Part shown: one piece after another, positions 1 through 64,000 of the stretch
Position numbering within the stretch: the first letter of the stretch is position 1
How the letters are laid out: the number at the start of each line of letters is the position of its first letter
Notes under the pieces: generated by a model
Told to the model about the DNA's origin: nothing
Seen by the model: only the letters and a program-made list of their open reading frames with translations
The model's database searches: none
NCBI GenBank assembly: GCA_031378375.1
Contig: JANNEF010000105.1
Location: 693 to 64,692 of the forward strand
DNA from: Verrucomicrobiota bacterium
Lineage (GTDB): Bacteria > Verrucomicrobiota > Verrucomicrobiia > Limisphaerales > JANNEF01
DNA length: 64,000 nucleotides
Direction: 5' to 3'
Made by a program: the position numbers and the translations under genes

Positions 1-404
1 CCGATCGTGAAGCAGTTTCCCCTGCTCAACACCTCCACGGTGCGGTTCACCATTTTGCCTTTGCCCATCAACTTGACTTCGACCTTGGGACCAGCCAGCT
101 CCGTAATTTCCACCGTGCATGCTTTGCTCATCTCGAGTTTCTTTGTGCCTCGCGATGGAATGGTTGAGTTAACCCGGTTGACTTCAAAATAGTTTTTCCA
201 CTTAAAAACGTTTCCCAAACGTTTTGAAAGATCCTTGTCCACGGATTTGTGACTGGGATCAGGAGATTTGTCGTCGTTGGTACCCCAGATCAGCCGCGCC
301 TCGACTTTTATATCCTCCGCCCAAGCAGGCGCAGCGAGTGATAGCACCAGAAACAACAACAAACACCGGGGAAACTTCTTCAGAAAAACACCGGCGAATC
401 TCAT
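1..404 (-). CDS. Secreted hypothetical protein (5' part only; gene runs off the left edge)
   Basis: Absent from the ORF track because no stop lies inside the window. The ATG at 404-402 overlaps the anti-sigma stop (ATGA at 401-404) and the frame stays open to position 1. The translation starts MRFAGVFLKKFPRCLLLFLVLSLAAPAWA/EDIKVEARLIWG, a classical signal peptide with an AxA site. Confidence 0.6.
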   Translation of the reverse strand, partial: MRFAGVFLKKFPRCLLLFLVLSLAAPAWAEDIKVEARLIWGTNDDKSPDPSHKSVDKDLSKRLGNVFKWKNYFEVNRVNSTIPSRGTKKLEMSKACTVEITELAGPKVEVKLMGKGKMVNRTVEVLSRGNCFTI

Positions 405-940
405 TGGATTACCACATCTTCGACTTCATCCATTATCTCCAAGTCCACCTCGGAAACAGTCTCCGCGCTTTTGTCTTGAACCCAGACCACAAACATTTTT
501 TCCGGATGAGAGCGAAAAGAGAATGAACTGGTGAACTCGGAATTGTTCTCCACCTCGTTCTCCATCTGCGTGTTCCCGTCAAACAGAGAAAGGTCGTAAT
601 GTTGCACCACTCCCACTGCCAAAAAAAACACCAAGGCGACGCCCACAAGCGGCGCGAAATGTTTGCGCCACGCCAGGAGAAAGCCCGAACCGGCCGACGC
701 CGGGGATTTTTCGGCACGCGCAATCTCCCGCTCAATTTTGCTCCAATAAAACTCGCGACTCTCGGGCACGGTCACTTCCGGCTCATTGCCGGCGAGAAAA
801 GCCTTGGTCATGCGCAACTCGCCCAGAAGCGATTGCGCCTCGTGATTCTGCTCCACCAAGGCGGCCACCTGCCGGGCCTCGCGACCAGAAAGTTCCCCAT
901 CCAAGTATGACTGCAACTGCAATTGTAATTCCTGTTTCAT
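401..940 (-). CDS. Anti-sigma factor (single-pass membrane protein)
   Basis: Track ORF 401..1033 trimmed to the ATG at 940 (MKQELQLQLQSYLDGELSGREARQV), which overlaps the sigma-factor stop by 1 nt (TGATG). It has a YLDGEL-type N-terminal anti-sigma helix and a central TM segment (FAPLVGVALVFFLAVGVV), and lies directly downstream of an ECF sigma gene. Confidence 0.7.
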   Translation of the reverse strand: MKQELQLQLQSYLDGELSGREARQVAALVEQNHEAQSLLGELRMTKAFLAGNEPEVTVPESREFYWSKIEREIARAEKSPASAGSGFLLAWRKHFAPLVGVALVFFLAVGVVQHYDLSLFDGNTQMENEVENNSEFTSSFSFRSHPEKMFVVWVQDKSAETVSEVDLEIMDEVEDVVIQ

Positions 941-1539
941 CAGCTTAATTCCTCTCGTTTGTAACTCGCCATCAAAACCGCCATCTTGCGTCGCGCATAA
1001 AACAACCGCGACATCACCGTGCCAATCGAACATTCCATTCGCTTGGCGATCTCTTTATATTCCAATTCTTCAAACTCATGTAAAATCAGCACCGTGCGAT
1101 GTTCCATTGAGAGCAGGGCCAAGGCCTTGTCAATCCGCTGCCGCAACTCGCCTCGTTCCAACCGCTCCGTCGGATTCACCGTCACCACCGGCATTTGCCG
1201 CTCCACACCGCCGGATTCTTCCTCCATCATCTCGATGGACTCGGTCCGGTGTCGTTTCTGTTTCCGCAACTGATCCAGACAGAGGTTTATCACGATCCTC
1301 GTCATCCAAGTCACGAAACTTGAATCACCATGGAACTGTTTCAACCGCTGCCAGCCTTTCACCCAGGCTTCCTGAGAAAGATCCATCGCCTCATCCTCGT
1401 TGCGCATCATGCTGAACGCGCGGGCGTATATCTTGTCGCGATGCCGCTTCACCATCTCCTCAAAGGCCAACATGTTGCCTCGCTGCGATGCACGCACCAG
1501 CTTTTCATCGCTGACTGAGGTGTAATCTTGCGTCGCCAT
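940..1539 (-). CDS. RNA polymerase sigma-70 factor, ECF subfamily
   Basis: 199 aa. Region 2 (DLSQEAWVKGWQRL, FVTWMTRIVINLCLDQLRK) and region 4 HTH (EYKEIAKRMECSIGTVMSRLFYARRKM) are typical of ECF sigma factors. Confidence 0.9.
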   Translation of the reverse strand: MATQDYTSVSDEKLVRASQRGNMLAFEEMVKRHRDKIYARAFSMMRNEDEAMDLSQEAWVKGWQRLKQFHGDSSFVTWMTRIVINLCLDQLRKQKRHRTESIEMMEEESGGVERQMPVVTVNPTERLERGELRQRIDKALALLSMEHRTVLILHEFEELEYKEIAKRMECSIGTVMSRLFYARRKMAVLMASYKREELS

Positions 1540-1578
1540 GTTTTCGACGGGGTGTTCGCTGCGCTTATTCAGCCGAAC

Positions 1579-2241
1579 TCACAGCAGGCCCTTCGTGCTG
1601 GGCAGTTCTCCAGTAATGCGTGGATCCCGTTGACAGGCAATATCTACCGCCTTGGCGAACGCCTTGAACAAACCCTCCACGACGTGATGCGGTTCTTCGC
1701 CATAGAGCAGTTCCAGATGCAGATTGCAACGCGCCTCATTCGCAAAACCCTGGAAAAATTCCCGCGCCAATCCGAACCGGAACGCGCTCGACATGTCCTG
1801 TTGTTTTTCCACGGCGGAGATTTTCTTGAACGCCATCCGATCCAATCCGCGCCAGACCAGATACGGTCGCCCGCTGAAATCCACCACGCAACGCGCGAGG
1901 CATTCGTCCATCGGGACGTAGGCCTCGCCCGTGAACGGATTGCGCGGATCAAACCCCGCGCCGTAGCGCCGGATCCCCCGCTTGTCCCCCAACGCCTCGC
2001 GCACCGCCTGGCCCAGCGCGATGCCGCAATCCTCCACCGTGTGATGCGCATCTACGGCGAGATCCCCCTTGCAACGCAACGTCAGATCCATCGCCGCGTG
2101 CCGGGCGAACAACGTCAGCATGTGATCGAAGAAGGCGATGTCCGTGCGGATCGCCGACTTGCCCGAACCGTCGAGGTTGAGCTTGATTCGGATGCGCGTC
2201 TCTTTTGTGGCGCGATGGACATATGCTTGCCGGAATTCCAC
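1579..2241 (-). CDS. hisB: Imidazoleglycerol-phosphate dehydratase
   Basis: 220 aa with the IGPD signatures TKETRIRIKLNLDGSG, FFDHML, HHTVEDCGIALG and EEPHHVVEGLFKAFAKA. Confidence 0.92.
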   Translation of the reverse strand: MEFRQAYVHRATKETRIRIKLNLDGSGKSAIRTDIAFFDHMLTLFARHAAMDLTLRCKGDLAVDAHHTVEDCGIALGQAVREALGDKRGIRRYGAGFDPRNPFTGEAYVPMDECLARCVVDFSGRPYLVWRGLDRMAFKKISAVEKQQDMSSAFRFGLAREFFQGFANEARCNLHLELLYGEEPHHVVEGLFKAFAKAVDIACQRDPRITGELPSTKGLL

Positions 2242-2385
2242 GCGCGCCAGTTAAACCAATTCCGCCGGCAAAACAAAAGGAAATCTGCCGCCAGTCAGCG
2301 AATTATTCACGCGTAATGACCAGGCAACCCGCCCGCTCACGGGGTCGGCGGCGCGGGTGGCTGGTGCGGATTTTCGCTCATCGCA

Positions 2386-3612
2386 CTATCTCTTTCTCTG
2401 CACCTTCGCCGCGACTTTCAGGCGGAGCGCGTTGAGCCGGATGAAGCCGGTGGCGTCGTCCTGGTTGTAGGCCTTGGTCGGGTCGGCCTCCATCGTGGCG
2501 ATGTGCGGGTTGTAGAGGCTCACGGGAGATTTGCGGCCCGCGACCATGATGTTGCCCTTGTAGAGCTTCACGCGCACCGTGCCGGTCACGTTCTTCTGGC
2601 TCTCGGTCACGTAGGCCTGGAGCGCGAGGCGTTCGGGCGCAAACCAGAAGCCGTTGTAAACGAGTTCGGCGTACTTCGGGATCAACGCGTCGCGCTGATG
2701 CATGACCTCGCGGTCCATCGTCAGCGTCTCCATCTGCCGATGCGCGAAATGCAGGATGGCGCCGCCGGGCGTCTCATACACGCCGCGCGATTTCATGCCC
2801 ACGTAACGGTTCTCCACCATGTCCACGCGCCCGACGCCGTGTTTGCCGCCGAGCTTGTTCAGCGCCTTCATCACGCCGAGTGGTGAAAGCTTCTTGCCAT
2901 TCACGGCCACGCAATTCCCCTTCTTGAAATCGAGCGTGACGAACTCCGGCTTGTCCGGCGCGTCTTCAGGGAACACGGAGAGCGTGTTGAAATAACCGCG
3001 ATACTTCGCCTCGCCCGCATCGAACCACGGGTCTTCGAGAATGCCCGCCTCGTAGGAGATGTGCAGGAGGTTGCGGTCCATCGAGAACGGTTTTTTCGCG
3101 CTGGCTTGCACGGGAATCTTGTGGCGGTCGCAGTAATCAATCATCGCCTGCCGGCCGGGAAATTCGGTGCGATACCGCTCGTCGCGCCACGGGGCGATGA
3201 CCTCCAAATCCGGCGCGAGCGCGGCGGCGGTGAGTTCGAAACGCACCTGGTCGTTGCCCTTGCCCGTCGCGCCGTGGGCGATGGCATCTGCCTTCTCCTT
3301 CTTCGCGATCTCCACCATGCGCTTGGCGATAAGCGGCCGCGCGATGCTCGTGCCGAGAAAGTATTGGCCCTCGTAAATCGCGCCCGCGTGAATCATCGGA
3401 TAGATGAAGTCGGTGGCGAATTCCTCCTGGAGGTCATCGATGTAAATCTTCGACGCGCCGGTGTTCCGGGCCTTCTTTTCGAGGCCGTGGAGTTCCTCCT
3501 CCTGTCCGATGTCGGCGCAGAAGCCGATCATCTCCGCGTTGTATTTATCCTTGATCCATGACATGAGGACCGAGGTGTCGAGACCGCCGGAGTAGGCTAA
3601 AACAATTTTCAT
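2386..3612 (-). CDS. argG: Argininosuccinate synthase
   Basis: Track ORF 2386..3876 trimmed to the ATG at 3612 ([15 protein letters not shown], the SGGLDTS ATP-pyrophosphatase loop). Also has [13 protein letters not shown] and [18 protein letters not shown]. The upstream 88 codons are Arg/Pro-rich and look non-coding. Confidence 0.93.
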
Positions 3613-3757
3613 AATTCGCAAAAAGTTGCGCGGACAATAATCGGGAATTGAGTGCGGGTGGAAAGAAGATTCTACCGCGCTGGCAAGCGGAGGGACACGC
3701 TGCCGCCAGGGAAAGGGACGGGAAACCGGGCGGATCAGGATCCGGATACCGCCCGGC

Positions 3758-6496
3758 TTACTTGTCCAGGCACGCGCGAACCATTTCCGCCAGCTTGGGC
3801 GGCGGGTAGGGTTTTTGGAGGAAGACGGTGTCGCGCCGGCCCATGTCGCGCCCCATGATGTCGGCGCTGTATCCACTGGTGTAAATCACTTTGAGGTCCG
3901 GTTTGCGCGACCTCAATTCATCGGCGAGTTCGCGACCGGTCATGCCTTCCGGCATTACCATGTCCGTAAGCAGCAGATCGATGTTGCCGCCGCGCTTCTC
4001 CCAGACTTTCAGGGCGTCCACGCCGGAGCAGGCCTCCAGCACTTCATAGGCGTAATCCTTGAGGATCATCTGGGCGAGCTCACGCAGGACTGGCTCATCT
4101 TCGACGAGCAGGATGGTCTCGCGTCCACCTTTCACGGCCGGTGGGGCGGCTTTTTCAACCACGACCTCGGCGGTCTTGGTGGTTACCGGGAGGTAAACTT
4201 TGAACGTGGTGCCAACGCCAATTTCGCTGGTGACTTCGAGCCAGCCTTGATGCTGTTTGACGATGCCATACACGGTGGCCAGGCCCAGCCCGGTGCCTTT
4301 GCCGACGGGCTTGGTGGTGAAGAACGGCTCGTAAATACGGTTCAAGGTTTCACGGTCCATGCCACACCCGGAGTCGGCCACGCTCAGGCAGATGAACTGG
4401 CCGGGGCGCGCGTCGGGATGTTGTTGGGCGTAGGCGTCTCCGACCTGGACCGTCTTGGTGGCGACAAGCAGGCGCCCGCCTTTGGGCATCGCATCACGGG
4501 CGTTGACGGAGAAATTCATGATCACTTGTTCGATCATGCCCGCGTCGCCTTCGATAAAGGCCGGCTCGGGCGTGCAACTGCACTCCAGGGCAATGTCGTC
4601 GCCCAGCAGGCGGTGGAGCATCTTGGACAAGTCGCGGAGCAAGCCATTTATATCCAGCACGCGCGGCTGCATGACCTGCTTGCGGCTGAACATAAGCAAT
4701 TGGCGCGTGAGACCAGCGGCGCGGCTGGCGGCATCGGAAACCTGTTTGAGCGGATCGCCGGCTCGCGGATCGAGGTCGGCCATGCCCAGCAAACGATCGG
4801 CGTGGCCCTGGATGATGGTGAGAATATTGTTAAAATCGTGGGCGACACCGGCGGCCAGTTGACCGACGGATTCGAGTCTTTGCGCATGGAGCAATTGCGC
4901 TTCGAGGTTGAGCCGGTCGGTCACGTCCTGCCCGTAGCAATGCACCACGTGATTGGCCAGGATGGGGAAAAAGGACCAGGAGAGCGTTCGTTCGTTGATG
5001 CAGATTTCCTGGCGCAATCTGCTCTGGCCCGTGCGCAGGCATTCCTGCGCCGTCGCCGAGGCACAGGGTGGCAGAATCGCCGCCGCATCCGCGACCGTGA
5101 GCGAGAGCGCCATTTCTGACGCGGCCTGGTTCAAGTAAGTGAGCGTACCGTCGGACGCCAGTTCCAACACCGGATCCGGATTAAAGCGCGGAAAGGCGGC
5201 GAGCTTGCGGATTTCCGCCTCGGCCCGTTTGCGCTCGGTGATGTCGGTGATGGTGCCCGACGTGCCCAGATCCGTGCCAAGCGTGGGCTGCGCGTACACC
5301 TCCACCCAGCGAAACGTGCCGTCGCTGGCGATGAAACGTGTCTCATCACGGCAAAAGCTTTTTCCCCGTTGGATGACTTCTTGAAATACTTCGCAGTGAC
5401 GTTCGCGGTCTTCCGGGTGGACATAATCCACGAACGACTTGCCGAGGGATTCTTTAATCTTGAAACCCGTAATCTCCGTCCACGCGGGATTGAGGAACGT
5501 CCACTGGCCGGCGTCGTTCACCTGAAAGATGACTTCCTTAATGCTCTCGACCACCGAACGATAACGAACTTCACTGGCACCCAAGGCTTCCTCGGAACGT
5601 TTGCGCTCGACACACAAGGCAATGCCGTTGGCAACCGATGACATCTCCTGCAGCACCGTCGGAGCGAAAGGCTGGCTACTATAGATGACCATCAGTCCAA
5701 CGGGCCGTTCCTCGAGCATCAAGGGATAGCCGGCACACGCGACAATCCCTTCGCGCTTGACCCAGTCGCGGTCAGCCACGGGCGTTTCTTTCAACGCGGG
5801 ATTGAACAGAAATGGTTTCCCCTCAGCGATAAGGTCCGGCGGAGAAGTGGTGCGCGAGTTGCACTGTGGATACCCATCCGGGTCGGTGATGGTGCCGACG
5901 CTGGCCTGCAGTTGAAGCAACCCGGCCTCCGGATCAAAAGTCCAGATGCGCGACAACTCCGCCTGGAGATAATTCGACATGGCCGCCGCGCAACGATGCA
6001 AAATCGCATCCAACGAGTCGCGACGGGTCAACGCCAGGCCAACCTCCGCGCCAAAGGCTGCCAGCCTCGCCTGATCCGCCGCCGCCGCCGCCGCAGCGCG
6101 CTGGCGGCCAACGGCATAGCGGATGGAGCGCTCCAGCGAACACGCATCGAGACGGCTCTTGATCAGATAATCCGCCGCGCCGGCCTGCATCGCTTCGAGG
6201 TCGATCTCGTGTTCGCCCTGCCCGGTGAGAAGGATGATGGGCGAGGTGCAGCCCCGTTCCAGCGCCGCCCGCAATACTTCAACGCCGGTTTGGGCGCCGA
6301 GCCGGTAGTCCACCAGACAGATATCATGCTGATTGAGCACCAGCGCTTCGAGGCCGGCGGCGGGATTTTTCACCCACTCCAATTGGAAGCGCCCCCCTTG
6401 AATCTCGGAGAAAAGACTTTTCGTCAGGATGAAATCGTCCTCGTCATCCTCGATCAGAAGAACCTTCAAGGGTTCGTTATGCGTGGGGGACTGCAC
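3758..6496 (-). CDS. Hybrid sensor histidine kinase (receiver-GAF/PAS-HisKA-HATPase-receiver)
   Basis: 912 aa. It has an N-terminal receiver (LLIEDDEDD...DICLVDYRL), PAS-like segments, an H-box ([13 protein letters not shown]), ATPase boxes ([25 protein letters not shown]) and a C-terminal receiver (ILLVEDEP...[14 protein letters not shown]). The GTG start at 6496 overlaps the upstream receiver stop by 1 nt. Confidence 0.9.
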
Positions 6497-6948
6497 TATT
6501 TCTTGACGGGTAGTTCGACGGTTTCCAACCAGTACTGGCTGACGATGCGCATGACGTTCACGAGTTCGTCGAAACTGGTCGGTTTGGCGATGAACGAGTT
6601 GGCCCCGAGTTCATAGATGCGGTTGATGTCGGTGTCGGCCTTGGAAGTAGTGAGCACGACGACCGGGATGCGCCTCAACTCAGGATCGTTCTTGATCTCG
6701 CGCAGCGCCTCCCGTCCGTCTTTGCGCGGCATGTTCAAGTCCAGGAGAATCAGGCCGGGACGCGGAGCGGTGGTCGGCGCGTTGAATTTCCCCTGTCGGT
6801 GGAGGAAATCGAGCAACTCCTCGCCGTTCTCGACGAAGTGCAGATCACTGTCGATTTTGCACTCAGCCAGAGCGTCCTTGGCCAGCAGTCGATCATCAGC
6901 GTCGTCGTCGGCCATGAGGATGACCAGGTTTTTGGGAGGAGTACTCAA
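6496..6948 (-). CDS. Stand-alone response-regulator receiver protein (CheY-like)
   Basis: Receiver fold: LVILMADDDADD, LILLDLNMPRKDG, VVVLTTS, ANSFIAKP. The start is uncertain. A TTG at 6948 overlaps the upstream HK stop (TTGA) and keeps the first beta-strand; the first ATG (6915) would cut it; the track start (7065) adds an Arg-rich extension inside the HK gene. Confidence 0.8.
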   Translation of the reverse strand: MSTPPKNLVILMADDDADDRLLAKDALAECKIDSDLHFVENGEELLDFLHRQGKFNAPTTAPRPGLILLDLNMPRKDGREALREIKNDPELRRIPVVVLTTSKADTDINRIYELGANSFIAKPTSFDELVNVMRIVSQYWLETVELPVKK

Positions 6949-8795
6949 ACGGGTTTCTCTCCTTTGGGTTGGCGGGCGGGCAGGCTGACGGTGAACGTTG
7001 CGCCTTCGCCCAGTTTGCTCGCCGCGGTGATGGTGCCACCGTGGCGATCGGTAATACGCCGGCAAACCGCCAGCCCGACGCCCGTGCCTTCGAATTCGGT
7101 GCGCCCGTGCAGCCGTTGGAACATGGTGAAAATTTTATCGAGATATTTTTCCTCAAAACCGATGCCGTTGTCCCGGATCGTCAGTTCGCAGATCTCATCG
7201 TCAGGCGAAGGATTGACCTTGGCGGCGAATGGACGCTTGACGATCTCCGCGCTGATGGTGACCAGCGGCTGCGCGCCCGGCGCTTGGAACTTCAGCGCGT
7301 TGCCGATCAAATTTTGCAGCAGTTGGCGCATTTGGAGCGGGTCCGCGTCAATGGTGGGCAAGGCACCGACCTCGACTTTCGCCTTCGTGCGTTCAATGCG
7401 CACTTCCAGATCAGTCAGCACTTCCTGCGTGACCGCAGCGAGATCCACCGGCGCGAACGGCTCGGAGGTGCTGATGACACGCGAGAAGGTGAGCAGATCG
7501 TTGATGAGGGTCTGCATTCGCGCGGCGGCGCTCTGCATGCGCTCCAGATAATCGCGCCCTTCGTCCAGCTTTACCGCGTCGCACTTGGTTTTGAGGCGGT
7601 CGCCGAAGGCCTGGATTTTGCGAAGCGGCTCCTGCAAATCATGAGACGCCACGTAGGCAAACTGCTCCAACTCGGCGTTGGACCGTGCCAGCTCGGCGGC
7701 CTTGCGACCCAAAGCTTCCTCGGTGCGTTTGCGTTCGGTGATGTCCTTGAAAATAACCACGGCACCGACCATCCGCTCTTTTTCCATGATCGGCGTGCGG
7801 ACGTACTCGACGGGGAAACTGGCGCCGTCCTTGCGGTGGAAGATGACATCCGGCTGAGCTGCGTCGTCGCGCATCCGAAACTGCGTTTCCCCGTTTTGCA
7901 CCGGCGCGGAATGCGAGCGGTGGAACACCTCGATCTCCGGCTTGCCAATGAGCTCTTCGACGGACCAGCCGGTCAGTTTCGCGGCGGCAGGGTTGACGAA
8001 CGTGGTCTTGCCCTGGAGGTCCAGGCCGTAGATGCCCTCACCGGCGGAACTGAGGATGTTTTCGTAGCGGCGCTGGAGTTTCTGCAATTCCTGGGTGCGC
8101 ACCTGCACGGCCATCTCGAGCACATCTTTCGAACGCTCCAGTTCCTGGCGCTGGTGGGCGAGGGTTTTTCCCACTTGGGTGCGCTCGCTGAGTTCCTTCT
8201 CCAGCGCGGCGAGGGACTTGGTCAGCGAGCCGGTGCGTTCCTCAATGCGCTTGTCAAAGTCCTGTTGCAGCGTGCGCAACTGTCCTTCCACCTGCGCGCG
8301 CAAGGCGGTCTGGTGCCGTGCTTCGATTTGGGCCTCGTCCAGTTCGGACTGCGCGACCTGCAATTGCCGGGCATATTGCTGCGACTCCTGCTCCAACGTC
8401 GCACCGCGCATGGCGATGCGGCTGACCCATGCCTGCCGCCACAGCGCCATGCCCAGACTCATCACCAACATCAAACCCGCGCCACCCGCCGCCGTCGCCA
8501 CGGTGACCTTCAAAGTCCAGTCGTCCACCTGTTTGAGGAGACGCGGGATCGCTTGTTCCGCCTGTGACTTGATCTGAAGGGGTGGGGGATTTGTGGAAGC
8601 GCCGGTGGTCGAGCGTGCCGACTGGGCACCTTCGGCATAGAGGGCAATCCCTTGTTCCTTGGCCTGCGCCCGCAACGATTTGGTACCGGCCACATAAACC
8701 CAAATGCTGGCACCGATGGCCAGACTCAGCACAAGCGCCGAGGCGACCACGAACGGTTTGGGCATCGGTGATTTCGTTTCAGTTTGGCTGCTCAT
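6945..8795 (-). CDS. Membrane sensor histidine kinase (TM - coiled coil - PAS - HisKA - HATPase)
   Basis: 616 aa. It has N-terminal TM segments, a long coiled-coil region, a PAS domain (GEGIYGLDLQGKTTFVNPAAAKLTGW), an H-box (ASHDLQEPLRKI) and ATPase boxes (IGNALKF, DNGIGF, GTGVGLAVC). Confidence 0.9.
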   Translation of the reverse strand: MSSQTETKSPMPKPFVVASALVLSLAIGASIWVYVAGTKSLRAQAKEQGIALYAEGAQSARSTTGASTNPPPLQIKSQAEQAIPRLLKQVDDWTLKVTVATAAGGAGLMLVMSLGMALWRQAWVSRIAMRGATLEQESQQYARQLQVAQSELDEAQIEARHQTALRAQVEGQLRTLQQDFDKRIEERTGSLTKSLAALEKELSERTQVGKTLAHQRQELERSKDVLEMAVQVRTQELQKLQRRYENILSSAGEGIYGLDLQGKTTFVNPAAAKLTGWSVEELIGKPEIEVFHRSHSAPVQNGETQFRMRDDAAQPDVIFHRKDGASFPVEYVRTPIMEKERMVGAVVIFKDITERKRTEEALGRKAAELARSNAELEQFAYVASHDLQEPLRKIQAFGDRLKTKCDAVKLDEGRDYLERMQSAAARMQTLINDLLTFSRVISTSEPFAPVDLAAVTQEVLTDLEVRIERTKAKVEVGALPTIDADPLQMRQLLQNLIGNALKFQAPGAQPLVTISAEIVKRPFAAKVNPSPDDEICELTIRDNGIGFEEKYLDKIFTMFQRLHGRTEFEGTGVGLAVCRRITDRHGGTITAASKLGEGATFTVSLPARQPKGEKPV

Positions 8796-9142
8796 GATCT
8801 ATCGGGACCCATATTCCACGCTTTGTTTCGTACCGATGATTTACGGTCCACGTCTAAGGTATCGGCTGCTTTCACCGGATGTTTAATTTTTCCTGCGCGA
8901 AACTCACGGCGTGACCCGTTACCAATTCATCAACCGGTTTGCCCTTCTCAGCACAAGACATGCCCTCACCCGCGTAACATCAAAAAACCTTTTTCGCTTT
9001 CGTTCCATCTCCATCGGTCGGTTCCAATCCCGTTTACAAATGAACCGGTTTGGCCTTCAATCGCGCCATGTTCGCCGGAACCAACGTTTCCCTCACCGCG
9101 ACCGCCGGAACGTCGCACGTGACTTTTGACTAGCGGTGGCGC

Positions 9143-9964
9143 ATGGCATTCGCTACCGACACGTTGGGAATCATCGCCGGCAACCGCACCTTGCCGCTGG
9201 TTTTTGCCCGTCAGGCACGGAAACTCGGCGTGAAACGGCTCGTCGCCGTGGCGTTTGAGAACGAAACAGATCCCACACTGGCCACGCTGGTGGACCAGAT
9301 CATCTGGCTGCGGGTCGGTCAGCTCTCAAAAATGATCGCGGCTTTCACCGGCAACGGGATCGCCCATTGCGTCATGGTCGGTCAAATCGCGCCGAAAAAT
9401 CTTTTTGACCTGCGCCCCGATCTCCGCGCGATGGCGATGCTGCTGAAGCTCAAGGAAAAGAACGCGCATACAATCTTCGGCGCGATTGCCGGCGAGTTGC
9501 AACGCGACGGCGTGGAACTCATCCCGGCCACGCCCTGGCTGCAACCGCTCATGCCAGATGCCGGTTTCCGGATCGGCCCCGAGATGTCCGCCGAACAAGC
9601 TGCCGATGTCGCCTTTGGTTTCCGCATGGCCAAGGAAATCTCGCGCTTGGAAATTGGCCAGACGGTAGTGGTGAAAAACGGCACCGTGCTCGCAGTGGAA
9701 GGCTTTGAAGGGACCGACGCCTGCCTCAAGCGGGGCACCGAACTCGCCGGCAAGTCCGGTGGTGCCGTCGCCGTAAAAGTCGCCAAGGAAAAACACGACC
9801 TGCGCTTCGATATTCCATGCGTCGGCCTCCAGACCATTGAAGTCTGCATCGCCGGGAAGATTTCCGCGCTGGCGCTGGAGGCCCGGAAGACTCTCGTGCT
9901 GGAGCAGGAAGTCATCGCACCACTGGCCACCAAACACCAGTTCACGCTCACCACCGTCAGTTAA
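9143..9964 (+). CDS. lpxI: UDP-2,3-diacylglucosamine pyrophosphatase LpxI (DUF1009 family)
   Basis: 273 aa. GIIAGNRTLPL, GQTVVVKNGTVLAVEGFEGTDACLKRG and FDIPCVG match the LpxI/DUF1009 pattern as I remember it. Confidence 0.75.
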   Translation: MAFATDTLGIIAGNRTLPLVFARQARKLGVKRLVAVAFENETDPTLATLVDQIIWLRVGQLSKMIAAFTGNGIAHCVMVGQIAPKNLFDLRPDLRAMAMLLKLKEKNAHTIFGAIAGELQRDGVELIPATPWLQPLMPDAGFRIGPEMSAEQAADVAFGFRMAKEISRLEIGQTVVVKNGTVLAVEGFEGTDACLKRGTELAGKSGGAVAVKVAKEKHDLRFDIPCVGLQTIEVCIAGKISALALEARKTLVLEQEVIAPLATKHQFTLTTVS

Positions 9965-9971
9965 ACCACGC

Positions 9972-10952
9972 TCACGCCCCGGCGCGCGGATCCAGGGCGT
10001 CGCGCAGTCCGTCGCCCAGAAAATTCAACGCAAGCAACGTGGTCACCAACATCGTGGCGGGACATACGATCAGCCACCAATACATCCGGATCGGGTTTAG
10101 TTGCGCCGCCCCCTCGGCGATCAGAGATCCCCAACTGGCCATCGGCGGCTGGATGCCCAGGCCGAGGTAGCTCAGGAAAGATTCGTAGAGAATCACTGAA
10201 GGCACCGTGAGTGTGAGGTAAACAATCACCACGCCCCACACGTTCGGCAAAATGTGATGCCACAGGATGCGTGCGTGGCTCGCTCCCAGCGCGCGGCTCG
10301 CTTCCACGAACGCCCGATGCCGCAGCGACAACACCTGGCCGCGCACAATGCGCGCCATGGTCAGCCACGACACCGCGCCCAGCCCGGCGAACAGAAACAG
10401 CAGCCGGGCCGACGAGGCGAAATTCGTACCCGCCACCCTCGTCAGCCAGCTCTTTAACAACCCTTCCAACGTGGCGATCAACACAATCACAAACACGACG
10501 GATGGCAGCGCGTAAAGGATGTCCACGCACCGCATCAACAGTGCGTCCCAGCGTCCACCGACGTAGCCCGCCACCGCGCCCCAAGTGACGCCAATGAGCA
10601 AACTCACGCCCGCGCCGACCGCCCCGACCAGCAGCGAAATGCGCGCGCCGTAGGCCATCCGCGTGAGCACGTCGCGCCCGTGGATGTCCGTGCCGCACCA
10701 GTGGCGCCCGTCGGGTGGTTGAAATTGCGCGTTGGACATACTGCTCTCGCTAAAGGGCGAGAGCCATGGCCACAGCACGATGAACCCGGCCAGCAACAAC
10801 AAAAATCCAAGACTTACCAGTGCCGGGCGGTTGCGTTGGAAACGTCGCCAGGCACGCACGGAGGGACGCGGTGAGTGGCGAGCGGCGAGAGCCACAGCAC
10901 TCGCCATCGTTTCTCCGCCGCCCGCTTCCTCCGCTTCGCGGTCCTCAACCAT
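9972..10952 (-). CDS. Peptide/nickel-type ABC transporter permease (OppC/DppC-like)
   Basis: 326 aa, polytopic, with the EAA-type loop (FVEASRALGASHARILWHHILPN). The start overlaps the upstream permease stop by 8 nt. Confidence 0.85.
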   Translation of the reverse strand: MVEDREAEEAGGGETMASAVALAARHSPRPSVRAWRRFQRNRPALVSLGFLLLLAGFIVLWPWLSPFSESSMSNAQFQPPDGRHWCGTDIHGRDVLTRMAYGARISLLVGAVGAGVSLLIGVTWGAVAGYVGGRWDALLMRCVDILYALPSVVFVIVLIATLEGLLKSWLTRVAGTNFASSARLLFLFAGLGAVSWLTMARIVRGQVLSLRHRAFVEASRALGASHARILWHHILPNVWGVVIVYLTLTVPSVILYESFLSYLGLGIQPPMASWGSLIAEGAAQLNPIRMYWWLIVCPATMLVTTLLALNFLGDGLRDALDPRAGA

Positions 10953-11859
10953 GTTTCACCCTCCGGTCGAGCACGCTGTAGCTCAGATCCACCAGCAGGT
11001 TCAGCACGAGCAACAGCACCGCGTAAAGCAAGACGAGGCCGACGATCATCGGGTAATCCCGATTCTGCGTGCTGTTCACCAAAAACACGCCGATACCGGG
11101 AATGCGAAAAATGTTTTCGATGACGAATGATCCGGTCAGCAAATCCGCCAGCAATGGCCCCGCGTAGGACACCACCGGCAGCACGGCCAGCCGAAACGCA
11201 TGCTTGATCAGGATGGCCGGTTCGCTCAAGCCCTTCGCACGCGCGGTGGTGATGAAACCTTCGTGCAACGTGCTCAACATTCCCTCGCGCATGAGTCGCG
11301 CGACTCGACCGGAAAAGTAAAGTCCCAGTGCCAGCGTCGGCAGCACCGCGTGCAGCGGCGACTCCCACAACGCCACCGGCAGCCAGCCCAAGTGGATCGC
11401 GAAAACCATCACCAGCAAGGGCCCAACAACGAATCCGGGCACACACACCGCGAGGATGGCAAGGAAACTTCCCACCCAGTCCCCCCACTCGCCTTTGCGC
11501 ACCGCCGTGTAGAAACCAAGCGGGATGCCCACGCCCTGCGCGAAGCCGAACGCCAGCAAGCCCAGTATGAGTGACACCGGCAGACCCTGCGCAATGATGT
11601 CGTTGACGGTGTGGCTGCGGTATTTGAGCGACGGCCCAAAATCACCGCGCGCCAGGCCGCCGAGGTAACGCAAGTATTGTTGCCAGAGCGGCTCGTCGAG
11701 ATGGTATTTCGCCTTGAGATTGCGCTCAATGTCGGGCGTGGACGGCTCGCGCTCCTTGTCGAACGGCCCACCCGGCGCCACGCGCACCAGCGCAAACGCC
11801 AGCGCGCTGATGAGCAGCAGCAGCGGGAGGAGGAAGATGGCGCGCTTGAGGAAATACAT
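10945..11859 (-). CDS. Peptide/nickel-type ABC transporter permease (OppB/DppB-like)
   Basis: 304 aa. It has the typical N-terminus MYFLKRAIFLLPLLLLISALAFALVRVAPGGPF and the loop FITTARAKGLSEPAILIKHAFR. Confidence 0.88.
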   Translation of the reverse strand: MYFLKRAIFLLPLLLLISALAFALVRVAPGGPFDKEREPSTPDIERNLKAKYHLDEPLWQQYLRYLGGLARGDFGPSLKYRSHTVNDIIAQGLPVSLILGLLAFGFAQGVGIPLGFYTAVRKGEWGDWVGSFLAILAVCVPGFVVGPLLVMVFAIHLGWLPVALWESPLHAVLPTLALGLYFSGRVARLMREGMLSTLHEGFITTARAKGLSEPAILIKHAFRLAVLPVVSYAGPLLADLLTGSFVIENIFRIPGIGVFLVNSTQNRDYPMIVGLVLLYAVLLLVLNLLVDLSYSVLDRRVKHG

Positions 11860-11862
11860 GCC

Positions 11863-11966
11863 GATTAATCAGTGAGTCAGTAATCAGTAAACCAGTGGTG
11901 TGGCAGCCCGGGGCAGTTACTCCGTCCGCCGGATACTGACTCACCGATTACTGGATACTGGTTCAC
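11863..11966. repeat. CAGT-word palindromic element (copy in the opp operon)
   Basis: The left arm is GATTAATCAGTGAGTCAGTAATCAGTAAACCAGTGGTG. The right arm is GGATACTGACTCACCGATTACTGGATACTGGTTCAC, built of reverse-complement words. A ~30-nt spacer separates them. Confidence 0.8.
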
Positions 11967-13629
11967 TTCCGCGCTTCTTCCGTATCGCATACACCGGATG
12001 TTCATCAATCAGGTTGGGATGAATGCCCTCGATACGCGCGGAATCGTAAAAATGAATTCCGGCGTAAAAGTAGAGCGGGACGATGGGCAGTTCGTCGCGC
12101 ACGAGCAGCGTCTCGGCTTCCCGTAAAAACTTCTCGCGTAGTCTCGGGTCGGTCTGGCGATTACCCTCGCGCACCAATTCGTCGTAGCGCGTGCTCTTCC
12201 AGCCGGTGCGGTTGTTGCCGTTGTTGCTCATGAACATGTCGAGAAACGTGTTTGGATCGTTGTAGTCCCCGACCCAACTGCTGCGGCCCACGTCGTAGTC
12301 CAGCGCGCGCAACGCGACCAGATACACTTTCCACTCCGCCTGGCGCAATTCCATACGGATGCCCAGTTCCCGTTGCCACATCGCCTGGATTTCCACGCTG
12401 ATCTGCTCGTCGGTCTTGCCGGTGTTGAACAGGTACTGGAACACCGGAAACCCCTTGCCGCCGGGAAAGCCGGCCTGCGCCAGAAGCTTCCGCGCCTGAT
12501 CCGGATCGTAGTCCAGACCTGCGGGCGGATCGTAAACCGGCATTCCCCTGGGCGTGAAATGCGCCGCCACCCGCTCGCCGCCGCGCGTGATTTTTTCGAC
12601 GATGCGCCGCTTGTCCACCGCCAGCGCCAGCGCCCGGCGCACCCGCACGTCGTCGAAGGGCTTCCGCGTCACGTTGTAGCGGTAGAACAGCGTGCCGAGA
12701 TAATCAAACGTGTGGCAGTCCGGGCGGCGCCGCAACGCGTCCATCAACTGGCCGGGGACCAGCGACTTGTCCCAGATGATGTCCGCCCGGCCGGTGAGAT
12801 AGAGATTGATGGCCGTCATCGGCGAGTCCATCGAGAGAAAATCCACCACGGAACTGTGGACGTTCGCCGCGTCCCAGTAGCGCGGATTGCGGCGCACGCG
12901 GATGCGGTCCTGCAGCCGCCACTCGACCAGTTCGTACGCGCCGCTCACTGGCATCGGTGGCATCACGACCCAGCGATCGCCGTGCTTTTCGATGGCGAAC
13001 TTCGGCGCAACGGCAAGCGTCGGAAACGCGCACAGGTCCAGGAAGAACGGCGTGGGGCCAGTCAGTTCCGCCCGCACCGTGTGAGCGTCGAGCGCACGCA
13101 CGCCAACTTGTGCCGGATCTTTGATTCGGCCGCTGTTGAACTCCTCACCGTTCTTCAGGAAAAACAATTGTCCGGCGTAATCGGCGGCAGTGTTCGGGTC
13201 GAGCACTCGAATCCAGGAATAGACCACGTCCTCCGCCGTGATCGGCTGGCCGGTGGACCAGGCGGCATTGGTGCGCAGATGAAAAGTGTAGGTCGTGCCG
13301 TCCGGCGAAATCTCCCACCGGTGAGCCAGGCCCGGTTCGGGAGCCGCGTTGGTGGGATTGATGCGCGTCAATCCCTCGAAGAGCGCCCGCACTACGCGCC
13401 CGTCCGCCTGGCCAGTGATGATCGCCGGGTCGAGCGATTCCGGCTCCGCGCCGTTGATGATGACGAGGTCGGCGCGAGACGGAACGGCCGGGCGGGCGGA
13501 AAGGAGCGGCAGCAACAGGAGCGGCAGCAACAGGAGCAGCAGCAACGGCAGCGGGCGCACCGCGCACGACGCCCCCAAAAAACGAAACGCCCTCTTGAAA
13601 CTCAAGAGGGCGTCCGTGGAAAACTTCAT
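11941..13629 (-). CDS. ABC transporter substrate-binding protein, family 5 (OppA/DppA-like)
   Basis: 562 aa. A Leu-run signal peptide is followed by typical family-5 segments (INGAEPESLDP, WSTGQPITAEDVVYSW, RRALALAVDK). The last 8 codons and the stop lie inside repeat element 11863-11966. Confidence 0.85.
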   Translation of the reverse strand: MKFSTDALLSFKRAFRFLGASCAVRPLPLLLLLLLPLLLLPLLSARPAVPSRADLVIINGAEPESLDPAIITGQADGRVVRALFEGLTRINPTNAAPEPGLAHRWEISPDGTTYTFHLRTNAAWSTGQPITAEDVVYSWIRVLDPNTAADYAGQLFFLKNGEEFNSGRIKDPAQVGVRALDAHTVRAELTGPTPFFLDLCAFPTLAVAPKFAIEKHGDRWVVMPPMPVSGAYELVEWRLQDRIRVRRNPRYWDAANVHSSVVDFLSMDSPMTAINLYLTGRADIIWDKSLVPGQLMDALRRRPDCHTFDYLGTLFYRYNVTRKPFDDVRVRRALALAVDKRRIVEKITRGGERVAAHFTPRGMPVYDPPAGLDYDPDQARKLLAQAGFPGGKGFPVFQYLFNTGKTDEQISVEIQAMWQRELGIRMELRQAEWKVYLVALRALDYDVGRSSWVGDYNDPNTFLDMFMSNNGNNRTGWKSTRYDELVREGNRQTDPRLREKFLREAETLLVRDELPIVPLYFYAGIHFYDSARIEGIHPNLIDEHPVYAIRKKRGSEPVSSNR

Positions 13630-13637
13630 CGCGCGGG

Positions 13638-14069
13638 CTATTTCGGCGCGGCGTTGCTGACTGCGTTTGCCACGTTGGTCGCGAGGAGCAAAGTGTTGGC
13701 CGGGGCGCTCGGCGCGGCTCCGGCCGCGTTGGTAGCCGGCTTGGGCGCGGGTGCCGGCGCAGCGGGCGTGTCGGCGACTTTTTCCGCTGCGGTCAGTTTC
13801 AAACGCGGGTCGCCACCCTTTTTGCGCGACTGCTGGGCGCTCAAGACGGACAGCGCCAGCGTGAGGACGAAAAAGACCACCGTGGCGTACTTGGTTGTCT
13901 TGGTGAGAAAATCACCGGAACCGGCGCCAAACAGCGCGTCGGTGGCGGCACCCCCAAAAGCCAGCCCACCGCCCGTGTCCTTCTTCGGCTTCTGCGCCAG
14001 AATCAAAAGTCCCAACACCAGGCAGTCCAGCACCAACACGACCGTCAACAATCCAATAATCCAAATCAT
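13638..14069 (-). CDS. secG: Preprotein translocase subunit SecG (with Ala/Pro-rich C-terminal tail)
   Basis: The N-terminal 75 aa match the SecG pattern (two TM helices, KDTGGGLAFGGAATDALFGAGSGDFLTK). It lies next to tpiA, as in many bacteria. Confidence 0.85.
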   Translation of the reverse strand: MIWIIGLLTVVLVLDCLVLGLLILAQKPKKDTGGGLAFGGAATDALFGAGSGDFLTKTTKYATVVFFVLTLALSVLSAQQSRKKGGDPRLKLTAAEKVADTPAAPAPAPKPATNAAGAAPSAPANTLLLATNVANAVSNAAPK

Positions 14070-14082
14070 AGTTTTCTTTCGT

Positions 14083-14847
14083 TCAAATGGAGTTCTTCAC
14101 GATATCCGCGAAACTCCGGTCTTCCAGCGAGGCACCGCCCACCAGCGCGCCATCCACATCGGGCTGGCTCATCAATTCCCGCGCGTTCGCCGGTTTGACG
14201 CTGCCACCATATTGAATCCGCACGCGCCGCGCAACCGTCTCGTCAAACAACTTCACCAGCAACCCGCGAATGTAGGCGTGCGCCTCCTGCGCCTGCGCCG
14301 TCGTCGCTGTCCGGCCGGTGCCGATGGCCCAGACCGGCTCATAGGCGATGATGGTTTCTTCCATCTGCGCCTTGCTCAAGCCGGCCAGGCTGCCGCGCAC
14401 CTGCGTGCCCAGAACTGTTTCCATCTGCCCCGCCTCGCGCTCCGCCAGCGTTTCGCCGACGCAGACGATGGGCTTGAGCGATGCGCCGTGGGCCGCGAAA
14501 GCCTTCTTGGAAATCAACTCATCGCTCTCCCGCTGGTACTGCCGCCGCTCGGAATGGCCGAGGATGACGTAACGCACGGAAAATTCCTTCAACATGCCGG
14601 CGGCGATTTCGCCAGTGTAGGCGCCGGAATTGTGCTCGCTCATGTTCTGCGCCCCGAGGCGGATGTTCGAGTCAAGGATCGCCTTGGAAACCTCGCCCAG
14701 GGCGGTGAATGGCGGGCAGACGACGATGTCCACTTCCTTCACATCCTTGCACTCACGTTTGATGGCGGCGACCAAAGCCAGCGCCTCGGCCACGGTCTTG
14801 TTCATCTTCCAGTTGCCGGCGATGATCAGTTTGCGTTCTTTGTCCAC
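14083..14847 (-). CDS. tpiA: Triosephosphate isomerase
   Basis: Track ORF 14083..15147 trimmed to the GTG at 14847 (MDKERKLIIAGNWKMN). Also has ILGHSERR, IVCVGE, IAYEPVWAIGTG and YGGSV. The upstream 100 codons overlap pgk and are Arg-rich. Confidence 0.92.
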   Translation of the reverse strand: MDKERKLIIAGNWKMNKTVAEALALVAAIKRECKDVKEVDIVVCPPFTALGEVSKAILDSNIRLGAQNMSEHNSGAYTGEIAAGMLKEFSVRYVILGHSERRQYQRESDELISKKAFAAHGASLKPIVCVGETLAEREAGQMETVLGTQVRGSLAGLSKAQMEETIIAYEPVWAIGTGRTATTAQAQEAHAYIRGLLVKLFDETVARRVRIQYGGSVKPANARELMSQPDVDGALVGGASLEDRSFADIVKNSI

Positions 14848-14894
14848 GGGGTCGGTAAGGGTTGTTGATTTCTGGTTTCGGGTGGACGCGGGCG

Positions 14895-16151
14895 TCACTT
14901 CTCCGTCAAGACCGCCACTCCCGGCAGCACCGTGCCTTCGAGGAATTCCAGGCTCGCGCCGCCGCCGGTGCTCATGAAGGTCACCCGGTTGCCGAGGCCG
15001 GCCTGATTGAGCGCCTTCACGCTGTCGCCGCCGCCGATGATGCTCTTGGCTCCGTTCTTCTGCGTTGCTTGGACGACGGCCTGCGCCACGGCATTGGTGC
15101 CCTCGGCGAAGCGCTGGTCCTCGAACATGCCCATCGGGCCGTTCCACAGAATGGTTTTCGCGCCGTGGATGACCCCGGCGTAAGTCTTCGCCGTCTCCGG
15201 CCCGATGTCGAAACCCTCGGCGTCGTCGGGAATATCCAGCGCGCTGTTGAGCCGCGCGTTCTGAAATTCAAACACGGGTCTGCCCTTTTTGTTGACCTTG
15301 CCGGTGTCCACGGGCGTGGCGATCACATTGTCCTTGGGCAGGAGGAAACGCACGCCGCGCTCGGCGGCCTTGGCCAGCGCGCGGGCGGCGACATGCACGG
15401 CGTCCTTTTCCACCAGCGATTTGCCCGTCGTGTAGCCCAGCGCCAGCCGGAAGGTGTACGCCATCGCGCCACCGATCAAAATCGTGTCGGCCTTCTCCAG
15501 CAACCGGTCAATGACCTTGATCTTGTCGGAGACCTTTGCGCCACCAAGGATGACGACAAAGGGATGCGGCGGCCGCTCCAGTTCGTCGCCGAGAAATTTC
15601 AGCTCGCGCTCCATCAACAACCCGGCCGCGCATTGCCCGCCGCGTTGGGCTATAACCCGAGCCACGCCTTCCGTCGAAGCATGGGCGCGATGGGCCGCGC
15701 CAAAAGCGTCGTTCACGTAAACGTCGGCGACCCGAGCCAGCTTCTCCGCGAACCCGGCGTCATTGGCTTCTTCTTCCTGGTGGTAACGGACGTTTTCCAG
15801 CAGCAACACGTCGCCTTCCTTCAGCAGGCCGACGGTCTGTTCAACTTTTTCGCCGATGCACTCATCCACAAACGCCACCGGGCGGTGCAGCATGTCCGCC
15901 AGTTTGGCCGCCACGGGCCGCAGGGACATGGTCGGCTCGCGCTGGCCTTTGGGCCGGCCCAAGTGCGCGGCGAGGATGATTTTCGCGCCTTGCTGGATCA
16001 GCCGGTCGAGCGTCGGGAGCGTTTCCTTGATGCGGGTGACGTCGTTGATGACCATCTGCCCGTCCCGATCTTCCATCGGGACGTTGTAATCCACGCGCAC
16101 CAGCACACGTTTGCCGCGCACGTTCAAATCGTTGACCGTCAGTTTCGCCAT
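14895..16151 (-). CDS. pgk: Phosphoglycerate kinase
   Basis: 418 aa with RVDYNVP, AHLGRPKG, VILGGAKVSDKI, GGGDS and STGGGASLEFLEG. Confidence 0.95.
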   Translation of the reverse strand: MAKLTVNDLNVRGKRVLVRVDYNVPMEDRDGQMVINDVTRIKETLPTLDRLIQQGAKIILAAHLGRPKGQREPTMSLRPVAAKLADMLHRPVAFVDECIGEKVEQTVGLLKEGDVLLLENVRYHQEEEANDAGFAEKLARVADVYVNDAFGAAHRAHASTEGVARVIAQRGGQCAAGLLMERELKFLGDELERPPHPFVVILGGAKVSDKIKVIDRLLEKADTILIGGAMAYTFRLALGYTTGKSLVEKDAVHVAARALAKAAERGVRFLLPKDNVIATPVDTGKVNKKGRPVFEFQNARLNSALDIPDDAEGFDIGPETAKTYAGVIHGAKTILWNGPMGMFEDQRFAEGTNAVAQAVVQATQKNGAKSIIGGGDSVKALNQAGLGNRVTFMSTGGGASLEFLEGTVLPGVAVLTEK

Positions 16152-16214
16152 ACCAATAAGGGCGCAGAGAATAGCGAAGCGCGTTGATGAGTCAAAGGGA
16201 ATTCAATTGCCCCG

Positions 16215-17039
16215 TCAGTAGCGCGGCGCTTCCCACGCGAGGATGGCGCGTTTGCGCGCCGTGCCCCAGCGGTAGCCACGCACCAGGCCCGTCTCGCGAA
16301 TCACCCGGTGGCAGGGGATGAGGAACGCGACCGGATTGCGACCACAGGCGGTGCCCACGGCCCGGATGGCGCGTGGCTCGCCGATCGTCCGGGCAATCTG
16401 GCCGTAGCTCGCCACGCAGCCGGAGGGGATGCGGAGCAAAGCCCGCCAGACCTTGACCTGAAACGGCGTGCCGTGAACGAAGGCGCTCAGTGGCGCGCTT
16501 GCTCCGGGATGCCGGTTGAAGATCACCTTGATCTGACAGCGCGCGTTTCGGTCGTCGCGAATGCGCGCCGCCGCCGCCCAGCCTTCCGCCAGTTCAAGCG
16601 GCTCACCGTCATCCGTCGCCGGGTCGGGGAATCCCAGATGGCAAATCCCGCGCGCGTTCCAGCCAATCGAGCAACGGCCGAACGGACTCTCGGCGAAGCC
16701 CCAGCGTAACTGCGTGCCCGCGCCACGGTTTTTCCATTCTCCCGGCGACGCCGCCTCCAGCGTGACCAGCAGGTCGTGCAGGCGGCCGGGACCGGACAGG
16801 CCGGCGTCCAGCGCGGCCTCGATGACACTCGTCGATTCACGCAGCCGCCGCTTGGCGAACTCGGCCGTGAGGCATTGCAGGAAATCCTTCGGCGTCACTC
16901 CCGCCCAATGGCGAAACAGGCGATGGAAATGCGACTGGCTGAGTCCGGCGACCGCCGCCAGTTCTGCGAGCGAAGGCTGCGCGTCGGGTTGCTCATCGAG
17001 CAGGCGGATGACGCGCGCAATCCGTTCGTAATCGTTCAT
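16215..17039 (-). CDS. Ada-like fusion: AraC-type HTH + O6-alkylguanine-DNA alkyltransferase
   Basis: 274 aa. The N-terminus is an AraC HTH (LAELAAVAGLSQSHFHRLFRHWAGVTPKDF). The C-terminus is an MGMT domain with the active site IPCHRV and TPFQVKVWRALLRIPSG. Confidence 0.88.
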   Translation of the reverse strand: MNDYERIARVIRLLDEQPDAQPSLAELAAVAGLSQSHFHRLFRHWAGVTPKDFLQCLTAEFAKRRLRESTSVIEAALDAGLSGPGRLHDLLVTLEAASPGEWKNRGAGTQLRWGFAESPFGRCSIGWNARGICHLGFPDPATDDGEPLELAEGWAAAARIRDDRNARCQIKVIFNRHPGASAPLSAFVHGTPFQVKVWRALLRIPSGCVASYGQIARTIGEPRAIRAVGTACGRNPVAFLIPCHRVIRETGLVRGYRWGTARKRAILAWEAPRY

Positions 17040-17160
17040 GCGTGCATCCTACGGCACCTCCCGCGCCCGCCCACCCGATTCTTGCTGCGACTTTCCCGGA
17101 AGGACATTTCCACTGCGGTGAGAACTCGGCATCCCGCTTTCCGAAGCGCGCGGACAAAGC

Positions 17161-19797
17161 TCACGCGCCTGGTGGCGCGCCTGGTGGCGCGCCCGCTGGC
17201 GTTTCTGTCGCAGGTCTTGGCAGGAGCAACAGTCCCAACAACAAAATGCCGACGGCGATGGCAGCGAGCGTGACGTAGAGACTCTTCACCGGCGGCTTGA
17301 ACCGGAACTCCACCGTGTGCTCGCCCGCCGGCAACGCGACGCCGCGCATCAGATAATTGCACCGGAGCAAGCGCGCAGGCTGGCCATCCACCGTGACGTG
17401 CCAGTTCGGGTCGTGTTTGTCGTTCAGCAATAGCACGGACGGCGCGGCGGCGTTCGCCCGGAGCACGAGATGTTTCGGCGCGTAGCTGGTGATGACCACG
17501 GTGCCGGGGCTTTGGTTGGTCGCGGATGCCGGGTTGGGCGGCGCGATGTCCTCCGCGACCAGCACGGTTTGCCACAAGTCGAAGGCCGGCTCGGCCAGTT
17601 TTTGCAGCGTGGCGGAGTCGTTGGTGCTTGTCTGCCAACTGGCAAAGAGCTTCGCGCGCGGCAGGGCGCCACCGTACTCGATGAGCGCGAACGGCCCGGT
17701 GGCGTTGGTGCGCGCGACGACGGTTTCGCCGGTGGGGCCGCGTTCCAGCGAGAAGGCCAACCGCTGCTGGAAGCGCCGCTGCGCGGGGTCGAGTTGCTGG
17801 TTGAGCGCGTTGGCGAATTCGCCCGCCAGACCGAACACGTAGCGCGTGTTGGTCAGTTGCCAGAGCCGCACGAGGTTGGTTGACAGCACCTGGCGATACG
17901 CCGCGTTGTCCGCCGCCACGCGCGACTCCTGCACCACGTCCACCGACTGGATGTTGTAAAACTGGAAGAGATGTTGCATCCACTCGACATGGTAAAGCTG
18001 CTGGAAAAACTGGAATTGCTGCCCCAGCGAAAATCGCGGCGTGACCACGCGATGCTCGAACGGCTGCTCGCGCAGAAAATCCACCACGGGATTGGAGGCG
18101 TATTTCTCCCGGTAATTCAGGTGAAGGATCCACGGCGTGTTGGCCCGTGCCAGGTCCACCACCAGCACCAGGCCCAGGAGGATCGCCGCCCACCTGGCGC
18201 GGGTGCCGGTGAAGCAACCCTTCACGATGAAGGCCAGCACCGTCACCGTCACGGCCAGGAAGACGAAGAACAGCCCGACTTCACCCAGACTGTGCCCGGC
18301 CATCGCGCGGGCGCCGCTCGCGTCGAAACCGTTCTCCATCATGTAAGCTTCCACGGCGTTGCGCGACGAGGCATAGATCAACCAGCCGAGCAGGCAGGCC
18401 GCGACCGCCGCGTACGAGCCGATGATCCATTTCTTGTCGAAGCCCGACGGCGCGGGTGGTGGCGCGGACGGGGCACCATTCTTTTTCCCCGTCAGCAGGC
18501 CCGGTGCTTTCGCGGTGGCTCGTTCCACGTAACTTTGCCACAGGCCATGCACGCCGTAGGCGAAGACGACGACCAGCGCCCAGTTGAAGACGTGCATGAA
18601 CTTGGCCGGATTGCGGATGGTGGAGAAATACGGCAGCTTGTAGAGCAATCCGTAAAACGGCGCGTGCCGCCCGAACGCCAGCAACAGCGCCGCCACCAAC
18701 ACCGCCGCCCAGAACCAAAGCAACCTCCGTTGCGCCGGGGTGAACGCGGAATCCTTGCGCCGAAACGCCTGCAACAACGCCCAAAACGCCACGACCGCCA
18801 CGGCCACACCCGCGTACACGCCGCCGCCCGAATAACGCGCGAAGCCCTGATGATGGGTCTCCCAGCCCGGCTGCCGTCCGATGGTGCCCCAGTAATTGCC
18901 GCCGTCCGGCGTGTCCATGCGATAGCCGAACAGCCCGGGGATAATCACCGAGAGCATCTCCTTCTTGGGCAGGCTCCATTGCGTGGCCCAATCCCAGCGC
19001 TCCTCGGTGCGCTGGTCTTCCTGCGCGCCGGCGACGCCTTTGATCTGCGTGCCGATGAGAGTGGTGAGCATTTGCGCGGCGAAGAACACGGCGAAGACCG
19101 CCACCAACCCCAGCCGGATCGCGCCGCGCGACAGTTGCTTCATCAACGGCCCTTCCCGCGTGAACGCCTGGTAAATCACAAACGCCGCGACCTGAAGACT
19201 GAAGATCGCGCCGATGTCCGCGCCTTCCGTGACACCAAGGCCGACGGCCAGCCCGGCAAGCGCCACCTTCACCCACGCCCGCCAGCCTGTGCCATTGGCC
19301 AGCGCCGCCAGCGCGAGATAATTCACCCCGATGGTGATCGGGTGCGTCACCACGCCCCAGCACGCGGCGGAGAAAAAGGTCGAGTTCAACGCCGCCGCCA
19401 GGCCGCCCAGCGCGCAGGCGGCGGGCGTCAACTTCAGGGAGCGGAACAACAACCACGCACTGAATCCCAGGAAGATGACGCTGAACGGCGCGTAGAACTT
19501 GGCGAAATACAGCGGCCCCAGCAGCCAGAACAACAGCCCGGTGATGCCCGTGGGGTAGGTGCCGCCATTGGCGCCGACCCAGTTCAAGTCCATCCACATG
19601 CTTTGGAACGACGCCGGCGGTGCAATTGATCGAGTGCTGATGGCGCCCAGCGGGCCGTCGTTGGAAAAGACGACCTTGTCCGGATGCAGACTGTTGTGAA
19701 AGAGCGCCAGCACGACGACCAGCAGGCAGCCGAGGACAAGCAGCGCGTTTCGCGATGAGAAATCCGTGGACGGTTTGGACGATGGGTTCAGCGCCAT
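17161..19797 (-). CDS. Large polytopic membrane protein (YfhO / GT-C-like, function unknown)
   Basis: 878 aa, with more than 12 hydrophobic segments in the first ~560 aa and then a soluble C-terminal domain. The resemblance to the YfhO family is by architecture only. The C-terminus ends in a 12-nt x3 tandem repeat (PAGAPPGAPPGA). Confidence 0.6.
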   Translation of the reverse strand: MALNPSSKPSTDFSSRNALLVLGCLLVVVLALFHNSLHPDKVVFSNDGPLGAISTRSIAPPASFQSMWMDLNWVGANGGTYPTGITGLLFWLLGPLYFAKFYAPFSVIFLGFSAWLLFRSLKLTPAACALGGLAAALNSTFFSAACWGVVTHPITIGVNYLALAALANGTGWRAWVKVALAGLAVGLGVTEGADIGAIFSLQVAAFVIYQAFTREGPLMKQLSRGAIRLGLVAVFAVFFAAQMLTTLIGTQIKGVAGAQEDQRTEERWDWATQWSLPKKEMLSVIIPGLFGYRMDTPDGGNYWGTIGRQPGWETHHQGFARYSGGGVYAGVAVAVVAFWALLQAFRRKDSAFTPAQRRLLWFWAAVLVAALLLAFGRHAPFYGLLYKLPYFSTIRNPAKFMHVFNWALVVVFAYGVHGLWQSYVERATAKAPGLLTGKKNGAPSAPPPAPSGFDKKWIIGSYAAVAACLLGWLIYASSRNAVEAYMMENGFDASGARAMAGHSLGEVGLFFVFLAVTVTVLAFIVKGCFTGTRARWAAILLGLVLVVDLARANTPWILHLNYREKYASNPVVDFLREQPFEHRVVTPRFSLGQQFQFFQQLYHVEWMQHLFQFYNIQSVDVVQESRVAADNAAYRQVLSTNLVRLWQLTNTRYVFGLAGEFANALNQQLDPAQRRFQQRLAFSLERGPTGETVVARTNATGPFALIEYGGALPRAKLFASWQTSTNDSATLQKLAEPAFDLWQTVLVAEDIAPPNPASATNQSPGTVVITSYAPKHLVLRANAAAPSVLLLNDKHDPNWHVTVDGQPARLLRCNYLMRGVALPAGEHTVEFRFKPPVKSLYVTLAAIAVGILLLGLLLLPRPATETPAGAPPGAPPGA

Positions 19798-19848
19798 AAT
19801 AGAATTCAGGAATTACAGGCGCGCAAAATAACTGCCGGCAGATCAATC

Positions 19849-20646
19849 ATGCGCGGCGAACTCTGGCGGAAAACCCGGGGCGTGCCAATGGCCAACTTGC
19901 GCCTGCATTCCAGGCCGCGACCAAACAATCTTATTTCTCGCCGCGCGGCGGGGATGTGCGACGTTGGGCGTGTTCCCGTGAGCCACCGCCGCAACATCGC
20001 GCTATTCCTATTGCCAGCCATGATCCTGGCCGCTTTCGCCTGCTGTCTGCTCGCACCGCTGGAGCCGGTTCATCAGGGCCGCCGGCTCGCCGCCTGGTTG
20101 CAGGATTTCGACAGCGCCTCGCCGCAACGACGCGACCGCGCGGCGGAGGCCGTTCGGCAAATGGGCGCGGCCGTCGTGCCGTCACTGGTCGAAATCCTCC
20201 GCCAACGCGACTCCGGCTTCAAAGTCGCACTTGGCAAATGGATGAACGCGGTCGTCCCGGTCCAACTCTATTTCAGGCCGGCGGGGGAACGGCACCGGCA
20301 GGCGATCCAGGCGTGCCGGGCGCTGGGCCCGGCGGGGCGTCCGGCCATCCCGGAGTTGATCGCGCTGCTCAACGATGCCGAATCTTCCAGCGCAGCCGCG
20401 CACGCGCTGGCGGTGATTGATCTGCGCATCTTCCCGCTGTCCCGCGCGCTGACCGACGGGAACTACGCGGCCCCGGTGCGGCGGAGCATCGCGCTGCGGC
20501 TGGCCTGCGGCTGGTATAACCCGCAGCAGGTGGTGCCCGCGCTGGTGCAAGGGCTTCAGGACGCCGACAGCGGCGTCAGCGTGGCCGCCGCAGAATCGTT
20601 GAAGCGGATCGATCCGGCGGCGGCGGCCCGGTTGGGGCTGAAGTAA
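19849..20646 (+). CDS. HEAT-repeat protein with N-terminal membrane anchor or signal
   Basis: 265 aa. It carries repeated HEAT/PBS-lyase-type helices (AVVPSLVEILRQRD, AIPELIALLNDAES, VVPALVQGLQDADSGVSVAAAESL). The start codon is uncertain. Confidence 0.65.
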   Translation: MRGELWRKTRGVPMANLRLHSRPRPNNLISRRAAGMCDVGRVPVSHRRNIALFLLPAMILAAFACCLLAPLEPVHQGRRLAAWLQDFDSASPQRRDRAAEAVRQMGAAVVPSLVEILRQRDSGFKVALGKWMNAVVPVQLYFRPAGERHRQAIQACRALGPAGRPAIPELIALLNDAESSSAAAHALAVIDLRIFPLSRALTDGNYAAPVRRSIALRLACGWYNPQQVVPALVQGLQDADSGVSVAAAESLKRIDPAAAARLGLK

Positions 20647-20738
20647 GGCGCGACCATTTCATGCGGTCGCCGGTTGACGGAGAAACCGAACGCATTTTCT
20701 GGTTTTTAAGGTGGGAACCGTTACTATTCGCGCGACAA

Positions 20739-21728
20739 ATGAATACTGGAATCACTGCCATCAACGACGAAGTCCAAAAGGCCAGCGCCTTCGTGCGCCC
20801 GCTGTTTGCCGAGATCGGCAAGGTCGTCATCGGCCAGAGCTATCTGGTCGAACGCCTCGCCATCGGCCTGCTCGCCGGCGGGCATGTGCTGCTCGAAGGT
20901 GTGCCCGGTCTGGCGAAAACGCTCTCGGTGAAAACGCTCGCCGCGTGCCTCAACGTAAAGTTTTCCCGCCTGCAATTCACGCCCGACATGCTGCCCGCCG
21001 ATGTCATCGGCACGCAGATTTACAACCCGCAGAGCGGCGGCTTCACCACGCGCAAAGGCCCGATCTTCGCCAACCTCGTCCTCGCCGACGAAATCAACCG
21101 CGCGCCCGCCAAGGTGCAAAGCGCGTTGCTCGAAGCGATGCAGGAGAAACAGGTGACCATCGGCGACCAGACCTACAAGCTGGAGGAACCGTTCCTCGTG
21201 CTCGCCACGCAAAACCCCATCGAGCAGGAAGGCACCTACCCGCTGCCCGAAGCGCAGGTTGACCGCTTCATGCTCAAGTTGAAGATCGGCTATCCCAGCC
21301 GCGACGAGGAGCGGCAAATCCTCGACCTGATGGCGCGCACCAGCAACCTGCCCACCGCCAGTTCGGTGGTGGAACCGAAACAGATTTTGAAGGCGCGCCA
21401 GGTCATCAACGACATCTACGTGGACGACAAGGTGAAGGATTACATCGTGGACCTCGTCTGCGCCACGCGCGACCCGGCGCAATACAAAATCCAGCTCCAG
21501 GGTCTCATCCAGCTCGGCGCGTCACCGCGCGCGACCATCAACCTCACGCTGGCGGCCAAGGCGTATGCCTTCCTCAAGGGCCGCGGCTACGTCACGCCGC
21601 AGGACGTGAAGAGCATCGGCATGGATGTGCTGCGCCACCGCGTCGCCATCACCTACGAAGCCGAGGCGGAAGACAAGACGAGCGAGACGATTGTGCAGAA
21701 GATTTTTGATGAGTTGCCGGTGCCGTGA
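20739..21728 (+). CDS. moxR: MoxR-family AAA+ ATPase
   Basis: Track ORF trimmed to the ATG at 20739 (MNTGITAINDEV). Has Walker A LLEGVPGLAKT, Walker B VLADEINRA and LATQNPIEQEGTYPLPEAQVDRF. Confidence 0.93.
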   Translation: MNTGITAINDEVQKASAFVRPLFAEIGKVVIGQSYLVERLAIGLLAGGHVLLEGVPGLAKTLSVKTLAACLNVKFSRLQFTPDMLPADVIGTQIYNPQSGGFTTRKGPIFANLVLADEINRAPAKVQSALLEAMQEKQVTIGDQTYKLEEPFLVLATQNPIEQEGTYPLPEAQVDRFMLKLKIGYPSRDEERQILDLMARTSNLPTASSVVEPKQILKARQVINDIYVDDKVKDYIVDLVCATRDPAQYKIQLQGLIQLGASPRATINLTLAAKAYAFLKGRGYVTPQDVKSIGMDVLRHRVAITYEAEAEDKTSETIVQKIFDELPVP

Positions 21729-21867
21729 TTAACGCTCTCCGATGGCAACTCTCACCAATTTCAGCATCCATGACGAACCGAGTTCCGGCCAGAGGATCTG
21801 CGCATGCACTCTCGAACGTCCTCGAGGCACCCTCGACACCGAGCGACACACGAGGTAAAACCAGTCC

Positions 21868-22143
21868 ATGAGCAAGACACTCACTTTGCAGTATCCAGAC
21901 AACCTGCCCGCCACGCTGCACATGACCGCTCCGGAATTCGAGCGCGAAGCCAAACTGTCCATGGCAGTGAAACTTTACGAAACCGGCAAACTCTCCTCCA
22001 GCCAGGCGGCCGCGCTGGTGAGCCTGCCGCGCGTTCACTTCCTCTACGAACTGGCCCGGTTTGGCGTCTCGCCACAGCAGTTGGACGCCGGAGAACTTGC
22101 GACCGACCTCGCCCATGCCGAACAAGCCCTCGCTGGTCATTAA
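21868..22143 (+). CDS. UPF0175-family antitoxin
   Basis: 91 aa. The pattern L.YPD.LP..L.M...EF.REAK...AVKLYE.GKLS..QAA.L matches UPF0175. It overlaps the downstream PIN-like gene. Confidence 0.75.
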   Translation: MSKTLTLQYPDNLPATLHMTAPEFEREAKLSMAVKLYETGKLSSSQAAALVSLPRVHFLYELARFGVSPQQLDAGELATDLAHAEQALAGH

Positions 22144-22612
22144 CACCAGCCCGCTCGTCGCACTGATGACTGGCTTGGATGATTTCCATGTCCTCGGCGA
22201 AGTGGCGACACTGGTGGTGCCGGGAGAAGTCATGGCCGAGCTTCAGGCCGGAAAGGCGCGCGATGATGTTGCCAAGAGAATCGCGTCCACCCCCAGCTGT
22301 GCGATTCGTGCGAACCTTCCGTCCCTGCCGCTGTCCCTCCAGAGCGCGCTGGGCGCGGGCGAGGCCGCGGTCATTCATACGGCCCTGACGGAATCCATTT
22401 CCACAGTCGTCATTGATGAACGCAATGGGCGCCGCACGGCTGCGCTCCCCGGTCTACGTGTAACTGGCTCGCTCGGCCTGCTGCTCGCGTTGCAAAGGCG
22501 CGGCTTGGTGACGTCAATCCGGCCGGCGATCGCGCGGATGAAAGCGAAGGGCATTCATCTCAGCGACGACTTGGTGAACGAGGCGCTACAATTGGAAGGA
22601 GGCAAGCGATGA
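22115..22612 (+). CDS. DUF3368-family PIN-like toxin
   Basis: Track ORF trimmed to the ATG at 22115 (MPNKPSLVINTSPLVALMTGL). The NTSPL..L, VPGEVMAEL and GEAAVI segments fit DUF3368/PIN-like proteins, which are normally paired with UPF0175. Confidence 0.75.
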   Translation: MPNKPSLVINTSPLVALMTGLDDFHVLGEVATLVVPGEVMAELQAGKARDDVAKRIASTPSCAIRANLPSLPLSLQSALGAGEAAVIHTALTESISTVVIDERNGRRTAALPGLRVTGSLGLLLALQRRGLVTSIRPAIARMKAKGIHLSDDLVNEALQLEGGKR

Positions 22613-22636
22613 ACAGAAACCCATCACGCTTCACCT

Positions 22637-22722
22637 GCCGCGGCGGCATCACCTGCGCGGCGGAGGACAAGACGAGCGAGACCATCGTGCGGAAGATTCT
22701 TGATGGGTTGCCGGTGCCGTGA
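22637..22722 (+). pseudogene. Duplicated 3' end of moxR (remnant)
   Basis: 22659-22722 aligns with moxR 21665-21728 at 58/64 identical nt (hand count), including the stop. It translates as ...ITCAAEDKTSETIVRKILDGLPVP*, versus moxR ...ITYEAEAEDKTSETIVQKIFDELPVP*. Confidence 0.85.
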
Positions 22723-23435
22723 TCAGAGTCGCCACATCCACCGTGAGAATCGCCCTGGTAGGAGACCACAGTCCCGATGTGAAGGCCCACGCGGCCATTC
22801 CCAAAGCTTTGACCCTGGCTGCCGGAACTGTTGGCACGGAGGTTTCAGTCGAATGGCTCCCAACGCAGGCGCTGCTTGGCAATGACCTCAAAAGACTGGG
22901 CGGTTTCCAAGGTATCTGGTGCGTGCCCGGCAGCCCATACGTGAGCATGGAGGGAGCGCTCCGGGCGGTTCGATTCGCCCGCGAGCGCATGGTTCCATTC
23001 CTCGGCACTTGTGGTGGGTTCCAGCACACACTAATCGAGTATGGCCGGAGCGTGCTCGCTTTGACCGAGGCCGACCATGCCGAGTCCAACCCTTCCGCAA
23101 GTTTCGCCCTGATCGCTCCCCTGTCCTGCCCTCTCAGAGAAACCGTCGCGCGCATCCATCTCCGTCCAGGCTCACGCGCAGAAGTCATTTATGGTCAGCC
23201 AGAGACAATCGAGACGTTCAACTGCGGCTACGGGCTTAACCCGGAGCACCAAACGCTCTTCTCAAATGGCGCCTTGCGCATCAGCGGCGTGGCGGACGAC
23301 GGATCGGTACGCATTGTGGAGTTGCAGGATCATGCTTTCTTCCTGGCTGCTTTGTTCCAACCCGAACGATCGGCAGAGCGCAACCATTCACATCCGCCGA
23401 TCGTGGCATTTGCTCGCGCCGCACTCGCCGCATGA
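22719..23435 (+). CDS. Class I glutamine amidotransferase-like protein (CTP synthase C-terminal-domain homolog)
   Basis: 238 aa. VRIALVGD, FLGTCGGFQ (nucleophile elbow) and HAFFLAALFQPERSAERNHSHPPIVAFARAA align with the CTP synthase GATase domain (E. coli ...[31 protein letters not shown]). The GTG start overlaps the remnant moxR stop (GTGA), and the stop overlaps the remnant DUF58 start (ATGA). Confidence 0.75.
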   Translation: MIRVATSTVRIALVGDHSPDVKAHAAIPKALTLAAGTVGTEVSVEWLPTQALLGNDLKRLGGFQGIWCVPGSPYVSMEGALRAVRFARERMVPFLGTCGGFQHTLIEYGRSVLALTEADHAESNPSASFALIAPLSCPLRETVARIHLRPGSRAEVIYGQPETIETFNCGYGLNPEHQTLFSNGALRISGVADDGSVRIVELQDHAFFLAALFQPERSAERNHSHPPIVAFARAALAA

Positions 23436-23490
23436 TCCTCCGCGAAATTCTCAAAAAACTCCGGCAGATCGAGATTTGCTCGAACCGTGT
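23432..23490 (+). pseudogene. Duplicated 5' end of the DUF58 gene (remnant)
   Basis: 23432-23487 aligns with the true DUF58 start 24076-24131 at 51/56 identical nt (hand count): MILREILKKLRQIEICSNR versus MIPREILKKIRQIEIRTNR. Similarity ends after ~19 codons. Confidence 0.85.
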
Positions 23491-23506
23491 TCTGCCGGTG
23501 TTCCGT

Positions 23507-23806
23507 TCAATTCAACCGTCGCCGCAACTCGGCGGGATTCCGTGCACCGTGAAAAAACGCGACCACATGGACCGCATTCAACTCAATCGAGTAATAAATG
23601 CTGTAGGGAAATCGTTTGAGAATGGCTTTATGCGTGGCAGGCGCGGCGAGACGAAACCTTTCGGGAACCGTAATAATCTGCTGAAGCATTTCCTGCACTT
23701 CGAGGGTGAATTCATCGCTCAATCCCGGGCGCTGGTTTTCATACCACGCCGCAGCGTCCTCAAACTCCAGCCGGGCGAGCGGCGCGAAAATGATTTCGCG
23801 CCTCAT
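23507..23806 (-). CDS. RelE/ParE-family type II toxin
   Basis: 99 aa. FAPLARLEFEDAAAWYENQRPGL, FPYSIYYSIE and VHVVAFFHGARNP are typical of ParE/RelE plasmid-stabilisation toxins. The start overlaps the antitoxin stop (ATGA). Confidence 0.8.
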   Translation of the reverse strand: MRREIIFAPLARLEFEDAAAWYENQRPGLSDEFTLEVQEMLQQIITVPERFRLAAPATHKAILKRFPYSIYYSIELNAVHVVAFFHGARNPAELRRRLN

Positions 23807-24036
23807 GCCTTGCGGCTTTTCAAACGTTCAGCGAGTTCGGCTTGCACGGTTTCCCAAGGAATGCCGCGTTCAGGATGCTGCCGCAATTCTTCCGCGCGAC
23901 GTTCAAGTTCGGTGATCTGTTCCAGCGTGAGTTCGTCATCGAAATCGCCGAACTCTTCGCGGACTTTTTCGGCGACTTCTTGTTGTTCCCCGGGCGGCAA
24001 CCGGCGGATTTGTTCCAGAATTTCTGTCGCGCTCAT
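23803..24036 (-). CDS. Addiction-module antitoxin (TIGR02574-like component)
   Basis: This is the last 77 codons of the spurious 610-aa track ORF 23803..25635: MSATEILEQIRRLPPGEQQEVAEKV...GIPWETVQAELAERL. The pattern fits the small 'addiction module component' antitoxins found upstream of ParE/RelE genes. Confidence 0.7.
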   Translation of the reverse strand: MSATEILEQIRRLPPGEQQEVAEKVREEFGDFDDELTLEQITELERRAEELRQHPERGIPWETVQAELAERLKSRKA

Positions 24037-24075
24037 GGAACCAAATTTAGCGGTCACGATACATTTTGCAAGCGC

Positions 24076-25026
24076 ATGATCCCCCGCGAAATCCTCAAAA
24101 AAATCCGGCAGATCGAGATTCGCACGAACCGGCTCGTGAGCGAGACGCTTGCGGGCCAGTACCACAGCGTCTTCAAAGGCCAGGGCATGAACTTCGAGGA
24201 AGTGCGCGAATACCAGCCGGGCGACGAGGTGCGCGCCATTGATTGGAACGTCACCGCGCGCATGAACCATCCGTTCGTGAAAAAGTTCGTCGAAGAGCGC
24301 GAGCTGACGCTCATGCTGCTCGTGGACCTGAGCGGCTCCGGCCTGTTCGGCTCTGGCGAGCAGAGCAAGCGCGAACTGGCGGCGGAAATCGCGTCGGTGC
24401 TCGCCTTCTCCGCCATCCGCAACAATGACAAGGTGGGCTTGATTCTGTTCACCGATGAGGTGGAGAAGTTCATGCCGCCGCGCAAGGGCAAGAAACACGT
24501 CTTGCGGGTCATCCGGGAAATTCTTTTCTCCGAGCCGAAGCGGCGCGGCACGGACTTGAACTGCGCGCTGGAATTCCTGGTGCGCGTCACGCCCCATCGC
24601 GCCATCGCGGTGATTCTGTCGGATTTTCTGGAGCCGGGCACCGCCAGTCCGATCTCCCGCCTTCGTCCCGGCGCGACGGGTGAGACGAAGAACCTCGCCC
24701 AGGCCTCCTACACCGCACTGCGCCAGGCCAATCGCCGGCACGATGTCGTCGCGGTGCAAATCGCCGACCGCTTCGAGCAGGAACTGCCCGCGCTGGGCCG
24801 CCTCGTGCTCAAGGACGCGGAAACGGGCGAAGTGGTGGAAGTGAACTCCAGCGACACGCGCAAGCGCGACGCCTTCGCGCGGCAGCAGGCGGTGGCGCAG
24901 GAGGAGTTGATGCGCCTGTTCCGCTCCGCGCGCATTGACGCAATCCAGTTGCGCACCGACCAGCCGTACGGCTCGGAGCTGGGGCGGTTCTTCGAGACAC
25001 GGGAGAAACGGCGGATGCGTGGTTAA
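24076..25026 (+). CDS. DUF58 domain protein (Bat operon member)
   Basis: Track ORF trimmed to the ATG at 24076 (MIPREILKKIRQIEIRTNRLV). GQYHSVFKGQGMNFEEVREYQPGDEVRAIDWNVTAR and LLVDLSGS are DUF58 hallmarks. Confidence 0.9.
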   Translation: MIPREILKKIRQIEIRTNRLVSETLAGQYHSVFKGQGMNFEEVREYQPGDEVRAIDWNVTARMNHPFVKKFVEERELTLMLLVDLSGSGLFGSGEQSKRELAAEIASVLAFSAIRNNDKVGLILFTDEVEKFMPPRKGKKHVLRVIREILFSEPKRRGTDLNCALEFLVRVTPHRAIAVILSDFLEPGTASPISRLRPGATGETKNLAQASYTALRQANRRHDVVAVQIADRFEQELPALGRLVLKDAETGEVVEVNSSDTRKRDAFARQQAVAQEELMRLFRSARIDAIQLRTDQPYGSELGRFFETREKRRMRG

Positions 25027-25038
25027 ATGAGTTGCTGA

Positions 25039-25659
25039 ATGGCCGCCACCAACCACGCTCTCATCGTCCCGCCGCCGTCGCCCGCCGCCGTCGCGGCGAC
25101 GAACAACATTCGCGCCATCAAACCGCCGGTGGAGATTCCCAACGACTGGGCGTGGCTGTGGTGGACGCTTGCGGCCGTCGCACTCATCGCGGCGGGGGTA
25201 TGGCTGTGGATTTGGTGGAAGCGAAAACATGCCCGCCCCGTCGCGGTCGTGGTTGTGCCGCCGCACATGCGCGCGAAGCAAAAACTGGCGGAGGCGCTGG
25301 CGCTCATTCACGATCCCCGCCTGTTCTGCATCGCGGTGTCGGACGCGCTGCGCTGGTATCTGGAGGAACGGTTCCGGCTCCACGCGCCGGAGCGGACAAC
25401 TGACGAGTTCCTCGTGGAGTTGCAATCCTCCAACGCGCTGCTGGCTGGTCAAAAGAGTGGACTGGGTGAATTCCTCCAAAACTGCGACCTGGTGAAGTTC
25501 GCCCGCTTTGAGCCGACGGAAGCCGCGCTGCGCGAGTTGCACGAGGCCGCGCTGCGACTGGTGGACGAAACGCAATACGAGCCTCCCGCTCCCGCGTCCG
25601 TCGGCAACGTGCCGCCACCCGATGCTGTCACGCACGACGCACCCCGCGCCACCCCCTGA
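25039..25659 (+). CDS. DUF4381 domain membrane protein
   Basis: 206 aa. It has IRAIKPPVEIP, a single TM segment (WLWWTLAAVALIAAGVWLWIWW) and CDLVKFARFEP. It occupies the usual position between DUF58 and BatA. Confidence 0.8.
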   Translation: MAATNHALIVPPPSPAAVAATNNIRAIKPPVEIPNDWAWLWWTLAAVALIAAGVWLWIWWKRKHARPVAVVVVPPHMRAKQKLAEALALIHDPRLFCIAVSDALRWYLEERFRLHAPERTTDEFLVELQSSNALLAGQKSGLGEFLQNCDLVKFARFEPTEAALRELHEAALRLVDETQYEPPAPASVGNVPPPDAVTHDAPRATP

Positions 25660-25660
25660 G

Positions 25661-26656
25661 ATGACCTTCGCGCATCCCTATTTTTTGTTGCTGTTGTTGC
25701 TGCTTCCGGTGATCGCGTGGCTGCGGGGCAAGCACGGCCCGCGGGCGGCGTTTCTTTATTCATCCGTGCAGTTGGTGCAGGATGTCTCCCACGTCAGCCG
25801 TTCGAGCGCGGGCCGGGTTTTGACGGCCCTGCGCTGGCTGACGCTGGCGTTGTTCATCGTGGGGCTGGCGCGGCCGCAACTGGTCGAGAGCGAGACCACC
25901 GTCAACGCCAGCGGCATTGACATCGTGCTGGCGGTTGATCTTTCCGGCAGCATGGAATCGGAAGACTTCACGCTCAAAAACCAACGCGTGAACCGCCTCG
26001 TGATCGCCAAGGATGTGTTGAAGAAATTCATCGAACGCCGCCCGGGCGATCGCATCGGGCTGGTGGCATTTGCCGGCAAGGCGTACATCGCCGCCCCGAT
26101 GACGCTCGACCACGGCTTCCTGCAACAAAACCTGGAGCGCCTCGCCCTGCACTCCATTGAGGACGGCACCGCCATTGGTTCCGGCCTGTCGGCTTCAATC
26201 AACCGGCTGCGCGATCTGAAATCCAAGAGCAAGATCGTCATCCTGATGACCGACGGACAGAACAACGCGGGCAAAGTCCCGCCGCTCACCGCCGCCGAGG
26301 CTGCGCAGACTCTGGGCGTGAAGGCTTACACCATCGGCGTCGGCACGCGCGGCACCGCGCCCATGCCGCGCATGAATGTCTTCGGCCAGAAAGTCTATGT
26401 GCAGGTGCCGGTGGACATTGACGAGGAGACGCTCCAGGCCATCGCGAAAAAAACCGGCGGCAAGTATTATCGCGCCGACAGCACGGACACCTTGCGCAAG
26501 ATTTACGACGAGATCGATCAACTGGAAAAGACCGAGGTCGAAGTGAAGAAGTATGTGCGCATCGAAGAACTGTTTTTCTGGGCGGTGGCGCCGGGGCTGG
26601 GGCTGCTGCTGCTGGAGATTTTGTTGAACAACACAATTTGGCGGAGGCTGCCGTGA
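25661..26656 (+). CDS. batA: VWA-domain membrane protein BatA
   Basis: Track ORF trimmed to the ATG at 25661 (MTFAHPYFLLLLLLLPVIAW). It has a VWA MIDAS motif (DIVLAVDLSGSM, ILMTDGQNN) and a C-terminal TM segment. Confidence 0.88.
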   Translation: MTFAHPYFLLLLLLLPVIAWLRGKHGPRAAFLYSSVQLVQDVSHVSRSSAGRVLTALRWLTLALFIVGLARPQLVESETTVNASGIDIVLAVDLSGSMESEDFTLKNQRVNRLVIAKDVLKKFIERRPGDRIGLVAFAGKAYIAAPMTLDHGFLQQNLERLALHSIEDGTAIGSGLSASINRLRDLKSKSKIVILMTDGQNNAGKVPPLTAAEAAQTLGVKAYTIGVGTRGTAPMPRMNVFGQKVYVQVPVDIDEETLQAIAKKTGGKYYRADSTDTLRKIYDEIDQLEKTEVEVKKYVRIEELFFWAVAPGLGLLLLEILLNNTIWRRLP

Positions 26657-26660
26657 GGGG

Positions 26661-26786
26661 AATAGTAATCAGTGGGTCAATAATCAGTGAATCAGTCACT
26701 GAGAAGCGAGGTTCACCGTCCCGCATAGCTGCGATCGCCATTGATCACTGGTTCACTGATTACTGACCTACTGACCCACTGACAAC
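26661..26786. repeat. CAGT-word palindromic element (batA-batB intergenic copy)
   Basis: The left arm is AGTAATCAGTGGGTCAATAATCAGTGAATCAGTCACTGAG. The right arm is TTGATCACTGGTTCACTGATTACTGACCTACTGACCCACTGAC, e.g. TCAGTGGGTCA pairs with TGACCCACTGA. The spacer is ~37 nt. Confidence 0.85.
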
Positions 26787-26789
26787 GCC

Positions 26790-28685
26790 ATGCGCTTTGA
26801 ACATCCCGAACTGCTGTGGTTCCTCCTGCTCGCCGTGCCGGCGCTGACCGCCTTTCTCTGGTGGGCCTGGCGGCGGAAGCGGGCGCTTATCGCGCAGTTC
26901 GTCCGGTCGCGGTTGCTGGCGAACCTCACAGTGGGCGTTTCGACCACGCGGCAAAAAGCGCGGCTGGCTTTGCTCGTCGCCAGCGTCGCGCTGCTCATCG
27001 TGGCGCTGGCGCGGCCCCAGTGGGGTTTCGACTGGGAGGAGGCGCGGCAGCGCGGGCTGGACATCATCGTGGCGATTGACACCTCGCGCAGCATGCTGGC
27101 CGAGGACGTCGCGCCCAACCGCCTGGAGCGCGCCAAACTCGCCGCGATGGATTTGAAAAAACTCGCGCGCATGGACCGGCTGGGCCTGGTCGCCTTCGCC
27201 GGCAGCGCCTTCCTGCAATGCCCGCTCTCCACCGACGACGAGGCGTTCCGCCAAAGCGTGAACGCGCTCGATGTGAACATCATTCCCCAGGGCGGCACGG
27301 CGCTGGCGGAGGCAATCCAGTCGGCCTTGAGCGCCTTCAAGGAAAAGAGCGACAACCACAAGGTGCTCGTGCTGTTCACCGACGGCGAGGATCACGACGG
27401 CAGCGCCCTGGCCGCCGCCAAACAGGCGGCGAAGGACGGGCTGCGCATCTTCACCGTCGGCGTGGGCACGCCGAACGGCGAGTTGCTGCGCCTCCCCGGC
27501 TCGAAGGGGCGGAGCGAGTTCATCAAGGATACGTCGGGCAACGTGGTGAAGTCGCGGCTGGATGAGCAGTTGCTCCGGCAGATGGCGCAGTCGGCGGAAG
27601 GATTTTACCTGCTCCTGAGCGGAGCCAACACGATGGATGTGCTCTACGAGCGCGGCCTGGCGCCGCTGCCGAAGGCGGAGTTCTCGGCCAAGCGGGTGAA
27701 GCGCCCCCACGAGCGTTACCAATGGCTGCTGGGATTGACGATGGTGCTATTGTTGGTCGAGATGTTTTTGCCGGAACGAAAGATCGCACGAGACGCCGGG
27801 GTGATGACCGAAGGCGGCGTCAGCGCCGGACTGCCGAAGGCGGTCGCGCTGTTGCTGCTGCTCGCGTGGCCGGGATTCGCCACCGCCTCGCCTGCCGGCG
27901 CGTTGAAAAAGTACGAGAACGGGAAATACGAGTCGGCGCTGCTGGAATATCAGCGGCTGATCAAGAAGAAGCCCGGCGATCCGCGGCTGGAATTCAATGC
28001 GGGCGCGGCGGCGTATCAGGCGCAGGATTTCCAGGAAGCGTTGAAGCACCTGAATTCCTCGCTCCTCACTCCCGATGTGCCGCTACAGCAGCGCGCCTAT
28101 TACAATCTCGGCAACACGCAGTATCGGGTGGGTGAGGACGCGGCCGAACCACAGAAAAAGCAGGAAGTGTGGGAACAGGCGGTGACGAGCTACGAGAGCG
28201 CGCTCAAACTGAACCCGGCGGACGAAGACGCGAAGTTCAACCTCGACCTGGTGAAGACGAGGCTGGAGGAACTCAAGAAGCAGCAGCAACAGCAGCAGTC
28301 CAAGGATGGCAAGGACGACAAGGACAAAAAGGGCGATCAGAAGAAGGACGAGCAATCCAAGAACGACCAGAAGCAGGACGGAAAGAAGTCCGACGAGCAG
28401 AAACAGCAGGAGCAGCAAAAACAGGAACAGCAGAAGCAGCAGGAGAATCAGGAGGCGAAGAAAGACGGGCAGAAGCAGGACGAACAAAAACAGGCGCAAC
28501 AGAACCAACCCGACGACAAATCAGACAAACCGGAAGACGCCCAGGCTGGCCACACGATGATGGTGCGGATGACCCCGAAGGAAGCGCAACAGTTGCTCGA
28601 CGCGCAGAAGGGCGAGGAGAAGGCTATGATTTTTCAGCCACAGTTGAAGACCAACCGGAACGAGCGCGTGTTCAAGGACTGGTGA
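26790..28685 (+). CDS. batB: VWA + TPR membrane protein (BatB/BatC-type fusion) with Lys/Gln/Glu-rich tail
   Basis: 631 aa. Starts MRFEHPELLWFLLLAVPAL and has a VWA MIDAS motif (DIIVAIDTSRSM, LFTDGEDHDG). It also has a TM segment, TPR repeats (YENGKYESALLEYQRLIKKKP, AYYNLGNTQY) and a ~90-aa K/Q/D/E low-complexity region. Confidence 0.88.
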   Translation: MRFEHPELLWFLLLAVPALTAFLWWAWRRKRALIAQFVRSRLLANLTVGVSTTRQKARLALLVASVALLIVALARPQWGFDWEEARQRGLDIIVAIDTSRSMLAEDVAPNRLERAKLAAMDLKKLARMDRLGLVAFAGSAFLQCPLSTDDEAFRQSVNALDVNIIPQGGTALAEAIQSALSAFKEKSDNHKVLVLFTDGEDHDGSALAAAKQAAKDGLRIFTVGVGTPNGELLRLPGSKGRSEFIKDTSGNVVKSRLDEQLLRQMAQSAEGFYLLLSGANTMDVLYERGLAPLPKAEFSAKRVKRPHERYQWLLGLTMVLLLVEMFLPERKIARDAGVMTEGGVSAGLPKAVALLLLLAWPGFATASPAGALKKYENGKYESALLEYQRLIKKKPGDPRLEFNAGAAAYQAQDFQEALKHLNSSLLTPDVPLQQRAYYNLGNTQYRVGEDAAEPQKKQEVWEQAVTSYESALKLNPADEDAKFNLDLVKTRLEELKKQQQQQQSKDGKDDKDKKGDQKKDEQSKNDQKQDGKKSDEQKQQEQQKQEQQKQQENQEAKKDGQKQDEQKQAQQNQPDDKSDKPEDAQAGHTMMVRMTPKEAQQLLDAQKGEEKAMIFQPQLKTNRNERVFKDW

Positions 28686-28712
28686 GGCGCGCGAACGGCG
28701 CGAGCGCATCCA

Positions 28713-28743
28713 ACAAAAAAGCAGGCCATTGCCGGCCTGCTTT
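28713..28743. terminator. Bidirectional intrinsic terminator between batB and rplI
   Basis: Stem AGCAGGCC (28719-26), loop ATTGCC, stem GGCCTGCT (28733-40). The hairpin is preceded by AAAAAA and followed by TTT. Read on the minus strand it is followed by TTTTTTG, a good terminator for rplI. Confidence 0.7.
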
Positions 28744-28775
28744 ACGAAATCAATCGGTAAAGGAAATCAATACGG

Positions 28776-29435
28776 CTACGCCGGCTTCTCGGCCTTCGCG
28801 GGTTTTTCTCCCTTGGCAGGCTTGTCAGCAGCGGCGGCGGCCCGGGCGGGGCGTTCCGGCTTTTCACCCCTGGCCGGCGCCGGTCCCCGGTCGTCAAAGC
28901 GGTGGCCGCGTTTCTCGGTGCGCTGGGCGGTTTCCCTGGCTTTGACTTCGGCGGCGGCGGCTTCCAGTTGCGCGATCGGCGTGGTGCTCTCAACGCGCAC
29001 TTTGAGCGTGCTGGTGACATCGGGATGCAGGCGCAACTCCAAATTGTAGTCACCCGTCGCCTTGATGGGGTGCTCCAGGTGGATTTTCTTTTTGTCGAGC
29101 GTGATGTCAAACTGGTGCTTGAGTTCGTCGGCAATCGCGCCGGTGGTGACGGAGCCGAAGAGCTTGCCGTCGTCGCCGGTCTTGACCTTCACGATGCAGG
29201 TGAGCTTGGAAATGCTCTTGGACAGTTCGCTCATGCTGTTCAATTCGTTCGATTCCCGCTCGGCGCGGCGCTGGCGCAGGGCTTCGATGCGGCGTTTGTT
29301 GGCGCCGGTGAGCGGGATGGCCAGGTGCTGCGGCAACAGATAGTTGCGGGCATAACCGGCGGCGACTTTGACCTGATCGGACTCGGCACCGAGGCCGACA
29401 ATGTTGCTGATGAGGATGACTTCGATTTTTGGCAT
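28776..29435 (-). CDS. rplI: 50S ribosomal protein L9 with ~70-aa Ala/Lys/Glu/Pro-rich C-terminal extension
   Basis: MPKIEVILISNIVGLGAESDQVKVAAGYARNYLLPQHLA is the L9 N-domain. The L9 C-domain follows, and then a low-complexity tail (...AAAADKPAKGEKPAKAEKPA). Confidence 0.92.
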   Translation of the reverse strand: MPKIEVILISNIVGLGAESDQVKVAAGYARNYLLPQHLAIPLTGANKRRIEALRQRRAERESNELNSMSELSKSISKLTCIVKVKTGDDGKLFGSVTTGAIADELKHQFDITLDKKKIHLEHPIKATGDYNLELRLHPDVTSTLKVRVESTTPIAQLEAAAAEVKARETAQRTEKRGHRFDDRGPAPARGEKPERPARAAAAADKPAKGEKPAKAEKPA

Positions 29436-29480
29436 AAGATTGAGTTGCGTGGCGCGTGAAAAACGCCTGGTTGAATGTGC

Positions 29481-29939
29481 TTAAAACGGCACGTCGTCGT
29501 GTTCGGGCGGCGGACCAGAATCGTCAGGCGCGGGAGCCGAGGCGACCGGCGCAGCAGGCGCAGCGGACGCGGATCGCGTTGCCGGAGGATTGGCTGAGTC
29601 AGTGCGGTTGGAGTCGAGGAAGGAAAAGGATTCGAGAACGACGCCGAGCTTACTGCGCTTCTGACCGGTTTGCTTGTCGTCCCAAGTGTCGTACTTGAGC
29701 CGGCCTTCGACCAGTATGGGCCGGCCTTTCTTGAAGTACTGAGCAATCACTTCACCCTGTCGCGCGAACGCATCAACGTCAACAAAAGCCACATCCTCCT
29801 TCTTTTCACCGGCCTCATTGGTCCAAGTACGACTGACGGCCATTCCGATACGGCAGATAGCCGTGCCTTTGGGCGTGTAGCGCAATTCGGGATCGCGGGT
29901 CAGGTTCCCCACGAGAATGACTTTGTTGAAACTGGCCAT
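29481..29939 (-). CDS. ssb: Single-stranded DNA-binding protein
   Basis: 152 aa with an OB fold (NKVILVGNLTRDPELRYTPKG), a Pro/Ala-rich linker and the acidic tip DDVPF. Confidence 0.93.
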   Translation of the reverse strand: MASFNKVILVGNLTRDPELRYTPKGTAICRIGMAVSRTWTNEAGEKKEDVAFVDVDAFARQGEVIAQYFKKGRPILVEGRLKYDTWDDKQTGQKRSKLGVVLESFSFLDSNRTDSANPPATRSASAAPAAPVASAPAPDDSGPPPEHDDVPF

Positions 29940-29949
29940 ACTGGTCGGG

Positions 29950-30270
29950 TCAGGCGGAGACCGGTGCGGTCACAGGTACGGGCGGCGCGGCGATGCTGAA
30001 CAGCACGCGGAAAATGTCCTCGTTCAGGGCCAGTTGCTTGCGCAGGGGCACGATGGACTCGGGTTTGCCTTGGAAGATGACGTTCACATAAAAGCCGGCG
30101 GTGTACTTCTTGTCGGCGACGCGCGTGAAGTGGCGCTTCTCCATTTTCTGCACCGTTTCAACTTTGCCGCCGGTGGCGACGATTTCCGCCGAAATCTTGT
30201 CGATGGTTTCTTTTATGCCCTCTTCGCGGGCCGTGTTGTTCAAAATAAACAAGCCTTCGTATCGTTTCAC
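29950..30270 (-). CDS. rpsF: 30S ribosomal protein S6
   Basis: 106 aa. MKRYEGLFILNN... fits the S6 pattern, and the gene lies upstream of ssb as in the canonical rpsF-ssb cluster. Confidence 0.88.
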   Translation of the reverse strand: MKRYEGLFILNNTAREEGIKETIDKISAEIVATGGKVETVQKMEKRHFTRVADKKYTAGFYVNVIFQGKPESIVPLRKQLALNEDIFRVLFSIAAPPVPVTAPVSA

Positions 30271-30313
30271 TCAGATGCCTTTGTTAAATCGTTAGTTTTC
30301 AAATCGTTAACCG

Positions 30314-30898
30314 TCAGTTCCGCTCGAGGCCGTTGAACTGGTTCATCGCCCGCGCGATCCCGTCGCGCAACCAGCATTCAACCTGATCCGCCGCGCGGGT
30401 CAAAACTTTTTCCAGCAATTCCGCTTCCGCCGGACTGAATGGCGCCAGCACATGCCCCGCAATTTCACGCGATGCCGGCTCGTTCCGCCCGATGCCCACT
30501 CGCAGTCGCGGAAACTCCCGCGTCCCCAAGTGCTGCACCAGCGAATCCAATCCGTGGTGGCCACCACTACTGCCGCTCGGCCGGAGCCGCAACTCGCCAA
30601 ACGGCAGATCCGCGTCGTCCACCACCGCCAGAATTTTTTCCGGCCCGACGTGGTAAAACGTCCCTACCGCTCCAACCGCCTCACCGCTCGCGTTCATGAA
30701 GGTCTCTGGCTGGCACAACACCAGTTTGCGACCGTCACGCTCTAAACGCGCCAGGCGGGCATTGAACTTTCTCTCGGTCTGCCACGACGCCTGCCATCGC
30801 TGGGCCAGCCGGTCCAGGACCAAAAAACCGGCGTTGTGCCGCGTGCGGGCGTATTGGCGACCGGGGTTGCCCAGTCCCACAATGAGAAATAAATCCAT
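30314..30898 (-). CDS. pth: Peptidyl-tRNA hydrolase
   Basis: 194 aa with VGLGNPGRQYARTRHNAGF and GGHHGL. Confidence 0.93.
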   Translation of the reverse strand: MDLFLIVGLGNPGRQYARTRHNAGFLVLDRLAQRWQASWQTERKFNARLARLERDGRKLVLCQPETFMNASGEAVGAVGTFYHVGPEKILAVVDDADLPFGELRLRPSGSSGGHHGLDSLVQHLGTREFPRLRVGIGRNEPASREIAGHVLAPFSPAEAELLEKVLTRAADQVECWLRDGIARAMNQFNGLERN

Positions 30899-30928
30899 GC
30901 AGGACTTCCCGACCGATCCGCGCGGCGG

Positions 30929-31702
30929 CTATTTTTTCTTCTCGGCTTTTTTCTCGCCGCCGGCTGCCTTGTCCGCGCCTGCCGCCGGGGCTTTTTCGCC
31001 CGCTTTCGCCGCCGGGGCCTTCTCGCCTGCCTTGCCGGCTGGCGCTTCGCCCTCGCCATCCTTCTTCTCTTTGATCATTTCCACATCGCCGGCAGTGGTG
31101 GAACCTTCCGCCTCGGCAGCCGCTTCCTGCTCCTCAGTCACGGGTGCCGCGACCGAGATGACGGAAATGTGTTTGTCGCCTAGAATTTCCACGCCCTCCG
31201 GAGCCTTGATGTCGCCGATGTGAATGGCCTTGCCAATTTCCAAGTGCGACACGTCCACGAGCAGCACCTCCGGCAAATCCTTGGGGAGCGCGCATACCTT
31301 GACCTTGAACAGGACGTGTTCGAGCACGCCGCCGCCGTTCTTGACGCCTGCTGCCTCGCCGACCGTTTCGACGGGCACCATGACGGTGACTTTTTCGGTC
31401 TCGGACACTTCGTGCAAATCCACATGCAGCACATGGCCGCTCAACGCATGGTGCTGCACTTCCTTGACCAGCGCCAGGCGCTTGGGCCGTGCGTCCTGAT
31501 CAATCGCCAGGTCCACCAGCACGTTTTCCGACGCGGAATGGTGGATGAGGTTCAGCAGATCCTTGTTGTTGACCTCAAGGTTCTGCGGCTTGGTCTGGCG
31601 TCCGTAGATGACCGCCGGAACGCGGCCCGTGGCGCGGAGTTTCTTGGAACCCGGGCGCCGCGTGAGCGTCCGTGGATACGCAGTCAAAGGGACAGATTTC
31701 AT
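30929..31702 (-). CDS. rplY: 50S ribosomal protein L25 / general stress protein Ctc, with Lys/Ala/Glu-rich tail
   Basis: Track ORF trimmed to the ATG at 31702 (MKSVPLTAYPRTLTRRPGSKKLRATGRVPAVIYG). The Ctc-type two-domain body is followed by the tail ...GEKAPAAKAGEKAPAAGADKAAGGEKKAEKKK. Confidence 0.88.
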   Translation of the reverse strand: MKSVPLTAYPRTLTRRPGSKKLRATGRVPAVIYGRQTKPQNLEVNNKDLLNLIHHSASENVLVDLAIDQDARPKRLALVKEVQHHALSGHVLHVDLHEVSETEKVTVMVPVETVGEAAGVKNGGGVLEHVLFKVKVCALPKDLPEVLLVDVSHLEIGKAIHIGDIKAPEGVEILGDKHISVISVAAPVTEEQEAAAEAEGSTTAGDVEMIKEKKDGEGEAPAGKAGEKAPAAKAGEKAPAAGADKAAGGEKKAEKKK

Positions 31703-31736
31703 AATAAGTTTCTTTCGACGGCCCGGCGAACCAGCT

Positions 31737-32681
31737 CTAGCTCGTGCGCCCGCCCTTAAATTCAAACAGCGAAGACACCGACGAATTGCTCTCAATCCGC
31801 TTGATGGCTTCGCCCAACAAGCCTGCCACCGACAGGGTGGTTATGTTCACCCCTTCAATCGCAGGGCGGAGGACAGTATCAGTCGTGATGAGTTCGTCAA
31901 TCTTTGATTTTCGAAGTCTTTCGACCCCCAAATCGCTCAATAAAGCGTGCGAAACACACGCGATGATCTTTCTGGCCCCCTTCTGCTTGAGCAACACCGA
32001 CGCCGCCGTCAACGTGCCCGCCGTCTCCGTCAGGTCATCCACCATCAACACGTTCATGCCGCGCACTTCGCCGATGATGGCCATGGACTCGACTTCCTCC
32101 GCGCTCTTCCGGCGTTTGGCGACAATGGCCAGGCCTGATTTCAAAACCTGCGAATAAGCGTGCGCCATTTTCAACCCGCCCACGTCCGGGCTGACGACGA
32201 CGAGCTTCGGCAACGCCTTCTTTTTCAAATACTCGTACATCACCGGCGCGGCGTAGAGATGGTCCACCGGGATGTCGAAGAAACCCTGTATCTGCTGCGC
32301 GTGCAGATCCATCGTGAGCACGCGATTGGCCCCGGCGGCGACCAGCAGGTTGGCCACGAGTTTGGCCGTGATGGGCACGCGCGGCTGATCCTTGCGGTCC
32401 TGGCGCGCGTAACCGTAAAACGGCAGCACCGCCGTGATGCGATCCGCGCTCGCCCGGCGCAGCGCGTCAATCATGATGAACATCTCCATCAAGTGATGGT
32501 TCGAGGGCGGACTGGTGGACTGCACGAGGAACACGTCCTCGCCGCGCACGTTCTCCTCGATCTTCACGAACGTCTCGCCGTCCGGAAACGCGCTAACCGT
32601 GGACTTGCCCAGTTCCATGCCGATGGACGCCGCGATGGCGCGGGCCAGGGGCAGATTGGAATTGCCGCTAAAGATTTTCAC
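31737..32681 (-). CDS. prs: Ribose-phosphate pyrophosphokinase
   Basis: 314 aa with a GTG start. Has FPDGE, LPFYGYARQDRK, DLHAQQIQGFF and VSPDVGG. Confidence 0.94.
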   Translation of the reverse strand: MKIFSGNSNLPLARAIAASIGMELGKSTVSAFPDGETFVKIEENVRGEDVFLVQSTSPPSNHHLMEMFIMIDALRRASADRITAVLPFYGYARQDRKDQPRVPITAKLVANLLVAAGANRVLTMDLHAQQIQGFFDIPVDHLYAAPVMYEYLKKKALPKLVVVSPDVGGLKMAHAYSQVLKSGLAIVAKRRKSAEEVESMAIIGEVRGMNVLMVDDLTETAGTLTAASVLLKQKGARKIIACVSHALLSDLGVERLRKSKIDELITTDTVLRPAIEGVNITTLSVAGLLGEAIKRIESNSSVSSLFEFKGGRTS

Positions 32682-32703
32682 AAAGAGTCAAACCGCGTTC
32701 CGG

Positions 32704-32733
32704 TAAAAATAAAAAGACCACCGCGAAGGTGGC
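32704..32733 (-). terminator. Terminator-like hairpin + U-run in the prs 5' leader (possible attenuator)
   Basis: Minus-strand RNA GCCACC-UUCGC-GGUGGU followed by CUUUUUAUUUUU, ending ~23 nt upstream of the prs GTG. The stem is short (5 bp plus a G-U pair), so confidence is low. Confidence 0.35.
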
Positions 32734-33052
32734 GAATTGCGTCAGGACTCTAACCATGACCCCAAGTGGCGCAAGGGGAATCTTGGCAAATCAACGCGCC
32801 TCTCGTCAGCAATCCCGTCCTTGACGGCACGCTCCCGCTTGCCATAAAGGATCAATCACAGCCATTGACCCATCAATGATCACGTCCAGGCAAAAATCAG
32901 TGCTGAATAGTGATTTCATCGTCAAGGCGTTCCGCCTGTTCGTGAGCATGGACAAGATGGTGGGCAGGCAGTTCGAGGAAGAATTGGCGGCGATCAAGGT
33001 GATCGAGGAAATGCCGCCCATGCCGTATCACTAAAACCGAAACCGAACGACT

Positions 33053-33595
33053 ATGGAAACACTCCGTCTGCAACTGCGCCCGTTTTCGCCCGGTCATTGG
33101 CTGGCTTTGATCGAGGGGGAAGAGGAGTTTCACCGCAGCTTCGGACTGCGCGCAGCGGAGGGTTTGCGTGCGCTCATCACGTCGGGAGAGGTTTCCCCCG
33201 CCTGGCTCGCACAACTCCGGGAGGCGAAAACGGCCGACCCGTGGGTTCACGGTTTCGCGGTCGTCGCATGCGCGGGCAACCTGGTCATCGGCACCGCGGG
33301 CTTCAAGGGGCCGCCGGACGAGGCGGGAACGGTGGAGATTGCCTACGGGATTGCTCCGGCGCACCAAGGCCAGGGTTTTGCCACGGAAGCGGCCGGCGAA
33401 CTGGTTGCCTTCGCGTTCCGCGACCCCCGGGTGCGGCTCGTCAGCGCGCACACGCTGCCGACCAACAACGCCTCGACCCGCGTCCTGACGAAGAACGGAT
33501 TCCTCAAGATTGGTGAAGTGATCAATCCCGAGGATGGGTGTGTCTGGCGATGGGAACAACCCAGGAGCCGGATGGAAGCGCCCGCGCACCGATGA
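33053..33595 (+). CDS. GNAT-family N-acetyltransferase (RimJ/RimL-like)
   Basis: 180 aa. The acetyl-CoA loop QGQGFATEAAGELVAFAF and the segment TLPTNNASTRVLTKNGF are typical of Acetyltransf_3-type GNATs. Confidence 0.82.
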   Translation: METLRLQLRPFSPGHWLALIEGEEEFHRSFGLRAAEGLRALITSGEVSPAWLAQLREAKTADPWVHGFAVVACAGNLVIGTAGFKGPPDEAGTVEIAYGIAPAHQGQGFATEAAGELVAFAFRDPRVRLVSAHTLPTNNASTRVLTKNGFLKIGEVINPEDGCVWRWEQPRSRMEAPAHR

Positions 33596-33764
33596 TCTGG
33601 ACGGGATACCATTCTACCAGCGGAGGCTCACGCGTGTGGAGAGGCAGGCGGACTTGGACGTGGCGGGGTCGGTGACACAACGCTTAGTCCTCAACGCGTG
33701 AAGTCCACGACAGCCGCTTTCACCAACCGAAGGCACTTCCGCCGCCATCGACAGCACCGCCGGT

Positions 33765-36700
33765 CTATTCCTTGGTGATGGCTTCGTCGAGGTTCAGCAA
33801 CACGCGGCTGACAACGGTGTAGGCGGCCAGTTGCGCGGGCGTGACGCCTGGAGGCAGATTCTTGGGCAACTCGCTCGCACCGGTGGCGATCTCATTCGGG
33901 TTCAACCAGCCCTCGCCGAGGCGCTGGCGCTGTTTGTCCAGAAGTGAAAGCAATTCCTTGCGCTCCTCGTCGGCGGGCGGGCGGGCGAGAACGCGGCGGA
34001 AGGCGTAGGTGACGCGCTCGGCGTCGGTCTTGCCGCCCTCGGCGAGAGTGCGACGGGCCAGGGTTTGCGCGCATTCGACAAACATCGGCTCGTTCAGCGA
34101 AACGAGCGCCTGGAGCGGCGAGTTGGAGCGGAGACGGCGCACGCAAGCCTGGTCGGCGTTGGGCACGTCGAAGGTTTGCAACACCGGATAGGGCGTCGAC
34201 CGGCGGCGAAACGTGTAGAGGGCGCGGCGATATTTCTCGGCGCCTTCCTCGTCCTTCCAGGGAAACGGCGCGTAGCTGGCGGGCGGCTGGAAGATGAACG
34301 CGGGCGCGGGCGGCATCACGCTGCGTCCGCCAATTTTCGGATTGAGCAGGCCGCTGGCGGCCAGCGCAATGTCACGCACGATCTCGCCCTCGACCCGGAA
34401 ACGCGGACCGCGCGCGAGGAGGCGGTTGTAAGGATCGCGCTCGTGGAGTTCCGGGGTGACGCGGCTGCTCTGGCGGTAGGCGGCGCTGTTCACGATGAGC
34501 CGGTGGAGGTGCTTCACACTCCAGGGGCGTGATGCGTGATGCGTGATGCGTGCAGTCGGCTCCATGAACTCGCACGCCAGCCAGTCGAGCAACTCTGGAT
34601 GGCTCGGAGCCTCGGCCTGGGTGCCAAAGTCCTCCGAGGTGCTGACCAGACCGAGGCCGAAGTAGGCCTGCCAGACGCGGTTCACGAACACGCGCGCCGT
34701 CGTCGGCGATTTCCCGTCGGCGAGCCATCGGGCGAACGTCAGACGTGTCGGCGGCGCGCCGCTGGGGAGTTGATGCAACACCGCCGGCACCCCGGGCGTG
34801 ACGGGCTTGGTGGGCTTGAGCCAGTCACCACGCTTGAGCACGCGGGTGTCGCGCGACTCTTCGCGCGTCAGCAACGTGAGGGCGGTCGCGCCGGCGGGCC
34901 AGTCGTTCATCAAGGCATCAATCTTTGCATTCGCCTCCTTCCACTCCGGGACGGTCGCGCGCCAATGGCTGAACACGGCGGCGGTTTGCGCGGGCGTGCG
35001 CTGGCCACGGGGAACATGCTGGATGATTTCGCGAATATTTCTTGGAAGCGGATCGACGGCGAGGTTGGTGGCGGCTGTCGTCACACTGAGGCGGAAGCGA
35101 CCGAGGTTGTTGTTCATGTGGTCGTCGCTGTTCCAGCCGCCGTGGTTTTGCTGGAGGCCGAGGCGCCACACCGTGCCATTGGTGAAACCCACCGGCTGGT
35201 CCGCGACGAAGACGGCCTTGCGCTCCTGGTTGCGGCGACCGGGACCGGCGTCGATGCCCCAGGCCGTGTCGCCCTTGCCATCAATGGCGAAGGCGATGGG
35301 ACCGGTGACGCGGGCGTTGGTGGACTTGTCATCGTAGTTGGTTTCGAGTTTGCGCTCGGGCTGGCTGTAGTCGGCGGTGGCGGCGGCCCATTTCACTTTC
35401 ACCTTGTTCGTCTTGTTCTGCACGTCGCCGGCCTCAACCTGAAACTCGCTGAGCGCGCAAGTCCCCATGAACGAACGACCCGGCCCGCCAAAGGGGAGAT
35501 TCGGATCGTTCAGGTATTCGAGGCGAAAGGCCGTGACGCCGGAGAGATTGTTCGTGAGACGGAACCATTGCGTGAACTTCGTCGGTGCGTAGCCCTCGGC
35601 CAGCAGCGAACCATCCTTCAGAAACTGGTAACGCTGCGACTTGTCGCCTTCCGGGTCGAGCTCGTGCAGCACGGTCCATTCGGGCTGGTTGGCGGTAACT
35701 TTCTTTTCCCACGCCGCCATGCGCTCCTCCCAGTCGGGCGCGCGATGACGGAGATCGCTTTCAATCTCCGCGATGCCGCGATGGATGCCGGCGACCCGCA
35801 TCTGCTCGTCTGGCGTGTACACGGCGGGCCGCGCCTCGTGGTCGCTGTTGATGAAGGCGAACATCCGGTAATACTCCTCCTGCGAGAGCGGATCGTATTT
35901 GTGGTTGTGGCACTGGGCGCACTGGATGGTGAGGCCAAGTATCGCTTTGCCGATGGCGTCCATGCGATCGAACATCGCATCCATGCGGAACTGCTCCGGG
36001 TCAATCGCGCCCTCCTGGTTGAGCATCGAGTTGCGGAGGAAGCCGGTGGCGACAAGCTGGTCCTGGGTGCGATTGGGAAGCTGGTCCCCCGCGAGTTGCT
36101 CGACGATGAACTGGTCGTAGGGCAAATCCTTGTTGAACGCGCCGATGACGTAATCGCGGTAGAAGTAAGCCTGGCGCGACATGTCCTTCTCGTAACCGTC
36201 GCTGTCCGCGTAGCGCGCGGCGTCAAGCCAGTGCCGACCCCACCGCTCGCCGTAATGCGGCGAACTGAGCAGGCGCTCAACTTGTTTCTGGTAGGCGTCC
36301 TTCGTTTTGTCAGCGAGGAAGGCGTCCACCTCAGCGGGTGTCGGCGGCAGGCCGACCAAATCCAGCGCGAGTCGGCGCAGCAACGTCGTTTTGTCGGGCT
36401 CGGGCGACGGTTTGAGTTTTTCCTTTTCCAACCGGGCGAGGACGAAGGCGTCAATCGGCGTGCGTGGCCAGTTCTGATTTTTGACCTTGGGCGGCGCGGG
36501 CCGGGCGGGCGGCGTGAAAGCCCAGTGCGGTCCCCTGGCCGCCTTGCTCAAGTTGTCAGGCCACTTCGCGCCTTGATCAATCCACGCGCGCAACAAGCCG
36601 ATTTGTTCCGCCGAGAGGCGTTCGCCTTTTTGAGGCATGACGTCATCCGGGTTCGCGCCGGTGACGAGCTGGATGAGATGGCTCCCGGCGCTGTTGCCTG

Positions 36701-36944
36701 GCACGACGGCGGGTTTGCCCGACTCGCCGCCACGTAGCGCGACGGCTTTGTCGTCGAGGCGGAAACCGGATTTTTGCTTCTGGTCACCGTGGCATTCGTA
36801 GCAACGGCCGGCGAAGATGGGCTGAATATCACGGGCGAAATCCACCACGACAGGCGCCGGCGCCGCCACAGCACGAGCGGGCCAATCCGCTGCGCCGAGC
36901 ACGAGGGCGAAGATGAGTGCGGAATGAGCTTTCATGCCGCGCAT
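33765..36944 (-). CDS. PSCyt1 / DUF1549 (PSCyt2) / DUF1553 (PSD1) domain protein
   Basis: 1059 aa. It has a signal peptide and the haem-binding-type motif [17 protein letters not shown]. The later segments ([36 protein letters not shown]) match this PVC-typical family. Confidence 0.88.
   Translation of the reverse strand: [1059 protein letters not shown]
34527..34554. repeat. Heptamer tandem array (GCGTGAT)x3-4 inside the PSD1-family gene
   Basis: GCGTGAT GCGTGAT GCGTGAT GCGTGCA. On the coding (minus) strand it is translated as [10 protein letters not shown]. Confidence 0.85.
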
Positions 36945-36999
36945 ATTCCCGAACGCAACGGGAATTTTCCAGCGATTTATCGAAGCCCCGCCAACTGCC

Positions 37000-38541
37000 T
37001 CAACTGCTGCGATAGTTGAACAGCTTTCGCTTCTTGATCAGCGCGACCACTTGCGGCGGCACGGCGTTCTCCCAGCTCGGGTCGGCGGATTGGATCTTCG
37101 CCAGCACCTGACGCGAGAGAATCGGCAGGCAGCTCTCGTCAATGTCGCGCAAGCTCTGGATGCAATGGTTTTCCACGAGGTAGGAGTAGAGATGCCGCAG
37201 GTGCGAGTCCACGCGCAGGTTGCCCGCCGAGATGATCGAGCCGGTCGCGGGGTCCTGGAGCGGATAGACGTAAAGCTTGAGCGCGTTCTTGAACAACCGT
37301 CCGAACGATTCGAGAATGCCGCCTTCGAGGTCCGCGTAATACTTCTCGTCAAATATCTCCCGCAACGTCGGCACGCCCATCACCATGCCGACCATCTTCT
37401 TGGTGTAGCGCTGCAAATACGCCGCCAGCCGGTGATGTTCGGCGAAGTTCGAGATGAGCACCGTCTTGCCCAGCGTGCAGAGGATGTCCACGCGATCCAG
37501 GAAATCCTTGTGATTGATCTCCCCGCAGTCCGTGAGGTTCTTGAGTGTCATCTCCAGCAGCACCGCGATCTCCTCGCCTTGCACCTGCGGCTCCTGCACG
37601 AACTGCGCCTGGGCACTGCGCAACATGTCGAGCGTGACCTTGGTGACCGGCCGGAAGCTGCCGCGTTCGATCAAAATCGCCTTCTTGTAGAGCAGTTCGG
37701 CGGCTTGGACAACTTCGCCGTTGGCCGTGAACATCGCCGCGTCGGTCAATCCCTGCTGCACCAGTTGCAGGCTCATCAAGCGGTTGTCCACGCCATGAAA
37801 ATCAGGCCCGGTGAACTTGATCATGTCCACCTCGACCCGTTTGGCGGTCAGGTTGTCCAGCAGCGAGCCGATCAATTCGAGCGGCTTGTCATACAGATAC
37901 AGCGCGCCGTAAATAAGATTCACCCCAATGATGCCCAGTGCCTCCTGTTGGGCGAGATTGTCGCTGTCCAACATGCGGATGTGAATGATGATGTCGTTGG
38001 ACGCGCCGTTGGGGCAGGTCTGGAAGCGGACACCGAGCCAGCCATTGCAATCATCCTTCCGCACAAAGCTGCGCGCGGCGACCGTCTCCGAGAAGCAAAA
38101 GAACCGCGTGGTATCGCCGCGCTTTTCATTCAACCGCTCCACCAGCAAACCATACTCGTGGTCGAGCATCGCCTGCAGGCGCTGGCGGCTCACGTAGCGG
38201 TCGGCCTTGCCGTAAATCTCATCGCTCACCGCCATGTCGTAGGCGGAAATCGTCTTGGCAATCGTGCCCGCCGCGCCACCCACGCGGAAAAACCACCGCG
38301 CCACCTCCTGGCCCGCCCCGATCTCCGCGAACGTCCCGTAGGTGCTCTTGTCGAGATTGGTATGCAGCGCCTTCTGATGCGTATCGGGCACTTCAAGCGC
38401 GCCGCCGGACGGGTTCAGCGGGAGGATATTGTTGGGCGAAGCCAGCGTCAGGGCCGCAGTGGGCGGATTGCCCGGCGTCAGGGCGGCCTGCGGCAAAGGC
38501 TGGTTTTGGCTGTCTTCCGAAATTGCACGTTCAGCATTCAT
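37000..38541 (-). CDS. Conserved hypothetical protein (no family recognised)
   Basis: Long ORF with coding-like composition and no low complexity after residue ~50. The start is set to the ATG at 38541, because the track start (38685) would overlap the divergent ispD start and run through a heptamer array. No catalytic motif was recognised. Confidence 0.7.
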   Translation of the reverse strand: MNAERAISEDSQNQPLPQAALTPGNPPTAALTLASPNNILPLNPSGGALEVPDTHQKALHTNLDKSTYGTFAEIGAGQEVARWFFRVGGAAGTIAKTISAYDMAVSDEIYGKADRYVSRQRLQAMLDHEYGLLVERLNEKRGDTTRFFCFSETVAARSFVRKDDCNGWLGVRFQTCPNGASNDIIIHIRMLDSDNLAQQEALGIIGVNLIYGALYLYDKPLELIGSLLDNLTAKRVEVDMIKFTGPDFHGVDNRLMSLQLVQQGLTDAAMFTANGEVVQAAELLYKKAILIERGSFRPVTKVTLDMLRSAQAQFVQEPQVQGEEIAVLLEMTLKNLTDCGEINHKDFLDRVDILCTLGKTVLISNFAEHHRLAAYLQRYTKKMVGMVMGVPTLREIFDEKYYADLEGGILESFGRLFKNALKLYVYPLQDPATGSIISAGNLRVDSHLRHLYSYLVENHCIQSLRDIDESCLPILSRQVLAKIQSADPSWENAVPPQVVALIKKRKLFNYRSS

Positions 38542-38642
38542 CTCACTCAAGCAATCGGCAGATTTGGCGAAGTGTTTACTGTCCACGGCAATATATTTTC
38601 CCGTTCCGCCCCAGAGTGCAAACTGTTCCCGGCGATTTTTGA

Positions 38643-38677
38643 CTCGAAACCCGAAACTCGAAACTCGAAACTCGCCC
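38643..38677. repeat. Heptamer tandem array (CTCGAAA)x5, directly upstream of the ispD start
   Basis: CTCGAAA CCCGAAA CTCGAAA CTCGAAA CTCGCCC, ending 1 nt before the ispD ATG (38679). Confidence 0.9.
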
Positions 38678-38678
38678 C

Positions 38679-39359
38679 ATGACATCCGCTCTCATCGTCG
38701 CCGCCGGCAAAGGCACCCGCATGGGGCCGGACGTGGACAAGCTCTTCCTCGAAGTCGCCGGGCGGCCCGTCGTCGCGCACACCTGGCAGCGATTCGACAC
38801 GGCGCCGGGCATTGACGAAATCGTGCTCGTCGTCCGCGACGGAATGCAGAGCGCGTTCGAGGAACTGGCCGGGCAATTCAATTTCCGAAAAAACTTCCGC
38901 CTCGTGGCCGGTGGCAAGGAACGCCAGGACTCCGTCTGGAACGGTTTGCTGGCGCTTTCGCCTCAAGCCGAGTTGGTCGCCATCCAGGATGCGGCTCGGC
39001 CTTGCACATCGTCGGAGTTGATCGCGGCGACCATTCAAGCCGCCGGGGAAACCGGCGCTGCCGTGGCCGCGCAAGCCGTCACGGACACGACCAAGGAATC
39101 TGCCGACGGCCAGTTCATCACGCGCCACCTGGACCGCGCGCGGCTCTGGGCGGTGCAAACGCCGCAGTGTTTCCGCGTCGAAGTAATCCGCCGAGCGCTC
39201 GCCGCGGTGCGCGAAAAGGGTTTGCTGGTGACGGATGATACCGCCGCGTGTGAGTTGATCGGCCAACCGGTGCGGTTGGTGGCCAGCGCCGCGCCCAACC
39301 CCAAAGTCACCGTCCCCGCCGACCTGCCCTACATCGAGCTGCTGTTACGAGGGCGATGA
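38679..39359 (+). CDS. ispD: 2-C-methyl-D-erythritol 4-phosphate cytidylyltransferase
   Basis: 226 aa with ALIVAAGKGTRMG, VAIQDAARP and VTDTTKES. Confidence 0.92.
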   Translation: MTSALIVAAGKGTRMGPDVDKLFLEVAGRPVVAHTWQRFDTAPGIDEIVLVVRDGMQSAFEELAGQFNFRKNFRLVAGGKERQDSVWNGLLALSPQAELVAIQDAARPCTSSELIAATIQAAGETGAAVAAQAVTDTTKESADGQFITRHLDRARLWAVQTPQCFRVEVIRRALAAVREKGLLVTDDTAACELIGQPVRLVASAAPNPKVTVPADLPYIELLLRGR

Positions 39360-39488
39360 ATAGCGGAGTTTTTGTCAGCTTGCGCAAAACAGTTCAGCCA
39401 GGCGGTTCGTTCTAACGCGCTCCGGCCTGCGCCAGGCGTTTAGGAATGCGATTGATCCTGACCGGAAAGAGCTTTCCCGCCGGCTGGT

Positions 39489-39520
39489 GTGCCCTCCAAG
39501 TGCCCTCCAAGTGCCCTCGA
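39489..39520. repeat. 11-nt tandem repeat (GTGCCCTCCAA x2.9) upstream of the nitrate locus
   Basis: GTGCCCTCCAA GTGCCCTCCAA GTGCCCTCGA, in the 387-bp intergenic region between ispD and the NasS-like gene. Confidence 0.85.
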
Positions 39521-39746
39521 TACGCCCGGATGCGGCGGGTGCTTAATTATTTTCATCCTTTCGCTCCAAACAATTCAGCGAAGTCATATCAGGCGATGGG
39601 CCTGAATGGTATGGCGGCTGCAATAGCGTCGTCGCAGATGAAGTTCAATAAGCGAACGCGAAGTATGACCGCACGGCGGCTGGTAGCCTGGCTGTGCCGC
39701 GGTTTGGAAACCCAGTCCATGCCCGCCACCGGCAGAGGATAAGCCC

Positions 39747-40886
39747 ATGGCACCAGCGAAAGCGTCCAGCATGCACGGATGGAAAACCGGCAGGCCGATC
39801 CGCCTGGGTTTTCTGCCGCTGAATGATTGCGCCCCGCTGGTCATGGCTCACGAACTGGGCTTGTACGAACAATACGGACTCGAAGTCGAACTGCGACGCG
39901 AGACGAGCTGGGCCAACGTGCGCGACAAGATCATCTACGGCGAACTGGACGCCGCGCACGCACCCGGCGGACTGCTTTTCGCCACGAATCTCGGTTTGGG
40001 TTCCGACCAATGCGCCTGCGTCAGCGGGCTGGTGTTGAACCTGCAGGGCAATGCCATCACCATTTCGCGCGACCTTTGGGAGTGGGGCGTGCGCGACGCG
40101 GGGACATTGCGCGAAGCCATCCGCAGCACCTGGGGTCGGAAGACGCTCACGTTCGGAGTGGTCTTCCAATATTCCTCACACCATTTCCTTTTGCGGCAAT
40201 GGCTGCGCTCCGCCGGCATCAATCCCGACACCGATGTGCGCATCGTGGTTGTCCCGCCGGCGCAGATGTTCCCGAACTTGAAGCTCGGCTACCTCGACGG
40301 TTATTGCGTGGGCGAGCCGTGGACTTCAGTTGCCGTGCAGGCGCAAGCAGGCGTGTGCGTCGCCACCAGCGTGGAACTGGCGCCGCTGCACCCGGAGAAA
40401 GTTTTGATGACCAGCCTCGCCTTCGCCGAAGAACATGCCGACACGCACGAGCGGCTCATCGCCGCCTTGCTGGACGCCTGCGCTTTTTGCGACCAGACGG
40501 AAAACCGCCGGCACCTCAGCGAATGTCTCGCGCAACCGCGCTACGTCAACGCCCCGGCAGAGTGCCTGAAAGCCGCACTCGTCGGCCCGTTCGACCTCGG
40601 GTCATCGCGCATCCAGTCCCTGCTCGACCTCAGCATTTTTCACCGCCATCAAGCCAACGATCCGACCGACGAGAAAGCGTCGTGGATCATGGATGGGCTT
40701 TATGACCTTTTGCAAAGCGGTGCGCTCAAAGCGTCGCACACGCGGATTCCCATTCTGAAAAATGCCTTCCGGCGCGACCTCTTTCACCGGGCCACCCAAC
40801 TGGTCCGGCAACAAGCCACACTGATCAACTCTGAAACCAAACATGAAACCGATCCCATCCTGCCGCCCGATGCCCTCACCGCTTAA
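39747..40886 (+). CDS. Cytoplasmic NrtA/NMT1-like nitrate-binding protein (NasS-like sensor)
   Basis: 379 aa with no signal peptide. RLGFLPLNDCAPLVMAHELGLYEQYGLEVEL and GYLDGYCVGEPW parallel NrtA (next gene). Soluble versions of this fold act as NasS-type nitrate sensors. Confidence 0.7.
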   Translation: MAPAKASSMHGWKTGRPIRLGFLPLNDCAPLVMAHELGLYEQYGLEVELRRETSWANVRDKIIYGELDAAHAPGGLLFATNLGLGSDQCACVSGLVLNLQGNAITISRDLWEWGVRDAGTLREAIRSTWGRKTLTFGVVFQYSSHHFLLRQWLRSAGINPDTDVRIVVVPPAQMFPNLKLGYLDGYCVGEPWTSVAVQAQAGVCVATSVELAPLHPEKVLMTSLAFAEEHADTHERLIAALLDACAFCDQTENRRHLSECLAQPRYVNAPAECLKAALVGPFDLGSSRIQSLLDLSIFHRHQANDPTDEKASWIMDGLYDLLQSGALKASHTRIPILKNAFRRDLFHRATQLVRQQATLINSETKHETDPILPPDALTA

Positions 40887-42138
40887 ACTCAACCGCCGCG
40901 ACTTCCTTCGCGCCACAGCCAAGGGGCTGGGCGCGGCCACCCTGCTCGGCGCCATGCCGCGAGGGTGGGTCGGAAATGTCTATGCGAGCGACGCGCCGGA
41001 GACGACGAACCTGCGCTTCGGCATGATCGCGCTGACCGATTGCTCGCCCATCGTCATCGCCCATGAAAAGGGGTTGTTCAAAAAATACGGCATCAACTCC
41101 ATCGTCGCCAAAGGCGCAAACTGGGCCGCCATCCGCGACTCCCTTTCCAGCGGCGACAACCAGGCCACGCACATGCTCATCGGCATGCCCATCGCCTCGA
41201 CGATGGGCCTGCTCGGTTCGCCCAAGAAGCCGATGGTCATTCCGTGGTTGCTCAACCGCAACGGCCAGAGCATCACGCTCAAGGCCGCGTGGAAGGGCCA
41301 GGTCAAGGACGACCCCAAGGCGCTCAAGCCGCTGGCGGACAAGGCGAAAAAACTCGGCGAGCCGCTCACGTTCGCGATGACCTTCCCGCCCGGCACGCAC
41401 GCGATGTGGATGCGCTATTACCTGGCCGCTGGCGGCATCAACCCGGACAAGGACATCTCGCTCATCACCATTCCGCCGCCGCAGATGGTCTCCAACATGA
41501 AGATCGGCAAGATGGACGGCTTCTGCGTGGGCGAACCATGGAACGCGCGCGCCGTCGCGGATGGCATCGGCTTCACGTCGCTCAACACGCAGGACATCTG
41601 GAAGGATCATCCCGAAAAAGTCTGCGCTTTCACCGCCGACTTCGCCGGCAAAAATCCGAAGACGGTCAAAGCCGTGCTCAAGGCACTGCACGAAGCCAGC
41701 GTGTGGCTCGACAAGCTGGAGAACCGCCCGGAGCAGGCGGACATCGTTTCCAAGCCGACTTACATCAATTGCCAGAAGGATGTCATCCTGGGTCGCCTGC
41801 TCGGCGACTACGACTTTGGCGACGGGCGGAAGAAGAAAGACCCGAACTACATGATCTACCACGAGCGCAACTGCAATTACCCCCAGCCCAAGTATTGCAA
41901 ATGGTGGCTCACGCAATTCCGCCGCTGGGGCATGGTGAGCGGCGCGCCCGATTACGAGGGCGTCGCCAAACAGGTGATGCGAGCGGACCTTTACGAGGAA
42001 GCGATGAAGGAAATCGGCTATGCTCACGGCGGGCCGAGCAACGAGACCGAAACGTTGTTCGACGGCGTGAGCTTCAACCCCACGGGCGACCTTGAGGCTT
42101 ATGCGAAGGGGTTCCCGGTCCACAGCATGAAAGGTTGA
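40843..42138 (+). CDS. nrtA: Nitrate ABC transporter substrate-binding protein NrtA (Tat signal)
   Basis: 431 aa. It has a twin-arginine signal (NRRDFLRATAKGLGAATLLGA), then FGMIALTDCSPIVIAHEKGLFKKYGI and GKMDGFCVGEPWN. An alternative ATG lies at 40870. Confidence 0.88.
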   Translation: MKPIPSCRPMPSPLKLNRRDFLRATAKGLGAATLLGAMPRGWVGNVYASDAPETTNLRFGMIALTDCSPIVIAHEKGLFKKYGINSIVAKGANWAAIRDSLSSGDNQATHMLIGMPIASTMGLLGSPKKPMVIPWLLNRNGQSITLKAAWKGQVKDDPKALKPLADKAKKLGEPLTFAMTFPPGTHAMWMRYYLAAGGINPDKDISLITIPPPQMVSNMKIGKMDGFCVGEPWNARAVADGIGFTSLNTQDIWKDHPEKVCAFTADFAGKNPKTVKAVLKALHEASVWLDKLENRPEQADIVSKPTYINCQKDVILGRLLGDYDFGDGRKKKDPNYMIYHERNCNYPQPKYCKWWLTQFRRWGMVSGAPDYEGVAKQVMRADLYEEAMKEIGYAHGGPSNETETLFDGVSFNPTGDLEAYAKGFPVHSMKG

Positions 42139-42171
42139 ACGCGACTGAGACGTCAACCGTGACTCACCAAG

Positions 42172-42483
42172 ATGGAATCAACCTCAAGCCAAATGCAGGT
42201 CAGCGAATCGAAGTCCGTGTCACACTCAACCGCCAGACGCGAACTGTGGAGGCTGGCGTTCCGGCAACGTTCCGTCTGGCTGCGGGCCTGCAAACTCGGC
42301 CTGACCGTGGGCTGTCTCCAGGCGATCGTCAACCAAGGCGATGTCTGGCTGCGCCACGCAGCGGATGCGACGGTGGTGGTGAAAACGCTGGTTTCACCGC
42401 TCATCGGTTTCACCCTGGTGCTCGTCGCCGCCGCTCAAACCTGGGTCCAACGAACAAGCACACTTGAACAAACCAAATCATGA
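42172..42483 (+). CDS. nrtS: NrtS-like small membrane protein (putative nitrate/nitrite transporter)
   Basis: 103 aa. LGLTVGCLQAIVNQGDVWL followed by a second hydrophobic helix matches my memory of the NrtS family (VGT.L..INQGD). It lies inside an nrt operon, and its stop overlaps the nrtB start (ATGA). Confidence 0.55.
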   Translation: MESTSSQMQVSESKSVSHSTARRELWRLAFRQRSVWLRACKLGLTVGCLQAIVNQGDVWLRHAADATVVVKTLVSPLIGFTLVLVAAAQTWVQRTSTLEQTKS

Positions 42484-43271
42484 ACATTTCCAAATTCAAA
42501 CTCGACTGGCTCATCCTGCCGCTCTGCGGCGCCATCGTCGTACTCGTCTTGTGGCACGTCGCCAGTTCCACGGTGGCGAAGGAACTCCCGTCACCAGTGA
42601 AGACCTGGACGGCCAGCAAGGACTACATCTTGAAGCCGTTTGAAAAACGCGGCGAGATGGACCAGGGCATCCTTCGCTTCACCTGGTATTCGCTCATCCT
42701 CGTCGCCAAGGGCTACGCGATCGCGCTGATCATCGGGACGCCGATTGGTTTTTTCCTGGGCCTGTCGAAGGTGTTCACCAAGACCTTCGATCCCATCATC
42801 CAGGTGTTGCGACCCGTGTCGCCGCTGGCGTGGCTGCCGCTGGGATTGGTGTTGTTCCTCGGCGCGGGCAAGCAGGCGTCGGAATTGGGGGCGCTGTTCA
42901 CCATCGCCATCTGCGCGATGTGGCCAACGGTGCTGAACACCGCCGTCGGTGTGCGCGCCATTCCACAGGATTACTTGAACGTGGCGAAAGTGCTGAAACT
43001 CTCGCGCACGAAGACGCTTTTCAAGGTACTCATCCCGGCGACGTTGCCGTACATGTTCACCGGATTCCGCCTGAGTCTGGGCATCGCGTGGCTCGTCATC
43101 GTCGCGGCGGAAATGCTCACGGGCCGGCCCGGCGTCGGCGGCTTCCTCTGGCAGGAATACAACGCGCTCATCTACGAGCACATCATCCTCTGCATCCTGA
43201 CGATTGGGATCGTCGGGTTCATTCTGGACCGGCTGATGAGCTTGGTGGAGAAACGATTCAAGACCGCATGA
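42480..43271 (+). CDS. nrtB: Nitrate ABC transporter permease NrtB
   Basis: 263 aa, NitT/TauT-type permease (PSPVKTWTA, LRPVSPLAWLPLGLVLF, KVLKLSRTKTLFKVLIPATLPY). Confidence 0.9.
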   Translation: MNISKFKLDWLILPLCGAIVVLVLWHVASSTVAKELPSPVKTWTASKDYILKPFEKRGEMDQGILRFTWYSLILVAKGYAIALIIGTPIGFFLGLSKVFTKTFDPIIQVLRPVSPLAWLPLGLVLFLGAGKQASELGALFTIAICAMWPTVLNTAVGVRAIPQDYLNVAKVLKLSRTKTLFKVLIPATLPYMFTGFRLSLGIAWLVIVAAEMLTGRPGVGGFLWQEYNALIYEHIILCILTIGIVGFILDRLMSLVEKRFKTA

Positions 43272-43301
43272 AAAAGGCGATCCTTTCACGCACCACGCAC
43301 C

Positions 43302-44219
43302 ATGTCCTTCCTTGAGTTAAAAAACGTCAGCAAAGGTTTCGGCCCGGCGGGCACCCGCACCGAAGTGCTGCGCGACATCAACCTCGGCATCGAGAAAGGC
43401 GAGTTCGTCGCCATCGTTGGCTATTCGGGCGCAGGCAAAACGACGCTCATTTCGATGATCGCCGGCTTGGTGAAGCCGGACGCCGGTTCCATCACGCTCA
43501 ACGATCTGGAAATCACCGCGCCGGGGCCGGATCGCGCCATCGTCTTCCAGAATTACTCGCTGCTGCCGTGGATGAATGTTTACGAGAATATTTTCCTCGC
43601 CGTGGACCAGGTGTTCCCCAACTGGGCGCCCGCCAAGAAACAGCAGCACACGGAAAAATACATTGAGATGGTCAACCTCACGCCGGCGCGCGAAAAGTTG
43701 CCACGCGAACTTTCCGGCGGCATGAGACAGCGGGTTTCCGTCGCGCGCGCGCTGGCGACGGACCCGCAAATCCTCCTGCTGGACGAACCATTGAGCGCGC
43801 TGGACGCGCTCACGCGCGCCACGCTGCAGGACGAAATCGAACGCATCTGGGAGCAGGACAAGAAAACCGTCTTCCTCATCACCAATGACGTGGACGAAGG
43901 CATTCTGCTGGCCGACCGCATCATCCCGTTGAGCGCGGGACCGGGTGCCACACTGGGGCCGTCCATCACGGTGGACATTCCGCGCCCGCGTGACCGCAAG
44001 GCCATCAACCATCATCCGCGCTTCCGGGAAATCCGCCGCGAGGTGATTGACTACCTGCTCGGCGTTGGCGGCAAAAAGCACGCAACCGTCACGAGAAAAT
44101 TGCACCTGCCCGACCTCGAACCGGAGGACTTGAACGTGCCGCGCAACTTCTTCTCGCCGCGCCGCGGCCCCATCCGCCGCACCGAAGTGAAGCAGGAGAC
44201 GGTGGAAATTGACGCATGA
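43302..44219 (+). CDS. Nitrate/NitT-TauT-family ABC transporter ATP-binding protein (NrtC/D-type, first copy)
   Basis: 305 aa with Walker [10 protein letters not shown], signature [15 protein letters not shown] and Walker B LLLDEP. Confidence 0.88.
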
Positions 44220-45121
44220 GCGACTACCTGATTCTTTCCGACCTGACGAAGATTTACCCGTCGCCCAAAGGCCCGGCGGTCGTCGTCAAGGATTTCAACT
44301 TGTCCATCAAGAAGGGCGAGTTCGTGTGTCTCATTGGCCACTCGGGTTGCGGCAAGTCCACCGTGCTTTCCATGGTCGCCGGGCTGAACGACATCACGGG
44401 CGGCGGCATCATCCTCGCCGGCAAGGAACTCGTCGGGCCGGGGCCGGATCGCGGCATCGTCTTTCAATCGCCCTGCCTGCTGCCCTGGCTGACGGCCTTT
44501 GAAAACGTGATGCTCGGCGTGGATCAGGTGTTTTACACCGCGAGCATGGAAGAGCGCCGGCAAATCGCTGAGTACTACCTGAGCGTCGTCGGGCTGGCGG
44601 AGGCGATGCACAAACGCCCGGCGGAACTTTCCCAAGGGATGCGCCAGCGCGTCGGCATCGCCCGCGCGTTCGCGCTCTCGCCCAAGATGCTGTTGCTCGA
44701 CGAGCCGTTCGGGATGCTCGATTCGCTCACCCGCTACGAGCTGCAACAAGTGCTCATCGAGCTTTGGCGCAAGGACAAGAAAACCGCGCTCATGGTCACA
44801 CACGACGTGGACGAGGCGCTCTTCCTCGCCGACCGGATTGTGATGATGACCAACGGCCCCGAAGCCGAGGTGGGCGACATTCTGGAAGTCAAATTCCCGC
44901 GCCCGCGCACCCGCAAGGAAGTCATGGAGCACCCCGATTACTACCGGTTGCGCGAGCACTTGATCACGTTCCTGGAAGAACATGCGCACAAGAAACAATC
45001 CGGCACAAAGACGACCAACGCCCCACCAGTGCCGCCAGCCAACCACCTGAACGTTCGCCGCCCGGCCAACTCGCCGAGTTCGCCGGCCCTGGCCCGGCAA
45101 TTGGCCGACTCACCGAAATAG
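44216..45121 (+). CDS. Nitrate ABC transporter ATP-binding protein (NrtD-type, second copy)
   Basis: 301 aa with Walker [25 protein letters not shown] and LLLDEP. The start overlaps the upstream stop (ATGA). Confidence 0.88.
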
Positions 45122-45199
45122 CTTTCCGTATTGATCCAAATCAAACCCACCCCCGCGCCCGCCAACCAGACTGATCGCCAACAGAAATAACACAACGAC

Positions 45200-46666
45200 A
45201 TGATGAAAACGACTCCGCGAAAACTGACCGCCAGTGCTGTGATGCTCGCCACTGTCTCGGCCGCCTATTCCAAGAAAAACTACCCCACCCCCGCGCCACC
45301 ACCCAGCCCGGGGATGCTCAATGAGTGGCTGCGCAAAAAGGATGTTTACAACGCCGCGTGGGATGTGGGCGCCCAGGTGCGTCTTCGTTACGAGGCCAAG
45401 GATAATTTTTTCTCCGGCGCAAACGACTTCAAGAAATTCACGCCGAACCCGGATAACTCCTACCGGTTGCAGCGCATCAAGCCGCGCGTCGGCTACACGG
45501 CCGAATGGTTCAGCGTCTTCGTCGAGGGCCGCGGCAGCTACAGCACCGGCGACGACCGCAATCCCAATCCCGAAGCCGACGGCCCGATGGATCTGCACCA
45601 AGGCTACTTCACCGTCGGCAATCACAAGGAGTTTCCCGTCTCGCTGAAAGCCGGGCGGCAGGAATTGAGCTACGGCGACGAGCGCATCATCGGCGCGTTC
45701 GACTGGAACAATCTGGGCCGCGTGTTCGACACTGCGAAGGTGCGCTGGCAGAACCCGTGGTTCGCCGCCGACTTTTTCACTGGCCGGCTGGTCCTGCCGG
45801 ACGACAACAACTTCAACATGCCGAACGACTACGACTGGTTCTCCGGCATATACGCTTCGACTAAAAAAATTCCCAAGCAAACGACCGAAGCCTATTTTCT
45901 CGCGCGCAACACGAGCCCTGGTTCCGCCAGGACGATCACCAGTTCCACGCCGACGGGTGGCGCTTCGCCGCGCGACATCTACACTTTCGGTGTGCGTATG
46001 AAATCCACGCCGGGCGACTGGGGTAACTGGGACTACATGGGCGAATTCATGGGCCAGTTCGGCCACTTCAACGATCCGGCGATCCCCACGGCTTCCGCGC
46101 GCAGTCTTGAGCACCAGGCTTACGCCATCTTTGTCGGCGGCGGTTATACCTGGACGCAACTCGCCTACGCGCCGCGCGTCGGGCTGGAATACAACTTCGG
46201 CTCCGGCGACAGCAACCCCACGGACGGTAAACACGAGACGTTTGAGAACTTGTTCCCAACGAACCACAAGTTTTACGGCTTCATGGATATCTTTTCCTTG
46301 CAGAACATCCACAACGTCCGCCTGACCAGCTCCATCAAACCGGTGCCACGCCTCACACTGACCTTCGACTACCACGCCTTCTGGCTGGCGAATACAGGGG
46401 ACAACTTTTACACGGTCGCAGGCGGGCGGCGTGGTGGCATCGGCATGACGCCGGGCACGGGCTACGGGATCAATCCAAGTTACGGCAGCTACGTCGGGTC
46501 GGAAATTGATTTGGTCGGCACGTTTGCGATCAAGCCCTACGCCAGCGCGCAACTCGGCTACGGACATTTCTTCGTCGGCGATTACGTCAAACAATCCCTC
46601 TCCGCCCCAACGGTCGGTTCGACCGACGCGAACTGGATTTACGCCCAACTGAACCTCAGTTTTTAG
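45200..46666 (+). CDS. Outer-membrane porin, alginate-export (AlgE-like) family
   Basis: 488 aa. It has a signal peptide, an alternating beta-strand pattern and a terminal aromatic residue (LNLSF). GRQELSYGDERIIGAFDWNN is typical of the Alginate_exp family, which is often found in nitrate loci. Confidence 0.7.
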   Translation: MMKTTPRKLTASAVMLATVSAAYSKKNYPTPAPPPSPGMLNEWLRKKDVYNAAWDVGAQVRLRYEAKDNFFSGANDFKKFTPNPDNSYRLQRIKPRVGYTAEWFSVFVEGRGSYSTGDDRNPNPEADGPMDLHQGYFTVGNHKEFPVSLKAGRQELSYGDERIIGAFDWNNLGRVFDTAKVRWQNPWFAADFFTGRLVLPDDNNFNMPNDYDWFSGIYASTKKIPKQTTEAYFLARNTSPGSARTITSSTPTGGASPRDIYTFGVRMKSTPGDWGNWDYMGEFMGQFGHFNDPAIPTASARSLEHQAYAIFVGGGYTWTQLAYAPRVGLEYNFGSGDSNPTDGKHETFENLFPTNHKFYGFMDIFSLQNIHNVRLTSSIKPVPRLTLTFDYHAFWLANTGDNFYTVAGGRRGGIGMTPGTGYGINPSYGSYVGSEIDLVGTFAIKPYASAQLGYGHFFVGDYVKQSLSAPTVGSTDANWIYAQLNLSF

Positions 46667-46686
46667 GAGCCTGCTTAGAAATGGGT

Positions 46687-46716
46687 AGTGGAGCTGGCGC
46701 CCACGCCAGCGCCACT
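46687..46716 (+). terminator. GC-rich hairpin downstream of the porin gene
   Basis: AGTGGAGCTGGCG / CCCA / CGCCAGCGCCACT: a 13-bp stem with one mismatch, 21 nt after the stop. There is no U-run, so it may be a repeat element rather than a terminator. Confidence 0.4.
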
Positions 46717-46992
46717 ATCCAACAGACTCCCAGTTCACTTCCCGCCAGCGTGCGCAAAAAGAGTCAACCGGCGAAGGTTGCGACTCGGGTTGTACCCGCA
46801 TCGAAGTGCGTCGAGCAGTGCCGGAACCTCTTGGAATGGGCCTTCTGACTGCGCCAGTTTCTCTCCCAAGGCCAATGGATTGGCGGCTTTGCAACGGTGC
46901 TGAATTCGTTTCACGCAATCGTTGGAAACAATTCATGCACCAGAATGGCGCCGGGGCCGCCGCTGGCATTGGGCCTGCAAGTGGCGGAGTAG

Positions 46993-48240
46993 ATGAATCA
47001 CGAACCATCGTTTTGGAAGGCCGGACACTTGCCCACGTTGATCGGCGCGTTCCTTTGCTTCTGCGTTTGTTCGATGTGCTGGCTGCTGCTCGGCGGGCTG
47101 GGCAATCACATCGGGGCGGACCTCGGCTTGACGCCGTTGCAAAAGGGATTGCTCGCCGCCGTTCCGTTGCTGGGCGGCGCGCTGTTGCGGCTGCCGTTCG
47201 GCTGGCTCACCGACGCCATCGGCGCGAAGCGGACCGGATTGCTCGTGCTCGCGGCGACCGCCGTGCCGGTGCTGATGGGCTGGCTGTGGGCGCAGTCGTT
47301 CGCGAGCCTGCTGGTCGTGGGCTTTCTCCTCGGCGTCGCGGGCGCGAGTTTCGTCGTTGCGCTGCCGATGGCCAGCCGCTGGTATCCACCGCAATTTCAG
47401 GGACTGGCCATGGGCCTGGCGGGACTCGGACTGACGGGCACATTGTTCGCGACATTTCTTGGACCGCGGCTGGCGGAACGGTTTGGCTGGCAGAATGTCT
47501 TCGGCCTCGCGCTGATTCCCCTGGCGGTCGTCGCAGTTTTGTTCCTGGTGTTTACCAAGGACGCGCCCTGCGTTGTGCGCCGCCAAAGCCTCGCGGACTT
47601 CGCGGGCATGTTGCGCGAGCGCGACATGATTTTGTTCAGCCTGTTCTACGGTGTGACGTTTGGCGGGTTCGTCGGCTTCGCGAGCTTTCTTTCCATCCTC
47701 CTGGGCGACCAATACGGCCTCACCAAAGTCCGCGCCGGCGAACTCGCCGCGCTTGGCGTGATGGCCGGCAGCCTGGTGCGTCCGCTCGGCGGATTGCTCG
47801 CGGACAAGTTCGGCGGCATCCGCATGCTCAACGTGCTGTTCGGCGTGGTCGCGCTGCTCGCGATGGGTGTGGCGCAATTACCCGCCCTGCCCATCACGGT
47901 CGGGCTGTTCGTGGTCGCGATGGCCTGCCTCGGCCTCGGCAATGGCTCGGTCTTTCAGCTCATGCCGCATCGTTACGGCACGCGCGTCGGTGTGGCCACG
48001 GGCATTCTCGGCGCGGCGGGGAGCTTCGGCGGATTTTTTCTGCCGACGCTGCTTGGCTGGCTCAAGCAAACCACCGGCACTTACAGCGGCGGCATGGCGG
48101 TGCTGGCGGCGCTGGCCGTCGTTGCGCTCATCGTGCTGGCGGTGGTGCAGACGGAATGGGTCGGCGTCTGGATCGGCAAACACGGCCGCGTCGAATCGCG
48201 GCCGGCGACCCCGCCAATCAGGGAAGCCAACATCGCCTGA
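46993..48240 (+). CDS. narK: MFS nitrate/nitrite transporter (NarK/NasA-type)
   Basis: 415 aa with 12 predicted TM segments. GADLGLTPLQKGLLAAVPLLGGALLRLPFGWLTD and GAAGSFGGFFLP resemble the NNP-family signatures. Confidence 0.85.
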   Translation: MNHEPSFWKAGHLPTLIGAFLCFCVCSMCWLLLGGLGNHIGADLGLTPLQKGLLAAVPLLGGALLRLPFGWLTDAIGAKRTGLLVLAATAVPVLMGWLWAQSFASLLVVGFLLGVAGASFVVALPMASRWYPPQFQGLAMGLAGLGLTGTLFATFLGPRLAERFGWQNVFGLALIPLAVVAVLFLVFTKDAPCVVRRQSLADFAGMLRERDMILFSLFYGVTFGGFVGFASFLSILLGDQYGLTKVRAGELAALGVMAGSLVRPLGGLLADKFGGIRMLNVLFGVVALLAMGVAQLPALPITVGLFVVAMACLGLGNGSVFQLMPHRYGTRVGVATGILGAAGSFGGFFLPTLLGWLKQTTGTYSGGMAVLAALAVVALIVLAVVQTEWVGVWIGKHGRVESRPATPPIREANIA

Positions 48241-48247
48241 TTCGCCG

Positions 48248-49960
48248 ATGCCCAGCCCGCCTTCAACCAGACAACCCTTGCGCGAATCCGACACGAACGA
48301 CGGGCGCACGCTGATTGACGACTTGCTCGCCGAGCAGCGTCAACTCACCGCCGTCGAACAATTCTCCCGCGCGCACGACGCCCACGAAGTCCACGGCCGC
48401 CGCTACCGCGATCTGCTTCCCGCCAATGCGCCCGCGCCCGGACAGCAATACGCCTTCGAGGTGGACCTCGACCAGTGCAGCGGCTGCAAGGCGTGCGTGA
48501 CCGCGTGCCATTCGCTCAACGGCCTCGACGACGACGAGACCTGGCGCAGCGTCGGCGCGTTGCACTCCGCCAATGTGCGCCAGCCGCTCAAACAGATCGT
48601 CACCACGGCCTGTCATCATTGCGTGGATCCCGGTTGCCTCACCGGCTGTCCCGTGCTCGCCTACGACAAAGACCCCGTCACGGGCATCGTTCGCCACCTG
48701 GATGACCAGTGCATCGGCTGCCAGTATTGCGTGATGAAATGTCCCTACGAGGTGCCGCAGTACTCGAAGACTCGCGGCATCGTGCGCAAGTGCGACATGT
48801 GCAGCTCGCGCCTCGCCGTCGGTGAAGCCCCCGCGTGCGTGCAAGCCTGCCCGAACGAGGCGATCCGCATCACGGTGGTGGATCAGGCGAAGGTGCGCGG
48901 GAAGTATCGCAGGCTAAAATCCGAAGGCCGAAATCCGAAATCCGAATCAAATCCGAAGGCCGATAACCAAAACTCGCCATTCGGATTTCGGAATTCTTTC
49001 GGGCTTCGGGCTTCAGATTTCGGATTTCACAACTCCTTCCTCCCCGACTCGCCGAATCCCGCCATCACGCTTCCGACGACCCGTTACGTTTCCAAGCGCG
49101 CCCTGCCCGGCGACCTCGAAGCCGCTGACGCCCATGAACTCCGCCGCGCGAAGCCGCATCCGCCGCTCACCCTCATGCTGGTGCTCACCCAACTCGGCGC
49201 GGGGCTGGCGCTGATGGACGCGCTCACGGGCGGCGCGGCGCGGATGCTGGCAGCCGTCGCCCTCGCGGCCAGCGCCCTCGGCGTCGTCGCGGGCACGCTG
49301 CACCTGGGCCAGCCGCTCAAGGCGTGGCGCAGTTTTCTCGGCTGGCGCAAATCATGGCTGAGTCGCGAGTTGATTGCCTTCGGCGCTTTCGTCGGCGTGC
49401 TCGGCTCGCATCTGGCCATTGGCCGTCCGCTCTCCGCCGGTCTCGCCGCGCTCACCGGACTCCTCGCGGTCGCGTGCTCGGCGATGGTTTACGCGGACAC
49501 GCGCCGGCCGTTCTGGAACGCGCCGATGACATTTGGAAAATTCCTCGGCACCACGCTGTTGCTCGGCGGGGCGGGGTCCCTGTTGCTGTCGGCGCTTGCC
49601 ACGAATCCACTCCTGCCGCGCCCTCTGGTGGTCGCCGTGATCGTGCTCGGCACCATCTTCAAGCTGGCCGTGGAGAATCGCATCTTCCGCTTTCTCGTGG
49701 ACGAACAAGACCCGCACCTCACCGCTCTCAACAAGACCGCCCTGCTGCTCAACGGCCTGTTCGGCCGGCTCTCGCGCGGTCGCGTGGCTTGCGCCCTCGC
49801 GGGTGGAGTGGTGCTTCCGGCGTTGATGCTTGTCACCGGCGCGGGCGTCGCCTTGCCCGCGTTGGCGCTGACGTTGTGCGTCGCGGGTGAACTCATCGAG
49901 CGCCATCTCTTTTTCGTCGCCGAGGTCGCGCCCAAAATGCCGGGAGGCCGGGGAGTATGA
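48248..49960 (+). CDS. Fusion of a 4x[4Fe-4S] ferredoxin (DmsB/NrfC-like) and a DmsC-like polytopic membrane anchor
   Basis: Track ORF trimmed to the ATG at 48248. It has four Cys clusters ([41 protein letters not shown]...CVQACP). About 8 hydrophobic helices follow, from residue ~300. The stop overlaps the nasA start (ATGA). Confidence 0.8.
48915..49030. repeat. AATCCGA-word palindromic element (in-frame copy inside the FeS/DmsC gene)
   Basis: The left arm is TAAAATCCGAAGGCCGAAATCCGAAATCCGAATCAAATCCGAAGGCCGA, followed by a 15-nt spacer. The right arm is ATTCGGATTTCGGAATTCTTTCGGGCTTCGGGCTTCAGATTTCGGATTTCAC. It is translated as [39 protein letters not shown]. Confidence 0.85.
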
Positions 49961-52362
49961 AGACCACGGGAGCCACAACCAGGCGCGCGGCTGTGGTCGC
50001 AGACCCAGCCGCAGCGCCCACGCAACGACAACGAGCTGCGGCTGATCCTACGGACCCAGCCGCGCTCCAATCGAACTCCCTTCTCCGTCAATGGAGCGGC
50101 CCGCTGTCCTCCGACCTCACGTTGCATCCCGGCGACTTTGGTCTCGGCAGAATCCCCGCCCGCCTTCGCCCCGACGCCACCACACGCTCCATCTGCGGCT
50201 TCTGCTCCACGGGCTGTTCGCTTGACGTTCACCTGCAATCCGGCGTGGCCGTGAACCTCACGCCCACGGTGGACTATCCGGTGAATCTGGGCATGGCGTG
50301 CCCGAAAGGCTGGGAGGCGCTCACCTGTCTGGCCGCGCCGGATCGCGCCACACAACCGCTTTTGCGCAATCCCGACACCGGCAAACTCGAACCCACCGAC
50401 TGGGACGAAGCGATGCAGGTCTTCACGCTGAAGTTCAAGGCGCTGATGGATCAGCACGGGCCGGAGAGTGTGGCGTTTCTCAGCACCGGCCAGATTTGCA
50501 CGGAGGAGATGGCGCTCCTCGGCGCGCTTTGGAAGTTCGGCATGGGCGCGTTGCACGGCGACTCGAACACGCGCCAGTGCATGGCCACCAGCCACGTTGC
50601 CTACAAGCAGAGCTTCGGCTTCGACGCGCCGCCCTACACCTACGCGGACTTCGAGGAGTCGGACACGCTCGTCTTCATCGGCTCGAATCTCTGCATCGCG
50701 CACCCGATTCTCTGGCAGCGCGTCCTGCGGAACAAAAAAAATCCCGCCCTCATCGTCATTGACCCGCGCAAGACGGAGACGGCGATGAACGCGACCCAGC
50801 ACGTCGCGCTGCGGCCCAAGTCCGACCTCACGCTGCTCTACGGCCTGGCGAACCTGCTGGTGCAGGGCGGCTGGATTGACCGCGCGTTCATCGAGCGCAG
50901 CACGACGGGATTCGCGGAGTTCGCGGAGTTCGTGCGGCAGTTCACACCCGACAAAGTTGCGGCGGAGACCGGCTTGACCGTGGGCGAATTGTCCCGCGTC
51001 GCCGAGACCATCGCGAAGGGCAAGGCCGTGAGTTTCTGGTGGACGATGGGCGTGAACCAGAGCCACGAGAGCACGCGCACCGCGCAGGCCGTCATCAATC
51101 TCGCGCTGATGACCGGCAACATCGGCCGTCCCGGCACCGGCGCGAACAGCATCACCGGCCAGTGCAACGCGATGGGCTCGCGCCTGTTCGCCAACGCCTC
51201 GGGACTGCTTGGCGGGCGCGACTTCCTCAACGCTGAACATCGCGCCGAGGTATCGCGCGCGTTGCACATCGCGCCGGAAAGCATTCCCGCGAAGAACTCG
51301 CTCGCCTACGACCAAATCATGCAGGGCATCGCCGAGGGCCGGATCAAGGGCCTATGGGTCATCGCCACGAACACGGCGCACTCGTGGATTGATTCCGCCC
51401 GCGCCTGTGGCGCACTCGACAAGCTGGAATTTCTCGTCGTGCAGGACATGTTCACGACCACCGACACGGCGAAACGCGCGCATCTGATTTTGCCCGCCGC
51501 CGGCTGGGGCGAGAAGGAGGGCACGTTCATAAACAGCGAGCGGCGCTTCGGTCACATCAAGAAAGTGTCACGCGCGCCCGGCCAGGCGTTGAGCGATTTT
51601 AACATCTTCCGCCTGGTAGCCGAATACTGGGGCTGCGCCGGGATGTTCAGCCAGTGGACTTCGCCGCAGGCCGTTTTCCAAATCCTGAAAAGACTTTCCG
51701 CCGGTCGCCCGTGCGACATCACGGGCATCGAAGACTACCGGCATCTGGATGCGAGCGGCGGGATTCAGTGGCCGCTGGCAAAAGAACGTGAGTCAGTAAT
51801 CAGTGAGCCAGTGACCAGTGAACGCGAGATGGCGACGGGTTCCGCTACTGATTCACTGAATACTGGCGCACTGATTACTGATCACTCTCCCCGCGAACGC
51901 CGCCTCTTCGCCGACGGCAAGTTCTTCACTCCCGATGGCCGCGCAAAATTCCTCTTTGACCCGCCACGTCCCGTCGCCGAGCCGGTGGACAGCGAGTATC
52001 CGTTCGTGCTGTTGACCGGACGCGGCACGAGCGCGCAATGGCACACAAACACGCGCACCGGCAAGTCCGCCGTCTTGCGCACGCTGTATCCGGCCAACCC
52101 CTACGTGGAGATCCATCCGAAAGACGCCGCGCGATTGCGAATCGAACCAAACACGACCGTCGCCGTCATCTCACGACGCGGGCGCGTTGAGTGCGCCGCG
52201 GTGGTCACACCCATCGTGCAGCCCGGACAGGTCTTCATCCCGATGCATTACGACCTGACGAACCAATTGACCCGCGCCGAGTTCGATCCGCACTCGCGCC
52301 AGCCCAGCTACAAACATTGCGCAGTGCGAATTGAACCGACGCGCAACGGTTCCAACAAATGA
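49957..52362 (+). CDS. nasA: Molybdopterin (bis-MGD) oxidoreductase, assimilatory nitrate reductase type (NasA/NarB-like)
   Basis: 801 aa with an N-terminal FeS motif ([10 protein letters not shown]...CPKG) and MGD-binding segments ([14 protein letters not shown]). The C-terminal barrel has [20 protein letters not shown] and the tail [10 protein letters not shown]. Confidence 0.85.
51788..51887. repeat. CAGT-word palindromic element (in-frame copy inside nasA)
   Basis: The left arm is GTGAGTCAGTAATCAGTGAGCCAGTGACCAGTGAAC, followed by a 23-nt spacer. The right arm is TACTGATTCACTGAATACTGGCGCACTGATTACTGATCACTC. It is translated as [33 protein letters not shown]. Confidence 0.85.
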
Positions 52363-54233
52363 GCGCCACGGAGTCCAACATCGTTGAGTTGCCCAAGTCG
52401 CCCGGACGCGAATTCACGCCCGAGCAAAAGGAATATCTCGCCGGCTTCATGGCAGGCATCGCGCAGCGCGGAATGATCCCCTTCGTCGGCGCGATGCCGG
52501 ATGGCCGCCTCACCGCTGACCCGGCGCACGGCGGCGACAATCTCGCCGCGCCGCGCGAGGAGACGGTGTTCGGCACGCCGCTCTCGGAGTTATGCAAACA
52601 GGAGCGATGGAAGTACGAGGAAAACCCGCTGGACGTTTGGGACAAGCTGCTCGCCTGCGCCGAGCAGGACAAACTACCCGACGAGGCGGACACTTTTCGC
52701 TTTCGGGCGCACGGCCTGTTCAACGTCGCCCCGGCGCAGAACGCCTTCATGCTGCGCTGCCGCATCCCCGCCGGCGAGTTGACGGCGGCGCAACTCAAGG
52801 GCCTCGCCGACATCGCGGAGGAATGGGGCGGCGGCTGGGCGGACATCACCACGCGGTCGAATATCCAGATTCGACAAATTGCGCCGCGCCACATCATCAA
52901 GGTGCTGACGCGGCTGCAGGAACTCGGACTCACCGCGCGCGGTTCCGGCGTGGACAACATTCGAAATGTCACCGCGTCGCCCACGGCGGGCTTCGACGCG
53001 GCGGAGTTGATTGACACGCGCCCGCTGGCGCACGCGCTGCACCACTACATCCTCAATCACCGCGACCTCTACGGGCTGCCGCGCAAGTTCAACGTCGCCT
53101 TCGACGGCGGCGGCGCGGTGAGCGCGGTGGCGGACACGAATGACATCGGGTTCGTGGCGGTACGAGTGGCGCAGGCTTCCAGCCTGAGTCCGGCGGGCTT
53201 GCCGCCCGCGAATCTGGGGCAGGGTGCCCCAAGCGGCAGGCTGGAAGCCTGCCCCACTATCGAGCCCGGCACCTACTTCCGCGTCGAACTCGCCGGCATC
53301 ACCGGGCACCGGCAGTTCGCGAAGGACGCGGGCATTCTCGTGAAGCCGGGCGAATGCCTGGCCGTCGCCGCCGCGATGATTCGCGTGTTCTGTGAGCACG
53401 GCGACCGTACCGACCGCAAGAAGGCGCGGCTGAAATACCTGATTGATAAGTGGGGCATCCCGAAGTTCCTCGAAGCGACGCAAGCGAAACTCGCCTTTGC
53501 GCTCCGTCATTTTCCGTTGGAGCAGTGCGAGCCGCGCCATCCGGCGGTGAAGCACGGGCACATCGGCGTGTTCAAGCAGGCGCAGCGCAACTTGAACTAC
53601 GTCGGCGTCGTCATCCCCGTGGGCCGGATGCAGGCGCGGCAAATGCGCCGGCTCGCCGACCTCGCGGCAAATTACGGCTCTGGCCACCTGCGCCTGACGC
53701 CGTGGCAGAATCTGCTATTGCCGAACATCCCCGACGGTTTCGTCGAGACGGTGAAGCGCAATCTCCTCCGCATCGGTTTCCACTATGAAGCCAGCACCAT
53801 CGCCGGCGGCCTCGTCGCCTGCACCGGCAACACCGGTTGTAAGTGGGCCGCGACGAACACCAAGGGCCAGGCGGTGGAGCTGGCGCGCTATCTGGAAAAG
53901 CGCGTGCAACTCGACCAGCCGATCAACATCCATCTCACCGGCTGCCCGAACTCCTGCGCGCAGCACTACATGGGCGACATCGGCCTGCAAGGGGCGCGCG
54001 TCACGTTGAGCGGCGAGTCGGTGGAGGCGTATCACGTCGTGCTTGGTGGCGGTTACGGCGCGGAGCAGGCGGTAGCAAAGGAAGTGTTCAAAGGCATCCC
54101 GTTCTCCGCGCTGCCGGAGCTGCTGGAGCGGGTGCTCATTGTTTACCAGGAGAAGCGGGCGGCGGGCGAGAGCTTCGCCGCGTTCACGCGCCGGCATGAA
54201 GTGAAACAACTGCAAGAGATGTTTTCTGAGTGA
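52359..54233 (+). CDS. nirA: Sirohaem/[4Fe-4S] nitrite (or sulfite) reductase hemoprotein, NirA-type
   Basis: 624 aa. It has duplicated NIR_SIR halves and the cluster/sirohaem Cys motif ([11 protein letters not shown]...[17 protein letters not shown]). The start overlaps the nasA stop (ATGA). Confidence 0.85.
53171..53252. repeat. Inverted-repeat element inside nirA (in frame)
   Basis: Perfect 16-bp inverted repeat GCAGGCTTCCAGCCTG (53171-86) / CAGGCTGGAAGCCTGC (53237-52). It encloses two small hairpins (GCGGG-CTTGCCG-CCCGC and GGGGCA-GGG-TGCCCC). It is translated as [28 protein letters not shown]. Confidence 0.8.
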
Positions 54234-56017
54234 TGGAAACCAACTTGATTCCCTACCTGCCCGACACGGCGCCGTTCACGCCGGAGCAACGAGCCTATTT
54301 GAACGGGCTGTTCGCCGGCCTGTTCGCCCACGCGCCGCGCGCCACCAACCCGGCGCCTGCCGCCAAGCCACTGCTACCGCTGACCATTCTGTTTGGCTCG
54401 CAGACCGGCAATGCGGAGGCGCTCGCCAAGCGCGTCGCCAAGGAAGCCGGCAAGCAGGGCTTCGCGCCGACGATCTTTGACGCGGCGCAATATCCGCGCG
54501 AGCAACTCAAGACCGAGAAGCATCTGCTGCTCATCACCAGCACCTACGGTGACGGCGAACCGCCGGACAACGCAAAGGACCTGTGGGAATTTCTCACCGC
54601 CACCACCGCACCCGCGCTGCCGGAGTTGAAGTTCTCCGTGCTGGCCCTGGGCGACACGAACTACGAAAAGTTCTGCGAGTGCGGGAAAAACTTCGACCGC
54701 CGCTTCCATGAGCTGGGCGCACACCGGGCGCATCCGCGCGTGGATTGCGACGTGGACTTTGAGGAGCCATTCGGGAACTGGCTGGCCGGCGCGTTGGGCG
54801 CGCTGGCAGGCGGTGGGGGAGTAATCAGTGAATCAGTAATCAGTAGGTCAGTGACCAGTGCGCCCGTCTCTGCCACTGATTCACTGGTTACTGGTTACTC
54901 GCGCGCCCACCCGTTCCCCGCCCCGCTCGTCGCCAACCGCCGGCTCAACGCTCCCGGCTCGGGCAAGGACACGCGGCATTTTGAAATCGCACTCGACGGC
55001 AGCGGCTTGACCTATGAAGTCGGCGACGCGCTGGGGGTGGTGCCGGCGAATTGCCCGGAACTCGCGGACGAGATGCTTCGCACGCTCGGCTGCACCGGCG
55101 GGGAAGCGGTGCCCGGCGCGAAGGGTGGCGAAGTCCCGCTGCGCGAGGCGCTGTTGCGGCATTACGACATCACGAAGATTGCCCAGCCGCTCTTGCAGGC
55201 AATGGCAGAGCGGAGCGGGGACGAGTTGCTCAAGCAACTCACCGCGCCCGGTGTGAACGGCGAGTTGACGAAATTTCTCTGGGGCCGCGAGATTGTTGAC
55301 CTGTTGCTGGCGCACCCGCGCGCGAAGTTCGCACCGATGGAATTTGTCGGCCTGCTCAAGAAACTTCAGCCGCGGCTCTACTCCATTTCCTCCAGCCCCA
55401 AGGCACATCCCGGCCAGGTGCATCTCACTGTCGGGGTCGTGCGCTACGAATCGCTGGGCCGGGCGCGCAAAGGCGTGTGCTCCACGTTCCTGGCGGAGCG
55501 CGCGGGCGGCGGCGCGGCGGCGCCGGTCTTCGTCCACACGAACAAAGGCTTTCGCCCGCCCGCCGATGGCAGCCGTCCGATGATCATGGTCGGGCCGGGC
55601 ACGGGCATCGCGCCGTTCCGCGCTTTTCTGGAAGAGCGTCGCGCCGTCGGCGCGACGGGAAAGAACTGGCTGTTCTTCGGCGACCAACGGTCGGAGATGG
55701 ATTTCCTCTACCGCGAAGAGCTGGAGGCGATGCATCGCGACGGCACGCTGGCGCGGCTGGACACGGCTTTCTCCCGCGATCAGGAAGAAAAGATTTACGT
55801 GCAACAGCGAATGCTCGAACACGCCACCGAACTGTTCACCTGGCTGGAGGCCGGCGCGCATTTCTACGTCTGCGGCGACGCCAACCGCATGGCGAAGGAC
55901 GTGGACCGGGCGCTGCACCAGATCATCGAGCAAGCCGGCGGACGCACGGCAGAGCCGGCGGCGGAGTACGTGAAGAAGATGCAGGCGGAGAAGCGGTATC
56001 AGCGGGATGTGTATTGA
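54230..56017 (+). CDS. Diflavin reductase, sulfite reductase flavoprotein CysJ-like (flavodoxin + FAD/NADPH domains)
   Basis: 595 aa with an FMN domain ([32 protein letters not shown]) and an FAD/NADPH domain ([42 protein letters not shown]). Start is GTG 54230 or ATG 54233; both overlap the nirA stop. Confidence 0.88.
54821..54900. repeat. CAGT-word palindromic element (in-frame copy inside the cysJ-like gene)
   Basis: The left arm is GTAATCAGTGAATCAGTAATCAGTAGGTCAGTGACCAGTG, followed by a 13-nt spacer. The right arm is CACTGATTCACTGGTTACTGGTTACTC. It is translated as [27 protein letters not shown]. Confidence 0.85.
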
Positions 56018-56063
56018 AGCGTGAAACGGAAAACAAGCGCGACGACAATCACGCTTTCACGTT

Positions 56064-56990
56064 TCACGTCTCCATGCCCGGCAAATCCCGCCGGTCCATC
56101 CGCATCCCCGCCGCCACGTTGCGGCACAGCCGGCAGAAGGTTTCCTCCACCAGACTCAGCCGGCGGCCCGCGAGCGAGGCGATCACCCACTGACGGCGCA
56201 ACGGTTTCGGGCCGAGCGGGCGCATCCGCAGCGTGCCGCGCGCGAGTTCCTTGTCGGCGGTCCACGGCGCGAGCACGGAGACGCCAAGGTTGAGCTTCAC
56301 CAGTTCCTTGATCGCCTCGATGCTGGCGATCTCCATCACGGTGCTGGGCACCAGATCGAGGCCGCGGAAGTATTCGTCCACCAGTTGCGCCGTCAGGCTG
56401 GCGCGCTGGTAAAGGATGAGCGGCTGCGTGCGCAAATCATCGCGCGCAATGATCTCGCCGGCGGCCCACGGATGCGACGGCGCACAGACGAAGAGCAGCT
56501 CATCCTTGCACACGGGACGGACCTCCAGATCCGGCAGTCGTTCGGGCGCGACCCCCAGCGCGAGATCGATCCGGTTCTGCTGAATCAACTCCACCATCTC
56601 CGGCATGTCGCCCGATTCGACCTGCAGGGAGAAATTCGCGGACGACTTCTTCAACTCGCGGATGACGGCCGGCAAAATGTACTGGCAGGCGGAAGCCGCC
56701 GCGCCGATGCGCAGGCGCGTCTGGCCCCATTTGCCGAGGCGCTTGAGCGATTCCTCGGCGGCGGCGAGCGCCTGCATGGGTTGTTGGATTTGAGCCAGGA
56801 GCTGTTCGCCCGCCTGGTTAAGCAACATTTTTTTGCCCGCGCGGTCGAACAAGCGACAGCCGAGCTGCGTCTCGAGCGTCTTCAACCCGTGGCTGATGGC
56901 CGACGGCGTGAGATGCAGTTGGGCGGACGCCGTCACGAGGCTGCCGTGGCGGGCGACGGCGGAAAACATTCTGAGCTGGCGCGTGTCCAC
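56064..56990 (-). CDS. LysR-family transcriptional regulator
   Basis: 308 aa. It has an N-terminal wHTH (MFSAVARHGSLVTASAQLHLTPSAISHGLKTLE) and a LysR substrate-binding domain. It is convergent with the nitrate operon. Confidence 0.9.
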   Translation of the reverse strand: MDTRQLRMFSAVARHGSLVTASAQLHLTPSAISHGLKTLETQLGCRLFDRAGKKMLLNQAGEQLLAQIQQPMQALAAAEESLKRLGKWGQTRLRIGAAASACQYILPAVIRELKKSSANFSLQVESGDMPEMVELIQQNRIDLALGVAPERLPDLEVRPVCKDELLFVCAPSHPWAAGEIIARDDLRTQPLILYQRASLTAQLVDEYFRGLDLVPSTVMEIASIEAIKELVKLNLGVSVLAPWTADKELARGTLRMRPLGPKPLRRQWVIASLAGRRLSLVEETFCRLCRNVAAGMRMDRRDLPGMET

Positions 56991-57315
56991 TTATCGCTCC
57001 AGCAAGCAGGAGACCCGCGCGCGGCGACCCGGTTTTTCGGCAAACAAAATCATGCAGCGGCGGCAGCTTAAGGAGGAGAAGCTCAAAGCTCAAGCGAAGG
57101 TCAAAACTTCAAACAAAGCGGGCGGGGTGTATCCGGGATCTCCTCGCCGTTGCTTCGCGGGCGGGGACGTTGGGAACCCGCCCCAACCCAGTTGCTGGAA
57201 AAGCCCCAAGCACATTGCAGGATCCCGGGACTGGTTCCGAGCCGGTGGGCCGCACCTTCAGGTGCTCCGCTGGAAGGCAGCGCACTCCGGGGTATCACGA
57301 CTACGCCGCCGACGG

Positions 57316-58791
57316 TCAGTGGATGTCGCGGCCGAACGGGGGAATCTCCTTGTGCCAGCCGGTGCTTTGCTCGTAGGCGTGTGCAACTTTCAGCAGCGTT
57401 GCTTCGCCAAAGGGTTTGCCCAGCACTTGCAGGCCAATCGGCAACTTTGGGCTTTGCGAGAAACCGCACGGCAGGCTCACGCCGCAGATGCCCGCCAGGT
57501 TGCACGAGATGGTGAAGATGTCCGAGAGATACATCCGCATCGGATCGTCGGACTTCTCGCCAACCTTGAACGCGGGCGTGGGCGTCGTCGGCGTCACTAT
57601 GGCATCCACCCGCTCGAACGCCCTGAGAAAATCCTGGCGGATGAGCGTGCGGACTTTTTGCGCGCGCAGGTAGTAGGCGTCGTAGTAACCGCTGCTCAGA
57701 ACGTAGGTGCCGAGGATGATGCGCCGCTTGACCTCCGCGCCGAAGCCCGCCCCGCGCGTCCGGCTGTATAGTTCCGTGGGGTCCGCGCCGTCCACCCGCG
57801 CGCCGTAGCGGATGCCGTCAAAGCGGGCGAGGTTCGCACTCGCCTCGGCGGTGGCGATGATGTAGTAGGTCGCCACCGCGTAATCGGTGTGCGGGAGGGA
57901 GATTTCCACAAGTTCCGCGCCGAGTTGCTCCAACTGCTTCACGGCCGCTTGCACAGCAGCGGTCACTTCCGGGTCGAGGCCGCCGATGAAATATTCCTTC
58001 GGCAGGCCGAGTTTCAGCCCTTTGATGTCGCCCGTGAGCGCGGCGGTGTAGTCGGGCACGGGCTCCGGCACGCTGGTCGAATCGCGTTCGTCGCGACCGC
58101 TGATGACGCCGAGCATCGTTGCCGCGTCACGCACGTCCTTGGTGAAGGGGCCGATCTGGTCGAGCGACGACGCGAAGGCCACGAGGCCGTAGCGAGAGAC
58201 GCGGCCGTAGGTGGGCTTCAAACCCACGCACCCGCACAACGCGGCCGGTTGGCGGATGGACCCGCCGGTGTCGGAGCCAAGCGTGGCGAACGCCTCGTCC
58301 GCCGCCACCGCCGCCGCCGAACCGCCGGAGGAACCGCCGGGGATGCGCGTGCTGTCCCAGGGATTGCGCGTGGTGACGAACGCCGAGTTCTCCGTCGAGC
58401 TGCCCATCGCAAACTCATCCATGTTCAGCCGGCCGAAGACAATCGCCCCGGCGGCCCTGAGCTTCTCAACCACGGTGGCGTCGTAGGGGGAAACGTATTT
58501 GCCGAGAATTTTCGACCCGCAGTTGAGCGGCTGGTTTTTGACGGCGATGACGTCCTTGAGCGCGACGGGCACTCCAAGCAGCGGCTTGGCAGAGGCCGCG
58601 CCGACGGCGATCTGTTTGTCCGCCGCGTCGGCCTGCGTCAGCGCGTCGGCAGCGTCAAGGCTGAGGAAGGCGTGGAGCTGGCCGTCCACGCGGGCGATCT
58701 GGTCGAGACAGGCCTGGGTGGCGTCGCGGGCGGAAACTTCGCGTTTGGCGAGCTTGACGCGGAGTTGCGAGAGGGTCAGTTGGTGCAGCAT
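57316..58791 (-). CDS. gatA: Glu-tRNA(Gln)/Asp-tRNA(Asn) amidotransferase subunit A
   Basis: Amidase signature [13 protein letters not shown] and [13 protein letters not shown]. The start is set to the ATG at 58791 ([11 protein letters not shown]). The track start at 58833 is a TTG overlapping gatC and cannot be excluded. Confidence 0.92.
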
Positions 58792-58825
58792 CGGGGTACA
58801 GGGTGCGAAAAGCGCGAAGTGTGAC

Positions 58826-59122
58826 TCACTCAATGATCTTCGGCACGAGAAACAAGCCGTTGGCTTTGGCGGGAGCGTTGCGCAGCGCGTCGTCGTTCGA
58901 GAGTGAAGGGCGGATTTCGTCGGGCCGCGTCACGTTGACGAGCGGGATGGCGTGCGCGGTCGGCTCGACCTGGCTGACATCCAGTTCGTTGAGTTTGGCG
59001 ATGTAGTCGAGCGTCTGGTTGAGTTGCGCGGCGAACTTCTGGACTTCCTCGTCACTGAGTTGCAGCCGCGCCAGGTGGGCGACTTCCCGGACTCGTTTGA
59101 CATCGGCGGCGGTGGCGGACAT
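58826..59122 (-). CDS. gatC: Glu-tRNA(Gln)/Asp-tRNA(Asn) amidotransferase subunit C
   Basis: 98 aa. [35 protein letters not shown] is a typical GatC segment. Confidence 0.9.
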
Positions 59123-59146
59123 GCGGCAAGATTAGGAGGCGGGGGA

Positions 59147-59181
59147 CAAAGTTCAAAGTTCAAAGTTCAAAGTTCAAAGGG
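59147..59181. repeat. Heptamer tandem array (CAAAGTT)x5 upstream of gatC
   Basis: CAAAGTT x4 followed by CAAAGGG, located 25-59 nt upstream of the gatC start (59122, minus strand). Confidence 0.9.
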
Positions 59182-59325
59182 CCGAGGCTGGATCCAAGGC
59201 CGCGCCGATGGATCTCGGCGATTTGCTTGAGCGTTGCGCTTACCTCGGCCGCCCGGCAGTCGAAGGGCAGTATTATGTGGGCAGCGTACCCCGGGCAATT
59301 CGTTACTCGCCAACCGCAGCGGCAA

Positions 59326-62133
59326 TCACGGCAGGGCCAGCCGGTAGAACACGCTGCCGTTGGCCGGGTCAATGGACATGACGACACGATTGGTCGTCAC
59401 CGAACCCGGCACGGTGACCCAGTTCATACCAAGACCAACACCCGGGCTGTTGGTCTGCGCTTCCAAGCGCCCACCCATCGCAGGCCAGGAAATGTCCAGC
59501 AGGCTGCCCGTCCGCTGGAGCGTCAGACGCACCGGGGCGAACTTGTAAACGATCCCGCCGGTCCCATTGGCCGAGGTGTTGGTCACCAGCGCGTAAAGCT
59601 CGCCATCCGCATCCTCGCCGAAGCCATGCACGGTCAGACCGTTCGGCAAAATGGCCGAGCCGCCAAACTGCGGCAACGGGAACGCCTTGATCAGACCGGT
59701 CTGAAGATCCGCATAGAAGAGACGGCCATCCGCCCGGACGGGGGCTGTTCTCAGGGCCAGGTCGCCGAAGATATATTTCCCGACCAGCTCCGGGATCGCG
59801 GTGCCGCGATAAACGAAACCGCCGGTGATGGAGATGCCGTCGTTGTGATCGTATTCCAGTGTGCCCAACGTGCCGGTTATCGGGTCGATCAGGCCCGCCG
59901 GCAATCCCGGGCTGCGATTTCCCGGGGGGATCCCGATGGAGCCAGTGTTCCCGGTTGGTCCATTCGTACGGTTGAACAGGAAATCCCCTTCTTTGATTGC
60001 CCAGCCGTAGTTGCCACCCAGCGTGATGCGGTCAATCTCTTCGACATTGCCCTGGCCGACGTCGGCTAGAATCAATTCGCCGTTGGCGCGGTCGAAGGCA
60101 AAGCGATACGGGTTGCGCAGCCCGTAGGCGTAGATCTCGGGCACCTGACCCGGCCCCTGGAACGGATTGGTCGTCGGAATGCGGTACTGGCCGTTGGCGC
60201 TGATTGGATCGGAGCTGGCCGACGTCAGGGTTGGATGGAGCGGGTCGAATCGCAACATTTTGCCGAACGGAGTGCTCAGGTTCTGCGCGTTGCCGCCCGG
60301 CTCGATATGGCTGGTTCCGACATCGTTCGCGTCGCCGCCATCGCCCAAAGCGAGATACAGGTAGCCGTCCGGTCCGAAGGCGATCGTGCCGCCGTTATGA
60401 TTGTTGGCGTTCTTGCCAAAGGAGATGATCTCCCGGCGCGAGGAGACATCAACGACATTGGCGTTCGTGAGCGCAATTTTCCACTCGTTGACGACGTTCT
60501 TGAAGTTATTCGTGGCGGTGGCTGGCGCCGGGTAAGTGGTCATCGTCGCCGCTGGTATCAACTCGCTGTTGAAAGTGTAGAGCGTTTGAAAACCAGGGCT
60601 GGCCAGGTTGTTGAAGCCGGGATGAAAGGCCAGTCCGAGGAGGCCGCGCTCGTCATTGGCGGTGGCCGGGTTCAGCGGCGGTGCCACGCGGCTCTGGATG
60701 TCCAGAGCCGACCCGGGCAGCAAGATGCCGTTCTGGATGATGCGTAACAACCCGTTCTGCTCCACCACAAATAGCCGGGTGGTGTCCCCCGGCGGGCTGA
60801 TGGCGTAGAGGGGCGCGGCCATGCCGGTGGCAACCGGCTGCAGGAGGATGGCGATGTCCCCGTTCATAATCGCGGGCAGGTACCTGGCCATCGTCACGCT
60901 TACGGGAGCCGAGGTCATCGTGACGCCGAGGTTGTCCGAAGCCACCGCAGTCAGCGTATGCAACCCTACCGCAAGCCTGACCGTGAGGCTGAACGGACTG
61001 GTGGCATCGTTGCCCAGCGAAACGATCCCGTCAAAGAACTGGACGTTCGTCACGCTGCCATCCGGATCACTGGCGGAAGCCCGGATGGTCAAGTTGGCGG
61101 AACTGCTCAAGACGGCGGCGGCAGGCGGGTTGGTGATGGTGACGCTGGGCGGCATGTTCGGGACGCTGACCGTCACATTCACGACGGTGGACGTGGTGGC
61201 GAGACCGAGGTTGTCCGTGGCCACTGCGGTGAGGGTGTGACCACCAATGGCGAGGCTCGCCGTGATCGTGTAGGGAGGGTTGTTCGTGCCGCCAAGGAAC
61301 GCGCCAGCGTCGAAGAATGACACATTGGTGACGCTGCCGTCAGAGTCGGCGGCGGTGGCGGTAATGGAGACATTGGCTGGCGCAGTGAAGGAGGCGCCGT
61401 TGGTGGGGGAAGCGATGGAGACTGTGGGCGGCATGTTCGGCGGGATGCCCGGCGTGTAGTTGACCTGAAGCACCCCGGCACTCGCGCCGTTCTCGAGCGC
61501 CGCAAAGCCGCGCACGGTGCGCAGCGTCGCTTCATCCTGGGAAACCAGGAGCCAGCCAAAATTCTGCGACGGATCGTCCACCCACGACTGCACGTCGCCG
61601 GTTAACGCGGGGCCGCTCCACGAATACGTCGCGTTGAACGCGGACCCGACGAACGTCGAGGCGCTGGCCGTCGCGGCGGCGTCGCTGGCAGCGCCGGGGG
61701 TGGTCCAATCCTCAAAGCCGTACATCCGGGAGTTCCAGGTGGCTTCGTCCACCGACGCCAACTCGCCACCCACGCCGACTTTGGTTCCTTCGTTCCAATC
61801 CGCCAGCAACCGGAAAAGATCGAACGTGGAATCCACCCCGGCGCCACCACCACCGGGGACTTTGATCACCGTCAATCGAACCACCACCGAGGTGACGGTC
61901 GATCCGGACGGAATGCCGCTTGCATCGAAGCGCAGCAGCCCGCGCCGCACCGCCCCGTGGCCGTCCGTGCCCGCGTCAATCCAACTGTGCCCCCCGGCAT
62001 TGTTGTCGGGAGCGCCGCCGTGCAGGAACGTGTCCGCCGCCACCGCGAGGTTGATGACGTCGGCGTGGGCGTGAAACGGGGCCAAGGCCGGGCTCAGACA
62101 GACGCCGAGCCAAACTGACAGGAATTTGAACAT
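59326..62133 (-). CDS. Secreted multidomain protein: DNRLRE-like domain - 3 Ig-like repeats - PQQ-type sugar dehydrogenase (SGDH) beta-propeller - C-terminal beta domain
   Basis: Track ORF trimmed to the ATG at 62133 (MFKFLSVWLGVCLSPALAPFHAHA signal peptide). It has three ~85-aa repeats (PPNMPPTVSIASPTNGASFTAPANVSITATAADSDGSVTNVSFF...). The propeller motifs are ERGLLGLAFHP, NHNGGTIAFGPDGYLYLALGDGG and YAYGLRNPYRFAFD. Confidence 0.8.
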   Translation of the reverse strand: MFKFLSVWLGVCLSPALAPFHAHADVINLAVAADTFLHGGAPDNNAGGHSWIDAGTDGHGAVRRGLLRFDASGIPSGSTVTSVVVRLTVIKVPGGGGAGVDSTFDLFRLLADWNEGTKVGVGGELASVDEATWNSRMYGFEDWTTPGAASDAAATASASTFVGSAFNATYSWSGPALTGDVQSWVDDPSQNFGWLLVSQDEATLRTVRGFAALENGASAGVLQVNYTPGIPPNMPPTVSIASPTNGASFTAPANVSITATAADSDGSVTNVSFFDAGAFLGGTNNPPYTITASLAIGGHTLTAVATDNLGLATTSTVVNVTVSVPNMPPSVTITNPPAAAVLSSSANLTIRASASDPDGSVTNVQFFDGIVSLGNDATSPFSLTVRLAVGLHTLTAVASDNLGVTMTSAPVSVTMARYLPAIMNGDIAILLQPVATGMAAPLYAISPPGDTTRLFVVEQNGLLRIIQNGILLPGSALDIQSRVAPPLNPATANDERGLLGLAFHPGFNNLASPGFQTLYTFNSELIPAATMTTYPAPATATNNFKNVVNEWKIALTNANVVDVSSRREIISFGKNANNHNGGTIAFGPDGYLYLALGDGGDANDVGTSHIEPGGNAQNLSTPFGKMLRFDPLHPTLTSASSDPISANGQYRIPTTNPFQGPGQVPEIYAYGLRNPYRFAFDRANGELILADVGQGNVEEIDRITLGGNYGWAIKEGDFLFNRTNGPTGNTGSIGIPPGNRSPGLPAGLIDPITGTLGTLEYDHNDGISITGGFVYRGTAIPELVGKYIFGDLALRTAPVRADGRLFYADLQTGLIKAFPLPQFGGSAILPNGLTVHGFGEDADGELYALVTNTSANGTGGIVYKFAPVRLTLQRTGSLLDISWPAMGGRLEAQTNSPGVGLGMNWVTVPGSVTTNRVVMSIDPANGSVFYRLALP

Positions 62134-62392
62134 GTTTGTAAGGTGGAGTTTTTTTCTCAAACTTTCAACCGGGAAGAAAGTCCCGGTACCTTCGCCCTGC
62201 ACGCACGCACGCGCTCGCCGCGTTAACACCAACTGAGCCGCCCGGCCATTCCGCCACCCGACAGCAAGCCGCCTGCGTCTGCCGTGCCGACACGACCCCA
62301 AGGCTGTGCGTTGTGCAAGATTCACGACTATGAGACGCACCGGGGACGGGTCAGGTTCCCGGCGCCAGGTTGAAACGCAAATGGCTACCGGC

Positions 62393-62416
62393 GAAATCCG
62401 AATGCCGAAAATCCGA
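62393..62416. repeat. Partial AATCCGA-word array next to the pheS stop
   Basis: GAAATCCGAATGCCGAAAATCCGA: two to three copies of the same word as in 48915-49030, with no obvious inverted partner. Confidence 0.5.
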
Positions 62417-62419
62417 CGT

Positions 62420-63478
62420 TCAGAACTGCCGCAGAAACCGCGCGTCGTTCTCGTAGAACAGCCGGATGTCGGTGATGCCATAGCGAATCATCGCGATGCG
62501 CTCAATGCCGAAGCCGAACGCCCAACCGCTCCACACCTCGGGATCGTAGCCGACCGTCTCAAAAACCTGCGGATGAACCATGCCGCAGCCGGCGATCTCC
62601 AGCCAGTCCTTGCCCATCTTGCGGACGAGCGAACTGGAGAAATCAATTTCGAAGCTCGGCTCAGTGTAGCTGAAGTAGTGCGGCCGGAACCGCAACTTCA
62701 CTTCGTCGCCAAGCAACTCCTTGAAGACAAATTCAACCGTGCCCTTGAGATCGCCGACGGTGACGTTCTTGTCCACGTAAAGCCCCTCGATCTGCTGGAA
62801 GGTCGGGTTGTGCGTCGCGTCGGCGTTGTCGCGGCGATAGACGCGACCCGGCACGATGATGCGCACCGGCGGCGGCTGTTTTTGCATCACGCGGATTTGG
62901 ACGGAACTGGTGTGCGTGCGCAGCAGGAACGGTTTCGGTGCCCCGGCACCCGGCACCGCGCCCGCAGCGGCAGGGGCACCGCTCGCGGAAGACGGGGTCA
63001 GATAAAACGTGTCCTGGGCGTCGCGCGCCGGATGGTCGGCAGGCGTGTTCAACGCATCGAAGCAATGATACTCGTCTTCGATCTCCGGCCCGTCGGCGAC
63101 AACAAACCCAATCTTCCGGAAGCTCCGCACGATGTCGTCGGTCACCTGGGTGAGCGGATGCAGTTTGCCAAGCGGACGACGACGGCCGGGCAACGTGAAG
63201 TCCGTCGGCTCCTTGGGCAGCGCGGCTTGCAATTCCAGTTCGGCGCGGCGGCTGGCGAGCGCCGCTTCGAGTTCAACCTTGGCCACGTTGACGAGCTTGC
63301 CGGCCGCGGGCTTTTCCTCCTTCGGCAGCGCACCCAGTTGTTTGAGCAACGCGGTAAATTTGCCCTGGCTGCCGAGGTAACTGCCCTTGGCTAGATCAAG
63401 GGCGGGGAGGTCGGCGGCGGCTTTCAATTCCGCCAGCGCGGCCTGTTTGAGCGGTTCGATTTCGTTGAGAAATGACAT
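62420..63478 (-). CDS. pheS: Phenylalanine--tRNA ligase alpha subunit
   Basis: Track ORF trimmed to the ATG at 63478 (MSFLNEIEPLKQAALAEL). Class II motifs are present: HPARDAQDTFY, LLRTHTSSVQIR, GRVYRRD, GWAFGFGIERIAMIRYGI. Confidence 0.93.
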   Translation of the reverse strand: MSFLNEIEPLKQAALAELKAAADLPALDLAKGSYLGSQGKFTALLKQLGALPKEEKPAAGKLVNVAKVELEAALASRRAELELQAALPKEPTDFTLPGRRRPLGKLHPLTQVTDDIVRSFRKIGFVVADGPEIEDEYHCFDALNTPADHPARDAQDTFYLTPSSASGAPAAAGAVPGAGAPKPFLLRTHTSSVQIRVMQKQPPPVRIIVPGRVYRRDNADATHNPTFQQIEGLYVDKNVTVGDLKGTVEFVFKELLGDEVKLRFRPHYFSYTEPSFEIDFSSSLVRKMGKDWLEIAGCGMVHPQVFETVGYDPEVWSGWAFGFGIERIAMIRYGITDIRLFYENDARFLRQF

Positions 63479-63575
63479 GCGAATTTGCGCGGGCAGGATA
63501 GTGCAGGCCGGCGGGCCGACCAACAAAAAACGGGCGGCCACTCAAGGCCGCCCGCGTGGTGATTCGAAATTTCGG

Positions 63576-63947
63576 TCAAGCTTTGGCGGCCTTGGTCTTG
63601 AGCGCGGCATGGGCGATCTTGACCAGTTCGGCAAACGCACCGTTGTCCTGCGCGGCGAGGTCGGCCAGCACCTTGCGGTCGAGCGCGACCTGGGCGGCTT
63701 TCAAACCTTCCATGAAACGGCTGTAGGTCATGCCGGCGGCGCGGGCGGAAGCGTTGATACGGATTTGCCAGAGCGCGCGGAAATTGCGCTTCTTGGTCTT
63801 GCGGTCGCGAAAGGCGTAGGCGCGTCCGTGATCCAGCGCGTCAGCGGCGTAGCGGTAAAGTTTGGATCGCTTGAGCCGAAAGCCCTTGGCGGCTTTGAGC
63901 GTGCGGATGCGGCGTTTGCGGGAAGCGGGGGCGTTGGTGACTCGCAT
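63576..63947 (-). CDS. rplT: 50S ribosomal protein L20
   Basis: 123 aa. It has KRRIRTLKAAKGFRLKRSKLYRYA and RDRKTKKRNFRALWQIRINA. It lies upstream of pheS as in the infC-rpmI-rplT-pheST cluster. Confidence 0.93.
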   Translation of the reverse strand: MRVTNAPASRKRRIRTLKAAKGFRLKRSKLYRYAADALDHGRAYAFRDRKTKKRNFRALWQIRINASARAAGMTYSRFMEGLKAAQVALDRKVLADLAAQDNGAFAELVKIAHAALKTKAAKA

Positions 63948-64000
63948 GTCAGTGGAGAGTTATGGGTGGTTGAAAGTGGGCGCGGCGGTTTTGCCTAGTG

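Follow-up and report, generated by a model that had tools for sequence, protein, structure and literature searches.

The soluble assimilatory nitrate reductases differ in their electron donors: NarB uses ferredoxin or flavodoxin, and the NasA/NasC type draws on NADH via NasC/NasB/NasG. Quinol-linked molybdoenzymes are built differently. In E. coli DmsABC, a Mo-bisPGD subunit containing the FS0 cluster is combined with a four-cluster subunit of 16 Cys and with DmsC, an eight-helix anchor that has no haem. Four residues are given for the DmsC quinone site, H65, S82 and E87 among them (PMC8076601); the H65R mutation is reported to inactivate DmsABC (PMC13059093), and the title of Geijer & Weiner (2004) names E87 as important for menaquinol binding. 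Among the NrfD-type molybdoenzyme complexes listed in PMC8076601, only SoeABC is hypothesised to have its A and B subunits on the cytoplasmic (N) side; its anchor would be inverted and its quinone site would face the N side.

The window analysed here, 64,000 nucleotides of contig JANNEF010000105.1 from a Verrucomicrobiota bacterium, encodes a NasA-like catalytic subunit directly downstream of a protein that fuses a DmsB-like iron-sulfur domain to a DmsC-like membrane anchor. The original prediction read this pair as a possible quinol-linked, cytoplasm-facing enzyme. What it stated about the sequence was confirmed throughout, and the computational checks suggested with it all favoured that reading. 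From sequence, we propose with a probability of roughly 0.6 that the two proteins form a membrane-bound, cytoplasm-facing quinol:nitrate oxidoreductase catalysing the first step of nitrate assimilation. The prediction was aware of no characterised example; our literature search likewise found no paper describing such a pair, although the inverted NrfD-type topology had already been proposed for SoeABC.

Organisation of the nitrate assimilation locus

The pair lies in an assimilation locus, as had been claimed, and the first gene of the cluster is nasS-like (Table 1). NrtA belongs to the NMT1_2 family and carries a Tat-like RRDFLR signal; nrt importer genes also flank the pair in related loci. 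The Alginate_exp porin is kept beside nitrate genes in Verrucomicrobiota (L004, L006-L008, L013, L018, L050, L063 and others). The narK-type protein scores 244 bits against the NarK-family model TIGR00886, below its cut-off of 311.7, and the stop of its gene is 7 nt upstream of the fusion gene. The predicted ATGA overlap between the fusion and Mo genes is real (49957-49960), and 4-nt overlaps also occur at the Mo gene/nirA and nirA/cysJ-like junctions. NirA, which is the next step of the pathway after the nitrate reductase, scores 849 bits against the NirA-family model NF007126 (cut-off 523). Directly 3' of nirA is a gene absent from the original prediction, encoding a CysJ-like protein that scores 496 bits against NF004859 (cut-off 432).

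Table 1. Features of the nitrate assimilation locus (positions within the window)
Feature	Position	Strand	Description
nasS-like gene	39747..40886	+	Cytoplasmic nitrate/nitrite-binding protein, no signal peptide; Pfam NMT1_2, E 1e-75
nrtA, conserved 103-aa ORF, nrtB, nrtC, nrtD	40843..45121	+	Nitrate ABC importer
Porin gene	45200..46666	+	Outer-membrane porin, Alginate_exp family; Pfam PF13372, E 6.5e-66
narK-type gene	46993..48240	+	MFS nitrate/nitrite transporter; Pfam MFS_1
Fusion gene	48248..49960	+	570 aa; four-cluster iron-sulfur domain and DmsC-like membrane anchor
N-terminal helical segment of fusion protein	48296..48427	+	Residues 17-60; TLIDxLLxEQxxLTAVExFSRxH...YxDLIP
DmsB/FdnH-like domain	48446..48892	+	Residues 67-215; 16 Cys for four [4Fe-4S] clusters
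Palindromic in-frame DNA insertion	48908..49039	+	Linker between iron-sulfur and membrane domains; encodes low-complexity peptide
DmsC/NrfD-like eight-helix membrane domain	49148..49918	+	Residues 301-557
TM2-TM3 loop	49301..49369	+	23 residues; predicted quinol-binding site, on the side of the iron-sulfur domain
Mo-bisPGD catalytic subunit gene	49957..52362	+	801 aa; NasA-like
N-terminal extension of Mo subunit	50068..50190	+	Residues 38-78
FS0 [4Fe-4S] domain	50176..50313	+	Cys 80, 83, 87, 115; Pfam Molybdop_Fe4S4, residues 74-119
Cys208 codon	50578..50580	+	Predicted Mo ligand, within a 10-residue motif
nirA	52359..54233	+	624 aa; sirohaem/[4Fe-4S] nitrite reductase; Pfam NIR_SIR and NIR_SIR_ferr
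cysJ-like gene	54230..56017	+	NADPH diflavin reductase; Pfam Flavodoxin_1, FAD_binding_1, NAD_binding_1
LysR-family regulator gene	56064..56990	-	Divergent, flanks operon; Pfam HTH_1 and LysR_substrate

The fusion protein and the catalytic subunit

The upstream partner had been described as a four-cluster ferredoxin joined to a DmsC-like anchor of about eight helices, and both parts were recovered: Pfam assigns Fer4_11 to residues 117-208 (E 3.5e-20) and DmsC (PF04976) to residues 339-556 (E 6.8e-13). The 16 cysteines of the iron-sulfur domain (77, 80, 83, 87, 122, 125, 130, 134, 155, 158, 161, 165, 182, 185, 197 and 201) form four CxxCxxCxxxC-type groups and are all invariant in the family alignment. 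Its nearest PDB matches are FdnH (1kqf_B, E 6.8e-23), ArrB and PsrB, and its AlphaFold2 model is of low confidence (pLDDT 45-78). The N-terminal segment is family-specific and kept in 20 diverse members, with V36, F39, Y53 and P58 at least 90% conserved; it forms a helix (residues 22-44) in the AlphaFold2 model and may contact the Mo subunit. The palindromic insertion in the linker, whose arms are inverted repeats predicted to fold into a hairpin of -47 kcal/mol, is gapped in most homologues and plays no part in the mechanism.

Eight transmembrane helices are found both by hydropathy and in the AlphaFold2 model, where the membrane domain has a pLDDT above 90. Alignment with E. coli DmsC spans all eight helices, and Foldseek matches the fold to the NrfD-type ActC (6lod_C/6f0k_C, probability 1.0). 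Within the fusion protein, constraint is strongest in the membrane domain. H352, S369 and E374 in the TM2-TM3 loop align with DmsC H65, S82 and E87, and do not vary across 20 diverse members of the fusion family or across 61 closer ones. The fourth proposed quinone-site residue, S62, is replaced by Gly.

The orientation of the membrane domain was assessed from K+R counts per loop side (the positive-inside rule) in 188 fusion-family members. Loops on the iron-sulfur side carry a mean of 17.4 K+R, against 2.0 on the opposite side; E. coli DmsC, a weak control counted with the same column definition, has 3 against 3 and no bias. Because the excess falls on the iron-sulfur side in 188/188 members, the prediction places the iron-sulfur domain and the Mo subunit in the cytoplasm, together with both termini of the membrane domain and the 2-3, 4-5 and 6-7 loops. 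The N-terminus of the fusion family contains no hydrophobic stretch and no Tat or other signal in 187 of the 188 members, in keeping with the cytoplasmic iron-sulfur domain originally predicted. The Mo subunit likewise has no Tat or export signal. Its 21-residue N-terminal sequence is read in the ORF as previously quoted. Close homologues do not conserve the RR dipeptide, and many of them begin directly at the conserved 'NSLLRQW' segment.

The Mo subunit contains the Pfam domains Molybdop_Fe4S4, Molybdopterin and Molydop_binding. Its closest solved structure is D. desulfuricans NapA, whose Cys140 ('NPRLCMASA') aligns with Cys208. The Mo-ligand motif is identical in 120/120 homologues and has the Cys-Met-Ala of Nap/Nas enzymes, as opposed to the Cys/Sec-His of the aligned formate dehydrogenase 9vap ('RICHST'). 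The top annotated relatives are assimilatory nitrate reductases, which rank over FdhF and NapA. Identity to NasA/NapA references is only 33-36%. Phylogenetic analysis placed the Mo subunit with the nitrate reductases and apart from the FdhF reference, as expected from the original prediction, and the partnered Mo subunits fall into a single monophyletic clade of their own (100/100 bootstraps). Members of this clade share an N-terminal extension that is conserved in 120 homologues and was not found in NasA, NapA or FdhF references; the ~37 residues ahead of it vary or are missing. In tblastn searches, query residues 31-43 mark the start of alignments to partnered homologues, and residues 61-77 that of alignments to references. 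A clade of its own with a specific extension fits a dedicated docking partner, and the extension is a candidate docking element for the iron-sulfur domain.

Profile scores could be taken to mean that the Mo subunit acts on something other than nitrate (as, for example, a formate dehydrogenase or other oxyanion reductase) and that its neighbourhood is coincidental. The top NCBIfam score is to Fdh-alpha, at 474 bits, and JGI labels often describe the Mo homologues as 'anaerobic selenocysteine-containing dehydrogenase' and the fusion protein as 'formate dehydrogenase iron-sulfur subunit'. The Fdh-alpha score is below the cut-off of 666 and covers only residues 79-610, whereas the haloarchaeal NasA model aligns over the full length with 442 bits. 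The subunit also falls below the NCBIfam cut-offs for NasA and NasC, scores only 113 bits against dmsA_ynfE, and has no NarG-family model among the best 25 matches listed. The Cys-Met-Ala motif, the ranking of annotated relatives and the presence of linked genes for nitrate transport and nitrite reductase in most related loci, across phyla, make a non-nitrate enzyme highly improbable.

Distribution of the pair and the source of electrons

The pairing of the fusion and Mo genes is far beyond chance. The co-occurrence survey suggested with the original prediction gave a strict result: in 62/62 related loci with enough downstream sequence, the Mo gene comes next after the fusion gene and in the same orientation. 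These loci span at least five phyla (Verrucomicrobiota, Planctomycetota, Myxococcota, Fibrobacterota and Acidobacteriota). Wherever a neighbouring nitrogen-related gene was identifiable, the context is assimilatory, with a nitrate ABC importer, a NasS-like sensor, and NirA or NirBD as nitrite reductases that form ammonium; some 14 loci, short or otherwise unannotated, yielded no context. Within the set of genes searched for, none for denitrification or NrfA turned up beside the pair.

Such neighbours argue against a mainly dissimilatory or redox-balancing nitrate reductase, a quinol-pool electron sink later co-opted into assimilation clusters and perhaps electrogenic via proton release to the periplasm through an inverted NrfD-like channel. 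Electron transfer from quinol to nitrate is strongly exergonic by established redox potentials, which would suit this role. The characterised DmsC/NrfD-anchored molybdoenzymes are, moreover, all respiratory (PMC8076601), and by its title the same review proposes NrfD-like subunits as ion-translocating. With both reaction sites predicted on the cytoplasmic side, however, a redox loop would be impossible, and we regard a dissimilatory role as quite improbable.

The nitrite reductase module varies by locus: some loci combine NirA with a CysJ-like protein, and others carry a self-sufficient NirBD fusion. Most loci of the NirA kind include the CysJ-like gene and all 26 with NirBD lack it, suggesting that its client is nitrite reductase; the CysJ-like protein most likely serves as the NirA reductase. 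Among the 38 loci flanked by at least 8 kb on each side, 17 contain no CysJ-like or FNR-like gene, so the pair appears to supply its own electron input. Both distributions count against an NAD(P)H-dependent nitrate reductase in which a flavoprotein (CysJ-like, FNR-like or NirBD) docks on the four-cluster domain while the DmsC-like part is a redox-inactive tether, anchoring the enzyme at the membrane, for instance beside the NarK/Nrt transporters. Several observations do favour such a donor. The CysJ-like diflavin reductase is encoded in the same translationally coupled operon, and three planctomycete loci (L059, L062 and L079) have a 267-aa FNR-like gene immediately before the fusion gene. Natural Nas-diflavin fusions exist, such as the Acetobacter 'bifunctional nitrate reductase/sulfite reductase flavoprotein', and in the Paracoccus NasBGC system NirBD-type proteins hand NADH electrons to NasC. 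The sister Mo enzyme of Cetobacterium adjoins a small 4Fe-4S protein and an FAD-dependent oxidoreductase. A passive tether is nonetheless hard to square with the strong constraint on the membrane domain and its invariant H352, S369 and E374, and a four-cluster wire with eight helices would be a costly one. Given the CysJ-like and FNR-like genes, a flavoprotein donor retains some weight, but we consider it unlikely.

Proposed mechanism and comparison with known systems

In the quinol-linked mechanism that we favour, quinol, probably menaquinol by homology with DmsC, would be oxidised at the TM2-TM3 loop site on the cytoplasmic face. The fused DmsB-like domain would then carry the electrons over its four [4Fe-4S] clusters to FS0 and on to the Cys208-ligated Mo-bisPGD, which would reduce nitrate brought in by NrtABCD and NarK. 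The resulting nitrite would go to NirA, fed by its own CysJ-like NADPH reductase. Subunit docking, electron direction and stoichiometry are, like the quinol donor, what we infer. Since the quinol and nitrate sites would both face the cytoplasm and the complex lacks haems, the reaction itself should be electroneutral, unlike the NarGHI redox loop. The enzyme would draw on the respiratory quinol pool instead of NAD(P)H or ferredoxin, suggesting a widespread, uncharacterised route by which this pool provides electrons for nitrate assimilation.

The pair resembles E. coli DmsABC in having a Mo-bisPGD subunit with FS0, a 16-Cys four-cluster domain and a haem-free eight-helix anchor that retains three of the four menaquinol-site residues. 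It differs in that the B and C components are fused in one polypeptide, the Tat signal is missing, the predicted orientation is inverted, and the catalytic subunit is NasA/NapA-like in an assimilatory context. With NarB, NasA/NasC and the Nas-diflavin enzymes (NasN type) it shares a cytoplasmic location, Cys-ligated Mo-bisPGD, FS0 and clustering with nitrate transporter and nitrite reductase genes. Unlike these soluble enzymes, it belongs to a separate clade with its own extension, and its partner is a membrane iron-sulfur-DmsC protein in place of a ferredoxin, Rieske protein or flavoprotein.

The closest sampled relative is a Mo oxidoreductase of Cetobacterium somerae (44% identity, sister in 100/100 bootstraps), which is also cytoplasmic with an adjacent iron-sulfur electron-transfer partner. 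Its partners are, however, a soluble 135-aa di-cluster ferredoxin and the FAD-dependent oxidoreductase, with no membrane quinol module, and we infer a pyridine nucleotide donor. This enzyme, whose alignment begins only at query residue 77, does not have the N-terminal extension, and its gene set resembles the Clostridium perfringens NarABC type.

The NarGHI-like topology originally suggested holds for the cytoplasmic active site only. Both enzymes are membrane-bound with a four-cluster wire, and the quinol donor of NarGHI is the one proposed here for the pair. The pair has no counterpart of the di-haem b subunit NarI, the narH model gives only 37 bits, and the Mo ligand is Cys where NarG has Asp. 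The quinol site of the pair is predicted on the cytoplasmic face rather than the periplasmic one, and a proton-motive redox loop is therefore not to be expected. By its described architecture, SoeABC of Allochromatium vinosum and Aquifex aeolicus is the closest analogue, since the unusual topology predicted here has been hypothesised for it too. SoeABC comprises three separate subunits with a different type of Mo subunit, has no link to nitrogen assimilation, and works in the opposite electron direction, oxidising sulfite and reducing quinone. As SoeABC has been proposed to face the cytoplasm, the inverted orientation predicted here is not unprecedented.

Gene organisation around the fusion and Mo genes

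A plus-strand gene run spans 39747-56017 in the window. It includes a gene for a 570-aa protein in which a DmsB-like four-cluster FeS domain is joined to a DmsC-like anchor (the fusion protein) and a gene for an 801-aa NasA-like molybdenum protein (the Mo subunit). The last five plus-strand genes are separated from their neighbours by a 7-nt gap or by 4-nt overlaps and look like one translationally coupled unit; the ATGA overlap through which the original prediction coupled the fusion and Mo genes is present in the sequence at 49957. An upstream GTG (47867) was ruled out as the start of the fusion gene, because the ORF would then overlap narK and the N-termini of homologues align with the ATG at 48248. 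An Rfam scan of the whole window gave zero matches, and a promoter and terminator scan of 45000-57500 gave none exceeding shuffled expectation.

Genes of the nitrate-assimilation run, the divergent regulator gene and the in-frame palindromic insertions (window positions)
Feature	Position	Strand	Remark
NasS-like binding protein	39747-40886	+	NMT1_2, no signal peptide
NrtA	40843-42138	+	
Small conserved ORF, 103 aa	42172-42483	+	between nrtA and nrtB
NrtB, NrtC, NrtD	42480-45121	+	
Alginate_exp-family outer-membrane porin	45200-46666	+	
NarK-type MFS transporter	46993-48240	+	
Fusion protein	48248-49960	+	
Palindromic insertion, fusion protein linker	48908-49039		
Mo subunit	49957-52362	+	
Palindromic insertion, Mo subunit	51781-51903		
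NirA	52359-54233	+	
Palindromic insertion, NirA	53163-53270		
CysJ-like diflavin reductase	54230-56017	+	
Palindromic insertion, CysJ-like protein	54809-54901		
Divergent LysR gene	56064-56990	-	

The final 44 nt of the NasS-like gene are shared with the start of nrtA. The gene lies downstream of one resembling ispD, and no ANTAR/NasT partner gene is evident beside it. The 103-aa ORF, which has no Pfam or NCBIfam match, is kept at the same position in three related verrucomicrobial loci (L013, L023 and L050) with 53-64% identity. The Alginate_exp porin gene lies within the nitrate cluster and shows conserved synteny across many verrucomicrobial loci; its product may be a dedicated nitrate/nitrite porin. 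NirA (52359-52480) and the CysJ-like protein (54230-54330) have a common N-terminal motif, 'FTPEQ+xYLxG', which may be an interaction or oligomerisation element of a NirA-family/PRK06214-type pair.

The consecutive fusion, Mo, NirA and CysJ-like genes each contain an in-frame, imperfectly palindromic DNA insertion. The four insertions are predicted to form hairpins of -41 to -70 kcal/mol and encode low-complexity surface peptides, e.g. '..GRLEACPT..'. Those in the Mo and CysJ-like genes are members of a single repeat family ('CAGTGATTCAGTAATCAGT'), which is also found at 11866-11897 and 26664-26774. The insertion site in the Mo gene is a hotspot: homologues have unrelated insertions there that range from 0 to about 60 residues. 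The insertions resemble Rickettsia palindromic elements, which likewise insert into ORFs in frame.

Identity and distribution of the Mo subunit

The Mo subunit has three Mo-bisPGD family Pfam domains (Molybdop_Fe4S4, Molybdopterin and Molydop_binding) and an FS0 motif formed by Cys 80, 83, 87 and 115. It scores under every curated NCBIfam cut-off (Fdh-alpha 474 against 666, NasA_Halo 442 against 1000, NasC 402 against 1100), the NapA models giving 309-329 bits against cut-offs above 900 (329 against 904), and no NarG-family model is among its best 25 NCBIfam matches. Among solved structures, the best match is the monomeric NapA of Desulfovibrio desulfuricans (E 8e-104). The Mo-ligand stretch NTRQCMATS aligns with NPRLCMASA of that enzyme (containing Cys140) and with NARHCMASA of E. 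coli NapA, whereas the aligned formate dehydrogenase (FdhA, 9vap) reads RICHST, with Cys-His in place of Cys-Met; all 120 close homologues have the identical 10-residue Mo-ligand motif. Among plasmid-borne annotated genes, assimilatory nitrate reductases (33-35% identity) outrank FdhF and NapA. The active-site motif and the ranking of annotated relatives therefore point to a nitrate-reductase-type enzyme and not to a formate dehydrogenase, an identity that the motif and gene context rule out. The original prediction of a NasA/NarB-like catalytic subunit is thus upheld by the Nap/Nas-type Cys-Met motif and the nitrate context, at a score below the curated NasA cut-off. That the Mo subunit is something other than a nitrate reductase is contradicted by the same motif and context, and we regard it as very improbable.

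A neighbour-joining tree (688 columns) was built from the Mo protein of the window, nine homologues from about six phyla that have an adjacent fusion gene (partnered homologues), and references. The window protein and the nine partnered homologues, which are 61-86% identical to it, are monophyletic in 100/100 bootstraps. Identity is 33-36% to the NasA proteins of Leisingera, Ralstonia and Halomonas, the Nas-diflavin fusion of Acetobacter and the NapA of Salmonella, and 30% to the FdhF of Peribacillus. This placement, proposed earlier as a check, sets the partnered Mo subunits apart from the FdhF reference in a clade of their own. The sister of that clade is a Cetobacterium Mo oxidoreductase (44% identity, 100/100 bootstraps).

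The gene for this closest sampled relative outside the partnered clade lies on Cetobacterium somerae plasmid p1 (locus L082, 3989-7747). Its neighbours encode a 4Fe-4S dicluster protein of 135 aa, an FAD-dependent oxidoreductase and a TDT-family transporter, which suggests a soluble form of the enzyme with three components.

Metagenome protein searches returned at least 8000 candidates for the fusion protein and likewise at least 8000 for the Mo subunit. An exhaustive search of 50%-identity representatives with the fusion protein gave 734 clusters at E <= 1e-30, with similar lengths (438-708 aa) in all 150 among the matches listed. In a scan of one genome per species, at least 584 genomes contained a relative of the fusion protein. 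The best 80 of these loci belong to Verrucomicrobiota, Planctomycetota, Myxococcota, Fibrobacterota, Acidobacteriota and one Kapaibacterium MAG, the Myxococcota carriers including several complete Sorangium genomes. Among these 80, all 62 loci with at least 2.6 kb of downstream sequence have the Mo gene directly after the fusion gene on the same strand, so that the survey of co-occurrence suggested in the original prediction found the fusion gene paired with a nasA-like gene in 62/62 cases.

Most related loci have a nitrate-assimilation context, and the type of nitrite reductase varies. Verrucomicrobial and fibrobacterial loci encode NirA and a CysJ-like protein; planctomycete and myxobacterial loci encode a NarK-type MFS transporter and a 986-aa NirB-NirD fusion (Pyr_redox_2, BFD, NIR_SIR and Rieske_2 domains). 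With its fixed pairing and changing nitrite reductase, the pair thus acts as a stand-alone module that is recombined with different nitrite-reductase modules. A 267-aa FNR-like gene (FAD_binding_6 and NAD_binding_1) lies directly upstream of the fusion gene in three planctomycete loci (L059, L062 and L079). It sits between the NirBD fusion gene, or a NirA-like gene, and the fusion gene, and in L062 (9149-9952) it ends 7 nt before the latter. Its product could be an alternative or extra electron input to the FeS domain.

The membrane partner and its predicted orientation

Pfam places Fer4_11 at residues 117-208 and DmsC (PF04976) at residues 339-556 of the fusion protein. Residues 77-201 contain 16 Cys in four cluster-binding groups, all invariant across 20 diverse relatives. 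The best NCBIfam match is dmsB (TIGR02951; 126 bits against an equivalog cut-off of 214), and NCBIfam gave no family-specific model. For the FeS part, the closest solved structures are FdnH (1kqf_B, E 6.8e-23), perchlorate/ethylbenzene-type beta subunits, ArrB and PsrB, and Foldseek likewise returned FdnH, ArrB and PsrB; for the membrane part it returned the NrfD-like ActC of alternative complex III. The eight hydrophobic helices of the membrane part were modelled by AlphaFold2 as eight TM helices plus two loop helices (pLDDT >90, pTM 0.73), and E. coli DmsC aligns with this domain across all eight; the FeS domain was modelled with poor confidence (pLDDT about 45-78). Searching a plasmid collection with the fusion protein gave no record covering >=80% of it and no annotated example, the matches being FdnH-like FeS proteins only. 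A haem-binding anchor seems unlikely: there is no NarI-like domain, and the only conserved histidines are H352 (invariant) and H304 (nearly so), both at cytoplasmic helix ends in the predicted topology. By analogy with DmsC, we treat the anchor as haem-free.

Two N-terminal elements lie outside the recognised domains. Residues 17-60 of the fusion protein form a conserved helical segment before the FeS domain, with no Pfam match. In the Mo subunit, a conserved N-terminal extension occurs only in the partnered clade, with tblastn alignments starting at residues 31-43 against 61-77 for all references. From this conservation we infer that fusion residues 17-60 and Mo residues 38-78 probably contribute to the subunit interface.

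The TRR of the Mo subunit, read in the original prediction as no convincing Tat signal, is present, and the RR is indeed not conserved. It is replaced in the closest homologues (HRSAAV, KRSAV), whose family varies in length and sequence over the first ~37 residues; many members begin at a conserved NSLLRQW segment upstream of the FS0 cysteines. The replaced RR and these later starts rule out Tat export. In the fusion family, 187 of 188 members have no hydrophobic stretch before the FeS domain. Lys+Arg were counted across the 188 aligned members, taking the pre-TM1 segment, loops 2-3, 4-5 and 6-7 and the C-terminus as the FeS side. FeS-side loops have a mean of 17.4 (minimum 10) and opposite-side loops a mean of 2.0 (maximum 10), the FeS side being richer in every sequence (188/188). 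By the positive-inside rule, the FeS domain, and the Mo subunit that must dock there, are therefore predicted to lie on the cytoplasmic side. E. coli DmsC partners DmsAB, which is periplasmic. As a control, its same columns hold 3 versus 3 Lys+Arg, with no bias, and the column count is uninformative; a manual reading gives about 3-5 on the DmsB side versus 8 on the cytoplasmic side, a weak control that faintly suggests a trend opposite to that of the fusion family.

Conservation in the membrane domain peaks in the TM2-TM3 loop, HLGxPxxAxRxFLGWRxSWLSRE, in which H352, L353, G354, G365, S369, W370, S372, R373 and E374 are invariant. H352, S369 and E374 align with H65, S82 and E87 of E. coli DmsC. 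According to a review of NrfD-like subunits, the quinone site of DmsC comprises Ser62, His65, Ser82 and Glu87 (PMC8076601), and a 2026 paper states that the enzyme is fully inactive with the H65R variant of DmsC (PMC13059093). Three of these four residues are thus invariant in the fusion family, the S62 position being Gly. The hairpin formed by TM1 and TM2 puts the loop on the membrane side that carries the N-terminal FeS domain. The quinol-site loop of DmsABC and PsrABC is likewise on the FeS side; the difference here is that this side is predicted to be the cytoplasm.

Electron supply and comparison with known systems

We therefore propose, with a probability of about 0.6, that the pair is a cytoplasm-facing, membrane-bound quinol:nitrate oxidoreductase for nitrate assimilation. 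Architecture, topology, conservation and synteny were computed; from these we infer donor, docking and energetics. Quinol would be oxidised at the DmsC-type site on the cytoplasmic face, and electrons would pass through the four [4Fe-4S] clusters and FS0 to the Cys208-ligated Mo-bisPGD, which would reduce imported nitrate. NirA would then reduce the nitrite, with a dedicated CysJ-like NADPH reductase as its electron source.

A flavoprotein donor, with the DmsC domain a mere tether, is the alternative suggested by the CysJ-like reductase in the operon, the FNR-like gene of L059, L062 and L079, the existence of Nas-diflavin fusions, and the small FeS protein and flavoprotein encoded beside the sister Cetobacterium enzyme. 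We consider it unlikely. The quinol-site residues are invariant. The CysJ-like gene co-varies with NirA and never occurs with NirBD, and many loci have no flavoprotein gene at all: of the 38 loci flanked by 8 kb or more in each direction, 17 have neither a CysJ-like nor an FNR-like gene.

For the quinol-fed reading, the core reaction would build no proton gradient, because both substrate sites would be cytoplasmic and the anchor is taken to be haem-free. The NarGHI-like topology of the original prediction accordingly survives for the location of the active site; the rest does not, there being no di-haem anchor and no expected proton-gradient coupling. A mainly dissimilatory or redox-sink role, possibly electrogenic via an inverted NrfD-like channel, is partly compatible with the quinol-fed reading; it seems improbable given that the neighbourhoods are assimilatory throughout, wherever nitrogen-related genes can be identified.

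In textbook bacterial nitrate assimilation, electrons come from ferredoxin/flavodoxin or NAD(P)H. If the pair is quinol-fed, several phyla abundant in soil and freshwater would assimilate nitrate with electrons from the respiratory chain, which would tie nitrate use to the redox state of the quinone pool and change its cost in reducing power. A literature search, with thin coverage of subscription journals, found no paper linking a DmsC/NrfD anchor to an assimilatory nitrate reductase, in agreement with the earlier statement that no characterised example was known. The module is widespread and unrecognised in annotation, its function being predicted. At present its parts carry the labels 'nasA', 'formate dehydrogenase iron-sulfur subunit' or 'DMSO reductase anchor', and metagenomic nitrogen-cycle inventories therefore miscount the module or miss its membrane partner. 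The natural B-C fusion would be a handy system for structures of haem-free anchors that couple quinol chemistry to FeS wires, and the pair has culturable hosts in Sorangium cellulosum, Gimesia and Opitutaceae.

By its parts, the pair is a DmsABC-type complex iron-sulfur molybdoenzyme with predicted quinol oxidoreductase activity. It matches that family in the FS0-bearing Mo-bisPGD subunit, the 16-Cys four-cluster ferredoxin part and the NrfD/DmsC-type eight-helix anchor with conserved putative quinol-site His and Glu. The Tat export of A and B to the periplasmic side seen in DmsABC, Psr, Ttr and Arr is absent here, and the B and C subunits, separate polypeptides in the family, form a single 570-aa ORF. 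By predicted function and context, the pair is an assimilatory nitrate reductase. It matches Nas/NarB in its Cys-ligated Nap/Nas-type site (R-x-C-M-A/S), its predicted cytoplasmic location without a signal peptide, and its clustering with genes for nitrate uptake and for a nitrite reductase that forms ammonium (NirA or NirBD). The Mo subunit falls outside the cut-offs of the curated NasA and NasC families, for which this type of partner is not described. Nas/NarB enzymes take electrons from a soluble donor (ferredoxin/flavodoxin or an NAD(P)H flavoprotein); the Mo subunit has the membrane FeS-DmsC protein as its obligatory partner, and the operon also encodes a CysJ-like reductase, whose gene co-varies with NirA.

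NapA has a Tat signal and NapB/NapD/NapGH partners, whereas there is no conserved Tat motif here and no nap gene in the locus. NarGHI has the di-haem b anchor NarI in place of a DmsC-type anchor, and the narH model scores 37 bits here against a cut-off of 524. In FdhF and FdnG the residue at the Mo site is Sec or Cys and the next one is His; the Mo subunit has Cys-Met there. The closest topological precedent is SoeABC, with cytoplasmic catalytic and FeS subunits and an inverted anchor predicted in both systems; a review places it, hypothetically, as the only NrfD-type complex on the N side (PMC8076601). Its electron direction is opposite and its substrate different. Given its nitrate-type active site and nitrogen-related surroundings, the pair is unlikely to belong with SoeABC, which is marked by a SoeA-type Mo subunit and sulfite:quinone activity. 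If the orientation proposed here is true, the pair would join SoeABC as a second NrfD/DmsC module facing the N side, one that evolved independently.

There is perhaps an even chance that the pair represents a fourth, quinol-dependent class of assimilatory nitrate reductase, an inverted and BC-fused DmsABC-type enzyme beside the ferredoxin-, NADH- and diflavin-dependent classes. Verrucomicrobiota and Planctomycetota would then use it as their standard enzyme for assimilating nitrate, and it would also be common in Myxococcota, Fibrobacterota and Acidobacteriota. In the strongest version, quinol protons would exit to the periplasm via an inverted NrfD-like channel, and nitrate assimilation by this class would conserve energy.

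Follow-up and report, generated by a model that had tools for sequence, protein, structure and literature searches.

The 100-nt palindromic element within the nasA-type gene of this contig belongs, with a probability of roughly three in four, to a dispersed family of non-autonomous palindromic repeats resembling the Rickettsia RPEs and the intragenic REPs, and is tolerated in its host gene. Judging from the sequence, it is probably translated as a disordered surface loop of about 33 low-complexity residues that the enzyme tolerates. Its arms are composed of short words with a CAGT core, and it is referred to below as the CAGT element. The window is the whole stretch of DNA that was analyzed (64 kb), and the features within it are listed in Table 1.

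Host gene and site of the insert

The ORF carrying the element has 7996 homologs annotated with Molybdop_Fe4S4, Molybdopterin and Molydop_binding, several of which are named nitrate reductase, and its product matched NapA (2NAP) at 8e-104. The original prediction had placed a palindromic element at 51788-51887 inside a nitrate reductase gene, and the coordinates, the ORF, the arms and the fold all held. The peptide encoded by the insert corresponds to residues 612-644 of NasA, in agreement with the predicted addition of about 33 residues. It is bracketed by GGIQWP (601-606) and ERRLFADG (647-654), both of which were invariant in 39 aligned orthologs, confirming that the insert lies between GGIQWP and the next conserved motif. 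On the NapA structure 2NAP, the insertion site is the segment between W552-P553 and R581-F583, and the copy is held by the connector leading toward the C-terminal Molydop_binding domain. An AlphaFold2 model obtained with a 39-sequence alignment of close homologs had a mean pLDDT of 59.6 and was too poor to position the insert with respect to the Mo-bisMGD funnel; residues 593-658 were of low confidence, with a pLDDT below 50 in the insert region.

Table 1. Palindromic elements of the window and the gene that carries the element in nasA
Feature	Coordinates	Strand	Location and description	Fold z
nasA-type assimilatory nitrate reductase catalytic subunit	49957..52362	+	host gene, ORF of 801 aa
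CAGT element, copy c3	51788..51887	+	in-frame in nasA (aa 612-644)	RNA -7.2, DNA -7.8
c3, left arm	~51788-51823	+
c3, loop	~51824-51845	+
c3, right arm	~51846-51887	+
c3, inverted arms	51793-51822 / 51852-51881	+	30 nt each, 87% complementary
CAGT element, copy c4	54816..54903	+	in-frame in cysJ-like flavoprotein ORF (54230-56017)	DNA -5.2
CAGT element, copy c2	26657..26782		intergenic, between batA-like ORF (25508-26656) and batB-like ORF (26790-28685)	DNA -5.9
CAGT element, copy c1	11864..11968		eroded; oppA-like (stop 11941, minus) / oppB-like (start 11859, minus)	DNA only -1.4
REP-doublet-type palindrome (GCGGCTGTGG…CCCAGCCGC)	49982..50068	+	in-frame, N-terminal extension of NasA (aa 9-38)	-5.75
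Unrelated palindrome (AGTGGCGCAGGCTTCCAGCCTG / CAGGCTGGAAGCCTGCCCCACT)	53165..53258	+	in-frame in nirA-like ORF 52359-54233 (aa 269-300)	-6.8
Heptamer-word palindrome (GAAATCC words)	48923..48996	+	in-frame in ORF 47867-49960	-2.6
Heptamer-word palindrome (TTTCACG words)	56013..56075		directly after the cysJ-like stop codon	-2.1

Structure and reading frame of the element

The nasA copy is an imperfect palindrome that folds into a single long hairpin (RNA MFE -53.8 kcal/mol), and none of 200 shuffled sequences folded equally well; the CAGT arms alone do not self-fold. Each arm is a tandem series of CAGT-core words in which lengths of 7 and 8 nt alternate; the repeating unit is thus 15 nt (5 codons) long, with the consensus GTAATCAGTGARTCA. 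The words have an ACTGA/CAGT core and are variable in sequence. The consensus of the family is AGTAATCAGTGAATCAGTAATCAGTRRRTCAGTGAYCAGTGA – loop – TCACTGATTACTGACYYACTGATTACT, with the termini AGTAATCAGT…ACTGATTACT, and it is common to the copies across sites and genomes. GTAG occurs only internally and only in some copies.

Two frames of the 15-nt unit are interrupted by TAA or TGA, and the third encodes V-I-S-E-S; because the element is a palindrome, T-D-S-L-I-T is read from the opposite arm and the opposite strand. As had been predicted, the remaining two plus-strand frames of the nasA copy are closed, with 4 and 5 stop codons, leaving one open frame per strand. Because the unit has a single open frame, a copy can survive in a gene only in the SVIS/LITD phase and only if the loop keeps the arms in register. 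The prediction of a single surviving phase was borne out by the wider family: the copies inside plausibly real genes were all stop-free, about 14 of 17 in the SVIS/LITD phase, and the frame was open in 44 of 44 arms with strict 7/8 alternation of words versus 18 of 30 arms with other spacings (Fisher p = 4e-6). These counts give statistical support to a mechanistic rule, by which survival in a gene requires the one phase that the word unit leaves open and a loop of suitable length. In neither of the two intergenic copies of the window are the arms in phase, and both copies are closed in every frame; the contrast with the open in-gene copies argues for ribosomes reading through the element. Translational bypass or an intron-like excision was rejected on these grounds, since in-gene copies are always open and in-frame while the two intergenic copies are closed.

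Copies within the window

A search of the window with the arm profile identified four copies and no more, all of them two-armed, located at the oppA/oppB junction, in the batA/batB spacer, in nasA and in the hinge of the cysJ-like gene. The sequence ATCAGTGA occurred 5 times, compared with 0.99 expected. Copies had originally been named in nasA, the cysJ-like gene and oppA; that list was incomplete, because a fourth exists in the batA/batB spacer (c2), where its ACTGA-word arm stops 8 nt short of the batB ATG. These three named copies had also been said to share one phase. This was correct for nasA and the cysJ-like gene, in which the element is in-frame, but the oppA copy is an overlap with a gene end on the opposite strand and is mostly intergenic. 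It contributes the final 7 codons (EPVSSNR) and the stop of the minus-strand oppA, and these codons use the palindromically equivalent phase; the SBP_bac_5 match on the OppA-like protein spans aa 97-473. The cysJ-like copy is positioned at the hinge that joins Flavodoxin_1 (aa 53-176) to FAD_binding_1 (aa 224-420). No Rfam family matched at or above its gathering threshold in the whole window. An intrinsic terminator was also rejected, as a T-run is missing downstream of all four copies and two of them are inside ORFs.

The family in other genomes and metagenomes

Further copies of the CAGT family were detected in genomes L001, L016, L018 (three copies), L027 and L037, and in a metagenome scan that gave at least 120 matching stretches, with many soil and freshwater contigs among the sources. 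The family appears to be widespread in environmental Verrucomicrobiota. Its presence in many independent assemblies led us to reject an assembly artefact. Examination of 80 of the metagenome matches gave 74 distinct copies. Among these listed matches, 29 of the 74 copies were strict hairpins and 45 were one-armed tandem arrays, and long ORFs contained only about 9-12 of the 74; copies therefore seem to be depleted in genes, with roughly 1 in 8 being intragenic among the matches listed. The in-gene copies were located at inter-domain linkers or termini, including the PSCyt1/PSCyt2 linker (in three contigs), Flavodoxin/FAD_binding, CoA_binding/Ligase_CoA and LutB/LutC, and a site in DnaE. The cysJ-like hinge was also occupied in L018 and L027, with an overall occupancy of 3 of 17. 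Loci L113 and L127 have the same flanks and differ in their (TGGTTAC)n arrays, a difference that we attribute to replication slippage of the word arrays.

A Pfam census of the 148 ORFs flanking the metagenome copies revealed no recurring transposase family, only housekeeping genes, and no RAYT gene was seen in these ORFs or in a non-exhaustive scan of the ORFs in the 64 kb of the source genome covered here. Neither a target-site duplication nor a target motif was consistent at the copies compared (GAACG, 5 nt, is found near both sides of the nasA copy, non-adjacent to it), and none of the loci examined contained a candidate parent IS sharing its terminal inverted repeats. Transport by a phage was rejected as well; the scan of viral contigs gave a single match, and that contig is also the source of metagenome locus L155.

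The NasA connector across orthologs

In a set of 80 genomes, the NasA linker varied in length between 9 and 66 aa. A basal, empty linker of 9-13 aa was observed in Sorangium, Planctomycetota and many Verrucomicrobiota, and the connector exceeded 17 aa in 101 of 120 close orthologs. In the ortholog alignment, which had been proposed as a check of the original prediction, the insert was missing from many orthologs, which means that it is not a segment conserved at the protein level without palindromy in distant NasA/NarB sequences. Comparison of these sequences shows that the insert is non-ancestral and suggests that it was secondarily inserted.

The closest ortholog (L002, 86% identical) carries an unrelated hairpin of -72 kcal/mol in the same codon window. 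Within the clade that is at least 83% identical, the linker states comprised empty, CAGT, LWSQ, AECG, LQVE, LTPALSP and NGERAG. At least 8 unrelated palindrome families occupied the same window of roughly 10 codons across the orthologs examined, at least 6 of them within this clade, and the insertion boundaries were spread across about 10 codons; this repeated use of the connector by many other palindrome families had been overlooked in the original prediction. At empty sites, no conserved palindrome or motif was found. Eroded remnants of inserts were recognized in L015, L016 and L051, chimeric or nested fillings in L051 and L052, and many long linkers had a fold z near 0.

Relationship to known repeats

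In-frame palindromic repeats of this kind are already known, including in Opitutus terrae. The Rickettsia RPEs (Ogata et al. 2000, summarised in PMC10969869 and PMC3733652) are likewise dispersed palindromic repeats of ~100-150 bp, found both in spacers and, in-frame, in unrelated housekeeping genes, where the peptide is compatible with function, and no transposase is known for them. The CAGT element agrees with them in being a palindromic repeat inserted in-frame at sites that functional protein genes tolerate. RPEs differ in belonging to another phylum, in their unrelated sequence and in having arms that are not tandem 7/8-nt words; moreover, nearly half of them are intragenic, compared with ~1 in 8 of the metagenome CAGT copies among the matches listed. 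The CAGT-word sequence, whose host is a member of the Verrucomicrobiota, presumably lies outside RPE-1 to RPE-10.

Intragenic REP dimers and REPINs (PMC3733652; PMC3116915) similarly consist of two inverted arms forming a hairpin of ~100 nt, in many dispersed copies that are mainly extragenic, with a minority inside genes, where they encode 20-30 aa, and they lack a target-site duplication. The verrucomicrobium Opitutus terrae has the largest number of such intragenic dimers, and in two Xanthomonas species REPs have been reported at roughly the same position in recB (PMC3733652). However, a REP unit is an imperfect palindrome of 20-40 nt with its own short stem-loop, which a CAGT arm is not, and REPs carry a terminal GTAG or CGTC tag, whereas the CAGT element is without a conserved terminal tag. 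The supplementary lists of Di Nocera et al. 2013 (PMC3733652) contained no CAGT-family strings and no nitrate reductase entry.

A search of the literature for strings of the CAGT family gave a single match, the paper on TAACTGA heptamer repeats (MacGregor 2015, PMC4679880). These repeats and the cyanobacterial STRR arrays have the same ACTGA/TCAGT core and tandem 7-nt organisation, the translations LITD… and SVIS…, and a stop-codon logic that restricts arrays in genes; they also have intergenic copies directly upstream of start codons and a broad, patchy distribution. They differ in being direct tandem arrays, with a single inverted set in the BOGUAY genome (PMC4679880), whereas the CAGT element has two inverted arrays that form a hairpin, a frame-preserving 15-nt unit and Verrucomicrobiota hosts. 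Bacterial MITEs (ERIC, Correia/NEMIS, Nezha and others; PMC10969869) are comparable as small non-autonomous elements with inverted ends, which form hairpins, are co-transcribed and occasionally produce in-frame fusions. Unlike MITEs, the CAGT element has no consistent target-site duplication and no parent IS identifiable in the loci examined, and its inverted repeat spans essentially the whole element.

Origin and significance of the insert

We propose that the element inserted secondarily into the NasA connector, and that it would be transcribed and translated together with nasA, as suggested by the conservation of the open frame. The resulting low-complexity loop would be tolerated by NasA, and the insert would afterwards decay neutrally to ordinary linker sequence. 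The likeliest agent of its spread within genomes would be a HUH/Y1 enzyme (RAYT or IS200-like) that is encoded elsewhere and acts in trans on the hairpin in single-stranded DNA, a route to which we give somewhat less than even odds; mobilisation of this type would leave no target-site duplication. The word arrays may additionally expand and contract through replication slippage.

That the insert is simply an ordinary, lineage-specific loop of NasA with incidental DNA palindromy would fit its in-frame position between conserved motifs, but this was refuted by the fold shuffles, by the occurrence of the same family in intergenic spacers and unrelated genes, and by orthologs that have no insert or other palindromes in its place. 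A local origin, in which the palindrome formed in situ through slippage and inverted duplication (template switching), is quite improbable. A possible seed exists in the conserved GIQWP codons, where ATT CAG TGG resembles a CAGT word, the word arrays do change by slippage (L113 versus L127), and one-armed arrays account for the majority of metagenome copies listed. However, the long, specific consensus shared by the copies of the window and of other genomes, termini included, far exceeds a CAGT seed; unrelated families fill the same site in orthologs with identical IQWP codons; and 5 codons separate CAGTGG from the start of the element.

Palindromic repeats could also have been merely the raw material for an adaptive feature, either an mRNA hairpin (a pause before the C-terminal cap domain, or stabilisation of the transcript) or a longer connector favoring Mo-bisMGD loading. 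The very high occupancy of the connector across PVC NasA would agree with this, as would the clustering of about 8 of about 10 good palindromes of the window in the nas region (47.3-56.8 kb) and the position of the ACTGA words of intergenic copies, which precede start codons by 8-9 nt; TAACTGA repeats in a similar position have been proposed to play a part in translation (PMC4679880). Selection for such a feature nevertheless seems improbable, considering that many orthologs, close relatives included, work with a linker of 9-13 aa, that hairpins decay to linkers with z near 0 and recognisable remnants, that the filling is conserved in neither sequence nor length, and that unrelated genes and spacers contain these elements too. 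A true insertion hotspot, at which connectors are actively targeted, for example through a preference for existing hairpins, palindromes or DNA structures, is compatible with our reading of what the element is and would alter only its route of arrival. The convergence of unrelated palindrome families on one short NasA window, the expanded linker in most close orthologs, the different hairpin at this place in the closest ortholog and the chimeric or nested fillings all point in this direction; in L137 and L109 the palindrome runs into the unique flanks, as if inserted into an existing stem, and targeting of REPs by an IS element has a precedent in ISPpu9 (PMC12288879). We consider active targeting unlikely, because the boundaries are imprecise, empty sites have no conserved palindrome or motif, and a ratchet of easy insertion and rare precise in-frame deletion also yields high occupancy; furthermore, the remaining in-gene copies all occur at linkers whose sequences are unrelated, as would be expected of a filter by selection. 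Passive tolerance may still not explain everything, given that 101 of 120 NasA connectors are occupied compared with 3 of 17 cysJ hinges.

What is new in the tolerated repeat that we favor is the construction of its arms from words and the use of the connector as a recurrent sink for unrelated hairpins. Tentatively, and with some doubt, inter-domain connectors of PVC proteins in general (NasA, the CysJ-like FMN/FAD hinge, PSCyt1/PSCyt2) might be recurrent sinks or hotspots that heptamer-word palindromes, hairpins with arms of tandem 7-nt words in at least 8 different word families, have colonised independently. The same CAGT family is present at homologous positions in proteins that are only 60-75% identical (NasA, CysJ-like, PSCyt); the shared positions might alternatively reflect retention over long times, with the hairpin being maintained. 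If connectors are indeed such sinks, this would imply either a shared, structure-directed and sequence-independent generation or insertion of hairpins or a selective benefit of the hairpin or of a long flexible linker, and much of the new disordered linker sequence in these phyla would come from selfish hairpins as they decay. Few routes are documented by which selfish DNA gives rise directly to new peptide segments in bacterial proteins. In-frame palindromic repeats are among them, and have so far been known mainly from Rickettsia and, in brief, from Opitutus terrae; the connector of a nitrogen-assimilation enzyme that is refilled repeatedly by unrelated hairpins offers a natural system in which insertion, tolerance and decay can be measured. 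For PVC proteins, such inserts also inflate and confuse alignments, the delimitation of domains and the prediction of structures, and their recognition aids annotation.

Other palindromes of the nas region

The nas cluster is rich in strong palindromes besides those of the CAGT family (Table 1). A genuine REP-doublet-type element is present in nasA itself; unlike the CAGT element, it folds as two separate stem-loops over 49978-50072, and its family also fills the nasA linker of the closest ortholog, L002. In the nirA-like ORF, which contains another unrelated palindrome, the NIR_SIR match extends over 181 aa for 154 profile positions. The heptamer-word palindrome with GAAATCC words has arms of 18 nt that are 94% complementary, and synteny with L001 and L002 identified the ORF in which it lies, upstream of nasA, as Fer4_11/DmsC-like.

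A palindromic insert in the nitrate reductase catalytic subunit

The sequence quoted in the original prediction was found at its expected place inside an 801-aa ORF (49957–52362, plus strand), whose homologs contain the Molybdop_Fe4S4, Molybdopterin and Molydop_binding domains, several being named assimilatory nitrate reductase of Verrucomicrobiota. The best solved relative of this protein, NasA, was the periplasmic nitrate reductase NapA (2NAP, E = 8e-104). The element, copy c3 of what we call the CAGT family, has 30-nt arms that are 87% complementary, and its folding as RNA (MFE −53.8 kcal/mol, z = −7.2) and as DNA, where no shuffle reached the observed energy, bore out its palindromic nature. 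The arms are direct 15-nt repeats (repeat families D2 and D3) in which an 8-nt CAGT-core word is joined to a 7-nt one. The inserted peptide, ESVIS…TDHS, corresponds to NasA residues 612–644 and lies, as proposed, between conserved motifs, GGIQWP (601–606) and ERRLFADG (647–654), both invariant in 39 aligned orthologs. The claim that the other frames are closed also held, with 4–5 stops in two of the three plus-strand frames and exactly one open frame per strand.

By alignment, the site maps to 2NAP between W552-P553 and R581-F583, a segment that, going by published domain limits, we take to be the connector into the C-terminal domain IV. An AF2 model of NasA was poor overall (mean pLDDT 59.6), with residues 593–658 below 50 and mostly coil, and weakly suggests that the insert is a disordered loop. 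The c3 copy would be co-transcribed with nasA and translated as a tolerated loop of roughly 33 residues.

CAGT copies and other palindromes in the window

A search of the 64-kb window by word density and by an nhmmer profile of the arms detected exactly four copies of the family, both arms being present in each (Table). Because all four alternate 7- and 8-nt words, the 15-nt unit belongs to the element itself rather than arising from selection in the coding copies. The genic copies c3 and c4 were open throughout; in the intergenic c1 and c2 every frame was closed, because their loops set the two arms out of phase with each other. The original prediction, which had the oppA copy in the same phase as the nasA and cysJ-like copies, was only partly right on this point; the element-derived codons are indeed in the palindromically equivalent phase, but only the last 7 codons of oppA (minus strand; EPVSSNR) and its stop derive from c1. 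No Rfam family matched the element.

Table. Palindromic elements in the window
Element	Position	Location	Properties
c1 (CAGT)	11864–11968	oppA/oppB junction	eroded; DNA z = −1.4
c2 (CAGT)	26657–26782	between batA- and batB-like ORFs	DNA z = −5.9
c3 (CAGT)	51788–51887	in nasA	DNA z = −7.8
c4 (CAGT)	54816–54903	in cysJ-like flavoprotein, between Flavodoxin_1 and FAD_binding_1	DNA z = −5.2
Heptamer-word palindrome	48923–48996	in-frame, Fer4/DmsC-like ORF upstream of nasA	GAAATCC words
REP-doublet type, GCGGCTGTGG…CCCAGCCGC	49982–50068	in-frame, NasA N-terminal extension, aa 9–38	two separate stem-loops; z −5.75
Palindrome	53165–53258	in-frame, nirA-like ORF, aa 269–300	22-nt arms, 95% complementary; z −6.8
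Heptamer-word palindrome	56013–56075	just after cysJ-like stop	TTTCACG words

The good palindromes of the window concentrate at 47.3–56.8 kb, the nas cluster, which holds five in-frame palindromes from four families and one just past the cysJ-like stop. The REP-doublet-type palindrome belongs to the same family as the nasA linker filling of the closest ortholog (genome L002), and that of the nirA-like ORF accounts for about 28 extra residues within the NIR_SIR domain match.

At c1 and c2, an ACTGA-word arm ends 8–9 nt 5′ of the next ATG (11859–11866, oppB, minus strand; 26782–26790, batB, plus strand), with no visible Shine-Dalgarno sequence before either start. The TAACTGA repeats of Beggiatoaceae have the same placement ahead of start codons (PMC4679880). 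The right terminus of c4 (…GGTTACTCG, 54893–54901) shares bases with the TAC TCG CGC codons of the conserved Y-S-R motif, which may be junction microhomology or coincidence; in many in-gene copies the usual right end of the family, …ATTACTCC, gives the reading (I)TDYS.

The NasA connector as a recurrent sink for hairpins

The most interesting addition concerns the connector, which is a secondary, repeatedly occupied insertion site. In an alignment of 120 close NasA homologs (69–100% identity), the stretch from QWP to ERRLF was hypervariable (about 11 to about 91 aa), and many fillings look like translated palindromes from other word families. The DNA bears this out: at this site the closest ortholog (P0002 of L002, 86% identical) carries a hairpin of unrelated sequence (GGAGCGCGGATGTGGTCGCAGACCCAGCCGCAGC…, −72 kcal/mol), and P0096 (genome L001, 74%) another CAGT-family hairpin. 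Comparison of 80 nasA loci from GTDB species representatives at the DNA level showed a basal linker of 9–13 aa in Sorangium, Planctomycetota and many Verrucomicrobiota; distant NasA proteins clearly do not share a conserved, non-palindromic insert, the observation that would have refuted the original prediction of a dispersed element. Linkers of at least 27 aa were often strong hairpins (z down to −10), and other long linkers were eroded remnants with recognisable words, in L015, L016 and L051, for example, those of the CAGT family. When orthologs were sorted by core-sequence similarity, linker states were interspersed. The clade with 83% or more identity to the window NasA alone contains seven of them (empty, CAGT, LWSQ, AECG, LQVE, LTPALSP and NGERAG). 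Insertion boundaries are spread over about 10 codons past QWP. At least ten linker hairpins across genomes share the 7-nt arm periodicity with differing words (variants include GCGGAAT, GGCAGAA, GAGGGTT, GAGATGA, CCGGAAG and GTCACCN), and some other fillings are classical REP-like palindromes.

The linker exceeds 17 aa in 101/120 orthologs, whereas the cysJ hinge is occupied far less, in 3/17. Passive tolerance, together with a deletion ratchet, can account for this high occupancy of the connector; targeting or a benefit may also lie behind it. Large NasA insertions cluster at four places: the connector, after residue about 478–481, the N-terminal extension and the C-terminus.

At the second of these, a further insertion hotspot (after P0001 residues 478–481, between IATNxxHSW and LDKL), about 12 of the 120 orthologs have 30–90 extra residues, with fillings of the LTPALSPGEREKRSPS…LSPLPGGEGQGEGER or AAGILPAVEPGFQPGGK…PGGKMPPSTSGRMP types, which are translated palindromes of other families. 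L013, L014, L027 and L042 are MAG contigs with Verrucomicrobia-type nasA clusters whose records are titled Akkermansia muciniphila, Bifidobacterium sp. or Kapaibacterium sp., probably through mistakes of binning or labelling in the public entries.

Distribution of the family and the phase rule

The CAGT element is a dispersed family. In other genomes, L018 and L027 carry copies in the cysJ-like hinge, immediately ahead of the conserved YSRxNPFPA; L018 has a further copy in dnaE, and L016 one at the NasA N-terminus. Scanning of metagenome contigs with a 20-base pattern gave at least 120 matching stretches, of which 80 loci yielded 74 distinct copies, including 29 strict hairpins, on contigs with a GC content of 0.39–0.73. 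The consensus is AGTAATCAGTGAATCAGTAATCAGTRRRTCAGTGAYCAGTGA – loop – TCACTGATTACTGACYYACTGATTACT, often with GGGG…CCCC at the borders.

Genes are strongly depleted of the family, only about 9–12 of the 74 metagenome copies lying in long ORFs, and the copies within them pass a filter of phase and loop length and prefer linkers. Older copies of the family are eroded. Strict 7/8 arms kept an open frame in 44/44 cases and arms with 7-7 steps in 18/30 (Fisher p = 4e-6); copies in plausibly real genes all lacked stops, about 14/17 reading …SVIS…LITD(YS)…, which upholds the prediction of a single surviving phase. By their Pfam matches, in-gene copies lay at domain boundaries: PSCyt1/PSCyt2 (three independent contigs), CoA_binding/Ligase_CoA, the junction of a LutB–LutC fusion, a site in ThiC and, for c4 of the window, Flavodoxin_1/FAD_binding_1. 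In the PSCyt1-PSCyt2(-PSD1) proteins of contigs L141, L153 and L154 the hairpin occupies the same position, 1–8 residues before the PSCyt2 start, and another copy lies later in the L153 protein.

Relation to known repeats and possible mobilisation

The original observation is confirmed and its interpretation supported with minor corrections, and the kind of element is already known: the CAGT element behaves like the Rickettsia palindromic elements (RPE), whose in-frame fusions are summarised in a review of MITEs (PMC10969869), and like the intragenic REP dimers of Di Nocera et al. (PMC3733652), which encode 20–30 aa and were reported in highest number from the Verrucomicrobium Opitutus terrae. 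Membership of REP/REPIN fails on two defining features, since those units fold on themselves and end in a GTAG or CGTC tag, whereas the CAGT arms do not self-fold and the element has neither tag. Membership of MITEs fails for want of a target-site duplication. The element shares its ACTGA/TCAGT core, translations and stop-codon logic with the TAACTGA heptamer direct repeats known from Beggiatoaceae, Cyanobacteria and Bacteroidetes, but those form one-directional arrays, unlike the CAGT hairpin (PMC4679880). We found no description of the hairpin family in the searchable literature, where it may still be described; what is new is its architecture, word-built arms with a 15-nt frame-preserving unit.

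Neither a target-site duplication nor a target motif was found at the copies, no transposase recurred among 148 flanking ORFs, and the family was essentially absent from phage contigs. Conjecturally, copies might be mobilised in trans as a single strand by an HUH/Y1 enzyme (RAYT or IS200-like), which would fit the lack of target-site duplication and the all-hairpin structure.

In soil contigs with a GC content of about 0.54 (L085, L089, L103, L123, L125, L129, L132 and L157), a CAGT left arm without its inverted partner is followed by a different word family (AGGAGCTAGGAGCCAGAATCCAGGAGC…), which suggests that word arrays combine in a modular or chimeric fashion. The left flanks and CAGT arm of L113 (9453–9598) and L127 (7246–7408) are identical and the adjoining (TGGTTAC)/(GGGTTAC) array differs in length and variant; therefore, arrays of 7-nt words expand and contract by slippage.

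Follow-up and report, generated by a model that had tools for sequence, protein, structure and literature searches.

Why does an otherwise intact nitrite reductase gene contain a long palindrome within its coding region, and where did the stretch of protein that it encodes come from? The gene, nirA, lies in the window analysed here (the whole stretch of DNA, 64,000 nucleotides, from a Verrucomicrobiota bacterium). An initial annotation of this DNA had described a perfect 16-bp inverted repeat at 53171-53252, two small hairpins nested between its arms and an excess of about 30 residues in a loop of NirA, and had proposed that a dispersed repeat family is present in that loop.

The palindrome in nirA and the loop that it encodes

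The sequence GCAGGCTTCCAGCCTG (53171-53186) is the exact reverse complement of CAGGCTGGAAGCCTGC (53237-53252), as the initial annotation had placed them. The real repeat is longer and extends from 53165 to 53258. It is an imperfect palindrome of 94 nt, whose 22-nt arms are complementary at 21 of the 22 positions, with 16 nt perfect, and are separated by a spacer of 50 nt. The two small hairpins attributed to this spacer were found at 53193-53209 and 53215-53231. The features of the locus are as follows.

52359..54233, + strand: host gene, a ferredoxin-nitrite/sulfite reductase of the NirA family, 624 aa, otherwise intact (Pfam NIR_SIR, 1.9e-45; NIR_SIR_ferr, 6.5e-39)
53165..53258, no strand: the complete 94-nt element, four hairpins in a REP doublet of the REPIN type, its units tail to tail (from the inverted repeat, the fold and an nhmmer profile)
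53165-53186: left 22-nt arm, AGTGGCGCAGGCTTCCAGCCTG
53166..53186, + strand: left REP unit, with the GTGG tag (53166-69), CG and the hairpin CAGGCT-TCC-AGCCTG (53172-86)
53166..53258, + strand: codons for NirA residues 270-300, in frame, no stop
53193..53209, no strand: inner hairpin 1, GCGGGC TTGCC GCCCGC (from the fold and the alignment with L009, L113, L152, L229, L148 and L239)
53215..53231, no strand: inner hairpin 2, TGGGGCA GGG TGCCCCA (from the fold and the alignment)
53235..53257, - strand: right REP unit, with GTGG (CCAC at 53254-57) and then at once the 8-bp stem GGCAGGCT, the loop TCC and AGCCTGCC
53237-53258: right 22-nt arm, CAGGCTGGAAGCCTGCCCCACT

The free-energy estimate that had been suggested for the element gave an RNA minimum free energy (MFE) of -70.4 kcal/mol, against -47.9 +/- 4.2 kcal/mol in 200 dinucleotide shuffles. 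This corresponds to z -5.3. The DNA fold of the element reached -42.6 kcal/mol (z -6.6), and in both cases 0 of 200 shuffles were as good. The outer helix is common to the MFE and the centroid structures, and a junction helix of 3 bp, in which 53190-92 pairs with 53234-36, closes both inner hairpins. In the alignment with related elements, inner hairpin 1 has diverged from the family form GCGGGC-ATCTT-GCCCGC, and inner hairpin 2 from GGGGC-TGGAA-GCCCC. The left arm has only six perfect pairs and one substitution (CCTGAG for CCTGCG), and reads as a slightly decayed REP unit. To judge from the alignment, the window copy as a whole shows slight decay, with departures from the consensus in both inner loops and at two positions of the left arm. 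No second copy of the 16-mer was found in the 64-kb window; further matches with up to 3 mismatches have the look of chance hits. An Rfam scan of 52000-54500 with E up to 10 returned mir-734 and Pseudomon-groES as best hits at E 8-9, far below the gathering scores. Two resemblances of the hairpins were considered and rejected. A likeness to the anticodon arm of tRNA-Gly(UCC) fails on a hairpin loop of 3-5 nt instead of 7 nt, and CsrA-type binding sites, proposed for the GGA-containing loops, are at odds with the many loops that read AAGAT and with the occurrence of the elements in both orientations.

The initial annotation had the palindrome translated inside nirA. It lies in frame in the ORF at 52359..54233, and would be translated as residues 270-300. 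The nearest relatives of the protein are NirA from Verrucomicrobia or Pedosphaera-like MAGs, with identities of at most 79%. In an alignment of 41 orthologues, the loop after DIGF.AVRV(A/G) is the part of NirA most variable in length, and its sequence is hypervariable. Between the conserved AVRVA and IEPG, the window NirA has 29 residues, compared with 4 in the minimal orthologues, whose turns read 'AEGSG' (P0011) or 'EGK.' (P0057, P0101 and P0113). At the DNA level, the segment from TNDIGF to GITGH measures 174 nt in the window and 99 nt in the minimal-loop orthologue L123, which at the insertion site reads GTG GCC GAG GGT TCG GGC ATT GAG. The net gain of 75 nt is a multiple of three, and there is no stop in the frame used. 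The two close orthologues for which DNA was compared, L121 and L122, have different G+C-rich sequences at the loop site, and the profile of the element family found no match in nirA of L121, L122 or L123. An alignment to tobacco nitrite reductase breaks at residues 266->331 of the query against 276->312 of the chain, which leaves ∼29 extra residues, and the alignment of the window NirA with solved plant nitrite reductases breaks exactly at the loop. The claimed excess of about 30 residues was thus borne out, and the comparison of NirA orthologues, another check that had been proposed, found the loop absent from the minimal-loop orthologues and different in the closest ones. These alignments identify the loop segment as an insertion, the exact boundaries of which are blurred because of a protein divergence of ∼24% from the nearest orthologue with an empty site. 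No target-site signature is legible there.

In an AlphaFold2 model built on the alignment, residues 277-297 have a pLDDT below 50 and no predicted secondary structure; strand 263-270 precedes them and strand 304-311 follows. The window protein is one of the 41 aligned NirA sequences, and it keeps every column that does not vary in this alignment. Since the invariant residues are kept and the low-pLDDT loop lies between two strands, the nirA gene looks functional with an extra disordered loop, provided that the open frame is translated as it stands.

The REP unit and its doublets in other genomes

Each arm consists of GTGG, 0-2 nt and the G+C-rich hairpin GCAGGCT-TCC-AGCCTGC. [quoted passage not shown] 2018, PMC6006769, after Nunvar 2010). 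In the window, the left arm has GTGG, 2 nt and the stem, and the right arm, read on the minus strand, has GTGG and the stem with 0 nt between them. The right arm also has the stem of this definition, 8 bp around the loop TCC.

A scan of 185,579 species genomes with GTGGNGCAGGCTTCCAGCCTG returned at least 157 matches in at least 120 stretches, whereas the calculated chance expectation is ∼1 match at uniform composition and ∼5 at 65% G+C. Among the matches listed, the identical 21-mer is present in genomes labelled from more than ten phyla; the labels include Planctomycetota, Verrucomicrobiota, Acidobacteriota, Chloroflexota, Nitrospirota, Nitrospinota, Methylomirabilota, Myxococcota, Desulfobacterota, Hydrogenedentota, Kiritimatiellota, Cyanobacteria, Bacteroidota-like and Actinomycetota. 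These labels are the depositors' own, and those of a 'Klebsiella' bin and of 'Akkermansia muciniphila' bins are doubtful; the breadth is independent of these. The matched records also comprise megabase contigs and the genomes of isolates (Adhaeretor mobilis, Pontiella sulfatireligans). In the 157 listed occurrences, the bases that directly follow GTGG and the stem vary together (T..A, G..C, C..G), which lengthens the hairpin.

The REP units occur as singlets, as same-strand arrays and, most often, as inverted doublets; they are found in either orientation, in intergenic DNA as well as within unrelated genes, in many phyla. They are multi-copy in other genomes, with seven loci of Acidobacteriota MFD09222 (L015, L028, L057, L061, L088, L111 and L120), which have conserved spacers, and more than 10 loci from Planctomycetota CA_2019_TPBF_19, and with ∼50 near-identical copies in sample Ga0209628. 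Because the same 16-nt core also lies inside larger elements with other outer inverted repeats, e.g., CTGGGAAC... within GGATTGCAAAGTC..., the mobilising enzyme may differ between sub-families.

The window element has two inverted REP units (53165-86 and 53237-58) that are separated by the 50-nt spacer and form one long hairpin, the arrangement that Bertels and Rainey reportedly named REPIN in 2011, i.e., a REP doublet forming a hairpin. Inverted doublets with spacers of 35-65 nt are also numerous in metagenomes. At least 152 doublets of the same arm are present in the loci examined, and they fall into sub-families with conserved spacers. Across the sub-families, the positions of the foot covary between the two ends (GTGG..CCAC, GTAG..CTAC, GCAG..CTGC). 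One sub-family has the architecture of the window element, namely TAGTGGGG-CAGGCTTCCAGCCTG, the two inner hairpins in the family forms given above, and CAGGCTGGAAGCCTG-CCCCACTA; its members include L009, L113, L152, L221, L229, L148, L133 and L239. Eleven four-hairpin composites from other genomes, with the window row left out, gave an nhmmer profile that matched the window at 53165-53259 over profile positions 3-102 (E 1.1e-16). The profile found no further match in the 64-kb window, and the element is the sole copy there. The dispersed repeat family proposed for the NirA loop therefore stands, with many relatives of both the arm and the whole four-hairpin element in other genomes and one copy in the window. 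An absence of other copies, together with the same loop in unrelated NirA, had been named as results that would speak against it; copies were found, in other genomes, and no such shared loop was seen.

A second hairpin, at 46687-46718, had been thought to look related. It exists, as 46687-46716 (AGTGG A GCTGGCG CCCA CGCCAGC G CCACT), and has a 'double-foot' REP architecture. The kinship fared less well, since the stem is unrelated and only the GTGG/CCAC feet and the trailing TAT are common to this hairpin and the nirA element. No copies of it were found in the 243 loci examined.

Association with RAYT genes and residence in coding DNA

The 243 loci and the window were searched by tblastn with published RAYT/TIRYT sequences. 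Five RAYT-like ORFs were found in the 243 loci, and none in the 64-kb window. In L174, a 216-aa Y1_Tnp protein (PF01797; 28.2 bits, cut-off 23) has doublets with the arm GTGGCGCAGGCTTCCAGCCTG both upstream and downstream, and in L244 a protein 86% identical to it (P0124) likewise has doublets with this arm on both sides. This arm is the 21-mer that constitutes, exactly, the left REP unit of the window. Homologues at 64-66% identity, in L245 and L247, are flanked by the variant units GTAGCACAGACTT[TC]AGTCTGTG and GTAGCACAGGCTTCAGCCTGTG, and in L062 a REP is located at the 3′ end of the RAYT gene. At E <= 1e-10, the family of this transposase comprises 2,550 proteins, and the named ones are called 'REP-associated tyrosine transposase' or 'RayT'. 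The arrangement known as a REPtron, a Y1 HUH gene flanked by the same REP units, is thus found in other genomes (L174 and L244). The TnpA_REP of E. coli is a RAYT that reportedly binds and cleaves REP as single-stranded DNA. From the REPtron arrangement and this enzyme we infer that the RAYT would catalyse the same reactions on the REP described here. The RAYT clade found here has the motif FWQDESFDH, for which the pattern WQxRF is too strict. In L154, an isoleucyl-tRNA synthetase carries an in-frame fusion of a complete REP-RAYT-REP unit.

No gene family recurs beside the elements in the first 120 loci, where the largest cluster, an SDR-type dehydrogenase, is found at 6 loci; this is as expected for non-autonomous repeats. 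Clustering of all ORFs in these loci, in search of a linked gene, gave only common families (SDR dehydrogenases, Ser/Thr kinases and ECF sigma factors), each at 6 or fewer of the 120 loci.

Over the whole family, an ORF of 250 codons or more spans 31% of the elements, compared with 64% of random positions in the same loci. The elements are thus about half as often in long ORFs as random positions are, and are accordingly selected against in genes, but not excluded from them. The mainly extragenic location of REPs holds family-wide, and the window copy belongs to the intragenic minority. In-frame units are located between or next to host Pfam domains in FadB-like (L148), FAD-oxidase/Fe-S (L152), RecG (L105), Dus (L077) and flavoprotein (L190) hosts, and the peptide strings GFQPA, GWKPAP, RLEACPT and QAGSLPH recur in host proteins from several genomes. 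The GTGG-footed unit has zero stop codons in all six frames, and the GTAG-footed unit loses two frames. Whole doublets have a mean of 3.5 open frames, against 3.3 in random pieces, and 12% of them are fully open, against 3%, with copies that are non-independent; in the window copy, a single stop closes the +2 frame. The suggestion that the element is 'built' for openness in all frames was kept as an idea only, whole doublets being weakly enriched.

Origin of the element and its meaning

We consider it very likely that the nirA element is a REP doublet of the REPIN type, inserted into a loop that tolerates extra sequence and kept there as a translated passenger. It would be a non-autonomous mobile palindrome of the GT[AG]G-tagged REP superfamily, an inverted tail-to-tail doublet with two small hairpins in its spacer, from a family that a Y1 HUH transposase (RAYT) presumably copies in trans, in the form of single-stranded hairpin DNA. 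One copy would have entered nirA at the DNA for a β-hairpin turn, beside a pre-existing GTGG (codons Val-Ala/Gly). The uninserted L123 reads GTGGCC at the site, which fits an insertion beside a foot-like target. The inserted DNA would then be translated as a disordered surface loop of ∼25-30 residues that is tolerated by NirA, as a passenger and not for a function of the enzyme, and it is probably carried as a harmless extra loop. The GTGG foot, which unlike GTAG is free of stops in six frames, may help to account for the frequent intragenic copies.

The palindrome could instead be kept for a role of its RNA or DNA structure in the operon. It might stabilise the mRNA, be processed by RNase III or RNase E, make translation pause between NirA domains or bind a protein. 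The very stable fold (-70.4 kcal/mol, z -5.3) would suit such a role, as would the 16-nt arms, still perfect while the inner hairpins drifted from the family consensus, and the presence of a palindromic insert in all three consecutive genes of the operon. In other bacteria, REPs are reported to affect mRNA stability and termination (PMC3733652). However, the same unit is found in both orientations, between genes and in unrelated genes, over many phyla; NirA orthologues are without the element or have unrelated inserts at the site; the Rfam scan gave no family match (best E 8-9); and nothing links the structure to nitrate assimilation specifically. We regard a structural role as quite improbable.

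A different route of mobility would make the element a MITE moved by a DDE transposase (e.g., one of the IS630/Tc1-like type, which duplicates TA), with the GTGG feet as part of the terminal inverted repeats. The closest composites end TA-GTGGGG...CCCCAC-TA, the window has CCCCACTA at its right end, and the core also lies inside longer elements with other outer inverted repeats. Yet this TA belongs to the palindrome, and therefore cannot count as a duplication. To the left of the window element, which there reads GA-GTGG, it is missing, as it is in sub-families with other flanks, such as AAAGTAGG...CCTACTTT and ATTGTGGT...ACCACAAT. The lack of a recurrent gene family in the first 120 loci and the Y1/RAYT genes directly flanked by the exact arm (L174 and L244) also argue against a DDE transposase, and make this origin highly improbable in our judgement. 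An ancestral or adaptive NirA loop with accidental palindromy, or an assembly artefact, is scarcely credible. Many orthologues do have long loops here, and the window comes from an uncultured-type assembly, but the loop sequences of the orthologues are mutually unrelated and the minimal orthologues are without the loop. Accidental palindromy is contradicted by arms that pair at 21 of 22 positions and by a full-length profile match to unrelated genomes (E 1e-16), and the intact reading frame and flanking conserved residues are not expected of a chimera.

The preferred reading, a REP doublet, places the element beside the REP, BIME and REPIN elements and their RAYT (TnpA_REP) of E. coli, Pseudomonas and Stenotrophomonas. 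Common to all are the short G+C-rich hairpin with a GT[AG]G foot 0-2 nt away on its 5′ side, the inverted pairs that form a long hairpin, the dispersal mostly between genes and the REPtron. It was reportedly Nunvar, in 2010, who described REP elements together with RAYT transposases. Unlike many described REP families, which are species- or genus-specific, the 21-mer found here is identical across more than ten labelled phyla. The two extra hairpins in the window-type spacer and the intragenic position of the window copy are further differences from described REPs and REPINs.

Di Nocera et al. (2013, PMC3733652) described a GTAG-tagged REP superfamily from eight phyla, with Planctomycetes among them and Opitutus terrae as a verrucomicrobial host. 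In O. terrae they also report the GTGG variant of the foot and the largest number of intragenic GT[AG]G REPs, for the most part dimers that encode 20-30 aa. The GTAG-17 to GTAG-20 REPs of O. terrae resemble the element in their phylum, in the GTGG foot of one family and in their in-frame dimers in genes of known function. They differ from it in their stems and in their peptides (VGPALAAG, GTGVPPV and HGRHARAT, and not GFQPA, RLEACPT or GWKPAP), and NirA with this element is not among the hosts listed for them (PMC3733652). The stem-loop GCAGGCT-TCC-AGCCTGC is not in the text or supplements of PMC3733652 and PMC6006769, and the core sequence had no full-text match among 8 million papers.

Bacterial MITEs (Correia/NEMIS, Nezha, RUP, ERIC) are likewise short, non-coding, inverted-repeat elements with many copies, some of them in or overlapping genes. 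Inverted ends are trivially present in the window element too. MITEs derive from DDE insertion sequences and have target-site duplications; at the nirA element no duplication is legible, and the enzyme linked here is a Y1 HUH transposase. The classic palindromes translated inside genes are RPE-1 and other RPEs, reportedly described by Ogata et al. in 2000 as lying in frame in Rickettsia genes that stay functional, with a surface position being tolerated. As with RPEs, the nirA element is inserted in frame, without a stop, in a predicted disordered loop between strands, a shared behaviour that is not evidence of common descent. RPEs are A+T-rich and are known only from Rickettsia, whereas the element here is ∼70% G+C; given this composition and the host phylum, kinship is unlikely. 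We know of no link between RPEs and RAYT.

The nirA element is thus a new example of REP/RAYT, and it reveals no new kind of system, since this kind of element and its behaviour in genes are already described in other bacteria. Only two points are mildly surprising, namely how widely the unit is distributed with an identical sequence and how often it resides in coding DNA. For annotation, the element accounts for a loop of ∼30 residues in NirA that has no counterpart in minimal-loop orthologues and does not align with solved nitrite reductases. It also accounts for the recurrent GFQPA, GWKPAP, RLEACPT and QAGSLPH, and warns against reading the loop or these strings as functional motifs. For the study of mobile elements, it adds a REP/RAYT family that has a core identical over many phyla and is often intragenic. 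It is possible, although we think it unlikely, that the GCAGGCT-TCC-AGCCTGC unit and its RAYT form a single REPIN lineage, which has spread horizontally over a large part of the bacterial tree with its 21-mer unchanged in more than ten phyla and, because its GTGG foot is stop-free in six frames, systematically colonises coding DNA as a general source of new disordered loops and linkers in enzymes. If true, this would make it an important and hitherto undescribed cause of differences in protein length among the large-genome bacteria of soil and water. The family is a good system for studying the horizontal range of REPINs and the way in which selfish palindromes feed the evolution of protein loops and linkers.

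Probably translated palindromes in the nitrate-assimilation cluster

Besides the nirA element (the REP doublet in frame in NirA), the window carries another, unrelated palindromic repeat family, of the form AGTAATCAGTGAGTCAGTAATCAGTGA ... TCACTGATTACTGA. Two of its copies lie between genes, and two are in frame within ORFs.

Copies of the second palindromic family (window positions)
11866-11950
26664-26774
51793-51881
54820-54892

The in-frame copies are found within a molybdopterin nitrate-reductase-like ORF (49957..52362) and a flavodoxin/FAD/NAD reductase ORF (54230..56017), and the peptides they encode resemble VISE.VTS..SATDSL.TG..ITDH. Since these are the genes that flank nirA, all three consecutive genes of the cluster appear, from their reading frames, to carry a translated palindrome. 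Upstream of the nitrate-reductase-like ORF, non-coding DNA contains a cluster of inverted repeats (48923-49028; units GAAATCCGAAATCCGAAT / ATTCGGATTTCGGA), which could be a regulatory or a repeat element.

In other lineages the NirA loop carries different repeat-like inserts that are unlike one another, as revealed by columns 335-450 of the NirA alignment A1 (orthologues P0030, P0072, P0043, P0037, P0048 and P0019); examples are 'LTPALSPSEGERENRRQ...PLPLGGGEGQGEG' and 'PAVSPISKSAGLGNDGRVAGFETRDTADLEVCATP'. At the loci of two close orthologues, the loop has hairpins that end in GCCAC at the same position (L121), or starts with GTAGGGGGC (L122). The loop is a recurrent landing or tolerance site, as judged from the aligned sequences.

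A double-foot hairpin downstream of the putative porin gene

The initial annotation reported a hairpin that looked related to the nirA element after the gene that it called a porin. The hairpin is indeed present, and its stem is unrelated to that of the nirA element.

46687-46716, 3′ of the putative porin gene: AGTGG-A-GCTGGCG-CCCA-CGCCAGC-G-CCACT

With its single stem and GTGG and CCAC at either side, it has the 'double-foot' REP form (PMC6006769). No copy was observed among the 243 loci compared, and a simple scan for terminators did not pick the hairpin out.

REP units and RAYT genes in other genomes

A complete REP-RAYT-REP unit was found in frame in an isoleucyl-tRNA-synthetase-like ORF.

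L154 (metagenome contig Ga0209628_10000097), 1760-5935, minus strand: 1392-aa ORF with the unit

The Y1_Tnp domain (residues 792-867) is flanked by the REP-encoded peptides SQASSLP...QAGSLRS and LRAGKMPAFPG, and lies between tRNA-synt_1 (54-679) and Anticodon_1 (1021-1177), the insert being immediately before the KMSK region. In the same organism, a larger element organised around the nirA-element core is present in ∼50 near-identical copies.

In the cyanobacterium Caldora sp. (L089, around position 2847), the unit recurs in tandem in a more A+T-rich form, CTGTAGAACAAG[CA]TTCCAACCTGT, beside one exact match, which hints that the family reaches cyanobacteria in diverged form.

Many RAYT homologues are on contigs of just 1-2 kb, which is what assemblies that break at the repeats on either side of the gene would give. 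The REP units around RAYT genes differ along with the RAYT sequence (P0124, P0207 and P0212).

REP variants flanking RAYT genes
L244: GTGG-C-GCAGGC-TTCC-AGCCTG
L245: GTAG-CACAGAC-TT[TC]A-GTCTGTG
L247: GTAG-CACAGGC-TTCA-GCCTGTG

This pattern suggests co-diversification of the RAYT enzyme with its hairpin.
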